A stretch of 63,984 bases of DNA, counting the filler, from Dirinaria sp. TL-2023a (Eukaryota), in the NCBI GenBank assembly GCA_051941275.1. It is 3 parts of 3 records of this genome, joined end to end, with 100 filler letters (N's around TTAATTAATTAA, not from the genome) between each part and the next. Parts side by side here need not be neighbours in the genome. Positions count along the whole stretch, not along the records: positions 1 to 22,739 come from JAVEBF010000215.1; 2 more parts are not named here. One strand, 5' to 3'. Shown piece after piece: positions 1 to 63,984 of this stretch (positions within the stretch are counted from its first letter, which is position 1; every line of letters starts with the position of its first letter). The translations under genes were made by a program, and so were the position numbers. The notes under the pieces were generated by a model. It was not told the DNA's origin. It was given only the letters and a program-made list of their open reading frames with translations, and did not search any database.

Positions 1-564
1 CAGGAGGCGGGGGATTGGTCAAGAGCGTGCTGAGGGACGGGGATTGGAGTTTTGTCAAGGTCTGGCTCGGGCTCGAGACGCGCCGGTTTTTGAAGGCGAG
101 CGCCGAGCAGGTCGAGGTTTGTGTGCGGAGCGATCAGTTGTCGCCGAATGTATAGAAAAATATTCTATGAGTGTCCCTCCAAGGGGGGTGTTTGGAAAAG
201 GACGGGTTTTAGATTCTTGGTCCCATACAACGCGGCTCTTATTTTTTGGGATAGGATTATTGTACATATTATTTATTTGGTACAAAGTACAAAGTAGAAT
301 CGCAGAGGAGAGGTGTATTTATCTATTCTAAGCAGTTGGTCTAGAGCCCCAGCCCCCATTTACTTAACCATCTCTAAACCATTTTTTTTTCTAGATCCCC
401 AACCAGAGAGAGAGAGATCTCTTATAAATGCATTCCTACCAGTGAACCCCGAAAGCCCCTTATTTGTGGGTAAAACTGTCGCTGATCGGCCTTCTTCTAA
501 AAACAAAGTAACTCACAAAGACACACAGAGAGACAGACAGACGGGCGGACAGACAGTTAGAAGC

Positions 565-3500
565 TCAATACTTGCCGCCCAACAGCCATTCATGGGTGAG
601 TTCCCGAGGAACAGCCTCTCCTGCCCTGCCTTGGCTTCCGGCATGATTCCTCCTGCCCCTTACCCGTGCAGCAGCAGCAGCAACATTAGGCCTCCAACTC
701 TGGTCCGCGTTCTCGGCAAACATGTCCGCGCTCCACGACCTCGCACCGAGGCCTCTCCTGGCAACGGCATCCTCGGCCGGAACATCGCGCTGCAGGATCT
801 CGACGAGGCCCTCTGCGAAGATGCGTCGGACCTCCTCGTCCGCCAGGCCCTTGGTTTCGAGCCCCAGCTTCCGCTCCCGTCTCTTGGCGGCCAGATCGCG
901 GAAGGTGCCGGCGAAGAGGCGCTCCATGGCCTTTCGGAACTCGACGATGGTTTTGGTGGCGTGCGGGCTGCGCGGTTGGACGTAGAAGCTGAGCCAGCGG
1001 TCGATTTCGAGGATGAAGGGTGAGCGACCGCCGCCGCGGAGTTTGCCGCCGAACAGGGCCGCGATGAGAGGGGTCACGGCCGAGGTTTCGCGCAGGAAGA
1101 GGGAGTTCCCGTCGTTGGATTTCGCCATGGTGCTGTAGCTGAACAGGGATCCTCGCTCGATGCCGTCTTTTGTTCGCTTCCCCCCTGGCATCCCGTTGAT
1201 GGACGAGGGGTGGATGATGCAGTACGGCTCCAAGGGAGTTCGGAAGCTTCGGCCACCGTTGTTCACTGCGAGGTTAGGATGTACGCCGGCGAGGACGAGC
1301 GCTTTGATTAGAGGTACCGAATGTGAATTCTCGTTGAGCGAAGGATCGCCACATTCGTCACGGACGCGGGCGTGACGTGGGGTGAATGGGATGAGGCCAG
1401 CTTCGACCAGGATCTCTTCGATTTGTTTGGCCGTGTTTTCGATAGTGTTGAAGGCCCCAGCATGGATGTAGTTCTGATAGGCAAAGTCACGCATGTAGTA
1501 CTCGTTGCGCTCGGAGCGCACGAGGCGCATCTGCCGGACGGCGTTCAAGATGGCAATATGATCGCTCCCTGATCCGTCAACGAAAGAGAGTTTAGCTGCT
1601 TGAGCCTCGCGCCGGGCCTCGAGCGGGTTGATGAAGAGGTTGCGTTCGGCAGCTGCGGCGCCAAGAACCAGCATTGGATCAAAACAACGGAAAATGATGC
1701 CTAGGACGATCATCTTGCCTAGTGATGGGTGGACGGGTAACGCAGCGAGCAAGCGGCCTAGAGGAGTTATTTGCTCTTCGTCTGTCAATGCATCAAGAGC
1801 TTGCAAATTCTTGATCGATGATTCGACTGCCGAAGGCGCTGGAGGCTCGATGGCCGCTGCAAGGAATTCGCGAAGAGGCGACTGGAAAGCTTGAGCCTTA
1901 ACGTCGAGACAGGTTTCTTGCAAGTCAGTACGCAGCATCTCGGGCAAGCCAATGGCTCGCAATGATTCGTAGCGAGACTTGGAGAAAAGTGCGTAATAAT
2001 TTCCGTTTTGCACCCGCCCCGCCCGACCAGCTCTTTGTTTTGAGTTGGACTTGCTGATCCAAGTGCAGTCGAGTTTGGTAATACGTCGCAATTGATCATA
2101 ACGTTTCTCTCGCAATTTACCGGTATCGATGACATGCTGCACATCTGGAATGGTCACTGATGTCTCCGCGATGTTCGTGGATAAGATGATCTTCCTACAG
2201 CCCTTCGGTACTGGATCAAAAACCTCGGATTGGCCTGCAGGCATCGATGAGTGGAGCATGAAAATCTTGAACGCGCTCTCAACGTTGAAATCGACGCCTA
2301 ACGGTAGATTCGCCCGCAGCAGCTTCTCTACCTGTACGATTTCGTCCAGACCAGGTAGGAAGACAAGGATCGCACCGTCGTTGCTGGTCTTGACAATGTG
2401 AGATACGGTAATCGCTACTAGACCGATGGGCACTAGCGCGTCTTCTTTCTCATTCGAAATCATAGCTTCACCTTCAGCAGAGACTTTACGCTCGTGTTTC
2501 CAGTCAATGACAAAATCATCAGGCCGCTCCGTAATTGTCTTAGTGCCGTCGCCTTTTGGTGGGTTCAGTCGCCTAAAGCCTTGATCGAGGCTCAGGTAAT
2601 CGCTCGTTGCTCGATCCAGGCGAAGAAGCTGAATGTCTGTAGGAGAGTATGACGTCTGCAGATCGTCTAGTAAGCCTTCAAGGTATATCTCCCTAACCGG
2701 AAAAGTCCTCCCAGGAACACTGAGTGTTGGGCATTCATTTTGCTCAGCAGCGTTGCTGAAATAAGACGCGAAGAGCTCCGTGTCCATGGTAGCACTCATT
2801 AGTACAACTTTCGGTACGCGCTTCCCTTCTGCTAGCCTCCTAGCTATCACTTTCTTGACAATGATGAGAAGAAAATCGATGAGTACATCTCTCTCATGAA
2901 CTTCGTCAATGACGAGATGTGAATTCAGCTCCATGACTTCATCTGGAAACAGTTGCAGCTGCTGCAGGAGTATACCAGTGGTACAATACACGATGCTGCC
3001 ACCAGGCGGCGGTACCTTGGCATCGAAGCGGACATGATACCCCACAGTCTTTGTTAAAGCCTCTCCTCGTTCCTCAGCAACACGTCGGGAAACCGAGCTT
3101 GCTGCGATTCGGCGCGGTTGAGTACATACTATGTTACACGCTCCCCCCTGACCTTGAGAAACTGCATCCTCGAGAAGGATCTGAGGTATTTGCGTTGTCT
3201 TACCGCTCCCAGTAGCTCCGATCACTATGCTGTAAGGATGACTGTCCACCATTTTCAGGACATGGCCTTTTTGCTGGTTCATTGGTAGCTGCGATCGTTT
3301 CTGACGGATCTCTTCAAGCCTTGGGTTCTGCAGATAATCTCGATAATCGGATTGTAACCGCTGATTTAGATACTCGACTTGCGCATCTGTTATTCTTCGT
3401 CCATACCCAGTGCGTCGCTGATCGATGTTTTCGTCCGATAGCAGCTCTTCGGCTTCGTCAGGCAATCCAGAGTTGCGAGCATCAAGCAGCGTCTGACGCA

Positions 3501-5026
3501 TGCACAAGAGGCAATCCTCGTCGACAGGCATATCGAAAGGTGCCATGGGTTTCAATATGGCACCACTGGTAGACTTATTGGCCTTGAGAAACTTTGGATA
3601 CAAATCCACTTCAAGAGCCTTGACCTCCAATGCAGCGGTCAAGTGAGCTAATGCTTCGGCTCTTTTTTTGTTGTTCATCTCCACAGCTTGTCCATAAGGC
3701 TTGCCATCAATGCTGACTTGAGCGCGGAAAGGCCTGCTTCCAGAAAGGTTCCATTCGGAAACTTCTTGGCTTTCAACAACGACACGAGCTCGAGGATGCA
3801 TAATCTTATAGAAATCGAAGAAGTCTTTCGCGTTGGTTGTAGTCAAGGCTGTAGAATCTTTGATGACGATCGTTTCAGATCCTTGCGCAGCTTGATATTC
3901 TTCAGCAGCTTGTTTGAACTTTAGAGCAGCAGCTATTTCAGCTGTTCTGAGATCCGTGCCTCTCCCGTTGACCTTGATGTTCTGCTCCGCCAGCGCGACA
4001 CCCACTTCAATGAGTTTTTTGGTCTTCCTTCTAGCCCTTACTTGCGAAACCCGCAAGGTTATCTCCGGAATGGCATCGAAGCGGGCGGCATAGTTATAGA
4101 TGTCCAGCTTCGCATCTGCTTCAGCAATCATCGTCTCTTGATCTATCGCAATATCTTTCGGTTCCGACATTGAGGAGAGCTGACCAGTTTGGTGAAGCTT
4201 TGCCAGTAAATGCAACCAAGCAGCTCTTTCGGCGGATTTCTTGACACCGTCAGCATGCTTACTTCAATGGAATGCTAGGACACCGACCTTGGACTGCTTA
4301 TCCTCACCAAACACAATCTCTGTCAAGTCGCTTCCGGAAAATGTGCAGGTTAGTGTGCATCGGATGCCATCATTCCCCACAACGGAGTACTCTGTATGAA
4401 TTTTGGCCATGCTGTCTAGGGCATTGTATAATTGTCCTTTCACGGAGGAAGAGTTCCCGTCCAGGAAAGGGTAGTCCCCTGGTTTTGGTATATGCATCGT
4501 CTCCCGAATATAGGCTTCATCTTTCAGTGGTTCCGAAAGGGGGCCCTCTGTTCGACGCCGCGTAGCTGGCCTTGAATCCGGTTTCTGTTCGGATTTCCGT
4601 TTGCGTTTTTGAAGCGGATGATGGCGGGCGCTGGGCGCAGCGGGTGCATTTGATATCTGATGCTGGGATGCAGACCGTTGCGATTGCTGTTTAAAGGGGG
4701 AGTTTTTGTCGGAAATCGTTTGTTGATTTGCAACTCTGTCGTGATTCGAATGGCGTTGCGACCTTTTCTCTGCGGGTCTCTGGCCATGAATCATAGCGTG
4801 GGCTTGGGCGTTATCATCAGTGTGTAGCGAATCTTGTGTGGTGGATACCGAGCGAGCTTTGAGGAGACTATTTGAGCTTCGTCTAAACATGAGCGCTGAT
4901 ACATTGCTTCGAGAAGTGACTGAGGGCGTGAGACGCGCACGGAGTGCCTAGAATGGACATTCAATAATCAATATGTCATTCACAAGACAGTGGAAAATGA
5001 AAGGTACGAACCAGCGCTCGGTTCAT
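565..5026 (-). CDS. DEAH/RHA-box ATP-dependent RNA helicase, DHX30/DHX36-like, with N-terminal dsRBD-like regions; probably mitochondrial
   Basis: The 1216-aa ORF has [38 protein letters not shown] and QRAGRAGR, followed by HA2/OB-fold-like regions. An intron at about 4241-4288 (GTCGGT...GCTGAC...AAG) joins ORF 4264-4890. A putative micro-exon ATG at 5026 (MNRAL|GTTCGT...TAG|ALRARLTPSV) gives an Arg/Ser-rich N-terminus. Confidence 0.9.
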
Positions 5027-5447
5027 AATCTAAGTAGTGGCTGATCTTTTGTCCAGTCACTGAGTGTATCGTGTAAGACCTCTACATGAATGAGCTAGAT
5101 GTTGTTCATTGCCATAAAAGGCGAGCCGATAGACTGTAAGTGTTCATGAAGGTCTGACTGATTGAGGTCTGCAACACACCACCATGGAACTTCGTTCCTA
5201 CATCTTCCCCCAAAAGTTTCTCGACAGGACTACGGCTAATTTTCGGCAAATCAATTGGCCGAAGCCAATGCCAAGCCGCCTTTGCCTTCCCAATTTTGAC
5301 CTCGATCTTCCGCTTGAGGTCCCTCGGGGTTGACTATCACTTCTTTCCAATAATTTACATATGGCAATTTTCCATATCTTCTGTCAACTCCCATAATTTA
5401 CATTCAGCATGCATAACAGTTCAGACTCTCCAAAACGCCAAAACTAT

Positions 5448-5535
5448 TGGACACATCGGGATTTGAACCCGAGACCTTTCACAATTACATTTCAATTAAT
5501 GCGAAGCGAAAATCATACCCCTAGACCATGCGCCC
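5448..5535 (-). tRNA. tRNA-Ala(CGC) with ~16-nt intron
   Basis: Reverse complement reads GGGCGCATGGTCTAGGGGTATGATTTTCGCTT-CGC-A[TTAATTGAAATGTAAT]TGTGAAAGGTCTCGGGTTCAAATCCCGATGTGTCCA. It has the G3:U70 Ala identity pair, a GTTCAAAT T-loop and downstream T-runs. Confidence 0.93.
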
Positions 5536-7007
5536 AAGATTAGCAGTTAAATGCCATTGTATGTTCTATTCTTTTTACTCTTTGCTTTCGCTTTAACTTT
5601 TTCTGATTCGAAATCCATCACTAACCGGCGCACCCCCTAGTCGCCTTTTAGGGTTGGACCATGCTGCCACTCGTAGGGTGTATCTACCTATGTAGGATTA
5701 CTTGTAGTATAGCATAGCAGAATGGTGAACTTGATAATTTCGAAAAATTAGGCTGGAGGAAATGAGCAGAAAATTTTCATCTCAAATGAAAGGTTGTCCT
5801 GCAAAGAAGAAAGCTAAGGTAGCATCCTTAAAGAATTTCTTCTACCTCAAACATCCTGAAAATGGCACGTTGTTTCCGATGCCAGCTGATGGAGTATTTA
5901 GAGCGATACTAAATGCACTCAACAAACAAACCTTTCTCTTTCCTTTCTTCCCGAAACGGTGCGTATCGCCAAGAGAAAATTCAATATTGCTCCGTTCCTT
6001 AGGACGGGGAAGGGAACTCTAGCACAAAGAGCATCAACCTATTCGTACACCGCGACTCGAACGAGGTTGAGGGGAAGTCTAGCTTTTCAATTGCGATATG
6101 ATGTGAATCTGTATATCAAAGTCGAAAGTATCGTAACCAGAAAGGCAGACTTCTCTGAGAGGATACCAAGGTAAGAGGGAAAAAAGAAAGGGGAAAAGAG
6201 GAAGGACAAAAGAAATTCAAGAGATGCAAGAATCGAAGGATATGTTTAAGACAAATTCGATCGAGTGGTATTCTATGTCTTGGGGCATACGAGCCATTAT
6301 AACAATATCCCACCCAAAGTTTCGGCCGATCTGAAACGACGTATCGCAAGCAGTTCCAGTCCTCCCTTCTTGTGATTGTGGCACCTCGCTGTTCTCTCCC
6401 ATGCGAATACTGATAGCCGTGAGTTCGTCTAAATCTTCGGCTCACAGGCTAGGCAGGCCACCGCAGATGCCTGCCCTAGCGGCCGCGCATACACGTTTAC
6501 TGGTGGTATCGTTCGGAGCAGTCACTGCCATGGTAATAATTGAGACCTGCTGACCCCGGAGCGCTTCCACTTTTGCCGTTTCATCGTCGCTGCTATAGCC
6601 AAACTCGACAACACGAAGTACCCCAACAATGGCCACCTTCTCAATGCAGTTTGAGAAGCCCCAAGGCTGATCTTTGCCATACCCTCCTCCTATGGCCACC
6701 TTCATTGTCATTGACCGAAGTTGAGATTTGACCGAGGCGGGCGTGTGCATGTGTGTTGCGAAATCTTGGCTGCAAAAGAAGACAGGAATCTGCTCTCCGC
6801 TCAGTCAGGAGCTTTCTCAGAGCCGCCGCTATTAGCGAGCAAGTTGGGTGAGCAGAACTGACTCGGCGCCTCCTCCAGATTATATTACGATCCAAGTAAG
6901 CAAGCTTACTGTTCGTTTTCTCTCTCGACCTGTCCTTCAACGTCGCTCGAGTAGTGGGGGTAGACAAAGTAATAGAAACAAAACGTGCATTCTTGTAGTA
7001 CGCACTC

Positions 7008-8896
7008 TCAAGCTTTGTTGGCCTCAACAGCGGCCACTACTACAGTAATAATCACACCGACACCGAGAAACAATATCGCCCATGTGAGACTCCTGAGCAG
7101 TTTCGGATTTTGAGCAGCAAACTCTCTGGACTTGCGGTATCCGTAGCCGAAACCTAGGGGCAGCGCCACAGTTACGACTGCGAGCGGGAGACCGAGTGCT
7201 AAGACTGCAGACCATTTCGGCTTCCCGCCATTGATCTCTTTAATGTTCATGCCCAAAGCTCCCTAAGGCCCTTTCAGACAGTATTCTAGTCTAGTAGAGA
7301 AAGATTTTACACTTACAGTTGCAAGTGAAAACGGTAAGTAGAAAGACGCAACGATAGCGAAAAGGGTATTGCGGGAGCCGTTCTTGCTTTCTATCTGCAT
7401 CTTGATCTACATCCAGCCCACAAGATTAGCTGTGAAGGTTCTGCTGTAGGATTATTCTTTCATTTGCATATTTCAACTTACTGTCTCATACACCTGCCTA
7501 AGCTCTTTTTCTAGACTGACTATTGCTGCTCGAAGATACTCTTGATCACTTTTAAACGTAGCTGGCCATGGATCAGTTTGATTGAGTTTGCTGAAGTCTG
7601 GAAGCGTAGGGAATTGTCCTGCTAGATAAGATAGGAAACATTCCGTCATCTCGAGGTGGTCTCGAAGGTGAAGCACATAGTTGAGTTTACTGTAGGAGGG
7701 ATCTTTGCGGCCCTCGTACTTCTAGAGCCAATCGTCAGCCTTGGGACTATACGGTTCTTACTGATCTAGGGGTTCTGACCGCCTCTTCAAGATTTGTCTT
7801 CAGGCGGTCTAAGTTATGACATAGCTGATGAATTACATATTGTTTGAAATATCGAACGAGCAAAATCGGAAATTCGCCGCGTGAAATCGCTTCCGACTCA
7901 TTTAGGGATCCATTATCGAAGAAAGATCGAGACATAACAAAGTCTCGCAACGTCGCTCGAAGTTCTTGTGAGTCACATAGCACAACGTACTTGTCAATGG
8001 TTTGGCCAGAGTTCATTGCCCGAGAAACTCGTATCAGGCGCAGAAAATGATAGTCAGGCGAATAGTAATGGGATTTGAAAGCGTTAACCAAGTGTTCATC
8101 TAACTGTGGTGGTGCGATGGTTGTGGCAAGATAGAGCGTCTCGATCACAATCCGATCCTCGTTCGTTGAATCTATGTCAACCACGCGTCCTAAAGTGGGA
8201 ATTAGGTCTGAAAGTATATTCGAGATCTTGGAAGCGGTCGTACGTTTTGATGGGAGCCTCAGACTACCCATCGAGTTCACAGTCTGATCTTTCTCGAGTA
8301 CCACCGGTCGCGTCTCCGAACTATCGAACCAGAACTCATCCCAGCCCTCATTCAAAGGGAAGAGAATCTTTGGAGCGATTCTCCACCGTGAACCGAGTAG
8401 AGCGAGCGTGATAGCAGATGCGCACCAGTCAAATTTTGCTAATGGTGTTTTCGGTATCAAGCCTTTGGTTTTTTCATACTTAGAAATCATAATGCTGTCC
8501 AGCAAATTTGTTATTAATCGCAAGTCAGGAGTAAGAAGTATGACATACATTATCCGCGATCTATTAGGTTCTGCAGGCTAAAGCATAGTTCAGAAAGTAT
8601 TTTGTCAATAACGAATCTGGATGTCAGCCTACGCTCGTCTTCAAAAAGTCCATGAATCCTTCGACAGAGTCAAATGTGCGTTCTGCCATCGCATATCTAT
8701 CTGGGAACGAGCTTTCCATCTCCCACATCCGTGGGAGGACACACAAGTCTCTGGGCTGGTCGTGCATGTAACTTTCAACCTCGTTCCATTGGCCTAAGAT
8801 TTCTCTCAAAGGGTCTAGCCATTCATCCAAGGATGCGGATTTAAGGCGAAGTAAATACTCCTCGGCTTCTCTCGCCCAACTTGGTTGTTCTGACAT
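7008..8896 (-). CDS. Multi-exon protein with C-terminal CorA-like two-TM module (GMN motif)
   Basis: Collinear ORFs 8624-8896, 7747-8550, 7473-7676 and 7008-7256 are separated by GT-AG introns. The C-terminus reads ...NTLFAIVASFYLPFSLAT|GAFGMNIKEI...WSAVLALGLPLAVVTVALP, the P-x(n)-FGMN signature of CorA-family TM hairpins. Start and exact junctions are uncertain. Confidence 0.7.
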
Positions 8897-10471
8897 CCCC
8901 TGCTCCTCGTCAACATCATTTACTCATCTTGGTCGTTATACAATTCGTCTTACTTTCTCTAATCCTGAGGCGATTCGTCTCACTTTCTCTAGTAGTAAGG
9001 CCATCGATGAGGTCGTCTTCACATTCCTCGAAGCTAATACGACGGAGAAAGCAATCAGGCAAAAGTTGGGAAGCGAGCTGATTGCTACGCCAGTCTAAGA
9101 TGCCCAATAGACTGTTGATTGTAGTTAATTCTAGGATTCTCAGATACACTGTCCAAGGCATGATTCAACGGATTCATGTTAATAAGTGACGTCACTCCTC
9201 CTGCAAGTGACCCGAATGAGTCTTTCCGAAACCGTTACGTCAGCGTGGCCATATGCACTAATACAGATCAAAGCTCAAATTTGATCTAGAGCAAAATATT
9301 TTTAAAAGCCGTATGTACAATGCAGAGGCTTCAAGCTTCGGCAGGCTTGGGCCACATTGAGCCACTAGCTGATTATCACCAAATCGTGGCACCAATTGCA
9401 GGAGCGACTAGTATATCTCTCCTGCATTGTATCTGTTTTTCAAATCTTTCTCGAGAGCTACGCGAGGATCCATGGCGTGACACCCTTATCTGTCAATTCA
9501 GAATTAGTCTGATATCTCTAGGAAAAAGGCTATTGATGCTCTGCAGGTCTTTCAAGATCGAACGAAAATTAGGACTCTGAGTGAGACGAGAATAATCTAT
9601 ATTTCGAATTTCGACATGGTTTGTTCAACAACATTCGATTCCAGACTTCTTCAGCCTTCGTCAATCGTGAGGCTCATGGGTCTGCCTTAGCCTGGGCTCG
9701 CAAGCAAGATATCAAGGTATTGCGCGCTGAAGGGAATAACCCGCTCACCTTCGCCGGAGGAGCCGACAGCGGGATTGATTAAGCCATGCTCTTTACTTAA
9801 AGTATAAGATCTATGTAAGCAATGATGTCCTGGGAGAGCTGGGTAAAGCTGGGTGATTCTGGGCGAGTTTCGCCTCCTCTGTTCCTACGCCCTGAATTTC
9901 AATCGAAATTTTCCCCACCAACGCCAGAATTATAGCTTTTCTGTGCATTACTTTCACGAGCACATAATATTACGTATCGTTCTTGGCCGCCCCCCTCCTA
10001 CACTCTAAGTCAACCGCCACACCTCGTCCTGCTCTTATTGGACGTCTCCCCATTTTGCCGTTGTGGTCTACTGTGCTTCAATCAGCATCCACTTAGCGCC
10101 TTGGCTCGCTTCGACAAAACCACCTGCTTGGAGCGAGATGCGAGCAGTCGAGGTGGCAATGGCGAAGCTGTCGGCAACAGGCCGGTTCGGGTGGATTCCT
10201 ACTCCTGACGACAAGGTTTAAGTGAGGAGCTCCTTCAAGCTTCTGAAAGAATCTAGCACTACTGCACTGCCAATAGCTGGATGATTGTCTGGCATCCCCC
10301 ATATTACTCGGCCTGGAATAATCGAGATAAGATATCCGAGCTACGCTCCAACGAGTCCCGGGCTTTAGTACATCTCAATCATGGTTCGAAATTGACTGAA
10401 AAGGCCAGCTTGTAGTGGTCGAGCTCGTTAAGATACGGATCGCAGATGAAACATCATTCGGCAGGGGCCAA

Positions 10472-13400
10472 CTAGAACGGCGTAGGGATCGTCTCCACTT
10501 TCGATGAACTAGCTTCTGTGATATCAATGCTCAATAGCCGGCCTTCCGTTCCTTTCATCCAGAACATTCTGAGCGTGCCAGACTCAGCCCCTGCCATGGA
10601 CAACTTGTCATCGATCTTTTTGACTTCCAAGCGAGACTCATCTAGCTTGCAACGAATTGGTTTGAACATCCACCGACTGTCTTCTGACTTTAACATGAAA
10701 ACTTTATTCTTATCATTGACGAGAGCTATCCTGGTGGACGGACCTGGTACAGCAATAGCGCACTGTATCTGATCGCCTGGAAAAGGGTTGAAATCTCTGC
10801 TTGTCATGGGCTCAACGGCTTTAGTCGAGCTATCAATGATGGTGATATGCCCTTTTGATGTCGAAGAGCAGACCAAGATTTTACCGGTGTATTTATCGAA
10901 AATAATAGAAGAAAGACGAAAGTCGCACGGATAACGCTAGAAAAGATTTAATCAGTCTTCGAGTGCTATATGTTTGGAGTGCGAATTCCTGGGTAGCTAT
11001 AGACTCACGAGTGGAATACTGAAATGCTGCATACGGTGGTTTTGCCGGCTTGATGGCGACAATGTATGCAGGCCGGTGAAGACTAATCCACTTTTCGCTT
11101 CGCGCGTAGCTACGGCTAAACAACTGCTGTCACTTGAGAACGACAGGCATTGGCTGTCAACATGTGACGGATCCCAATGGTCTTTGGGCAATGCGGATGG
11201 TAACAGTTCCGAATGTCCCGTTGTAACATCGAATACCTGGGTACCTAGCGCGTACCCTACTGCAACCTTGTCCCCTTGACGGGAAATTGCAAGACTGAAT
11301 GGTTGTGCTTGAAGGTTGACAGACCACAGTTCCTGTTCCACTCCTAAATCTCGGCTCAGTATTGTCAATTTATATGCCTGTAAAAGAGACCAATTCTTTA
11401 GTACACGTCCCTTGGAGACTGGGTAAGTGGCTTACGGTTTGCTCCTTCGAGATCACTGCGTACTTCGCACAACTACCGGCGGCCAGGACTATCTTTACGA
11501 ATGAGTAACCTTCAGACCAGAGTTTCAATTCGCAGTCATAACAGTGGATACGGTGTGAAGAATAGGCAAGTACAAAATTGGCGTCCGTGAATAAGGTGTA
11601 CGAGATGTGAACTTGTGGAGAGGCTGGCTCTGATGATCTGGAAGGGAAAATCCATCCGAGTGAGGAAGTGCGGGAGCTATGCCCAGCTGACCTACTCTTT
11701 CCATTATTTGTTGCACAGCTTTGGGGTTTCTGTGAGACTAGGGAACCGGAACGCGGTGGCGTAGTCGGAGAAGGCTCTGAGATCAATGATTTTTCCTTTG
11801 GTATATTGGATTGCAGAGGCTTCATTTGCAAAATTTCGTCATTATGGAAGTGGATCCGAGCAGCTTTTTGGAGCTCATGTCCCATCATTCGAAGTGGTTC
11901 AACCAGACGAGCCTCTGAGAAAGAACAGGAAGTGCACTGGGGGCATGCGATGCCAATTCCGCCCACAGTCACAACCTCCGCCGACTTATCCACGTCCTGC
12001 TCACCAGATGACTTGTCAGCATTCAATGACCTTTCCCCTTAGAGTAGCTTTAAAGCCTAGAACTCACGTCGACCAAAGTACTCTCGTTGGCGTCATCGAA
12101 AATGCGCCTTAAAGTCAGGCCATTAAGCGGGTGTAAATTTTGACAATTGACAATATAGGTATCGCTCTGCCCTATTTCCAGATTCTGGGCTGCTGGAAAC
12201 GCTGTCCATTGTTTGACATGGTCTAACATTCTGTTTGAAAGTTGAGCAATGTGGCCATCGGCATCTTGCAGCAGATCTTGACGACGACCCAGGTTACTCG
12301 ATATCTGAGCCTGAACATGTTTCATTTCGAGAACAGCATCTCCACTGACGCCGGGAACCCAAGTATTCTTACTTGTCAGCGTACTTCGTCTTCTCAAAAT
12401 GCCACCACGAACTTACATCTTGATACTCGTGGCAAAGAAGGCGGCCAAAACAATCACAGCCTTCTGTTAAGCATCTGGGAAAAGGATTGAATAAAAGCAA
12501 AGCCTTTCTGATAATAATCCATCGACTGTCGCTGCTTTGCTCATTGTGCCCAAGGACATTATTAGTCGACTTCTCGTAGAACGTGAAGAGCAAGTCCTTG
12601 GTCTCGCGGTTGAGATTCTTCGATCCTCGAATATGCATTTGGATAGATGCCGCGATTATAGCTGACCAGATGTCGTACCAGATCCAGAAAGAATCGAACC
12701 ACCAAGGGCATTGACCACGGATGCACGCCATGACCTCTGAGACTACCTGAACCAACTCGAGTTTCAAGGGATACTGCGGCTGTTAGCCAACCACATCAGA
12801 GAAGACCTTCATGGCAGATATTTACCAATCCGTCAAAGTATTCTGGCAGATCAACAGATCTTCTTGGCTTCGAAGTTTCTTCATGATATCGACAGCCGTG
12901 ATTAAAATTTTCCAAGGCTTGGTCTTCCGCAGAAGTCGACAAGTATTCGAGCAAACTGAGACATAATTCTTGGATCAGGAATCTATGTAGGCTGTCTCCT
13001 TGCAAAGGCCAATCTTTAATGCTACATCGTATTGTTTCGGCCCGAGCAGTCCAAAGCACATCCTTGGTGGATCTGATTTTAGTTTTCAGCAGGGTCAGTA
13101 GTCGAAGGCTCGACAGAGTTGCATTTCCTAGGGCACGAAGTATGTGATCTAGGATCGGATGAGACTGGTTCATGGCTCCCTTGTAGCTATTTCGGACGGT
13201 CAAAAGATAAGATAGGACGTCGAAGACCTCTAAAGGCTGCACCAGATATTGGAAGGCCTTGTGCGAAGGGCTGTTTGACTGTAGGTAAGCCCTTTGAATT
13301 TGGAATGCGACAATGATGAGATTGACAAGGCGATTGAAAGCCTGCAATGACTTCGGTGCGAAGCGGTCTTCGCCATTCGCGGCAACCTCTATTGCATGCT

Positions 13401-13485
13401 GACCGATAGCCTCCCGGATGATCATTGCTACATCCCTTCGCTCCTCGAGTCTCCTCCACAAAGACGAGATGGATGTGTGCGACAT
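10472..13485 (-). CDS. Uncharacterised multi-exon protein: N-terminal helical region, CxxC motif, Ser-rich linker, C-terminal WD40/YVTN-like beta-propeller
   Basis: Collinear ORFs 12796-13545, 12369-12767, 12050-12397, 11370-12026, 10997-11368 and 10472-10876. Propeller-like blades include SLAISRQGDKVAVG, CLSFSSDSSCLAVA and IQCAIAVPGPSTRIALV. The junction near 12030-12080 is not cleanly resolvable. Confidence 0.6.
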
Positions 13486-14043
13486 GGGCTCAAGGTCAGA
13501 AGGCCTCGGCTTAGACCGTTCGCTGCTTGGAAGTAGTATAGTCAACCACCGACGTTAGGCAACGCTATTATTATTCTAAAATATTAGTAGACAAGTAGTA
13601 ATTATGAAAGGCTAACAGGATAATATATTTTTAGTGCAAGAGGTTCAGAGATCACATCCTTCATTATTGTTATCTCCTCTACTGTACGAGCCGGTATCAC
13701 TCGCAGCCTTGGCCTGGACGAAAACGATCTAGACCAGGAAGGTCTTGGCGCTTGTTGCCGCACTAAGCTAAGTCTTACTTAGTCATCCACGAGCATCCTA
13801 CTTAGAGGTAGCTTCTCTTCTAAATCTTCATCCTCTACAGAATAATCTTACAACAATAGCCGATGTAGCGATCCTACAGACGAGTATCAAAGCCATTATA
13901 GCGGTGACCCAGCACCTCACGTCCGCCTTCAGGAGTTGGCGCATCTCCCTAGAAACAAGAACTACGTGAGGTAGGTATCTATCCGCAGCTACCCACACTG
14001 AAGAAGCCAATTACACTAGGCAATCTCCATAATCACACAATTT

Positions 14044-16352
14044 CTATAGTACCCACGTCCATACCCATTCCCAGAAGCTCAAGAGATTCTGCTGGCTGAT
14101 GACTCGATCGCGTTGTGATCGGCTGAGCTTCCCCCTCCGTCGTGATGGGTCGCGTCGTACGGCCTTTACAGGATTATTCAAGTCTTCACTCGCGCTCCTT
14201 GACCACTTCAAAGGATTCCATGTACGATCCACTTTCACATGGTATGCTGCGACAAAGATCAAGAAGATCAAAATCTGTCGGGAGATGAGTAACAGCTACG
14301 CCTACGGTTTCTCCGAGAGCCAACTCACACTTATGTACGCCGCGATGAAGTCACCTCCCGAGAATGGATGGAACGTTTGCCATCCATTGAACAAGGCCAC
14401 GAAGCTGCAGGCAAGTAGACCAAACCATGCTCGTACGTATTGCCAGTGAGACTTGTACGGGTAGCTACTCTTGTTTTCTCGATTGTACGCTGCCTGGTCT
14501 TGCTCAATGTTCTGCCCACCGGGCTCAAAGCCTTGGGCGGCTCTCTTGATGCTGCGCTTATTAGCTGACGGCAATGTCATTGGAATTGACGGAACAAGTA
14601 AATTGCTACGCGTACCTTCGGTAAAAGCGCAAATATGCGGAGCATATGACAGCATAAACAATCATGATCGATACCGTTGAGTTGGTAGCCATTCTGCCGA
14701 GCACCTGAGAATCAATCAATCAATAATCCTTGACAACAGCACCTTCTTGCCTAGTATCAACATACGCGAGCGGTGTCACTTCCAGCAGCCAACATCCCCA
14801 GCCACCCAAATAGCCAACTCGTAAAGACTGCAGCTTGAGGTACACCTGACTCGCTTGTGCGCTCGAGCCGTAGTCTTATCGATTGAGCAATTGACCATGA
14901 GGGCCAGACAGCCGGAACGTTGGCTAAGGCATGGAGTAAACGCGAAGAGAGGTACAGTGCGTTGAGACCTGCCGAAGTGGCAGAAAATATGAAGATAGCA
15001 TTGAACAGGCTTGGAAACCCGAGGACACCATCTCGCACCGCAGCGACAATGAAGGCAGAATGCGCCCCGTTGTTTATGGCATTCACATCGGCGTCCCGGA
15101 GTTGAGGGTCATCATAGGGAACATTGAGACCCACGACGAATGCGCCGAGGGTATAAAGCAGAATTATCCGGAGAGAGATTTTTCTAGTTGCGAGTTTGAT
15201 GTTTTCCTCTGTTGCAAGGTCCTTGTTCTCGGGTGCAGTAATCGACACAGCCTCAAAACCGATCATCGAGAATACCGTCACCGTCATGGCCGTCCACATG
15301 GCTGCAAAATGGGCCGTTCCACCTCCATGGATCACGCCAGAGTGGGCCGTAAAGTTTTTGGACTCGAAACTGTAAGGTTGCTGATAATATTTGAAATATG
15401 TTTTTTCACGAGCATTGTTGATAACATTGAACATAATCAGACCCACAAAGAAGACCATTTTAACCACTCCAATCAAGTATTCAATTTCGCCGTAAATACG
15501 GACTGGGAGAAGGTTGATTGATAGTATAAAAATGAGCCAAAGTGCGACGAAAACGGCCGGCGAGACCGATGAGGTCGATGTCCAATCAATTTGGTGTCCT
15601 GGAGGGTAATGGACCGACTCAAGATATCTGGGATCAAAATTGAACCGAAAAAGGTGGGCTACAGCTGTCACCTCTGCAGCGACAATAACCACCCAAGCAA
15701 ACCTACGACTGTTAAGCCTCCTTCAAATCCACAAAGTTGACTCTTCGTATAACGTACCATGACATCCAGCCACACGCGTAGCCGACACCGGCATCCAAGA
15801 ATCGGCTCGGAAACTCGAATATAGCGCCTTTCACTGGGAACAAAGCTGTCATCTCCCCGAGTGAAGCTGTGGCAGACCAAAGGACTGTCCCCATGAGTAA
15901 ATACGTGATCCACGCCAGGCCAGGGCCAGCTAAGTGAATCACTCTTCCTGATTGGAGGAAGAACCCAATTCCAACGACTGAGGAAAAGGCAATCATGTTC
16001 GTATGTCTCTCATCGAGGGCCTTCCTTGAGGGCCAGTTAGTATGATCGCTGGTAAACCAAGCCAAAGCCACAGAACATGCACAGAGAGCTTCACGCTGAC
16101 TTACCTCAATTCAGTCGGAAGGCTAGATGGCTCGATTCCCAACTCGTGCTGAGGTGCATCCATTTCTATGGGATCGAAGCCATCGGTCGGTTGAAGATCA
16201 GGTTTGATCGATGGCACGTCATTTGCGGAGCCGCTGGAGCCAGTATTTTGCGCCATACCATTACTGCGGTTTGTGGATGCGGATGCTCTACTCGTAAGCT
16301 GCGATCGAGGCACCAGAGCAATGTCCTCAGGCCTCGTCATGTTATGATCCAT
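14044..16352 (-). CDS. Amino-acid permease (APC superfamily, YAT-like), divergent
   Basis: Spliced LR|KALDERHTNMIAFSSVVGIGFFLQSG...AGPG, then SLGEMTALFP, YGEIEY, FSMIGFE, VGLNVPYDDPQL, SAGLNALYLSSRLL and GVPQAA; many hydrophobic helices over 5 or more exons. Confidence 0.9.
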
Positions 16353-17124
16353 ATTTTTTCCGCGCTGGGAAGGACGTGCAGGCCCAATGCCAAGTCAAAA
16401 TGTTTGCATGCGAGCGAAAGAGAAGGCCGACCAAAGCCTTACAACAGCAATAAATGGCAGAGCCTCTCTCTACATGATTGACGGTCGACCAGAGCGCAGC
16501 GCACTACAGCCTAATTGATACTGCATGAAGCTTTGCCCGATGTGGCCTCTCTCGCGCCTTGTGGCGTACCTAAGCACCAATGACAAAACGGTTCATGTAA
16601 CTCGTCAGCTGTGCCAAGTCAGCCATCAGCTGAAGATAGTAGAAATGAAATGATCTGGCATGGATTATTTCCACGAGATGTGTCAGGCGCTCTCTCGAAA
16701 GGGTGTGATGGAGCGGGGCTCTCACTGAACCAGACCACTTAGCAAGCTGCGGTGGGTCGAGACTGTTGGCTTAGCGACCATGGAGGCCGCCTTGCAGAAT
16801 GAGGCGTCGTGGAGCGAAGACCGAGGAATGCTACTCATCCCATAGCCCAGTGTAAAGTAATATTGCTCCTCTCACCCGAGGGAAGCGCTGCGAAAGCACG
16901 ATAACCCGATTCGGGACGAAACCGAACCTTGAAAACTATCCATTCTTACTCTTATCCATCATTTCTGAGAGAGATAAATAGGGTTCGATGAATATACATC
17001 ATTCCGAGTCTTACACACTGGAAAGGTTTTGTAACCGACGACTACATTATATATCAAGCGCTGGATCAACGTTTCGGCGAATTCAAGGCGTCATCGCTCT
17101 TCACGGTTCGGTTCAATCAAGGTG

Positions 17125-20100
17125 ATGGGTACTGTAAGTGCCCTATATACTGGAACTTCATGGCTCACGGCATTGATACCGGTCAATAGCAGACCTTGGC
17201 CAACTGCAGTATTTGCGATATTCCGAGGCCGACAGAAAAGTTTTTTCAGTGCTCTACCTGCCGACCTGCTGGAGGTGATTCACTATTCTATTGCGCAGCT
17301 CATTGTTCAGAAACAGACTGCAGCCATGCAGAGAATTGTAGCATCCAGGGACACGAGTCTTGCTGGGATTCTCATCTTCCTAGGAAGGGGCGACAAAGCC
17401 ATCAGAAGCTTGATACCTTTCCAGACTACCTCACTCGGCTCATTCTCCATTCCGAGCCCGATAGTGAGCTACAAGCTCGGCTACATGAAAAAGATCGCAA
17501 AGCTCAGTGGTTCACAGTCACATCTAGCCCTTCTGAAGAATCAGAGGCCACCGTACAGATTACGGACCGCTTTCGCAGACTCTGTGATCCTAGATACGTG
17601 AACAACAGATCCAGCACCGAGCAGTACCCAAGTATTGTCTCATTCATCGGGGATACAGGCGTGGGAAAGTCAACAATCGTGAATGCGATGTCTGTTATTG
17701 GACAGATTGACAGGCAATTAGCAAGTGAATCGACATATTCGAGCTCAATGTCATCTTTGTCAACAAGGAGACCCTCGAATCTGCCTCAAGTTAAGCAAGC
17801 CAGGGAGAATGGCCCTGTTACTCGCTCTGGAGACCCTCAACGTGCAACGGAGCCTACGAGTCTTGGTGTCCACCTGTATCTTGACCCAAATGTCACCAGC
17901 GTTCGATATCATCCCAGCTCAGAGAAAGAAGTAGTGCCGATCTTATTCGCGGATTGCGAAGGATTCCGGGGTGGAACTAACAAAACGAACGCAGAGCGTA
18001 GTGTACAAGGCCCCTCATCGTCGCAACCCAGGCGCTATTCAGCAACATCATTGGCCAGGATGCCGTCTCAATCGAGCTCACATCATGGCAGAAATATTGT
18101 TGATGAATTGGAGATAACTTTACCAGAGATAAGAAATGCGGGCAAAGCAGGCGCAGAGCTATATTATGCCCGATTCTTGTACGCCTTCAGCGATGTGGTT
18201 GTGTTTGTCACCAACAATGATCAGCAATTACATGGAGACATACAGCGCCTATTGGAATGGGCTGCTTCAGCAGTCTATAAATCCATAAATCACTTGCCTA
18301 GAAAAACGCTCATCATAGTGCTAAACATGCCCGGGCGTCACAATCTAGACTATTACGAAGAAGCTTTTCTCAAGAGGTCGTTGTTCGGATCTATGGACAA
18401 TATTTGGGCCACTTCTAAAGAATTAACAGCCTTTAAGCAACGCCACGACAATGAGTCCGAAGTAAGGGAGGGTGAAATTCACAGCAACGAAAGCTTTCTG
18501 AAAATATTCTTTCAAAGCGTAGAAGTCTGTTACATACCTAACAAAGGTTTTGCGACATCTCTAGATGTGATTCGCCAGTATCGATCCTTACGAGAGCGGA
18601 TCGTCCAAGCGGTAGCAGCAGGCCAGCGTGCTCGATCCGTTTCTTGGACTCGTTATGATGTGCCTAGTTTGTCGCATCTTTTCGGTCGTGCATTTCACCA
18701 TTTTGCGAAATTGTCTGGGCCTTTTGACTTCTATACAGCCGCCAGAAAAGATAATCCGATGTCAGTGACTATGGCGGATCATATTGCCAATCTCCTGCGC
18801 TACTTGCAGGCATCAGATCTCCGTTTGAATGGAATCCCTGATGTCGTGGCCATTTGTCTCATAACCTTTGTGCATCGTGACTTCCGACAAGGTACGCCAG
18901 CATCGCACCAAGCACCAATGCTTCATTTTCTAATAGATCGCAGCTATCGAACCTAGTGAAATATTTGATCGAACACTACGTCACGTGTGTGCTCATGGTA
19001 TACAGACATACCAAAACAAGTATCAACGATGTGCATTCATATTCCCTAGCGATGGGCAACGATGCAAAGCAATTAGACTCACGCACCCCGAACACTGTAG
19101 CTCAGGTGCAAGAGCCACCACGATGCCTGGGATCTTCGATTCTTCTGACTACTACGAGGCACCTGGTGATACAATTCGAAAGATCCGAAGCTCCTTCATC
19201 ACAATGTTCAAAGAGCTTTGTTCTCATGGCTCGATGCTTCGGTTAGCTCCACCTAAAAAGGTCGCTGCATATCGATGTCAAATCCTTACCTCCCAAAAGC
19301 TTGAGCAATCGTCCTTTTGGCAGAAATCTAAGAGCAGTAAGACTTGCTTCACATGCCTCCAGTGGGTGCCAGATCACGCATTGCCTTGCGGACATATGTA
19401 CTGCGAGCATTGTGTGAAGGACTTTGGACAGCAATGTGATAGCCAAAGATATGTCTTGGAGATGAATCAGTGTGTTCTGTGCCTTGAATCCTGGAACACT
19501 CAATCGCCCCAGCTGATCAAGTTGAAACCCAAATGCGCAGGAGTCAGAGTCCTTACTTTAGACGGCGGTGGAGTCCGCGGTATTGTTGAGCTTGCGATCC
19601 TCGAAGAGCTCGAGCAGCAAGTCGGACTCGGAGTACCAATCAAGGAACTCTTCGACCTCATTGTTGGAACCAGTACAGGTAAGTGCTAATGGTGAATCCA
19701 CTCGTACGTTGCGTATCACCCGGATGAAGTCTGACTTTCGTCACCTTACCGTAGGTGGTGTCATCGCACTCGGACTGGCGATGACGGAGTATAACATACA
19801 TGATATGAAGACGCAGTTCCTTTTTTTATCCGAGAAGACATTTAAAAAAGACCGTGGGGGACTCCTATCTGCCGTCGATCCTTTCAATGTCTTCCCAGCT
19901 CTTCTCATGGCCATGAAGGCTTGGGAAAGTAAGTATAGAACGACACCTCTACGGGAGGGTCTGATCGACCTTTTTGGTCACAATATGTCAATGTTCCCAG
20001 CTGCGACAACTACAAAGAGTCAAAGGAAGATTAGAGTCGCGGTGACTTCAACAACATCCGGAGATCCTTGCATATTCACCAATTATAACCGACTAGTCGC

Positions 20101-21447
20101 AACTGGTAACTTCACCTAGAATATAAGTAGCACCCAGAGCTAGTGTTCTGATCGTTTATAGACAATAAGGATTTCGAGCGGGAAGACGAGCAATCAAAGG
20201 AGGCTAGAGTCTGGGAAGCGTAGGTTGACCTCTTCTCAAGATTTACATTGGCAGCGTGACTTACACCCGGGCCCACCTAGAGCTCTGGCTACTTCTGCCG
20301 CACCAATATATTTCAAACCTCTCGAACGAGGTTCACCGCCCAAGCTCTATGTCGACGGTGCTTTGCACGCTAATCTTCCTGTCGACTACGCACTGTGGGA
20401 AACACAGAAAATCTGGCCCGCGCTCGGTGCCAGGCGGGCAATCAGTGAACTGCAAGGTGTCACTGATGTCAATGATAACGCCGTAACACTGATCAACGAA
20501 ATCCGTCTTAGTGACCCGCAAGCGAGTGCACGGAGATCAGCATCGATCAATACCGAGCCGCTTGCTTACGGCACAGAAGTCCCCCTTGATATCCTAGTCT
20601 CGATTGGTACCGGAAAGCAGACTCGAGAAGACCATTATCCTAATGCTTTCGAGATTGGGGGCCTGAAACAGGTCTATCTATCCTTCATCAAAGCGTTGGA
20701 CACAGAGTCTGCCTGGGATGATTTCAGGCGCAAGAGATCTTATAACGAATATCGCCATCACCGCCTCAATGTACCATTGCATGGAAGCTACGTCGGCCTT
20801 GATGACTGGAAGTCAATGGATATGCTATACAAAACTGTGCAGCAGTACTATCAAAATTCCGATCAGCAGATGAATGCAGTACAAGATATTGCAGCTCGCG
20901 TCATAGCAAGCCTCCTGTTTTTCGAACCAAATCCTCCGGATATACACCTTCAGCCACCAGACCGCATGCATCGAATTCACGGGCAGATCTGGTGTCGACT
21001 ACCCAAAGGGAGTCATGCACTGATCCTACTAATCGATCGGATCTGCGGTTTCCACTATCTGGAAGAAAATTTGAACTTTCCCAATCAGGATGTCCCGAGT
21101 AAGTGTTTCAGATTCCTTAAACCCGTTGTTAAGTCTTTGTTAGACAACGGTTGTCTGCTTGCTTGTTTTGTCTTGCAACTCAAAGCCTACCCAAGAATAG
21201 AATTGCTGACACGAAATCATTAATAGTACCATTGGTGGATGGATGGAGATCCAGAATCAGGACTGAAGGCGAACACCTCGCAATCCCCATCACTATCAAA
21301 ACGATGGATCCAAACTCACGTATCCACGTAGCTGTAAGGTTGAAAGATGGGAAATATGGATCTGGTCCTGTTTCGGAGAGAACATTTACGATTAGTGGGT
21401 TTCCCATCATATTCAAAGACCTTGAAGCCATTAGCGCTCTGCAGTAA
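17125..21447 (+). CDS. Multidomain patatin-like phospholipase: N-terminal Cys/His Zn-binding region + GBP/atlastin-like P-loop GTPase + RING-like finger + patatin
   Basis: Micro-exon ATGGGTACT|GTAAGT at 17125. Walker A GDTGVGKS and G3-like LFADCEGF. RING-like CFTC...LPCGHMYCEHC...CVLC. Patatin motifs LTLDGGGVRG, DLIVGTSTG|G, ATSAAPIYF and YVDGAL. GT-AG introns at about 18892-18942, 19679-19754, 20106-20161 and 20221-20281, plus one beginning about 21099. Confidence 0.88.
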
Positions 21448-22241
21448 GGCGGACGATATACGATTCGTCCGATCGCTGGATCAGAATCAAGTCACTCGTA
21501 CAAAAATTTCTATCCGTCTGTGAAAAGCTTGTTCTCAATCGATTTCAAACAATTCTGAATCATACATGAATAATAATTCGGACTTCGCAATCATCTCCAT
21601 TTGGGCTAAAATATATCTTTCTACGAGTACATATGCACGAAACGGCTTGATTTTATGAAGCATATAATGTATTTGTTGGCTCAGGCCCGGGAGTCAGTCA
21701 ACTGATCCCAAGATCTGATCTGGGGCAGAATATGATTGAATGAGTGGAATATGACAACGTTTGAACTTCTGCTTCAACAATTGACGTTCGCACATACAAC
21801 ATATTTACGAAATCAATAGAGGTCTCAGAAGATAAACGATGTGAAAGCTAAATGATGCGAGATAGACGATGACATTCGCATGTAATGTTAAATGCTTCAT
21901 AATACGACTAGAAGACAACTTCCGTCTGAAAAATATTTGTACGCTAAAAAAAAGGTCATTGATCGGCAAACAAACATATTATCGAATGAATTCTTCGGAG
22001 GGTCTCTGTTCCATAAAACAATAACAGCTGGCATGGGAGAAACGATCATTGTACGTCGAACAAAGAAAACCCCGTACATATGTTCACAGGGGGGACAATG
22101 CCATTATTCCCCGAGAACACCCAGATATATAAATCATCAACGAATCCCCCTTCCTCTGACTTTCCTTCCTCATCCCTCCATCTACCAACCAATCACTTCA
22201 ACAATACATCCAAAACAAGCCTATCCGCAACTATCCGCAAA

Positions 22242-22580
22242 ATGAATTTCAACTTCGACTCCTTCAACGTGTATCGAATCGAATCTCAAAACCCAATCCA
22301 CGGCTCTATCGCGGACCATCTCGACGCCGCACCAGATGAGGCTTTTTTCCTCATGGTGTACTTCGTCTCCATGACAGCCATGACTGCCTTAAGTATAATG
22401 TATTTGATCGCCCGAGCCGTAAACGCCGCGTTGAATGGCAAACGCGAAGCTATGCTCGAGGCTGTACTGGGAGCTGGAGCATTTTATGCTACGTATTGGT
22501 GTATGGTGTTTTGGTGGTCGGATCTGTCATGGTTGATATTGCAAATGCTAAGAAAGTCGATCGTATTTCCGAGGACATAG
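22242..22580 (+). CDS. Small orphan membrane protein (2 hydrophobic helices)
   Basis: 112-codon ORF from AAAATG with an upstream TATATAAA (~22126) and a CT/CA-rich leader; two hydrophobic stretches. Confidence 0.5.
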   Translation: MNFNFDSFNVYRIESQNPIHGSIADHLDAAPDEAFFLMVYFVSMTAMTALSIMYLIARAVNAALNGKREAMLEAVLGAGAFYATYWCMVFWWSDLSWLILQMLRKSIVFPRT

Positions 22581-22739
22581 TCGGATGCCTATACAGGCAA
22601 TAGATGTTTGTCTATCTGACTGCCAAAAGACAACGACAATGGAAGAAAATCAAAGATATCTATCTCGAGCCTCTCGAATGATCCTCGGTTCAGCCCTATT
22701 TCAAGGCTGATTTTCAACAGTATGGACTAGTGGTGGGAA

Positions 22740-22839
22740 NNNNNNNNNNNNNNNNNNNNNNNNNNNNNNNNNNNNNNNNNNNNTTAATTAATTAANNNNN
22801 NNNNNNNNNNNNNNNNNNNNNNNNNNNNNNNNNNNNNNN
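22740..22839. other. Artificial contig-joining spacer (N44-TTAATTAATTAA-N44)
   Basis: Exactly 100 nt with a six-frame stop linker in the centre; flanked by homopolymer-rich contig ends. Confidence 0.97.
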
Positions 22840-22901
22840 CAAAGCTCCTAGAATAAGAACTGGGAGACGAAATTCAGAACTGCCCTGCCCACCGTTTTGA
22901 T

Positions 22902-22936
<35 letters not shown>

Positions 22937-23660
22937 CTTACTCGATTCAACACCCACAAGGGGCCTATGCGAGATAAAAGCGGGGTGTTAAAGCACTGAA
23001 TTTTCAATATTTTCATTGTTCGAAGGGAGAGAGGTAGGTAGGTATAAGGGAAGAAGTAAACCCCCCTTCCTCACTACTAAACCACCAAAGCTCCCACTTA
23101 CTCACACACAGAAAGAGAACAGGAGAAGAAAAAGAAACAAAGAACACCCAAAAAAAAAAAAAAAAAGGGGGGGGGAAGAAGGGATGCGTGCGTATGTGTA
23201 ATTTTCAATTAAGCGACGGGAACTTGAAATTTGATAACCGGATATTATTATTATGATTGTTAGGTGGATGGATAAAATATATGCGATATGCGCTTCGAGC
23301 TCTTTAAAACCAGGACCCCCCCCTTTCCCCCCGGGGAACGAGTGTCTCGTCTCCCAGCGGATGGAAATGTTGGGAAGGGGCGAACAGCTTCATGCATGCT
23401 TGCCAAACGCAACGACATTGACTAAATGCGAAAGGGGGATCAATTCATGATTGGCTTGATGGCAAAAAAATTGTAGTATTTTGTATTACCCAACACCAAG
23501 CCGAGATCAAGATATCTAGCTATGGAATGGTATCTCTTCTTTGCAATACGAAGGCATCGTGTCCAGAACACCACTATGCTCGTCCGCGTACCTCTGCTCC
23601 CAACCAGATACGCGGTTTTGAAAATTTATATGCAAAAACCGTAGGTACAGTAGGTACACC

Positions 23661-24795
23661 TCATCTCAGAATCTTCTTTGTTGGCGGCCTCGGGCTTTCC
23701 ACTTCCTGCAAGGCTCGGTCCTTGTATTGACTGTCCTTGATCGTACTTTCCTTGAACGTGCTCGACCTCTGCATTTCTCTGCCTCCGATCTCCGCCGTGA
23801 TGCCATCGGCAGGCAGTTCGTTGTGTTGTGCAGCATCCATCTCTTGCGGAGGCTGGTTTTCTGGGTTCGGGTATTCGTGCGCACTTTGTGATAATTCGTG
23901 GTAATCTGGCTGCCTCTTTTCGGCCGCTTCTTGGTCACGTCCAGCCGCTCGAGACTTCCTCCTACGAAACAGAAAAAACAGACCGAATCCGAGAAGCGCG
24001 AGGACGGCGATGGGTACAGCGACACCGATGCCTACCTTTGCTCCGGTCGACAAGCCGCCAGAGCTTGATTGTGAAGTTGTTTGGGGTTGGTCGGTGACCA
24101 CAGGAGTTGGGGCTGTCTGTCGAGAACCTGTCTCAGGCGCCGTGGTGCTGGAGGCAGAAGCCGTCTGTGCGGACAGAAGGCTGATGATTTTCTGGTCCTT
24201 GCTCTGCCATTGCACTTGGATGACATCGGCCGTGACGGTCATTGCTCCGTTGTTGGGATCCACGGACGTCAAGGACACGCTAGGAGGTATTGGATCGTTG
24301 CCAGCTTCGAGGGTCGAATACACATTGCTCAGGACGTTGGAAAAGATACTAGCGCACGCGTAGCCGCTGTGTGCGGAGAGGAAGAAGCCTCTGTCATGAG
24401 ATCAGTACTGCGGAGCTCCTGTCGAATCTAGAGGCCACTCACTTCGGACAACACATGGCGTCGAAGCCCGAGGAGTGAGATACCGTGCCAGCACTGGTCC
24501 AAGCATGCGGGCATATTCCAGGGGTGTAGTAGCTGTCATAGATGGAAAGGAAATCCGGTGGATAGCAGTCCCCACCCGTCTGGTTGACACCGTACTGCCA
24601 CAGATCCGTCCCGTCCCATGTGACGATGGACGAGCACGAAGGCGGAGGGGTGTATATCGTTGTCAGTGGCAAAGGAGTTTGGGTTATGGATCGAAGACTG
24701 CTGGCCTGACCGTGGGCATCAGATTCGAAATTGGACTCTACCAGCGTCGACGTCGCCTCCGAAACTGGAGTGGCCGCGGCAACCTCAGTAGCCAT
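23661..24795 (-). CDS. Single-pass membrane protein with Cys-containing ectodomain, Ser/Thr stalk and Mid2/WSC-like TM and cytoplasmic tail
   Basis: LPLTTIYTPPPSC...CYPP...YYTPGICP...CCP|NGYAC (intron ~24367-24443), then GLSTGAKVGIGVAVPIAVLALLGFGLFFLFRRRK and a tail with YHEL/QEMD/ELP motifs. Confidence 0.8.
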
Positions 24796-25683
24796 TTCTC
24801 GATGAGCAGTACAAGCACAAAGGGTATGTCAGCCTCGTCGCAAACTCCAGGGCATGTTATCGTGGTGTTTCGTACCCGTCTGTTGCTCGCAGGATGAAAG
24901 GTCTCCAGCTTGCGAATTCGTCGCCAACGCTAGCCTGCAACTCAGTACTGGCAAGGTCACCCATGCCACCTGGAACAGCGTCTCCCTGGCACCCACCGGA
25001 TCGGTCGGCGATGGGCACCGCAAGCAACAATCATTGTTGTACCCAACCCTGTGGAATGACAGGGTAGGTAATCCATCGCGTGCTGTGCCGTTTCAGACTC
25101 GTTACCCATCAGGGAAAGGGACGGCGAACATGGACATGGATGGGACCTGGATACATGTACCAATAGGAAAATTATTAAATCCTGCCCCGGAGAGACGTGC
25201 ATCTACCGAGACCTCGTACCCGAGCGGGGCGCTGACTCTAGTGGATATGATGATGACGGTGATACTGAAGGAGTCCTTTCATTCTCACCTGGCACAGATC
25301 ATCTAAAGTCGGAGTAAACGACAGCATTATAGCACTTTAATATGGTTCCTGATAACTGTTTACTGGTTTGAGCCTCAATGTATTCTTGGGTGATGAAGGA
25401 TGAAGAGCGATGGATTATCCAACAGTGAACAGTGCGAAAGCATTTGAATCGCTCAGAGCTTGAGACAGGGCTTAGCGTTGGCGCCGGGCAGGCCAAACCC
25501 TTTCGAGGACAGTTTCGAAACCAGCCGTAATAATGCGGCGATGATACTCATGAAGTTGCCGATCTAAAAGTAATCAATCGCAGCATGATGAGGGCGCATG
25601 ACGTAGGCGCATGAAGGGTTGTGAACTGATCAGAATCTGAAATCTATGTACACATAATACACGCCATCGATGCAATGGTAAAT

Positions 25684-27109
25684 TCAGGCATGCTCAATCC
25701 TCTGAACCACCATTGCTGTCGCCGCTCCACCTCCGTTGCATATCGCCGCGACTCCATACTGTCCGGGTTGCAGCTGGTGTAAAAGTGTTGTGAGGATGCG
25801 GGAGCCTGAGCTGCCTAACGCGTGCCCGAGCGAGATAGCACCACCAAGGACGTTGACCTGGGCATTCTCAAGTGATAATATCTGCACGAAAGGTTAGTTT
25901 ACAATGCTGAATCTCCATGAGAAGCAGGAACGAAATGCCGACCTTCTGGTTTGCTTTTATAACGGCAGCGAAGGCTTCGTTGAACTCCCAGATCGACACC
26001 TCGTCCTTGGATATGCCGGCTCGTTCCAGCGCGATTGGTACTGCTTTGGCCGGTGCCACAGGAAAGTCCATCGGATCGACGGCCGCATCTGCTGAAGAAA
26101 CTATGCGCGCCAGAACCCGGCTGCTAGCGCCATATTGCGTTGCGATGTCTTTGCTTCCCAACACGAGCGCCGAAGCACCATCGTTCATGGTGGATGAGTT
26201 AGCTGCTGTTACCGTCCCGCCCTCTTTCACGAATGCCGGTCTCAGTGTTGGCACCTTGTCTTCTCTTAAATTTTGATAGCCCTCGTCTTCGTTGACAACC
26301 GTCTCGCCTTTCTTGCCTTTGATTGTTACCGGGCAAATCTCGTCTGCAAATCTACCTTCCTTCCAAGCCTTTTGTGCCCTGTGGAAACTCTCGATAGCGT
26401 AATGGTCCTGTTCTTCGCGGCTGATCCCGTACTTTTTGGCTGTCTCTTCGGCGCAATTTCCCATATGCACTTGGTTATACACGTCCCATAAGCCATCTTT
26501 GATAAGTCCGTCTTCCAATTTGATCTCCCCAAACGGCGGATGCTGGCTAGCTCTTGGCATATAGTATGGCACCCGACTCATGCTTTCCATTCCACCCGCC
26601 ACTTGGGCCTCTGAAAGACCCAGTTGTATGTTTTGTGCTGCAAAGACTACCGCTTTCAGGCCTGAGGCGCACACTTTATTAACGGTTATAGCATCAACGT
26701 TCGGCGACAACCCTGACAGAATGGTAGCCTGCCGCGCAGGAGATTGCCCAGCACCGGCTTGCAGCACGTTGCCAATATAGACGTCTGTTATCTTATCCGG
26801 AGGTACACCAGACCGAGTCAGTGCAGCCCGAATAGCCGTAGCACCAAGTTCCGTAACAGGGACAGAGGCAAGAGAGCCATTGAACTTGAGAAGGACTGAT
26901 CAGTCGAATGGTTGATGATGCAAAGCCGGTCAATGTACCTTTCCTGTGGCTGTTCGTGCCGCACTGAGTATGTAGGCATCGCGGTGTTCAAGGCGCGATG
27001 TTGGTGTTGTATTTAGATGCCGTCTTATTTGAGCTACTCGTTGCAGCGGCCGCCGAGTAGCTGTGGCGTTGCAGGCACGCCGCGAGCCGCGGGCCACACC
27101 TGTTGACAT
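25684..27109 (-). CDS. ERG10: Acetyl-CoA C-acetyltransferase (thiolase II, ERG10-like) with N-terminal targeting extension
   Basis: [26 protein letters not shown] (catalytic Cys), [30 protein letters not shown] and ICNGGGAA; introns at ~26888-26938 and ~25884-25943. Confidence 0.93.
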
Positions 27110-27611
27110 TTAGGAGAAAGGGACAATAGAATGACACGGTGGATGATATCTCAAGGAGTCGGCTAAACAGGAGTGGCGGACACACTGTAGCATGCGAATT
27201 GCATGTGATGGATAACTTGAACAATGTTGGAAAATGAGGGTAGCTTTGAATTATCATCGCTCCACGGGTAGTATTTGGTATGAGCAGATTCCAAAGTACA
27301 TGTATTCTCGCAATCTGCTTGCACATGTGGTGCAAAAACCTTGAATAACAAAAAGCTGCTCAGTCGTGTGACTCGGAGCCGAGGTCCAGCAAGCTGTCCG
27401 AATGGGGAATCTTCGGCATGTCTTTTGCATGGTCTCGACGGTCTTTCTGACATAATTACGTATATTATCCCGATGTCCGTTGTGAAGTTTGTTCGATGCA
27501 AAGGCCTTTAAACCCTCTTGAATCCAAATACACTGTTCTGCTTGGATTCAGATTACCATATCTTCACTGGTCTTCTAACAAGGCTCAAATCTCCAGTGCT
27601 AGGCTTACATT

Positions 27612-28286
27612 ATGTCCACCTCTGCGCGTCGTCGACTTATGCGCGACTTTAAAGTAAGTCTCGTGTATACCAGCACCATTTTCCTATGTCATATAGCACT
27701 CCCTATCTCAGCTACGGCCCCAGACATGCACTCATATCTGACACGGTCCTGAAATGTAGCGTATGCAAACGGATCCACCGGCGGGTGTCTCAGCTTCTCC
27801 TATAGCTGATAATGTCATGACCTGGTACATCATGCTCGGCTATACCTTACCGAAGATACATAGCTCACAGAGTTGAAGGAATGCAGTTATCATCGGTCCA
27901 GCAGATACCCCTTTTGAGGACGGCACTTTCCGCTTGGTCATGCACTTTGAAGAGCAGTATCCGAATAAACCCCCCGGTGTTAAGTTTATCAGTCAGATGT
28001 TTCACCCCAACGTATACGGCACCGGGGAGTTGTGTCTGGATATCTTGCAGAATCGATGGAGCCCTACCTATGATGTGGCAGCCATCTTGACTAGCATACA
28101 AAGGTGCGGAACACGTTAAACCCTTTGTTGGTGTACTCGTTCAGGGCTAAGTTGATTTATAGCCTTCTCAATGATCCAAATACCTCTTCGCCCGCCAATG
28201 TTGAAGCATCAAACCTCTACAAAGATAACAGACGAGAATACACTAAGCGCGTGCGAGAGACAGTAGAAAAGAGTTGGGAGGACTAG
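27612..28286 (+). CDS. UBC2: Ubiquitin-conjugating enzyme E2 Rad6/Ubc2
   Basis: Four exons: [53 protein letters not shown]...[41 protein letters not shown]...VEKSWED. Confidence 0.97.
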
Positions 28287-29076
28287 AATATAACATGATC
28301 GCGGCTGTCTAGTATTGCGAGTGACAATGCTGCTAATTAAGTTCCCCACGTTACGGGGAAGGTGCTTGCTTGGCAAAGTGACACAGTGGCGGCGAAGAAG
28401 AGAATTATTCTAGCAATTGGATCAATGTTCATAGCATGGTGTTGGAGGGTTATTATGCTAAATGGAATAGGTCGCTCTGAGCTGGCGCACAATAACCGTG
28501 ATCGAATTCTTCCGGCTGTCATTCGCCAAATACTACACGCATTTTGAGATGCATTGAGTCACTCAGACCAGTGTCTGTGACATACTCATCCCGCACGCTG
28601 AAGTTGTTGCCCTTCAAGTTCGTCGGGGAAATACCTTTAGCATTTCACAAACCTTGGGTGGATCGGGACCGTCCGGCGGTTTTGCCGGGTTCCCGGGTCA
28701 GACTGGATGTTAAATGATAATTCATGTATTTTTGCAAATCCCAGAAGCATAAAGGTATGAAGTCCCTTGAATTACCAAGGCTTCCTTTAGATCTGATGCT
28801 CAGAGCTAGCAATAATAAGGAGGTCCGGGTAACCCGTGCCGGCACTATCTAGAGCACTCGACTGACGAGGGATCTCTTTGGTCCATTTTCTCTTTGTGCA
28901 CGAAGATCACGTCATGCCAAGAACAAAAGCTGCCTCTCCTTAGCATCAAGTAAAGTACACTCAACGATGAGAATGTGCACGTACTTTAATCCACTACAGC
29001 AAGTCACAAGGTGTCTCTGCTGGGCAGTATGTATTCCTGGCTTGTCCATTCGTTCTGATGTTTTCGCTACGTAGAG

Positions 29077-31339
29077 ATGGCCGAGCCTCAGGATCTGTAC
29101 GATTTCGATAACGAAGTGGGATGGCGGAGTTATCGCGTCCTCCGCCCTGGAAGAGGCATGTATCACGATGTCAAGAGAAGATTACCATACTACTGGAGTG
29201 ATATCACCGATGCTCTCACGTACCGTACATTCGCCAGCACGGTGCGCATCTTTTTTGTGAAGTCAGTCAGCCAGCCTTAGTTGTGCACGCGCACCTCCGC
29301 TTGCGCTCCCAGGAGCCTCGGAGCACTGACCACAATGCAGCCTCCTACCAGCTCTGGCATTCATCCTAGACATGAATCGTCAGACTGGTGGTTTTTACGG
29401 TGTCAATGAAGCCCTCCTCTCATCTGCGCTTGCCTGCATAGTTTTCTCCACTATTGGCGCCCAGCCCATTACCATTGTTGGTATCACTGGGCTAATATCG
29501 CTCTTTAATTACACAATTTACGATATAATTAAGCTACACGATGTCGGCCTTTACCCTCGAATGATGGTATGGGTATCAATTTGGACTGCCATCTTCCACT
29601 GGCTGTTTGCTGTATGTAATACGTGTGATTACATGCGCTACGTCACAGATTTCTCAAGTCAGAGTTTTGGCGCGTATGTCGGTATAATATATCTCAGTAA
29701 GTGGAAAAGGCTTCAAAAAGCTATTGAATGTTGTGTGATACAGGCGGACTGAGCTATTGGTAGTCAAAGGTGTGGAAGAGTTGGCTGCCGAGTTTTCTGA
29801 TTACGGATCCGTCGACGGCTTCATGGCGGTCATGATCGCTCTTCTCTTTTTCGGTACGGTGTACGCTTTGGAAGCCATTGGCAATGGCATCTGGTTTCGG
29901 CCTTGGGTCCGAGGCATACTGGCTGATTATGCATACCCTGTAAGATACGAACGTGGAGCCATGGATCACTCGCTTACTTCTACAGATTGCTACCATTTTC
30001 TGGACCGGGTTCTCTCACATCCCAGGAACATTGAAACGAGCAGACATCCGGACATTACCGCATACCAGAGCCTTTTACCCTACAGTACCTCGTCCATGGG
30101 TGGTCGACTTTTGGAACCTTCCAGTCAAGTGGGTCTTCGTAGCGATGCCTATAGGCTTTTTAGTTATGCTTCTTTTCTATTTTGATCATGTAATTCAATC
30201 CCCACAGCCGTTTGTGGATGTTCATTGACCATGCAATTCAGAATATTAGTAGTATCACGGCTCAAGCGAAGCAATTCCCGCTAAAGAAGCCTGGAGGCTT
30301 TCATTGGGACTTCTTCCTCCTCGGGTGTACCAGTTTTGTTGCAGGTATTCTCGATATTCCTATGCCAAACGGTCTAGTGCCACAGGTAAGTTTACGATTG
30401 TGGGGTTCCAGACCTTTCCGCTCACGGTTTCTTAGGCCCCTGTACATACGGACTCTTTAACCAAGTACGAAAGCAAGCTCAAAATTACCAAAACCGCAGA
30501 CGATTCAGAGATCAGAGAGCAGCACATGATCGCCACAGAAGTCGTGGAGCAGCGATTGTCGCACTTCATGATGGGGCTTGTTATTATAGGAACCATGACT
30601 GGACCTTTACTGATTGTTCTACACACGATTCCACGATCACTCTTTGCTGGAGTGTTTCTCGTGGTAGGGGTGCGTATCCTTTCCGTCAAGACAGTATTAC
30701 CGTCAAATTGACTTCATTATCAATGGGCTAACTTTCCTCTTGGCGGTGACAGTGGGGCTCTCTCGAATCGAACGGCATCATGAAAAAGATTGTGTACCTC
30801 GTATCTGAGCCTCGATACATCCAACGGAATGAACCCTTACTCCAGGTTTCACACAAGAAAATATTAGCGTACATATCGTTCCAACTCTTTGGCGTCTTGT
30901 CATGTGTTGCCATTTCGCAAACTCTTGCAGCAATTGGTAGGCCTATTCCATCGCCCTTACTCGAGCAATGCCATTCTGTATCGTACTCGAGTGCGGGTAT
31001 CCTTCTCGGCAATTCCTCCTTTCTGAGGTAATCAAGGAGATGATCGCTTACAAATTTCTAGGCTTCCCGGTCATCATGATTGCTCTGATCCCTTTACGGT
31101 GGAAAATACTTCCCAAGCTATTCAACGCTAAAGAATTTCGCATATTGGATGCACCGACTGCTGACAACGACGTGGTTCTCGCCAGCCTCGGAGGCAAACC
31201 AGAGTTGCCAGAAGATCGGATAGATCGAGAAAATGAAAAGAGCCCAGGACCAAGTCAAGAAGATAAATGGTCTGCGGCCGAGCATGGTATTAGTAGAGAA
31301 GCGGTACCACAGAGAGGTACGCAATATAAAGAGGAATAG
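29077..31339 (+). CDS. HCO3-/borate anion exchanger family (SLC4/BOR1-like)
   Basis: GMYHDVKRRLPYYWSDITDA, GAQPITIVGITG, MRYVTDFS, PLKKPGGFHWDFFLLG, PNGLVPQ|APVHT and EVVEQRLSH; multi-exon. The start may lie slightly upstream. Confidence 0.92.
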
Positions 31340-31813
31340 TGGGCAGCACGCAGATAGATAATAGACAGAGTAGAATTGATATGATAATTATGATTGCACA
31401 ATCGGTGTGTATTTATTATCTGCATTCGGAGATGGATAATCTGAACTGTGCTCTGCGTCTGTTACTCCAAATAGTAGAATTTAGCAAAAGGTCTCGTATC
31501 TACTGTGATAAAGCACCGTTGACTACTTATTGTGGAGCACAATAATCCATCTTTGGTCTGCGCTTCGCTAAATTGCTAAAGCGGCGGAAGTGGCTAATCT
31601 AGAAACGCATTGCCAGGATCTGTGCAGCTGGAGGACAACGGAGAATCGCTCCGGGGCGGCTGCGCATGCTGCACATGTCTTCAGCATCGATGCAGAACAA
31701 TTATCAGAGTACAGTAAGACTAAGTAGGGATTTTCAAAGTAAAAATCCCTACGAAATTTGGTCGCAGACCCTTTTCTTGCGCTGTGAGTGAGACGGCCAA
31801 CCTCGTCTTTTCA

Positions 31814-32871
31814 ATGGCTGAGCAAGATTCCCCTTTCGTTCTCGCACCTCCGCCATGGTCGTGCAAGTGCACTGCATATGCTCTTCCATTCTTCTATTCA
31901 GCCTCATCTGGCCTACCAGCCGACTTGGCTTACGCACCTCTCGAAGCTGCATCCTCAACGTTCAGTTCTCAATCAGAAGCTGGCGGCTATAAGGGAGGTC
32001 TTTGTATGCTTCAGATTATCCGGTACACGGAAACACCGGTGGGTCCGTACGATGAGATGGCCTTGCTGCCAGGGGACTTCTCCATGCCCCACGCAAAAGA
32101 AGCCAATATGCGAATCACGAGGATTTATGTTAGTCAAAAGGATACGTGCTACAACGGTAAGTGGTTGTTGAAAGAGCCAGTTACCTACATGTGCCCAGTG
32201 TCACTAATCTGAAATTAAAGGTCGTAAAAACTGGAATATTCCTAAGTCAGTAGCACATTTTCCTACAAGCTTGCTGAATTCGGATCCGTCTCGTGCTTAC
32301 TTGTATGCTCTACCTCAGGCATCTGGCCCGCTTCGAGTTCAAGCCTCTTGCTGGATCATCCACCAAGTCTTCTTCTGGCCACCCCCAGCCTCCCGTAGTC
32401 ATCTCTGTCTTTGCCCCTGATACAAGCAACTTGACTCAAAATAAGCCATTTTTTACCACAACCCTTCAACCATTAGCTTATTTACCTCGTTCGTACTCGT
32501 TTCCATTCAACAGCACTTGGGCCACTTATTTTGGCTTCAGCAGTCATATAGTCCAGCCACCACTTCCGGAGGGCAAGACAATGGAAGAATGTAGTACCAC
32601 CGACTGGATCAAAGCGAAACCAGAGCTGAGAAGCAAGGCCACTCGGATGGTATGGTGGGACATGAAACAACCTCAGACTGAACCATCCAGTGAGCGAGAT
32701 GAGGGGACTGGTTCTACAGAAAGCGACACGCTGCTGGCCGCAGACCGAACGAGCAGGACAACAGATGATCAGAACAAGAACTGGTGGCCAGGCTTAGGTA
32801 GATGGAGGATCGGACTGTGGCTCGATGACGCCGTCTTAGAGCTTGGGGAAGCGGAAAAGCTCACCTTATAG
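31814..32871 (+). CDS. Conserved fungal hypothetical protein, acetoacetate-decarboxylase-like fold
   Basis: APPPW...QIIRYTETPVGPYDEM...RITRIYVSQKDTCYN|GRKNWNIPK|HLARFEF; three exons. Confidence 0.75.
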
Positions 32872-33525
32872 CATGAATTTGGTAATTAAAGGATCTAAGC
32901 TTGGATTTTCATGAAGGCTAAACAGAGTGTTTAGGACGGATTCAGGCCCACAAAAACTCGGACAGAAGGCGATTTTAAATCTGGAGATGATAAATGCTGC
33001 TATGGGGAACAAATGTCGAAATAGAATGAAGGATGAAGTTGGAATTTATATCGAGATACTGAGTCTGAGATGAATGAACATATTGAGAAATGACAAGAGA
33101 CTCTATGAAATTTTGGATGCTAGTGAAAGATACGATCATGGCTTCTTTCTCTTTGATAGCTCGATGCAAATTGAATTACGATGCCCGTCTCTCTTTGTGT
33201 CTTAGCTCCCTCGACGGTCTACTGGATAGCTCAACCGAACAAAGGGTAACCTGACTTGTGCTGCTAGTTTTCTAACGATATGTTCTCGCTATTTACAGCT
33301 TTGTCCAAGATGATGGCCTGAAGCATTCATTTTCATGACTTGTTCACATCAAGTCGAACTAGCCCTATCTCAGGTTGGGGGCTTTTTTAGGGCTACCCAA
33401 GGGTTGAAGTTCCAATTAACACGGCTCTAGAAATTCATGCTCGCGGGTTCATTATCAAAAGTCCTACCAATTCCACAAATCATGTTCTTAGCTATCTCTC
33501 TTGGGGACATTTTGAGACGTTGACT

Positions 33526-35992
33526 ATGCTTCAAAATGTGGATCTTTTCTTTCGACCGTCAATTAATAATTGCATGTCATGGTCCGAAGATGGAGAAATT
33601 GCCATCGCTGCAGGAAAATACGTCCATCTGCTAGTGCGTCATACTAAATCATTCCCTCAGAGTATCGCATTGATTTTCAATAGATTCCCAATCGAAGAAA
33701 AGTGAACGAGGTTATTCCAAAGGACTCTTGGATATTTGTTAAGGTTCTCGTTAATAGCTTCACCTGTGATGAATGGCCTGAGCGCGATTTAGCAGCCTCA
33801 GAATCCTTTAATATTGGAGAGGAGCAATCAAACAGTACGGTGACATGGCTTGGATGGTCTCCGCTTGCTTTAGCCAAGCACAAGCGGTCTGTGCTTGCGG
33901 TGTTGACTTCCAACCATCTCCTCTCATTATGGGCGTCTCATGGAGATATGAGAGATAAGCAAAGCTGGAAGCGCGTTTGTATCGTTAATGCTGCTTTTGA
34001 GATTGCTTTCGGACAGGCAAAATTTCGATCTAAGATTAAGAATATCAGGAGCCAGGAATTGAGGCGCGTGAGAAGCGTTGCTTGGGCTCCTCTCTTGAGT
34101 GTGGGTGAAGATGCCCATTCCAATGCAGAATCTGAGAAGGATAGTGTCGAACGTAATGACGATGCTAGCATGAATCCTGATGGGGATCAAGCTTCAGGGA
34201 AGTGCACTACGCAGACACCAACGTCGAGTCGCCTTGTACCCAAGCAATATCAACTACTTGCAGCTGCAAATGATTGTGGTGGCGTATATCTTCTAACCTT
34301 ATCTAGCCCTTTCATAAACGGCTCTAATGGATGGGAGGTTGAGATGCTAGAAATGGTTGCACTCCCCACTCAAGATAATATGCTCTCTGATATCCAGTCG
34401 GGCATTCCTGATGATGGTTTCGTGTCTCGACAAAACCCTGCGATCTTGGATCCTGGAAACCATACTAACCAGAAATCGTTCAATGCCCGCCCATCTCTCC
34501 TGGCCCTCGCCTTAGCAAAGAAGTCCTTTATTGAAGATGTGATATGGAGTAATTGGAAACCGGGTACTTTACAGTGTGAAAAGAGAAGTGTTTTGACCGT
34601 CATACGTAACGGCGTACCGTCACATTTAATCATCACCATCAACTGCAGTCAGACTTCTGCTCGTTGCGATCTCTCGAATTTATTGACAAGGAAGCGAGAT
34701 CTGCTGGAACGAGCCCAGCGTGCAATGCTGTGGTTCAACGGAGTAAGTGCCATCGCCTGTCTCGCCTGCATACCTGACATCCAAAGCACGAGCAAGATAA
34801 CTTCGTGTTGGCCAGCGTGGGTCAGGACTGCGTCAATCTTAGCACGTGGGATAATAAAGTTCTTAAACATCAAAGTGTGAACATTATCCCGTTTGGCTCG
34901 CAAGACGGCCAGTCAGACAACCTGTCGAACGGCATTAGAAACTCCAGGCACCCTTGGGAGCCTATTGGCGGTAGAGCAATTCCGGTGTGGAAGTTTGATT
35001 ATTGGCATAGCTGATTTTGCCGCTAGGTTTCACATCCTGCTTCGACCCGAACGGTGCATTTTCGGTCCTCTACGTTATCACTCAGCTGTCTAGGACAGCA
35101 GTTTTGCGGATCTCGGGAGCAATTACTGGTGGAGAAGCGCTTACGATAGAAGCACAAGCTGTGAAGAACTCTGCTTTACATGTGAAGCTACTATCGCTGC
35201 AGAAAGTTACCGACTTCAATAATAACCGGCGCGGCCTTTCGGTTGCGAAGACCTGGGGTTTGGCATCTCTGCAAAACAGCGGCATAGTGGTGGCTTGTAC
35301 TAGTGTCCACCCAGGTGATGCTCTTGAGTATCTACTGCATTCCCAGGAGCGCTCTACGCTCGTATTTGCCTCCGATATTGGCAGCGATTCTTTTCCGTGG
35401 CAGAAAGATTTGAAAGCAAATGATGCTTCTATCATACAGAAAGCTGTTCTCGAAGCGACACTCAGATCCCAGCAGACCGATGGTCTTACCAAAAGTGATT
35501 TCAGTGATCGCATCCTCAAAGCGGCTACAGCTGCTAGACGACTGATGTATGCTCATGAAACCGTGGGCGAACAAGATCAATTCGTAGAAAAATGCTCGTT
35601 CTGCAGCCAGGACATCCCCTTCGAGAGTCTCGTTGAGGCTTCTTGTAATGGTGGTCATCAATTTAGTAAGCCGGTCTAGAATCGTTTTATCCTCTGTATT
35701 TGAGCGCGACTTATACTTCCCCATATACCTCGAGCCATTGAAATGAGAGAAAACTAATAGTCGCACTATAGTTCGTTGTGTTCTAACTTTCCTTACAATA
35801 ACCGAGCCCTACCTATCAAAGCGGTGTGAGCTCTGTGATCGCAGCTGTCTTGATGAGCATCTCAACCAGTCAAGGGAAGATAGTATTTGCGACCCAAATG
35901 TCAGTGGATGCACTACGAAACCTTCTTTGGCTGTCGTGATATTCGAAAATTTCGACGTCTGCCCGTATTGTGGGGGAAAGTTTATAAGCTAA
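33526..35992 (+). CDS. Transcription factor IIIC 90-kDa/delta-like subunit with C-terminal Zn finger
   Basis: N-terminal NCMSWSEDGEIAIAAG and WSPLALAKHKRSVLAVLTSNHLLSLW. C-terminal CSFC...CNGGHQF|RCVLTF...CELC...CPYCGGKF* ending at 35992. Confidence 0.8.
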
Positions 35993-36600
35993 AACTCCGA
36001 TGTATGTTCAATACATTCCAAAGTCCCGAAATGGGAGAGCTCGAGACAACGGATGTCGTTACAAAAGATCGAGTATGCTTTTCTTTGTTTCACACTACCT
36101 TCGCAAGGGTCTCATTTTTCGGCCATGACAGGATGAGAATTTCAAGGACAGAAGATCTAACGAAGTGGCGAACAACTGATTCACCACTAAAGTGCCACCG
36201 TCAAATGGACAAACCATTGAAGATTGAGATTAATCGAGAAAAAAGACGATTTGCAATCCTGACTCTGAGAAATAGCGATGTAAAAGATGAAAGGGGCCAG
36301 ATCTTAGCAGTCAGTTTTACAGTGTGGGAGTGTCAGACAAAAATGATTTGACGAGGTAACGATGAAAGTTCCACCACGAGGATGTCACTGTCAAACAGGC
36401 AAATCGTTATATGTTCTTATCTGAAGTAAACACAAAAAGACGACTCTGCAACCCTAACTCTGAGGCATTGAGGTGTGAAAGAAGGGATCGATAGACGAAA
36501 GCGAGTACCAGAGTGAGTGTTTTTATGGCGCCAGTGGGATTTGCTCGCAAATACAGAGCCCGCAAATCGCTCCCGTCCTCAGAGGTATCTTACAGCTTAC

Positions 36601-38381
36601 TTAGGCGCTGTGAGAGAGATCGTCGGATCTGACGTGCTTTGTTGCGGAATCCCTTCGCCCGATGTAGCGGAAGACTACTAAGCTGCCTAAGGCGCACAAG
36701 ATGGCGAGCGCGCTTTGTGTCGTCAACCACCCAGCCTTCTCGAACAGCAAACCAGCCACTATGGGTGCAGCAGCAGTACTTATGGACATCGCGCAGCAGG
36801 AAATTGAGCAAGCTTGGCTGTATGCCCCTGCTTTCCCAAACCTTTCCGGATGAGTAGCTATTAGGATGTCTACTTCATCGAACATATCTGCGGTTAGAGG
36901 TGCTAGGATGAGGTTGAGTCCGATGCCTACCAATATGTCAACAGGCGGAATCATACTTGGCGGCTGAGACAGACTGACCTACGAGGGTAAGAAAGGTGCA
37001 CAGAAGTATTTGGTCGACTAAGCTATCTTTGTCGATGAGACTCAGTAGCATCAAACCAGGAGTAGCAATTCCGAATCCAGCCAAAGCTACTAACCTGCAG
37101 CCGAATCGATCGGATAGGGCTCCGAAAAGAACACCGAAGATACACGGTCCGTTCAAGGTGAAGAACACTGCACCTGCAGCGGTGGCACTCCATCCAAATA
37201 ACGAGCTGACGTATCGTGGAAGGATTGCGTCGAACGCACTTAGGAGGAAAATGTGAATTAGACTCCCGAACACGGCCGCCATCAGTCGTGTGGACCTAAG
37301 AAGAACAGCCATCTTCCCAAAAAAATCGGCAAAAGGAGACCGAGACGCTTCAGGTCTTGATGGCAACAAAGGAGAAGTTTCCTCTGCCTCAGGAGTTTGT
37401 AGCATCCGTCTTTCTTCATCGCTGTTTTCCCTTAGAGATGTTCTACACGACCCTTGAGTTTCTCCTTCCGCCTCGTTAAAGGAAGGAGCACCATCGACGA
37501 CGTGGTGATATGGAATGGATTCGTCACAGTTAATGTGCCAGATCATAGCGTCCTTCTTGTCGATCATGAAGAGCCGCAGAACAATGTCGATACCTAGCAC
37601 TCCGAACATCATCGCGAGCACCGCGGCATAGCCTGCCCTATCATATACGGCACCAGCGAGGAAGGGCGAAACAAGAACCCCGAATGTCATACCGCTAAAA
37701 ACGAACCCCATCCTGGTTGTTGTTATTGATAGATCGAGCGCACGAGGGACAGTTTGTACCATGAACCCAATTCATCTGTAGGAACAGCATCAGCGGTCAG
37801 TGCCAAGCCCAAGGTGTATACGATCCCGGCAGAGATTCCTTGCAAGGATCTTGCAAGCACCAGTATGCCAGGATGTCTGGCCGTGCCAAGGAGCGCCGTT
37901 GCTGCAAGCGCGAAGGCGAGTCCTGACAGGAAGACTGGCGATCGAGCCCCTCGATCAGCAGCCCATCCAGCAGCTGCTAGAAAAGAGTTACTTTCTGCGT
38001 ATCTCCAGATGCATCACGGACATACGAGCTCCCATGGCGCTAGAGAGCCCAAAGGCTGCCAAAAGCGATGAAAGCCAAAATTGGACCCTTTCCTCGGGCA
38101 GACCACATCCTTCCACCAGATAAGAAGGGAAGACGGGAACAATCTCTCTAGAAATGAGCCAGCAACCAAGCAGTGCGCACGACGACTCACAGCACCGTAG
38201 AGAAAGCCATCCTGGAACCATGAGCGCATTTTCCATCGAAATCAATTGTGATTCGTGGAATAAGTCTCACCGTGAAAGTAGCAAAGAATGCGGTCATCCC
38301 AATCGTCCATTTGGAGGACCTTGTGTCAAGGAATAGCGGCCTATCCTCCAACCAAATGGAAGAAACCAATGTGCTCTCCAT
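36601..38381 (-). CDS. MFS transporter (vesicular amine transporter-like)
   Basis: RSSKWTIGMTAFFATFT|DGFLYGA|IVPVFP, ARILQGISAGIVYTLGLALTADAV, GVLVSPFLAGAVYDRAGY, GALSDRFG and FGKAGAYSQA; multi-exon. Confidence 0.88.
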
Positions 38382-40071
38382 ATCAACAGCAATCGTCGTT
38401 TGAATGAAAAGAATGAAAATATGTAATATGTCATCTAATCGCGAAAAGAGGAAAATCAAAAATAAAAACCCATGGCATTATGAAGAAGGGACTGCATAGG
38501 CATAGTCGAAGGGCGGTGTAGGCTCGATTCTCGATTTCAAAGCGCTGCCTAACGTATGGAATGCATGTCGAGCAGTATCGGGGGATTCTCACATGCATGG
38601 TCCGTCTAAGATGGAAAGATTATTCTTGTTCCCACCGTGCACGTTATGACCGATCCAATGGGTTCTGTCTTTTATGTGTAGCGTCCGAACGTCTCTGCGA
38701 GACTATTCGATCTTGTTACCAAGATCCTATCGCAGAACCATATGCACCTCAGTGCATAATCGAGTAAAAGAGAGAAAATCCGATTGGACAGCAATCACAC
38801 CTTGGCAGCCCATCTCATGCCGCCTGGAACGACCCAAAAGATCTGCCGATTGCGTCGGCGTTTGATGCAGGGCTACTGCATCAAACTGCATCTCGACTAC
38901 TGGCTCCGACGTCCCCTCGATCTTCGTGATCCGGGAAAGATTGCATCTCCTATCAGCTATTAAAAATGGCGCTAGAAGCTATGTAGTGGAAAGCCCCCTT
39001 GGATGGGAGGTGTAAGAAGATCAATTAGCTACATAGAACTCCCATGAAGACAGCCACACCACTGGAAAGAAATTTATGCCTAAGAAGAAGAGCAGCACGC
39101 GAAAACGAAAATTCAGAATAGCGAACAATCTAATCCATTGGAAAACTTGCTCCAAAAGTGATCTACTGAGTAATGTCCTTGAGTCTTGGGCCTTGTTCCC
39201 TAGGTGGGAATGAGGTTATACATTCGAGAGATGATCTATACAGCGGCAGCTAATCTTAAGTTGTTTAAAAACCATTGATCCAGTATCTACAACGACCAAA
39301 GTACATGGACTTTTGAGACAGCTCGATGTTCGATAAAAATTCTCGAGGTTTTCGGTTCGGATCGATTTCGACTGAAACACGATGATCTCGCATATTGCAA
39401 CGGCGGCAACCTGAATGAATATGACATAGTGGTCGCCTCTCTGAGTCATTTGTCAGGTGATATCTTTTTCTCAGGGTATCTATCTGATGGTGCTGCTAGT
39501 TCAATCAATGGTGGAGAACGTCGGCTTTTTTCAGATTGGAAACGAAGAGAAGGAATGCAACTTTTGGGCATGTCCCAAACCGTCAATTTCTGGTTAAGTC
39601 AAAAGCTGTTGACGCATTTTGTCCCAATTTTTGGAAGTCAAAACCTAGCCTCCTGGGTAATGGAAGATTAAATCACTTGAGCTGAGGAGATACACATTTG
39701 TCTGAACAAACAGACGTGATTTGCTGTCAGATGGCTACCCGGATAATTCCCCTGCAGCTTTGGATGTGTACTTGTTTCGCCACCATATTTAGCCACCTCA
39801 CATTCCTCGCTTCAAGATTTGCGGACTCCGCAACTCCGTGCCGCTCTTTTCCATCACCGAAGTCCTTTGTCACCTATACTGCAACAAGTTCAGGTACGGT
39901 CGCCCTCAACAATGGCCACCACGAGCAAACCGCAAGCGGATGACCGGATTCGGCCATTCTGGTCTCTGCGCCAGATGACAGCCTGCACGTATATCCATTT
40001 GACGCATCCATACGCGCAATGGTTCTCTATCATCTCTCCCTTACGGACCGCGCAAGCTCGATTCGCTCACG

Positions 40072-42459
40072 ATGTCGTCCTCGGAAGAGCCGCCCTCGCC
40101 CAAATCCTCAGTACTCCGTCTCCCCGCCAGCGCCAGCACCGCACCACAAAAACCCTCAATAGCGCCCTTGGCTTTGCATCCTACAGGGTCTCAAGCCTTG
40201 GTTTCGCCGACTGAACTTTCTCCAACACCGGTCCCGTCTCGCGCTTCTTCAACGACGCTTCCGCCCGATCTCGCTCTCGCACCTTACAGTCTCAGCACTT
40301 CCAGCCGAAAAAGCGATCGCTTCTCCATTTCTTCCGAATCTGAGGATGAGACGAGGTACGGAGCAAGTCACCACGAGCACGGTAGGAACGCAATCCAGCG
40401 AGCCAGTGGCGGTGAGGATAAACATGACAACGAGGACGCAGAGAGTCGCTATCCAGAAGGCAGCGACACGGGGATCAGGAATGCACGGAAGGCGAGCGGT
40501 CCGAACTGGTTCAAAACGCCCCCACGCACACCGCAGACAGCCGGCGAGTTCCCTATGGCCGAAGTGATAACTCCGGCGGCAGGCTCGAGGGCTGCGCACA
40601 GTGGATCCAGCACAAGAGGAATGATTTCGCCGCGTGAAGTTCGCACCTCTGTTTCTACGTCCAGCAGGAAAGGCAGCGGCAGCACAGGGCCAGAGCGGCG
40701 TGGCAGCGAGGCTAAATCCTGGGCTGAGATATACGAAGCCCGTGCCCTCGCTGCTCAGTCCCAGCACTATCCAGACAAAGAGGATGAACACCCTATCACC
40801 AGGACGACGATAGAAAGGTACCCGAGTACGAGCACTAGGGCGATGAAGAGCCCCTCGAGCCCGTACCCAGAGGATGAGTTGCGGACGCCCACCACAGTGG
40901 CAAGCTTGAAGACGGTGGCAACAGCATCCACAAGTGCCAAGGCGGAGAGGGCATTGCATGTCCCATTTTTGCCAAAGTTCTTGGGCTTGGCTGCTAGCAA
41001 AGCGGCGACTGAATATCCTAGAGACTCGTCACAGGATGAACAGCGCGGGAAGAGCTCTGATGCTGGTGTGCAGAAAGACGTGGAAACCAAGCAATGGCAT
41101 GAAGAAAGAGGAGAAGCACAGGCCCTGCAGAGCGTCTTTGAAAGTAATACCAGCGAAGATGAAGATCCGGCCGAGGTCGGAGAGGCAAAGACAGCCAGAA
41201 GTGGAAGTCCGAAGATGGTCACTAGAAATCCAAAGGAGCGCAAATTCAACCTCAAAGAGATGCTCCTCAGCGAAGCCCCTTCAACATCTTCCGCTACCAC
41301 TCCCACCTCTAGGAACCCTGGAACACCTAGAAAGAAGATAGCCTCTTTCCTCGGCGAAAGCGTCAAGTTCGGTTCGAAGCGTGAAGGCGTTGTGGGTATG
41401 TCTGAGCCAGACACAGAATATCATGCTCCCTCGCCAAAGACTATGAAGTCTATACGTGCAAGCGAGGTAGGCGTCGCTATCTCCCCAGGCTTGAATAGCT
41501 CAAGTGGAGCGCGCTCCGAGCCAGCTCGTAGAGCAAAGACGACACCGGGTCGCGCCAAAAGACGCGTTACATTTCCACCACCTATCGAGATAGGACCAGA
41601 ACAGAGGGAGGTAAGGCCGAGTATTGTGAGTACGCCTTATCCGCTGGGTCATCCAAAGGCAGGAGAACAGCAGCAAAGCTGGGAAAAATTAGGAAAGACG
41701 AAAGATATCTTGACCCTGGTACTTCAATCCGCCGAGGGCCCGCCTGAAATCAGAAGAATAGTCATCCCAGGTCCCCAAGAGACGGTGATGGTAGATGATA
41801 GCGAGGGAAAGAAGCCGATGGCGATGGCAACGCTTCGGAAGGACTTTGACGACGAAGCACTCTTCAAGCTCTTGAAGGCGGAGTTCAAAACGATGCGAGG
41901 GGTCTCGAGAAGATTCGCAAGTGCAAGAAGAAGCAGGGGCATAGTACTGTTACCTTACCGGGATATGTCAGACCTAGGAAAGCACAGCGGGTTGGCATAT
42001 CGGAACCGAGCCTTCGGTGCCGAAGAAGACTTCCTCCTCGAAGCACGTCTGCTCCATCTCTTCCGCAACCCGAAACTCGGGCGACGAAAACACCAATGGA
42101 CGGAATGGGTCAGCAGGCTCCCCGGCAACACCAAAGCCGTCAGCGATCACAGTGACAACGTCGCCATCGAACTCGTCCAAAGCTGGTCCGTCGCTGGCAT
42201 CACGCTCGCCACTACCTTGGTCTTGGTCCTGAGCCTCGCAGCAACGTTGCTGTGGATCTTCCTCGGCAAAGAAAATACTTCTGTGGTTTCCTTTGCGCCG
42301 ATTGATCCTGACCAGTCTCTCGGCAGTGGAGTAGATAGTAGTATCTATCGCGACCGCGGCGACAGGGTTGTCACCGGTGTTGCGATCGGGGTGCTCGTGC
42401 TGCTTTTCGGATGGGTCGGTGTAGGAGCGTGGGTCCTGCTGAGCTGGTTGGCGGGTTGA
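40072..42459 (+). CDS. Hypothetical protein: long Ser/Pro-rich disordered N-terminus, C-terminal globular segment and two TM helices
   Basis: Single 795-aa ORF; C-terminal DFDDEALF...IELVQSWSVAGITLATTLVLVLSLAATLLWIFLG...VTGVAIGVLVLLFGWVGVGAWVLLSW. Confidence 0.8.
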   Translation: MSSSEEPPSPKSSVLRLPASASTAPQKPSIAPLALHPTGSQALVSPTELSPTPVPSRASSTTLPPDLALAPYSLSTSSRKSDRFSISSESEDETRYGASHHEHGRNAIQRASGGEDKHDNEDAESRYPEGSDTGIRNARKASGPNWFKTPPRTPQTAGEFPMAEVITPAAGSRAAHSGSSTRGMISPREVRTSVSTSSRKGSGSTGPERRGSEAKSWAEIYEARALAAQSQHYPDKEDEHPITRTTIERYPSTSTRAMKSPSSPYPEDELRTPTTVASLKTVATASTSAKAERALHVPFLPKFLGLAASKAATEYPRDSSQDEQRGKSSDAGVQKDVETKQWHEERGEAQALQSVFESNTSEDEDPAEVGEAKTARSGSPKMVTRNPKERKFNLKEMLLSEAPSTSSATTPTSRNPGTPRKKIASFLGESVKFGSKREGVVGMSEPDTEYHAPSPKTMKSIRASEVGVAISPGLNSSSGARSEPARRAKTTPGRAKRRVTFPPPIEIGPEQREVRPSIVSTPYPLGHPKAGEQQQSWEKLGKTKDILTLVLQSAEGPPEIRRIVIPGPQETVMVDDSEGKKPMAMATLRKDFDDEALFKLLKAEFKTMRGVSRRFASARRSRGIVLLPYRDMSDLGKHSGLAYRNRAFGAEEDFLLEARLLHLFRNPKLGRRKHQWTEWVSRLPGNTKAVSDHSDNVAIELVQSWSVAGITLATTLVLVLSLAATLLWIFLGKENTSVVSFAPIDPDQSLGSGVDSSIYRDRGDRVVTGVAIGVLVLLFGWVGVGAWVLLSWLAG

Positions 42460-43104
42460 GGAAAGTGGTGTAAGATAGAATGATGTATCAAAGTCTTTTT
42501 TTTTTCAGCCCTCTGGGAGCGATCTCGTATCATATAGGTTGTCGCACATCATTAAGGTATCTTCCCGATACAGTATGCCTTCCTGACTGACCCACACTAT
42601 ACCCCTGTCGTACCCGCTCACCCATTACCAGAGTGACCGCGATGTCTTCTCCTTCCCAGCGCCACCGCATGCATCGATCAAGAACACTATTTGTGCAGAG
42701 CTTCGCAGAATATAATGCGCGTCCAAAAGGTAGAAACAAGCCATGGCAGGAGCCCGCTTCCATGCGCTGCGCAGATATAGCGAGCGGTTTATCTTGACTT
42801 TTCTTTTGGAAAATGGACCGAATAGAATAAGTCAATAGCGATGTAGACATCATGGAGAGATGAGACCTCGATGAAGACTTTCGTCATAGCGATTCATAGG
42901 TGCAGGTAATTGTGGTACGGAGCATAGCTTTGGATTTGAGCGCCGCCACACTCCCTCCCATCCAAACCCGACTCCACTCTAATAACTAGAATACAGTTCA
43001 ATCTTCACTCTCCGTTATTCGTATTCTCTATGACCTCGAAAAACGCTGGGAGAAGGAAGGATTCGCAAAATGGGAAGGAGAGGAGAAAAAAAAAAGTGAT
43101 GTTG

Positions 43105-43193
43105 TGGCGTGTCCAGGAATCGAACCTGGGTCGAATCGGAGCTATCTTTGACGAAACCACAACGATACGTGCTAACCACTACACTAACACACC
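43105..43193 (-). tRNA. tRNA-His(GTG) with ~17-nt intron
   Basis: Reverse complement reads GGTGTGTTAGTGTAGTGGTTAGCACGTATCGTT-GTG-G[TTTCGTCAAAGATAGCT]CCGATTCGACCCAGGTTCGATTCCTGGACACGCCA; T10 Pol III terminator at 43086-43095. Confidence 0.92.
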
Positions 43194-43483
43194 CCGAACA
43201 GCCAAAACTGGTTTTATTGAATATATGATGTTTAAAAAGAAGGGGGTAAAAGGTTTTTGATATCCTGTTTAGTTTTAGATGGATTGAGCGATTACGAAAA
43301 TTGAAAAGTGAGTGGATATGTGCATGAGGTGGGTCATGGACAGAGATTGACGAGGAGAGGGATTAGGGTTATTTTAGGTTTTAGTTACAGGCTGTCGAGT
43401 ACTGCTTACAACTCTACCTGATCGATGCAGAAAGGCTACCTTATAGGTAGGAATCAGATCCTTACCATCACTCAGAACGCAGA

Positions 43484-44491
43484 ATGGAGCATTCGCGACT
43501 ACCGATTTCAGTTCTGCTCCAAGTCGTTCAATTCAATGACGTACCCACTATCCAAAGCTTTCGTCTGGCAAGCAAGGCAATCTACGAATTAATCAACACC
43601 TATCAAACGTCAATATTCAACATTGTGCTGCAGCGATGCTATGACGAGGTCGATGTTCATCACTACGCGTCTCCATATCGTTGCAAACCTACCATCAGGC
43701 TGCTACTTCAAGTGCATCATCGTATCCAGATAACCGAATGGCTTGCAGGTGTCGCCGTCGAGCAGCATGATGGCGTTCAACATCTTAATCGAGGCTATCT
43801 GACAGATTCGGAGAACATCAGTGCTCTGGACCCTCGCGGTGATGCGATCCGAGCTCGCGTTCAAGTCGGCTGGAGTGTTTTCTGGCGCCTCACAGATATC
43901 GCAAAGATGATCAAGGGCGAACGTGAACACCTAAGTGAAATTAACGACTCTCACATTAGAACCAACATAGACGAATCAATCCATCAAGCGAGGAAGAAGT
44001 ATCTCAAGGGCCTTCCGTTCCGGGAACTCATCGACTACATGTTAATGAAGATGGTGATGGAATCCGCCTTTTGTGATATAATCCTGGAGGACCCTAAATT
44101 CTTGAAGAAGCGCAAATTTTTCATGGAACACGACGAAGCAGACATGGGCGACGGGTCGGACGAATTCCACAGAATCGGCAAGCATTGGCTGGAGTGGCTC
44201 TTCCTGGACGAAGGCCCGCTCTTCATCCAGCAAGTTTGGTCGAGCCTGGAAGGCAATCGAAATGTTCGCCACATCATATCAGAGGAGTGACAGCACAGGA
44301 CGCATGAGCAATTGCGATTCCGACACCGAGCTGCCAAGGAGATGCGCGCAATTTTGAAGAGCGGCAACGAGCATGAAGAATTTGATGATGCCTATACCGT
44401 TTTCTATAAATTGACCGACTTCAGCGATGACCCAAGACCGCCTGTAAATATATTCAGAGACATTCCCTACTACATTTCGATCGATGAGTAA
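43484..44491 (+). CDS. F-box-like protein, interrupted by an in-frame TGA at 44288-44290 (possible pseudogene or recoding)
   Basis: The N-terminus SRLPISVLLQVVQFNDVPTIQSFRLASKAIYELI resembles an F-box. The frame stays open for 66 more codons after the TGA, to TAA at 44491. Confidence 0.6.
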
Positions 44492-45575
44492 AAGGTTCTC
44501 TCCTCATTTGCCCGTACTTCATGCAGGGCCATAAAAGAAAAATAGCACTCTACGAACAGAGAGAGAAAAAAGTCCTCCGCCCAAGAGTTCAGAAAAGAAT
44601 CTAAACACGCCCTGACCCTTCAATTCCCAACTTTCATCATTCATGAAACGTCCTCACTCGCAACTTACAACTCCTTGGCCTTCCTAAGAAAGGCTCACTC
44701 TCAATTTCCACCGAACTCAGGCCACTTTGAGAGCCACTTTATTTCAGACAAATCGAATCGCACTAGCAAGAGTCTTCAACGATCTACGTCCACCTATCTC
44801 TTTAAACGGGAAACACGATTTGATAATTTGGTTTCGAAAGACTTCCCAGTTCATCCATATTCACTGGATTAGTATCACCCTTAAGACACATCTTCGTATC
44901 GGAGTAGTGTTGTCGCCTATTTCTTGTTCTACTGCTTTGTATTTTCTTCTTCCGACCTACCTTAAGTCTGATATGATTACGAGCATGTTGTTTCGCTCAT
45001 TCAGCCTTGAGTACGAAATAAACAGAGGGGTCAATTAGAGAAAGAAAACCTCTACGGTGTTATCACCCTCGAAACGATCTGGGTTGGCAACGAGAAGCTC
45101 AAAAAGACAGATACATATTTTGATATTTACCTACACAACCGATATTGATGAAGACAAGTACAATTTTCAGCGGTCAAATTATTCCATGATTGATAAAAAA
45201 TCTCATAAAAGGGTCAGGTGGAGGGCTCAGACTTTCAGCGCGTGTGCACGCTCAACCGAGGTGGTGCTGAATTAACAGATAAGTGAGTAGGTAAAGAATG
45301 CTCAGCGTCCAGCCTTTCCCCTCTCCCCCAAATTCCTCTCATAAACCCTATCTGAAACGGCAACCTGAAAGTATCATCCGACTCTGGAAACCTAATATCC
45401 CTGGGAACTAGCCAACCAAATAGCCAAAGCCAAAAAATTCTCCCACGTACCATCCCCACTTTCTTACTTTAACCCAGCTAATCCTCATCCCACTTCATCC
45501 TTCTCCTCACTCTCATTTGCGCTCTTACTTCGCTTCTCTCCCCGTCCACCTTAACCAGCACCAAAAGATCTCGTA

Positions 45576-45675
45576 NNNNNNNNNNNNNNNNNNNNNNNNN
45601 NNNNNNNNNNNNNNNNNNNTTAATTAATTAANNNNNNNNNNNNNNNNNNNNNNNNNNNNNNNNNNNNNNNNNNNN
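45576..45675. other. Artificial contig-joining spacer (N44-TTAATTAATTAA-N44)
   Basis: Identical structure to 22740-22839. Confidence 0.97.
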
Positions 45676-46612
45676 CCAGTAACCCTGTGATTGCATACTC
45701 AAAACCCCCAAATCAAGATCTCCAGATCAGTCTAACCCACCTCTCTCAGCACTTAACCTCAACATCCAACATCCTACCTACCGTAAAAAAGCAAAGTTTC
45801 CCTGGTTCGTTACTGACTTTATCAAGAACATCAACGCAGTATTTCTGATTCGGGTATTATCTTTCATTCAAATTCGCCAGCAGCTCTTTTCATCTCGTCT
45901 CTTTGCAACCAATGCGTTTCGCATTGAATACATACACCCGAATAAAGGGCTTTCGAAAACTTTACTCGGTTCAAATTGCGGTAAATGTAAAAAGAATACT
46001 GTTTATCACGTGTAGACGAGGAATTAAAGCGCGCATCAAAAGAAAGAATATGATAAGTATCGTTTTCGACGCTAAAATCTCGATTGATCTCGCCATCAGC
46101 ATATATTCAAAGTAAAGGTACTCGTACGACCTACACTTAGGTAGGTATCCATTGCGGGGGTTATGAAATGATAGATGTTTTCCGTGTCTACATGTAATTA
46201 CAAATCGAGGATTAAAAAAAGGTTTTTTTACATGTAGATACCCCAGCGGGTTATTACTTAGGGAGATGCGCTGGTGAGCGAGGAGGTATGGTATGGTATT
46301 GGTATGGTTCTTTGCAAATCCATTGGACTTTTTTAACAGTTTATCTTTGACATATGTGTAGTATCCGAACTATTAAATGCACCCCCCCCCCAACCTGGAT
46401 GTATGCTTAGGGCCCGCCGGGGTGGAAAACATATATCCTTTAGGTATCTAAGGACTAAGGTATCCCATTCTATTATCAGCTAGCTAATCAATTGACTACA
46501 TCCACCTGAATCCCCATCCAGTTTCAAAACATAAATCCTGAATACATCCACTGACTTCCCACCATACTTACTTTAGTACCTTGCCTTCCTCGATTCATCG
46601 CTCCTGAGCAAG

Positions 46613-49600
46613 CTAGTAAGCCCCCACCCTCTCCACCCAGCGATCGCTGCTACTCATCTCAATTTCCTGCGCATACCCACTTTGTACAACCGCCGTACTG
46701 ACAAGCTTCAAGCCTCCCACCTTGACTGCCGCATCGTCCTCCAAGCTCCAAAGCGAAAGCGCCAGGGCGTTGGGACCGTGATAATCCAAGATCCCCTGCG
46801 GAACAGGGAAGACGGTTTGCGGACCGATGTTATTCACATATTTCCCAAACTGCCAGCCGTTGATATAGAGATGGCTTCTGAACTGTGTTGGCCGGCCGTT
46901 TAACGGGTTGGTCGTGTTTGTGAATTCGAATGCAAGCGGAATGTCCCAGCCAACTGGGAGATTCAGAGTGAAATTCGTGGTGTAGAATGCGATTCCTGCG
47001 CCTGCGGTCCCGTTTTTGATTGGGTTTCCCTCGGCCCATTCCATGCTTGGTGGTGAGGGCAGGTGGTATCCTTGCCTTTCGGCAAAGAGCCCGCCTTCGT
47101 TCAAGGGTCCGCGGACTTTGTCGATGTATGCTTCGCCTCCGAGGTTTCCCGTTATTTTCCACGTGATGGCATCAGGTTCTCGATCCGAGAGGGAGTAGCG
47201 CAGGATCCCTCGGGGGTTTTTCATCGAATCTGTGCCTACCTTGCCGTTTTCGTCCAGGCCCATGGTATCCACGATCACTGTGAGTGTGTGACTCGCTGCT
47301 GGTTGGAGTGGGGGAAGTGAGAGGGTTTGGTTATAGTTCGCGTCGGTGGATGTCCCTGGCCAGGAACCCAAATGAGTGGAGTTCAGGAAGACGGAGTGCG
47401 CGAAGGCGGTCCCGCCTTGCGTTTCGATGAAGAATGTTGTTTCGTTTCCAGTAGCTGTGAAATGTCCGCGGTATAGGAGCGTTCCGGTATTGAAGCCGTA
47501 GTCAGAAGCGTAGAGCGATGTGGGCGTCGTTAGGTTGCGCGGGTTGTTGCTGGCTGTTTTATTCGCGTTGGGCCAGAGGTGGTCGTCGTAGGTGGGCTGG
47601 ATTTCAGGTAGGGATTCGATGTACTTCCAGCGCAGGTCCGCGAGTGAGGGAAGTGTGATGTTGGGAGGCGTGAACGGGATCGTTGCACAAAGAAGTCCTT
47701 GCTTCTCCCTGGTTGTAGGCACAGTGACGTTGTTGAATGTCAGAGCAGAGATTGGGGAAGGGCTGCCGATTACTACGAGTGAGGTTGTGCTGTTAATGTC
47801 ACCCGTTAGATCTAGGGTAGTATTGTTGATCGATGCTGTGCGCAGGAGGTAGCCGCCTTTTACTATGACAGATGACGATGTGGGAGAGGAGAAGTTCGAG
47901 ACGGGAGCAGGGCTAGGGAGTGAGAGTACCCAGTAGTTGTAGGCGTCATTGCGATCTACGGCAGACCAGCGTCAGCTTAAGTATGCCATACATCCATGAT
48001 CTGGAAATGAATAAATCACGCAGCCATACCACCTCTTGGAGGAAATATACATGACTTTACAAATCCGAACACCTTATACAACATAAGATCGAGCTGAACG
48101 CTTACCTAGTAGATAGACTCGGAGACTCTGACCGACCTGCACGACCTTCTGCTCAGCAGTTGTCGCCCAATTTAGGACTAGCGAGTCATTCTTGATCTGC
48201 GATTGGATCCCTGAGCCATCTAGGGTGATGTAACTAGCAGCACCCGTGAAAGCTATCTCGTTCGTTTCGTCGAGACCGCTGTAGAGAATGAGAACGGTCA
48301 TAGATCCATAGCTCTTCCATGTGAATATATCAGCTGTAGAATAAAGAAGACTGATAGGTCTTCCAAGCTCGTAATCTGTCACATGAATTTTTGAGTCACG
48401 TCCGTTAAGTGTCAGATCGGAGCTCAACTGCGGTATATTTATAGTTCCCCGTGTGGTATTCACGGAGATGCGGTACTTAGTAGATGCAAGACTGCTGTAA
48501 TTTGCATGCCGAACAACGTAGAACCTAGTAACATTGCCGAAAAGTGGCGTGACTGCGAGCTCTTCAGTGGTGACGAAGCTACCATTGGTGCCGTTCCCTG
48601 GAGTGGCGGTCAAATACGCAGGCGACGCTTGCAGGAAGTTTGCAAGCAACTTAGCTTCGCTGTATTTTTCTCGAGATACTGTGCGATCCTCGGCGATGAC
48701 TGCACCATAGTCATACGATGTATATCCGCCTGGATGTCCAAGATTCCCCCAATTCGTGCCGCCAAAGGTCTACTTTTATTAGTCAACTAGTCTAGGGCGT
48801 GCAGAGACGGTAATACCATATAAAGGTTGAAGACAGTCACGCCGAAGCTGAAGTCGTTCTTGTAAAAAACTCGCTCAAATTCTTCGTTCAGCAGAACCGT
48901 GCATTTGGCAAACGAAGATCCTCCCCAAGGATCAAAACTCCCACCTTGAAATTCTACGAGCGAGTATGGTGTGGAAGGACTCTGGTTGAGATGTAGAGTA
49001 TGGAAGTCTGTTGGCAAAGCTCCCTCAGGCCAAGTGTAAGGATTGGCGCAGTCAAAGCCGAGGGGATAGGCATCGTGTCCATAGATGTCCACAGATCCGT
49101 TGCCAGTTCCCGGTGCCTCGTATCCTTGGGGTCGCGCATCGTTGCTTATGAAGGGAACAACGATACCAGCATCTCTATACTGGTTTTCTACCGCCTGAAA
49201 ATAGTCACCGTTGGGAAATTCTGTGCCTGGAGTGGCCTGAGAATACTCATTTTCAGGCTGAAGAAGGATGACGGGACCTCCGTTCGTGATTTGTGCTTCA
49301 GCAATGATCTCAGCGATGTTCTTCACGTAATTCTGGGTATATTTGATGTAGTCGGGTGTCCTCAACACTTCTTCTGTCCGTTGGAGCCAGCCTGGAAAGC
49401 CTCCTCCAGATACTTCTGCGTTGATATAAGGCCCTGGTCTCGCAAGGAGATAGATTCCCGCTTCGCTAGCCGCTTGGAAGAAAGCATCCAATGAAAAGAC
49501 ACCATCCGCAATGAAATGGCCCTGCTGGCCTTCTAGAAGTGCCCAATCGGTATAGAAAGAGACGCCACTGTAGCCGAGCGCTTTGATCTTCTGGAACACG

Positions 49601-49949
49601 TCCAGCCACAAGCTGGGAACTGGGAGCCTGAGGAGGCTTAGTCATGAAATCAAAATGACTTTAATGAAAAGCGATAAATATCATTATACCTAAATGGGTG
49701 GAATTCACCACTGTAAAACAGTACCCTCTCACGCCGCACGAAGAGGGAATGTTCATCCCACGTTACCTAGATTGACGCTTCAACTCAGATGCGGAAGATG
49801 AGATCGGTAGTCGCACAGCATACTATGTCCTGCAGAAGCTCTCGCTTGTACGGCTGGATCAATTTCCCTGATTTTCCTCTAAGTGCTAGGGCGACGTGCA
49901 GAAAGAAGAAGCACGACGAAAGCAAGGTGAACGCTCGCATGTAAGCCAT
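46613..49949 (-). CDS. lacA: Secreted GH35 beta-galactosidase (LacA-type)
   Basis: Signal-like [22 protein letters not shown], then [75 protein letters not shown] and [16 protein letters not shown]. Confidence 0.95.
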
Positions 49950-50872
49950 ACTCGGAGATCATTGATCCAAGACTAAGGAATTGCAAATCGGGGAGGCAAC
50001 CACGAGCGGCTGAAAGGATGAGGATGAGAGGATGGGCTTCCATAGACTATATGCAACATCTTCGCTTTAAAGGGATAAAAGAGACGTTTCTGGGCGGACC
50101 TCGGGACGAGAGCAGCGCGATGATGCCATTGTGTGCATTGTAGCAAAAAAGGATTCGCTATGCGGGGATCGTCAGGTCCAGGTGGAGGCTCTGAATCTAC
50201 TAAACTGTGGGGTTGGAAGCATCCCGTCCGATTCCCCGCACATGATTTGGCGCCATGGAGTAACCGGACGGCTTTGACCGCGATTGCACTAGTCTATTGA
50301 ATAGAGAATCTCGCGGGTCAGCAGAGAACAATCAGTTCAATAATGCCGAACCACCACTGGGTCCCTGAGTATCGCTTCAGCTATTGGGGCTATCCAGAAA
50401 GCTCCGTGCGAAGCAGCAGCGTGATGTTCGAGGGAAGCTCGGGCCTCAAGAACAGTGTCGTCGAAACCTGATTGATCAAGTACGTAGAGTGATCACAACT
50501 TGGTTCCCTGATCTTCAAAAGGACTTGGTGTTTGGGTACCTTACTGAAGTAGTGGCCGAGTCCTACAAGTAATCTTAGGGACAGTACATAGAAAACCTCG
50601 GAAGCGCAAAAGCCTAAAGCCGGAAAGATTTGCCGAGACGGGGCTTGGCAACGGGATTGCTAAAATACTCGTAATTGGTAGTAATCCAAAGCGGAGGCTT
50701 TTCCGCAGGCAATTGCCTAGGTATTATTTACTCACCTTTTCTTCATCTGCTTATGCTCCATTACTCATGTCGTGCGAATTTGATCCTCTCTGCAAGCCGC
50801 CTCACTCGTCGGTGGGCTTTTCCCTCGCCATTCCTCTCCTACGCCTACGGCTACAGCAACAGCTTGCGCACA

Positions 50873-51469
50873 ATGACGCAGATAGACAAGGAAAGTAGTG
50901 GTGCTGAAGAGGCCCATCTTCCCAAGTTGTCGACCGCTGACTTTCGGATTTACAACCGCATGGCCGAGCATATGGACTATTTTGTAAGTGTCCTGCTTCT
51001 CCACCTTTAGCGACAAGGTAATGGCTAAATGCGCGTCAAGCATGAAAATTTCCGGCAAACTTGGAAAATCCTGTACGCTGCCTGTTGCAGTGGCAAGCGA
51101 CCCGCTAATATGTCCATACGGCAATTTCTCGCCACTGGCCAGCAATTTTGCCACCATCTCGACATGCATCATTCCATCGAGGAGCAGCATATTTTCCCGA
51201 TCTTGGCAAGAAAGATGCCGGCTTTTCGCAAGGAGCTGGAGCTGCTTACACAACACAAGCAAATACACCGGGGGTTGGAGTCCTTCCAGGCCTACCTTGA
51301 GGATTGCCAAAAGGGCGAGAAAGAATTGCGCCTTGGAGAATTGAAGGGTCTGATGGATGCTTTTGGTGACGTGCTATGGTCACACCTGTCGGACGAGGTG
51401 CGAGAGCTGGGTGCGGAAAACATGCGCAAGTACTGGAGTAGGGAGGAGATGCGGACAATGCCCTTCTGA
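50873..51469 (+). CDS. Hemerythrin/HHE cation-binding domain protein
   Basis: LPKLSTADFRIYNRMAEHMDYF|HENFRQTW...HLDMHHSIEEQHIFP...QHKQIH...HLSDE; intron 50984-51040. Confidence 0.88.
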
Positions 51470-52603
51470 AGTCAAACCTTTCTGGATGATATGCCAACGT
51501 TAATCTTTGGTTACCAAAGACTTGGACCATTACCCATGTTCGCGCACCGGAATGCGTCGGGGGAAAGAAACAGCATTCGCATTCACCTTCAAAATTTAGA
51601 ACACTATCTGATCTGGATCTGAATCTGGATATCTTGATCAAGCATGAGCTATTGGCAAGCCTGGGGAAGAGATCGGCTTAGTGCCGAAACAAATGGGAGG
51701 AATTAGCTTGCAGAACGAGGACTGGAACTGTGAGGCTTGGGAGACGGGCAGAAGGGAGAAGTGCAAAGGCAAAGAAAGCCTTGTTATTGGCTACTACTTA
51801 TACCTTCTGATAACCGGTACTCGTACTTCTGTACGGCACATTGCTAGCGCATGAGCCGCCCAGAGTCCTTTTCACTGACTACATAAGAAACTTGTTTTAT
51901 GTAGGTGTGAAGTAGGTAAGATTACAGTGTTGACGAATATTTTTCTTTTCCCCCAAGATGACTAAGTCTCGTGTCATTCTTAAGGTAAGGAAGTAGGTAG
52001 GTTACTTATAGATGAAGAGTAATGCGAGCGTATCATATGGGCTGATTATTTGTTATGGGTTGCCCAAAGCCGCTTGTTCCTCTTCCCTCCCCCCCACCTG
52101 CCCTGCCTCGTCACTAGTACGAGTTTCCACCAGCCATTATCAAATCCCAACAGCTAACTGCACATCCCGTTAGTCGCATGTATTACATCAAACCACCTAC
52201 TTTACGTTACATATCGTTGTCGTGCAGACACTTAGGATGCTTGTTGGGTCCAACCATCTTCTTGAGAACATTCGTTCATTTCCAACTTTGCCTTGAACTG
52301 CTGTATTGATCACATGCCCACCACTCCACGCCGGATTTGGCTGCAGTAGCAGTTGGCAACGATAACGCGCCACGAGCTCTGCCAACCTCGCAAGACTTCC
52401 CCAGACTCACGATTTCAGCTCGACTCCGCGAGCATATCATCTATGAACAGGCGCTCACGCCTTCTTCACCCTATGTGAACTTTATCCATCATACTTAGTC
52501 CAGGACTTTAGGGCGACACATCAGCGACCTCCATCTGTGTGGTTTGCTGCCCTCGTACCCAGCGACCACCAACCTCGTTCTTTCCTCGGCACTCGGAGTC
52601 AAG

Positions 52604-56328
<3,725 letters not shown>

Positions 56329-57175
56329 ACGTCTGAAGTCAGATCTCGGTCGATACCACCTATCGCCCAAACCCACCTAATGGTGGGAGCGAGGTGGAAC
56401 GGCGGCCCTAAAAGTCAGCTTACGGGGAACGACCGCTGAGACTGCCGCGGGAACACACGATCTCTTGAAGAATTGCAGTGAACAAGGAACGTGTATAGAT
56501 GGAAAAACAGGGATGATCGGAAGTTTCTGATAGCTTTATGGAGCCGGACCTAGAAGTTCTGGGGTTGTCTTGGGGGAAGAATCTAGTATTGGATTGCCGG
56601 CCAGTACAGTAGCCTTTCAAAACAATATTCCTTATGCGATGTAGGGAATAGATCTGGTTTTCTGTTCGCACATCTACTCAGCTGCAAAGTCTTAAGTAAA
56701 GCCCTTCCTGGTCTTTTCCAGAAGGATTGTAATTGATTAAGCAAGTTCAGCTCATTTCTTTTGTCTCTCTTATTGCTCAGCCTTCAAGCTCATTACCTCC
56801 ATAATTTGTGAGGCAACGTGTTCTCGTTATTTTTATGACCAAGCTACGTAAAAGACTTAGCATTCGTAGTTTTTGTGCAGGATGAGTTAGGTCTCATTCC
56901 GGATTTGGAGGATCAAATCTTTCAAACACTGTTGATGGCAAGGGGACTTTAGTGAGGACGAAGCCAGTCTCTACTACGCAGCTACACAGTCAGGATAGAT
57001 AGGAAGTGGATATTAGTGCCTCTAGGGTTATGTGCTAGGGTATGCTTCGGAGAACTTAGCGCCAGAAGCGCGCGGCAAAAATCCTGTTACGCCACACCAG
57101 TTGAGCCACTATCCAAATCAGTGCTCTGACTCCGTAGGTAGAAGCAACAGGTGCTCTACGAGCACTCAGCGAACC

Positions 57176-60100
57176 ATGGACGATCTCGCATCTCTCGAGC
57201 TTCTTTCCTTAGTATCAAAAGTAACCTCAGAGCTCCAAAACCACCTGGGGATCAGCGACAAAACCCTCGCAGAATTCGTCATCGCGCAGCATTCAAAATG
57301 CCAGTCACTCACAGATTTCAAATCGCAGATGGAGGGGATGGGGGCAGAATTTCCCCAGAGCTTGGTCGAGAGTATCGATCGGCTGATCCTCACTATGCAT
57401 CCGAAGCATAAGGGCAAGTCAAATGGTGCTCGGATTGCCGAAAATGCCCATGATGACGACGGACTCGATGACGTTGCTAAAAAGACAAGGATCTTTAAAG
57501 GTTTAGCTGTGCCGGACAAAGAACTACAGTGGGGTGATGAAGAGGCAGAGACACCTAATGGCAAAGGAGATGGCTACGACGACACTTTCGCAATGCTGGA
57601 AAGCTTAGCTGGCAAACCCAGAGGTTCTCAAATACAGAATGGGAGAAAGAGGAGTCGGAGTCCAACAGACGAAGGGAGGGGCAGGAAAAGGAAGGAAGTG
57701 CGCAGGTCAAGGTCGAGATCTCGCAGTTGGGAGAGGTACAATCATCGAAGGCGCCGCAGCGATTCGTACAGCAACGAGCACAGAAAATCTACAAATGGCT
57801 ATGATGATAGAGATCGAAGCTACCGTAATGGTCACAGAAGCAACAAGAGGAAGTATTACGACGACGACGATGAAGACAACTTTCGAAAGCCACCAGTTCC
57901 TGAAATGGACGACGAACCTAAGCTATACAAGGTCTATGGTGGAATGGTTACCGGCGTCAAAGACTTCGGAGCTTTTGTGAACTTGCAAGGTGTCAAGGGC
58001 AAAGTAGATGGGCTGGTACACGTTTCCGCAATGCAAGAAGGGGCTCGAGTCAACCATCCATCTGATCTCGTATCACGCAATCAGCCGGTCAAGGTCAAAG
58101 TGATAAGCATACAAGGCACTCGGATAGGCCTTTCCATGAAGGAGGTCGATCAATCCACAGGTCGTGACCTTATGCCACAAAAGCGTCTGGCGTCGGGAGC
58201 GAACATGGAGCGACTGGACGGCATGGGTCCGGAGGAAAGCATTAATGGCCGCTACGGAGGCCTTGGCGCAGACGTACCCGTGATTGAGGGAGACATGAAC
58301 GGCAAGTCGATGCGTAACAAGAAGCGTTTAACGTCTCCGGAAAGATGGGAGATCAAGCAACTTATCGCCTCTGGTGCCATATCTGCGTTGGAATATCCGG
58401 ACATCGATGAGGAGTACAATGCGACATTGGCTGGAGAAGGCGAATTTGAAGAAGAGGAAGATGTCGACATTGAGGTCAAGGAAGAAGAGCCTCCTTTCCT
58501 CGCTGGACAAACGAAGCAGTCTTTGGAGCTGTCGCCTATACGGGTCGTCAAAGCCCCAGATGGGTCTCTGAACAGAGCTGCAATGGCAGGCACATCACTA
58601 GCAAAAGAACGTCGAGATTTGCGACAACAGGAAGCGCAGGACAAGGCTGCCGAGCAAGCTTCGCAAGTCGACCTGAATGCGCAATGGCAAGATCCGATGG
58701 TAGGCCCCGACCAGCGAAAATTTGCTAGCGAGTTGCGGAACCCGCAAGGTAACAAGGCCCCGGAGACTGTACCGGAGTGGAAGCGAGTAGTTCAAAGCAA
58801 AGACCAGTCCTTCGGAAAGCGAACATCAATGTCTATTAAACAGCAGAGAGAGACCCTGCCAGTGTTCAAATTTCGCAAGCAGCTGCTCGACGCGGTCGCC
58901 GAGAATCAGCTGTTGATCGTTGTTGGAGATACGGGATCCGGAAAGACCACTCAGCTGACCCAGTTCCTAGCTGAGGGAGGGTATGCGAATGATGGTATCA
59001 TTGGATGTACCCAGCCTCGCCGTGTCGCTGCTATGTCGGTCGCTAAGCGTGTCGCTGAAGAAGTTGGATGCAAGCTTGGACAGGAAGTTGGATATACTAT
59101 CCGGTTTGAAGACTGTACGAGTCCAGAAACGAAGATCAAATACATGACGGACGGTATGCTCGAGAGAGAAGTGCTACTGGATCCAAACCTTCGGAAATAC
59201 TCCGTCATAATGCTTGACGAGGCTCACGAACGAACAATAGCGACGGATGTACTCTTCGGGCTACTAAAGAAAACATTGAAAAGGCGGCCCGATCTCAAGC
59301 TCATTGTTACTTCGGCCACGCTGGATGCTGACAAGTTCTCCGAGTATTTCAACAAGTGCCCCATATTTACCATACCAGGTCGCACGTACCCCGTCGAAAT
59401 CATGTACTCTCGGGAGCCAGAGTCTGACTATCTGGACGCCGCTCTGGTTACAGTCATGCAAATCCACCTTAGTGAGCCCGCAGGCGACATCCTGCTCTTC
59501 TTGACAGGCCAGGAAGAGATCGATACTAGCTGCGAGATTCTCTACGAGCGCATGAAAGCCCTAGGTCCCAGCGTTCCCGAACTGATCATTCTCCCCGTCT
59601 ATTCTGCGCTCCCAAGCGAAATGCAATCACGGATTTTTGAACCTGCGCCTCCAGGAAGCCGCAAAGTTGTCATTGCCACGAACATCGCAGAGACTTCCAT
59701 CACAATCGATCAAATTTACTATGTGATCGATCCTGGTTTCGTAAAGCAAAATGCCTACGATCCGAAGCTAGGCATGGACTCTCTGGTCGTGACACCTATT
59801 TCGCAAGCGCAGGCCAAACAACGGGCTGGTCGTGCAGGACGAACAGGACCCGGGAAGTGCTTCCGCTTGTATACGGAAGCGGCGTTTCAATCGGAGATGC
59901 TGCCGACTTCAATACCGGAGATACAACGGCAGAATCTAAGCCACACCATTCTGATGCTTAAAGCAATGGGCATTAACGATCTTCTACATTTCGACTTCAT
60001 GGACCCACCTCCTACCAACACCATGCTCACGGCATTGGAAGAACTGTACGCGCTCTCGGCTCTAGATGACGAAGGCCTTCTCACACGCCTGGGCCGGAAA

Positions 60101-60916
60101 ATGGCCGACTTCCCCATGGAGCCTGCACTAGCCAAGGTCCTCATCTACAGCGTGGACATGGGTTGCTCGGACGAAATTCTCAGTATAGTGGCCATGTTGA
60201 GCGTGCAAACGGTCTTCTACCGGCCCAAAGAGAAACAGCAGCAAGCAGATCAAAAGAAGTCCAAATTTCACGACCCCCACGGCGATCATCTTACACTACT
60301 AAACGTGTACAATGGGTGGAAAAGCTCGCGGTTCAGCAACCCGTGGTGTTTCGAGAACTTCATCCAAGCGCGGTCGATGCGGCGTGCGCAAGATGTGCGG
60401 CAACAGCTGGTCTCCATTATGGAGAGATACAAACACCAGATCGTCTCGTGCGGCCGAAACACGATGAAAGTACGGCAAGCGCTCTGCAGCGGATTTTTCC
60501 GGAACAGCGCGCGCAAAGATCCACAAGAGGGTTATAAGACGCTGATCGAGGGGACGCCGGTATACATGCATCCCAGCAGCGCGCTGTTCGGGAAGCCGGC
60601 GGAGCATGTGATTTTCCACACGTTGGTGCTGACGACGAAGGAATACATGCATTGCACCACTGGCATTGAACCGAAGGTATGTCACTCAAAAGCTCTGATC
60701 TCCAATGCTGTGGTTTGAGCACGAGCTAACGTGTAGTAGTGGCTCGTGGAAGCAGCGCCTACGTTCTTCAAGGTCGCGGCTACGGATCGGCTGAGTAAGA
60801 GGAAGAAGGCGGAGAGGATCCAGCCGCTGCACAACCGCTTCGCCGGGGAAGATGACTGGCGCTTGTCGGCGCAGAAGAGGCAAGGGCGCGGTGGTGGAGG
60901 TGGGACTTGGGGATGA
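57176..60916 (+). CDS. PRP22: Pre-mRNA-splicing DEAH helicase Prp22/DHX8
   Basis: N-terminal [12 protein letters not shown] region, S1 domain (DFGAFV...GLVHVS), [29 protein letters not shown] and QRAGRAGR. One intron at about 60677-60738; final exon ...[22 protein letters not shown]. Confidence 0.97.
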
Positions 60917-61110
60917 TCAAGTTGCATGATCGAGGAGGGTATTTTTTGTGTTTGGCATAGCATCTGCATGAAGCATGATCCGGGGGAGCCGGTGAATCAC
61001 AGTCATGATTTGCATATTAATGATCTTGCTTTTGCGTTCGCTGAGAACCAATCTGCACCATTCTGCATCAATCTGAGGGATTGCCTTCGGAGTTATGACT
61101 TCCCGCGTTT

Positions 61111-61141
61111 GAGGTCGGGATGGAGGTCGGGATGGAGGTCG
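61111..61141 (+). repeat. 12-bp tandem repeat (GAGGTCGGGATG) x2.5
   Basis: gaggtcgggatg gaggtcgggatg gaggtcg is seen directly. Confidence 0.8.
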
Positions 61142-61291
61142 AAATCAGTACAGGTGCAAGAACGGGTGTATATTCTTCTACAGTACGAATAAGATACGAG
61201 GATACCTTTCTTAGGGTTCAGGGTCTCTGGGTTCCCTTGGCTCTTTCGACTTAATCTGATAAGATCGTTCGGTATTCCCGAGAACGCACAT

Positions 61292-61479
61292 GTAAGAGAA
61301 CCGAGCATGGGTCATGCATAGAGGGAAGATTTTTCTTTGTGACCAAGTCCCAGAACCCTAGGAAAATTCAGGGTTAGACGGCAGATCTACCTTAAGGTAA
61401 ACCATCTGTGTGTGCGGGACTTAGAAATTTTTGTTTACTTTTCTCCCCTCTATGCATGACCCATGCTCGATTCTCTTAC
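61292..61479. repeat. 34-bp inverted repeat (1 mismatch) enclosing ~120 bp; MITE-like or hairpin element
   Basis: 61292-61325 GTAAGAGAACCGAGCATGGGTCATGCATAGAGGG pairs with 61446-61479 CCCTCTATGCATGACCCATGCTCGATTCTCTTAC. Confidence 0.85.
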
Positions 61480-61966
61480 CTTAATCATCCACGGATTTTG
61501 GCTCTTGTATGAGGATGCCCGAAGATTGCACCGCAGATAAGGTCACCCTTCCTCATCTGGAGAATGGTTTGACTCGTTTTGAATGGCGGCCAAGCTTACT
61601 GGATATCAAAGCGGGGAGTTTATTTGCGTATTCCGGCGCGATCAACGGTCGCTCAAGCGTCTAGGACTCTAGTGTGCCGCACTCTGCGCCTCTCGTTGAC
61701 CGTAGCCCCGACTAATTGGCTCCTCCTCCATCTTGGCATCAAAAGTTCGTCGGCCATGATTGCTTGACCTCGTCTTATTCCCAGTATGAACCCCTACTTC
61801 ACGAGGACACGGTCCGGGACAATGCGGAAGCCAGAGCGGAGCGTTATGGATATCCTCACCATAAGACCCTCTCCCAACAGACTTTTGCTTCCTGCAGTCT
61901 GCAGCTCGCCGCCCTCACCGCAAGAAAAACCATCCGCGCGGTCCCAAGGAGGAGAAGCACAGACAC

Positions 61967-63762
61967 ATGGACGGGTCGTTGGGACTCCCGGAACGCTCGT
62001 GGGAGCGCCCGTGGGAACGATGGACTCCGCGAGGGAACCTGCACTATTCCAGCAGCGCTTCCAAGCAGTCCGATCTCACCCTCGAGGTGTCCATGCGAGA
62101 TATCATTCTGAACTCGAAAGATTCCATGTCTTCCCAGCCACGATCCAGCCTTGAGTCGACGGACACTCGTATGAGGGAAGAGAGTCCTGGGTCGAGCGAT
62201 GCTGAAGCGGGAGGGAGTCCGAAGGGCAAACCTGGAGGACCGCCTCCTCCTGTTGGATTCTGGCACAATGGCTTGAAGAATACGAGGATCGAAGTGCTCA
62301 AGGCGTGGCTGAAAACAAGTACGGCGTTGCGAGAGCATACGGTGTTTGCGATTGCTGACTTTTCGATAGCTTTGATTCTATCAGTCTTCATCCTGGGAGT
62401 TTTGTCAATGTACTGGGCAGTCCTGTACCACGTTAACAAAAATGTCGCCTCCTTGACGGTATTTGTTGTCGACTTCGATGGCATGGCACCGTACACAGAC
62501 GTTTCGCCTCAGATAGGGCCTTTGGTCGTCCAAACCACCGAGTCGAGGCTAGCAGCGCCAAAACCGCATCTGGGGTATGAAACCGTGCCAGCGTCGCATT
62601 TTGAAAACGATCCGGTGAACGTTCGGCGAGAAGTCTTCGACCAGAAAGCCTGGGCCGCCATTGTGATTAATGCCAACGCAACAGCCTTACTGCAACGAGC
62701 GGTAGAAACAGGCAACACCTCCTATGACCCTCTGGGCGCATGCCAGATTTACTGGGTCGAGGCTCGCGACCAGGATACGATCCATGCCCATGTTGCCCCT
62801 GAAATTCAGTCGCTTGCTGCATCCATTACCTCGAACTTTGGTGCGCAGTGGACGCGGCAAGTATTGGAGAACACCAGCATTCCTATCACGAATCTCGAAG
62901 CCGCACCGCAAGCGCTCTCGCCAGCAATTGGTTTCTCGATATTCAATTTACGACCATTTGACCCACCTGTTACGCTGCCCGCCGTATCTATTGGCCTAAT
63001 TTACCTGATCATCATTTCCTTTTTCTCTTTCGCTTTTTACATGCCGACTCACATGAAATTCCTGATACCCGCCGGCCATCCTCCGCTCCAATTCAACCAA
63101 TTCATCATCTACCGCTGGTTCGCCACCATGGCCGCTTACCTCTTCATGTCGCTATCTTATAGCATCATCTCATTGGCATTCCAGATCCCCTTCAATAGAC
63201 CTACGGCGCCAGGGACCGAAGTAGCGCACAACCCCGACTCCTACGGGGCGGCTACATTCGTGGTGTACTGGATGATCAACTGGATTGGCATGGTAGCGCT
63301 GGGCTTGGCGTGCGAGAACGTGGCCATGATCATCGGCCAGCCGTGGACGGCCATGTGGTTGATTTTCTGGGTCATCAGCAACGTCAGCACCAGCTTCTAC
63401 GCATTGGACTTGACGCCGAAATTTTACTACTGGGGTTATGCGTGGCCGTTGCATCAGAGTGAGTATCCTTCACGCCTGAAGCGCATCATTCTTCTTCTTC
63501 TTCTTCTTCTTCATGGAAATGAAGGGCAATCAATCTGACTGACCTGTTCATCATAGTCGTCGAAGCTTCTCGCTCGACCTTATTCGACCTGCATTCAAGA
63601 ATCGGCCTGAATTTCGGGGTCCTCTTCGCTTGGGCGGCGGTCAATAGTCTGTTCTTCCCCTTCTGTTGCTATTTCATGCGATGGAAGACGCAGAGGCAGA
63701 AACGGAAGGAAATGGAAGCGAAGAAAGGAGCGCCGGTAGGGAAGCCTCAGGAAAAGAAGTAA
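61967..63762 (+). CDS. SNG1-like (DUF3533) nitrosoguanidine-resistance membrane protein
   Basis: FILGVLSMYWAVL, VFVVDFDG, AWAAIVINANAT, FNLRPFDPPV, IGLIYLIIISFF and FYYWGYAWPLH|IVEASR...IGLNFGVLFAW; last exon ends at TAA 63762. The start codon is uncertain. Confidence 0.88.
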
Positions 63763-63984
63763 CAATCGCATAGTTTTTTTTGCATGGGTGTGCATTTAGA
63801 TAGTTATGGTGAAGCATACTACTATAATTTGAATCAGAAGAGCGTTTATTTTTTTTGTTTGTTAAATTTTGCGAAAAGTGATTCCGGTTTTGATAATATG
63901 TGCATTTTCACGACCGGTACTTTAGTCAAATCGCTACAGAAAATGCGTCCTCTCCGAAAACACTTGTCCTACACCCAATAACAG

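Follow-up and report, generated by a model that had tools for sequence, protein, structure and literature searches.

Amongst the closest described systems, RNF112 (neurolastin or ZNF179) is a brain-specific vertebrate protein of the dynamin superfamily. GBPs are immune GTPases, G domains of the GB1/RHD3 type usually have an RD motif as G4, and the mammalian lipase iPLA2beta carries N-terminal ankyrin repeats. A precedent for part of the architecture reported here is that RNF112 unites a RING finger with an atlastin/GBP-type G domain; on GTP hydrolysis its middle domain shifts, in the transition state it forms dimers, and hydrolysis by Xenopus RNF112 needs a P-loop arginine which ATL1 and GBP1 also have (PMC12012479). 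Some fungal NLRs have patatin as their effector domain (PMC9156397), and those of the PLP-1/HET-Z type act in allorecognition cell death (PMC9156397, citing Heller 2018).

Here we describe a single expressed seven-exon gene from a lichen-type fungus, found in the window we analysed (63,984 nucleotides of Dirinaria sp. TL-2023a, joined from three parts of assembly GCA_051941275.1). An initial annotation had placed four modules in one spliced frame at 17125–21447 on the plus strand, and this observation is confirmed as a whole: GDTGVGKS, PTSLGVHLY, LFADCEGF and FLYAFSDVVVFV all lie in a 588-aa open frame (17190–18956) that opens with the Cys/His cluster, GGGVRG/GTSTG and the RING are found in the frame 18937–19689, and DGA in the frame 20162–21223. 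The observation is far beyond chance, as exon 2 alone retrieves 560 representative proteins at E<=1e-3 (64 of these at E<=1e-30).

Gene structure and expression

The gene (17125..21447, plus strand, as are all features given below) has an open spliced frame of seven exons at 17125–17133, 17190–18891, 18944–19678, 19755–20105, 20162–20219, 20281–21098 and 21227–21447, with the stop codon TAA at 21445–21447. The exons add up to 3894 nt (1297 codons), and no stop interrupts them internally. All six introns are canonical GT..AG introns of 52–128 nt; intron 2 (18892–18943) interrupts the helical middle domain and intron 6 (21099–21226) crosses the C-terminal domain. The model is least certain for the start codon, exon 1 (three codons, MGT) and intron 1 (17134–17189, GTAAGT..CAATAG), which were read from the sequence (17125..17189), and it should be noted that the N-terminal zinc module has no in-frame ATG if exon 1 is omitted.

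Gene structure and splicing are established by this analysis. The gene model shares 64.8% identity over 1262 aligned residues with a Letrouitia sp. protein (P0001), and junctions 2–5 are gap-free within 8 residues in this alignment. RNA contigs from three runs, all from one study, include splice joints which match introns 2, 3, 4 and 5 exactly; a 569-nt contig spans exons 3 to 6, joined, and a 338-nt contig has exon 2 joined to exon 3, with no contig from these three runs covering introns 1 and 6 or either transcript end. The single transcript proposed earlier is therefore borne out as far as the RNA contigs extend (introns 2–5).

Domain architecture

The P-loop region is, by predicted fold, a large GTPase domain of the atlastin/GBP/Sey1/SMG9/RNF112 type (17487..18725, aa 103–515), and the comparison of predicted structures bears out the GBP/atlastin (GB1/RHD3) assignment first made from motif order. 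It contains G1 GDTGVGKS (17649–17672), the switch-I Thr226 (17856–17858), G3 DCEG (17952–17963) and a Leu-Asn at the G4 position (18321–18326). The AF2 model of exon 2 (pLDDT 79.7, pTM 0.81) aligned with atlastin-1 in VIA-align with a Z of 20.7 (279 aligned, rmsd 3.8), followed by nine further rows from the atlastin/GBP/Sey1/SMG9/RNF112 clade (Z 15.7–20.6), with the next chain at Z 12.0, and its best Foldseek match was RNF112 (7.7e-8). An independent, full-length model of a family member (P0030, pLDDT 85.4) again retrieved atlastin, GBP and RNF112. The helical middle domain which follows (18726..19029, aa ~516–599) is seen as long helices at residues 457–564 of the exon-2 model, where the Drosophila atlastin alignment extends to residue 546, and as helices at 404–542 in the P0030 model.

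Conservation was counted across 58 family members, or across 39 sequences for switch-I and G4. GxxxxGKS and D-x-E-G are each conserved in 58/58 and the switch-I Thr in 37/39, and the G4 'RD' position is R/L-N, with Asn in 34, His in five and Asp in none of the 39. The domain departs from GBP and atlastin in four ways: it has an Asn at G4; the P-loop arginine is absent from the alignment of 39 sequences; neither a TM segment nor a CaaX box, both of which were looked for as membrane anchors, was found; and the Pfam models for GBP, RHD3 and dynamin gave no match to exon 2 at E<=0.1, where the only P-loop matches were sub-threshold (IIGP at 0.01, RsgA, MMR_HSR1 and ABC).

The N-terminal Cys/His zinc module (17205..17375, aa 9–65) has C9, C12, C24, C27, C38, H41, C42, C47, H49, C53, H58, C61 and H65, of which six Cys columns and one His column are conserved in 39–48 of the 58 relatives, those without them being mostly N-terminally truncated models. 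This cluster had been described as B-box-like, and while the Cys/His residues are present, the likeness is found only as sub-threshold matches in two distant relatives (CEBP_ZZ at 7.8e-6 and an ANCHR-like B-box at 4.8e-5), and exon 2 itself matched no zinc-module family at E<=0.1 in Pfam. A cluster after the middle domain (19030..19098; C600, C611, H618, H621 and C622) is probably a further zinc site, and the equivalent P0030 columns C546 and C558 are conserved in 58/58 relatives and H569 in 57/58. The C3HC4 RING finger (19345..19482; C705, C708, C719, H721, C724, C727, C747 and C750) was correctly recognised at the outset, as its eight ligand columns are conserved in 54–57 of 58 relatives (accepting His at the eighth). 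The family profile matches the RINGs of RNF141, TRIM5 and TRIM21 (E 2.8e-4 to 3.8e-4), and zf-RING_UBOX scores 25.7 bits in a second relative, P0115, and 21.7 bits in P0001 (cut-off 25.2).

The patatin (PNPLA) lipase domain (19543..20914, aa ~771–1163) is crossed by introns 3, 4 and 5 and has the GGGxRG, GxSxG and DGA motifs of the catalytic set all intact, in the form of the oxyanion loop GGGVRG (19564–19581), the nucleophile motif GTSTG with Ser814 (19666–19756, split by intron 3) and the DGA motif with Asp977 (20354–20362). G-T-S-x-G is conserved in 58/58 and GGGxRG in 57/58 family members, and D898-G899 of P0030 is invariant amongst the relatives. The Patatin model of Pfam passes its cut-off of 27.7 bits on both exon pieces (29.0 and 27.8) and reaches 85.3 bits in P0001. 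The closest solved relatives of the domain are CapV of CBASS and iPLA2beta (2.3e-31 and 1.3e-26 in a PDB profile search); the PADLOC CBASS phospholipase models match P0001 at 1.1e-38, and Foldseek aligns the P0030 model with CapV at 6e-16 (TMt 0.71, 22% identity). The chain ends in an alpha/beta domain assigned to no family (20915..21444, aa ~1164–1297), mapped from the P0030 model, in which its strands occupy 1037–1154 with pLDDT mostly >80; no Pfam family matched it in the window exons or P0001, and the clusters nearest to it in the ESM Atlas consist of unnamed Ascomycota proteins. The protein combines three folds, and the three corresponding sets of catalytic or ligand residues are strictly conserved across the family.

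Distribution and a sister subfamily

The architecture is fixed and the family is widespread in fungi. The patatin domain lies at about the same place in 37/38 long relatives, and so the G domain is not shuffled amongst effectors. All named holders amongst the matches listed belong to the Pezizomycotina, with no named match from outside and many well-studied genera missing, and the family is divergent, with a mean column identity of 22–27%. Several genomes have paralogues (at least three Fonsecaea erecta proteins and many Fusarium proteins amongst the matches listed), some of the Fusarium paralogues have N-terminal ankyrin repeats in the Pfam lists, and relatives appear under the name 'calcium-independent phospholipase A2' in some sources. 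The neighbours of the window copy are housekeeping genes (DEAH helicase, permease, thiolase, TFIIIC and PKC), and synteny appears stable, as Med13 and NOL10 flank two of nine related loci and four of nine follow an ammonium transporter. Amongst 40 differences listed between the gene and a close relative, 21 are synonymous and 19 change the protein. The literature searched for the family or this domain combination gave no account of either.

A sister subfamily of shorter proteins (~980 aa; P0269–P0296, L023) is homologous over nearly the full length of the protein, with P0273 matching the family profile at a probability of 100 (E 9.4e-91, 919 aligned columns). Like the window family, these have the RING, a patatin domain with GxSxG and the region of the G-domain fold, but unlike the window protein they lack the N-terminal zinc module, have a deletion of the P-loop GKS and carry DGDL or DSDI in place of DCEG. 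As the P-loop and DxxG were lost and the fold, RING and lipase kept, the domain can serve without nucleotide hydrolysis. Ferric reductase genes adjoin this subfamily at locus L023 and in the merged gene models P0269 and P0283. It may correspond to the 'PLP' gene of Starships, which is ~3.0–3.4 kb with only PF01734 annotated in table S11 of PMC9156397 and is described there as adjoining DUF3723 and ferric reductase genes, though no gene identifiers common to the subfamily and the Starship PLP supplement were found.

Function of the protein

We consider the best reading, with a probability of about 0.5, to be a self-contained phospholipase that is gated by a nucleotide and carries its own E3 ligase. 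The protein would be a soluble multi-enzyme chain of roughly 1300 residues in which an atlastin/GBP-clade switch, a helical middle domain, a RING E3 and a CapV/iPLA2-like phospholipase A form one compact body; the P0030 model, with a pTM of 0.86 over 1183 residues, suggests such a body and not beads on a string. Binding of GTP, or possibly, since G4 has an Asn, of a different NTP, would shift the conformation of the G and middle domains, probably with G–G dimerisation as in atlastin, GBP and RNF112. This change would gate membrane access or the lipase active site (Ser814/Asp977), and the RING would ubiquitinate its own chain or a target close by. The CapV and CapE patatins, solved as ligand-bound filaments, provide a precedent for assembly-linked activation of this type of lipase. 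We infer the nucleotide specificity, dimerisation, domain coupling and substrate membrane, as well as a biological role which could be organelle or membrane surveillance, defence included.

Several observations count against this reading: exon 2 matches no sequence model of GBP, RHD3 or dynamin, the Leu-Asn at G4 puts guanine specificity in doubt, the P-loop arginine is missing, no TM segment or CaaX box accounts for membrane targeting, and the sister subfamily keeps the fold, RING and lipase after losing the P-loop and DxxG. The G domain might instead be structural or ligand-sensing, binding ATP, XTP or nothing and merely holding the RING–patatin part, and this would agree with the Asn or His which replaces the RD-motif Asp in all 39 sequences, the retention of the domain by the sister subfamily without GKS and DxxG, and the weak GTPase activity of human and mouse RNF112 (PMC12012479). 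We find this quite unlikely, however, as the invariance of GxxxxGKS and D-x-E-G, with the near-invariant switch-I Thr, would be difficult to account for if nucleotide and Mg were not bound. A somewhat better case, though one we still regard as tentative, can be made for a regulated phospholipase A of ER, lipid-droplet, peroxisome or mitochondrial membrane turnover, analogous to iPLA2beta/gamma and using the GTPase and RING for targeting and turnover. The match to iPLA2beta, the naming of relatives, the ankyrin repeats of some Fusarium paralogues (recalling iPLA2beta), the core-genome setting with conserved synteny and the strictly conserved catalytic motifs are all consistent with this, as is the description of atlastin, Sey1 and RNF112 as membrane remodellers and not immune proteins (PMC12012479), but such a role would predict a wider spread than Pezizomycotina holders amongst the matches listed, and less divergence.

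The interpretation offered with the initial annotation is partly supported overall, in that its four domain identifications hold. The function it proposed was that of an immune or cell-death executor with an NLR-like logic, in which GTP-driven oligomerisation activates a membrane-lytic lipase and ubiquitin provides the control; such an executor would be cell-autonomous, with a foreign or damaged membrane or non-self recognition as the trigger. The evidence here does not lean towards this function and we think it unlikely. The patatin is nearest to bacterial CBASS effectors and is an effector domain of fungal NLRs, GBPs are immune GTPases, paralogues occur in several genomes, nearly half of the differences listed from the close relative (19/40) alter the protein, and the patchy holders amongst the matches listed provide weak evidence; the ferric reductase genes beside the sister subfamily, as beside Starship PLP genes, would also suit an accessory or defence role. 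Against this, no sensor domain or repeats were found in the exons, P0001 or the relatives searched, the architecture is fixed and not shuffled, the window copy and two of nine related loci sit amid housekeeping genes, the related loci indicate stable synteny (two of nine between Med13 and NOL10, four of nine after the ammonium transporter), and 21/40 differences are synonymous. Finally, the window copy might be a cargo or auxiliary 'PLP' gene of a giant transposon, since such patatin-like genes are Starship-borne (PMC9156397), the elements are reported in Xanthoria, a genus of lichen fungi (PMC13486527), and the related subfamily adjoins ferric reductase genes as PLP genes do. This is very improbable: the 19 largest frames in the 64-kb window gave no DUF3435, DUF3723, ferric reductase or NACHT match at E<=1e-5, its neighbours are housekeeping genes, none of the nine related loci has DUF3723 or DUF3435, and the protein belongs to the long, P-loop-intact subfamily and not to the short one next to ferric reductases.

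Comparison with known systems

The protein shares with RNF112 the C3HC4 RING, the G domain of atlastin/GBP type and the helical middle domain (exon-2 model: best Foldseek match 9jjx_B, identity 9–12%; VIA Z 16.4 over 254 residues). However, RNF112 has no lipase, the solved chain has its G domain at residues 148–463 whereas the RING of the window protein comes after the middle domain, and the P-loop arginine of Xenopus RNF112 is missing from the window family. Atlastin-1/3, Sey1p/RHD3, GBP1/2 and SMG9 also match the fold (Z 19.3–20.7, 254–279 aligned, rmsd 3.2–4.8), and the GB1/RHD3 types share the order of G1 GxxxxGKS, switch-I Thr, G3 DxxG and hydrophobic strand as well as a helical domain after the G domain. 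They differ in having R-D at G4 in place of R/L-N, and the window protein has extra zinc, RING and lipase domains but no P-loop Arg and no TM anchor or CaaX box; the Pfam models of GBP and RHD3 match neither its exons nor P0001.

Fungal patatin NLRs of the PLP-1/HET-Z type also join patatin to a nucleotide switch in filamentous ascomycetes, but use NB-ARC/NACHT STAND NTPases with TPR, ANK or WD repeats, neither of which the window protein has. An NLR identity was rejected, as a domain search of the exons, P0001 and relatives found no NACHT/NB-ARC domain and no sensor repeats. In the patatin NLR of Lecanora helva (P0268) the family profile covers 19% of the length, the patatin part only. CapV/CapE and iPLA2beta share the GGGxRG, GxSxG and DGA motifs with the window lipase; CapV/CapE are stand-alone proteins of 300–364 residues, activated by cyclic nucleotides and solved as filaments according to the entry titles, whereas the window lipase is embedded in a chain of 1297 residues that also carries an NTPase and a RING. 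VipD of Legionella and ExoU of Pseudomonas are patatin effectors which are inactive until GTP-bound Rab5 or ubiquitin binds, and although these are bacterial effectors activated by host proteins in trans, with homology proposed for the patatin fold alone, the GTPase and ubiquitin-ligase finger within the lipase chain suggest, by analogy, that a VipD/ExoU logic may operate here in cis.

Gene model and expression

The gene under study (17125–21447, +) is one expressed gene in a region of fungal-type DNA with short introns. The modules listed in the initial annotation are spread over all three frames. Frame 3 has a 588-residue open stretch (17190–18956) in which the quoted Cys/His cluster, GDTGVGKS and PTSLGVHLY / LFADCEGF / FLYAFSDVVVFV were all found, while frame 1 contains the RING, GGGVRG and GTSTG (18937–19689) and the C-terminus of the protein (21133–21447), and frame 2 the remainder of the patatin domain including DGA (19562–20119 and 20162–21223). 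A reading of the junctions and comparison with P0001, the closest relative (from Letrouitia sp.), gave exons at 17125–17133, 17190–18891, 18944–19678, 19755–20105, 20162–20219, 20281–21098 and 21227–21447 on the + strand. The spliced frame of 3894 nt makes up 1297 codons with zero internal stops, the six introns are all GT..AG and 52–128 nt in length, and the model shares 64.8% identity with P0001 over 1262 aligned residues, with junctions 2–5 free of gaps and 13–15 of 16 flanking residues identical. Two other forms of intron 2, one with a GTGCAT donor at 18870 and an acceptor at 18936 and the other with an acceptor at 18956, were dropped for 18892–18943 on the P0001 comparison, and the RNA joints agree with this choice; a 35-nt intron 5 (20220–20254) was dismissed because it breaks the frame.

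RNA data from four runs of one study (at most two samples, labelled lichen metagenome) were mapped to 17000–21600, and contigs 95–99% alike to the gene came from three of these, with run X4 giving no contig. Once the cut offsets stated for them are applied, the joints in the contigs are introns 2–5: 18889>18942 (52 bases skipped, two runs), 19676>19753 (76 bases, three runs), 20104>20161 (56 bases, two runs) and 20219>20281 (61 bases, three runs). Exons 2 (G and middle domains) and 3 (RING and beginning of the patatin domain) are connected in one 338-nt contig, and exons 3, 4, 5 and 6 in another of 569 nt. It should be noted that of the introns only 2–5 have contig cover, that neither intron 1 nor intron 6 nor either end of the gene does (cover is missing from ~300 bases at the start and ~290 at the finish of the mapped region), and that no contig spans the whole gene. 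A single unbroken exon 2 encodes everything from the zinc module as far as the middle domain, and exon 3 picks up there and continues across the RING into the lipase; since both are uninterrupted and are joined in the contigs, the two halves of the gene are not separate transcripts as far as the contigs reach, and to that extent the single transcript proposed earlier is borne out. The gene and the RNA contigs differ at 74 positions, and among the 40 differences listed, 21 are synonymous and 19 protein-changing (the latter mostly within linker regions), which may be taken as a crude indication of purifying selection at moderate strength.

Predicted fold of the P-loop region

The G1 P-loop GDTGVGKS lies at residues 157–164, and the GxxxxGKS pattern is kept in 39/39 aligned sequences and in 58/58 of a wider set, as are the D, E and G of the G3 motif DCEG, with the switch-I Thr226 in PT[TS]xGVHLY kept in 37/39. 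The order of G1, switch-I Thr (G2) and G3 DxxG matches that required of GB1/RHD3-type GTPases, where the Thr and G3 were assigned by motif order and position in the model rather than by residue-level superposition. Sequence models were of little help in placing this region. Pfam gave no GBP/RHD3 match for exon 2 at E ≤ 0.1 or for P0001 and two further relatives, P0003 and P0036, at E ≤ 0.01; exon 2 returned sub-threshold P-loop matches only (AAA_29, RsgA, IIGP with E 0.01, and MMR_HSR1), and the family profile searched against all PDB sequences found only ABC and HflX P-loops in this region, at E > 0.01. The PADLOC models mad3 (E 9.4e-5 to 1.3e-5) and LeoBC (8e-4) also matched the G domain and were set aside, as they cover little beyond the P-loop.

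Structure decided the matter: an AlphaFold2 model of exon 2 built with 38 relatives (pLDDT 79.7, pTM 0.81) was compared with the PDB using Foldseek, which returned RNF112 as the top match (9jjx_B, 7.7e-8) followed by atlastin-1/3, Sey1p, GBP1/2 and an SMG1-8-9 chain (E 7.7e-8 to 1e-4). A VIA fold search, independent of Foldseek and made throughout against representative chains, listed Atlastin-1 (Z 20.7, 279 residues, rmsd 3.8), Atlastin-3 (20.6), SMG9 (19.5 and 19.4), Sey1p (19.5), GBP1 (19.4), GBP2 (19.3), RNF112 (16.4), Drosophila atlastin (16.3) and SMG9 in SMG8-SMG9 (15.7), with Arl13B as the next chain (12.0). These ten clade rows (Z 15.7–20.7) are separated from the next chain (12.0) by almost four Z units, scores within the clade being tied, and this gap, together with a match covering residues ~100–520, places the modelled G domain in the GB1/RHD3 clade of the dynamin superfamily. 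The helices at 457–564 of the model correspond to a predicted helical middle domain following the G domain. A full-length model of P0030, a Morchella relative 38% identical to the window protein (pLDDT 85.4, pTM 0.86), again matched atlastin, GBP and RNF112 over its G-domain part, and the GBP/atlastin identity suggested in the initial annotation is one on which Foldseek, VIA and a second model all agree.

Other features of the clade are divergent. The RD of GBP and atlastin is the G4 motif and gives guanine specificity; it is not present here, where the corresponding strand ends in V-(R/L)-N across the family (Asn in 34/39, His in 5/39 and Asp in 0/39) and in Leu-Asn in the window copy. The family likewise lacks the P-loop arginine, with exon-2 positions 157/158 being G/S/C and V/A, Lys in 4/39 and Arg in none. 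According to PMC12012479, Xenopus RNF112 depends on this arginine, ATL1 and GBP1 have it too, and it is not conserved among all RNF112 proteins. The window protein has no transmembrane segment and no CaaX box, and its hydrophobicity peaks only at the lipase's nucleophile elbow, which is buried. With G1, the Thr and DxxG kept and the RD, the P-loop arginine and an anchor missing, the model indicates that the protein relies on the clade's fold and its phosphate-binding machinery. A complex prediction of two G domains (exon-2 residues 95–515) with GTP and Mg returned 'no answer' (scores 0.00/0.00, run with no controls).

Putative zinc sites, RING, patatin and C-terminal domains

The RING has eight ligands (C705, C708, C719, H721, C724, C727, C747 and C750) in the C3HC4 spacing C-x2-C ... 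C-x-H-x2-C-x2-C ... C-x2-C, and these columns are kept in 54–57 of 58 relatives, which upholds the C3HC4-like RING described earlier. The family profile matched the RINGs of RNF141, TRIM5 and TRIM21 at about 3e-4 (2.8e-4 to 4.5e-3 across the TRIM/RNF range), and zf-RING_UBOX (cut-off 25.2) scored 14.9 bits on the window exon, 21.7 on P0001 and 25.7 on P0115, another relative. A further Cys/His cluster of C600, C611 and H618/H621 is invariant between the middle domain and the RING. The N-terminal zinc module is kept wherever the gene models of relatives reach the N-terminus; its Cys/His cluster stands as first described, and 'B-box-like' stays a lead because the ZZ/B-box matches are sub-threshold and found in two distant relatives only. 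The last ~130 residues form an α/β domain, confidently folded in the P0030 model, which belongs to no known family and for which an ESM Atlas search returned unnamed Ascomycota clusters only.

Assignment of the patatin domain is unambiguous. Pfam PF01734 scored 29.0 and 27.8 bits on the two exon pieces of the window (cut-off 27.7) and 85.3 bits on P0001. The intact catalytic set reported earlier was recovered, with GGGVRG at residue 778, GTSTG at 812 and DGA at 977, and is conserved in relatives (oxyanion loop GGGxRG in 57/58 and nucleophile GxSxG in 58/58, with D898-G899 of P0030 invariant). By sequence, the nearest patatins are CBASS CapV (2.3e-31) and iPLA2β (1.3e-26), PADLOC models of CBASS phospholipase effectors match the domain at 1.1e-38, and the patatin fold of the P0030 model matched CapV, patatin-17, CapE and iPLA2β at TMt 0.39–0.77. 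Activator-dependent patatin lipases are well known, with VipD activated by Rab5-GTP and ExoU by ubiquitin. CapV is itself a patatin lipase needing a cyclic nucleotide activator (PDB entry titles).

Distribution of the family and genomic context

The exon 2 search found at least 51 long proteins (1019–2136 aa), and among the matches listed PF01734 is present in 50/51 and PF28431 in 46/51. PF28431 is DUF8392 (name from ESM Atlas), so part of the protein is filed by Pfam as a domain of unknown function. HMMER with exon 2 against 1.84 billion representatives gave 560 matches at E ≤ 1e-3, 257 at E ≤ 1e-10 and 64 at E ≤ 1e-30, with many of the short ones being exon fragments. Patatin occurs at about the same place in 37/38 long relatives scanned and another effector in 0/38. 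At least 117 proteins were found by profile search at E ≤ 1e-10, and the named ones among the matches listed are all from Pezizomycotina. The genera named across the exon 2 and profile matches include Letrouitia, Coniocarpon, Trichoglossum, Geoglossum, Cenococcum, Lindgomyces, Phyllosticta, Cladophialophora, Fonsecaea, Elaphomyces, Aspergillus (A. pseudodeflectus), Hyaloscypha, Oculimacula, Podospora, Coniochaeta, Xylaria, Fusarium, Colletotrichum, Morchella, Ascobolus and Orbilia, with the closest relative among the matches listed belonging to the Teloschistales; the distribution is drawn from the best 5114 and best 8000 candidates, and absences from it are weak evidence. Some genomes have multiple copies (at least three proteins in Fonsecaea erecta, and many Fusarium groups), and at least six Fusarium clusters carry N-terminal ankyrin repeats (P0204, P0206, P0209, P0210, P0215 and P0224; 1394–1519 aa). 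Our full-text literature search found no description of a dynamin-superfamily GTPase combined with RING and patatin, and no paper under PF28431 or DUF8392. What is new is the domain combination, as each domain is of a known kind, in a fungal family that is large and uncharacterised.

In the window, an amino-acid permease (14760–16110, −) lies on one side of the gene and unannotated short frames on the other, of which the nearest 3′ neighbour is a 187-residue open frame (22017–22577, +) with hydrophobic stretches and no Pfam family. The wider window includes two DEAH helicases, a thiolase, a TFIIIC subunit, an MFS transporter, a GH35 β-galactosidase, protein kinase C and DUF3533, and a scan of the 19 largest window frames (E ≤ 1e-5) detected no NLR, HET, DUF3435, DUF3723 or ferric reductase. 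The helicases (568–4263, −, and 57026–60715, +) are DEAH/HA2/OB-fold RNA helicases and ordinary housekeeping genes, the second being Prp22-like because of its S1 domain. We also note an 818-residue open frame (40003–42456, +) that matches no Pfam family at E ≤ 1e-5 and lies where both GC content and AT skew reach their highest values in the window (GC 0.554, AT skew 0.228), and, at the filler positions 22740–22839 and 45576–45675, four 44-N runs in two pairs, the two runs of a pair being 12 bases apart, which appear as masked or gap stretches (the first pair is ~1.3 kb 3′ of the gene).

Nine long metagenome loci carrying relatives were scanned for neighbours. An ammonium transporter lies directly upstream on the same strand in 4/9 (L001:5944–7796, L004:2397–3767, L006:7575–8978 and L017:4436–5974), the gene sits between Med13 and NOL10 in 2/9, GH43 and MFS neighbours occur in 2/9 (one also with the ammonium transporter), a ferric reductase is found upstream in 1/9, and DUF3723 or DUF3435 neighbours in 0/9. 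Two public proteins, P0020 and P0040 (2136 and 1620 aa), have the look of an ammonium transporter and the family gene run together in one gene model, appearing 'fused' because the two genes adjoin. Overall, most family copies are at stable chromosomal places.

A sister subfamily and Starship elements

The locus with the ferric reductase neighbour, L023, carries a sister-subfamily gene (7612–10306, +) and ferric reductase frames (L023:4678–6044). Homology between its upstream frame and the G domain has an hhalign probability of 99.3 (E 4.7e-20); in this frame the P-loop GKS is deleted and DSDI stands in place of DCEG. The named relatives of this gene (P0269–P0296) are about 930–990 aa and come from many Pezizomycotina, and the public models P0269 (Pyrenophora tritici-repentis) and P0283 are merged with ferric reductase domains. 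Another of the named relatives, P0273, can be aligned to the long family across 919 columns (E 9.4e-91); it has kept the RING and patatin domains and lacks the zinc module, P-loop and DxxG. The G-domain fold is retained in the subfamily along with the RING and patatin.

Starship 'PLP' genes are described in PMC9156397 as 3.0–3.4 kb in length, annotated as patatin only, and adjoining DUF3723 and ferric reductase genes, and Starship-type elements are known from Xanthoria lichens according to PMC13486527. The fit of size and neighbour is suggestive of the sister subfamily being the Starship 'PLP' gene, and if this link holds the family could tell what that gene does. No gene identifiers common to our family matches and the Starship supplement were found in the part of PMC9156397 available. 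As for the window gene itself as a Starship auxiliary 'PLP', the 19 largest frames contain no DUF3435 captain, DUF3723, FRE or NLR (E ≤ 1e-5).

Possible mechanism and role

Conservation is strict at the nucleotide-phosphate site, at the RING ligands and at the lipase dyad, which belong to three folds in a compact predicted body of fixed architecture. By analogy with RNF112 and atlastin, nucleotide binding would shift the conformation of the G and middle domains, and would probably also dimerise the protein; this change might then gate the lipase at a membrane, after which the RING could modify the protein itself or a neighbour.

The role that such a mechanism would serve is a matter of weighing several readings. 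The CapV-like type of lipase is used by bacterial CBASS immunity, and an immune or cell-death role, which the initial annotation had favoured, is doubtful on present evidence; if true, fungal cell-autonomous defence would gain a branch that does not rest on NLRs. A housekeeping role in lipid remodelling is also tentative and about as likely as the immune reading. We would give a probability of only about 0.15 to the protein being a one-polypeptide fungal counterpart of the GBP system, in which the NTPase would assemble on foreign, damaged or non-self-marked membrane, the RING would tag it and the CapV-like lipase would destroy it, with the pseudo-GTPase sisters being the Starship 'PLP' genes. 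Were this GBP-counterpart and Starship reading correct, it would provide the first mechanistic handle on the 'PLP' gene. The family is also a natural setting in which to test whether an enzyme can be gated in cis by switches of the GBP/atlastin type, and how eukaryotes control CapV-like lipases.

Among known systems, the combination of ankyrin repeats with DUF8392-patatin in the Fusarium paralogues recalls the ankyrin-plus-patatin layout of mammalian iPLA2β. Pfam found no NACHT or NB-ARC in the window exons, three close relatives or 38 distant ones, and no C-terminal sensor repeats (WD40, ANK, TPR or LRR) occur in the window protein or in 38 long relatives. The window protein is not an NLR, because both of these defining features are missing, and its NTPase is predicted to have a dynamin-superfamily fold.
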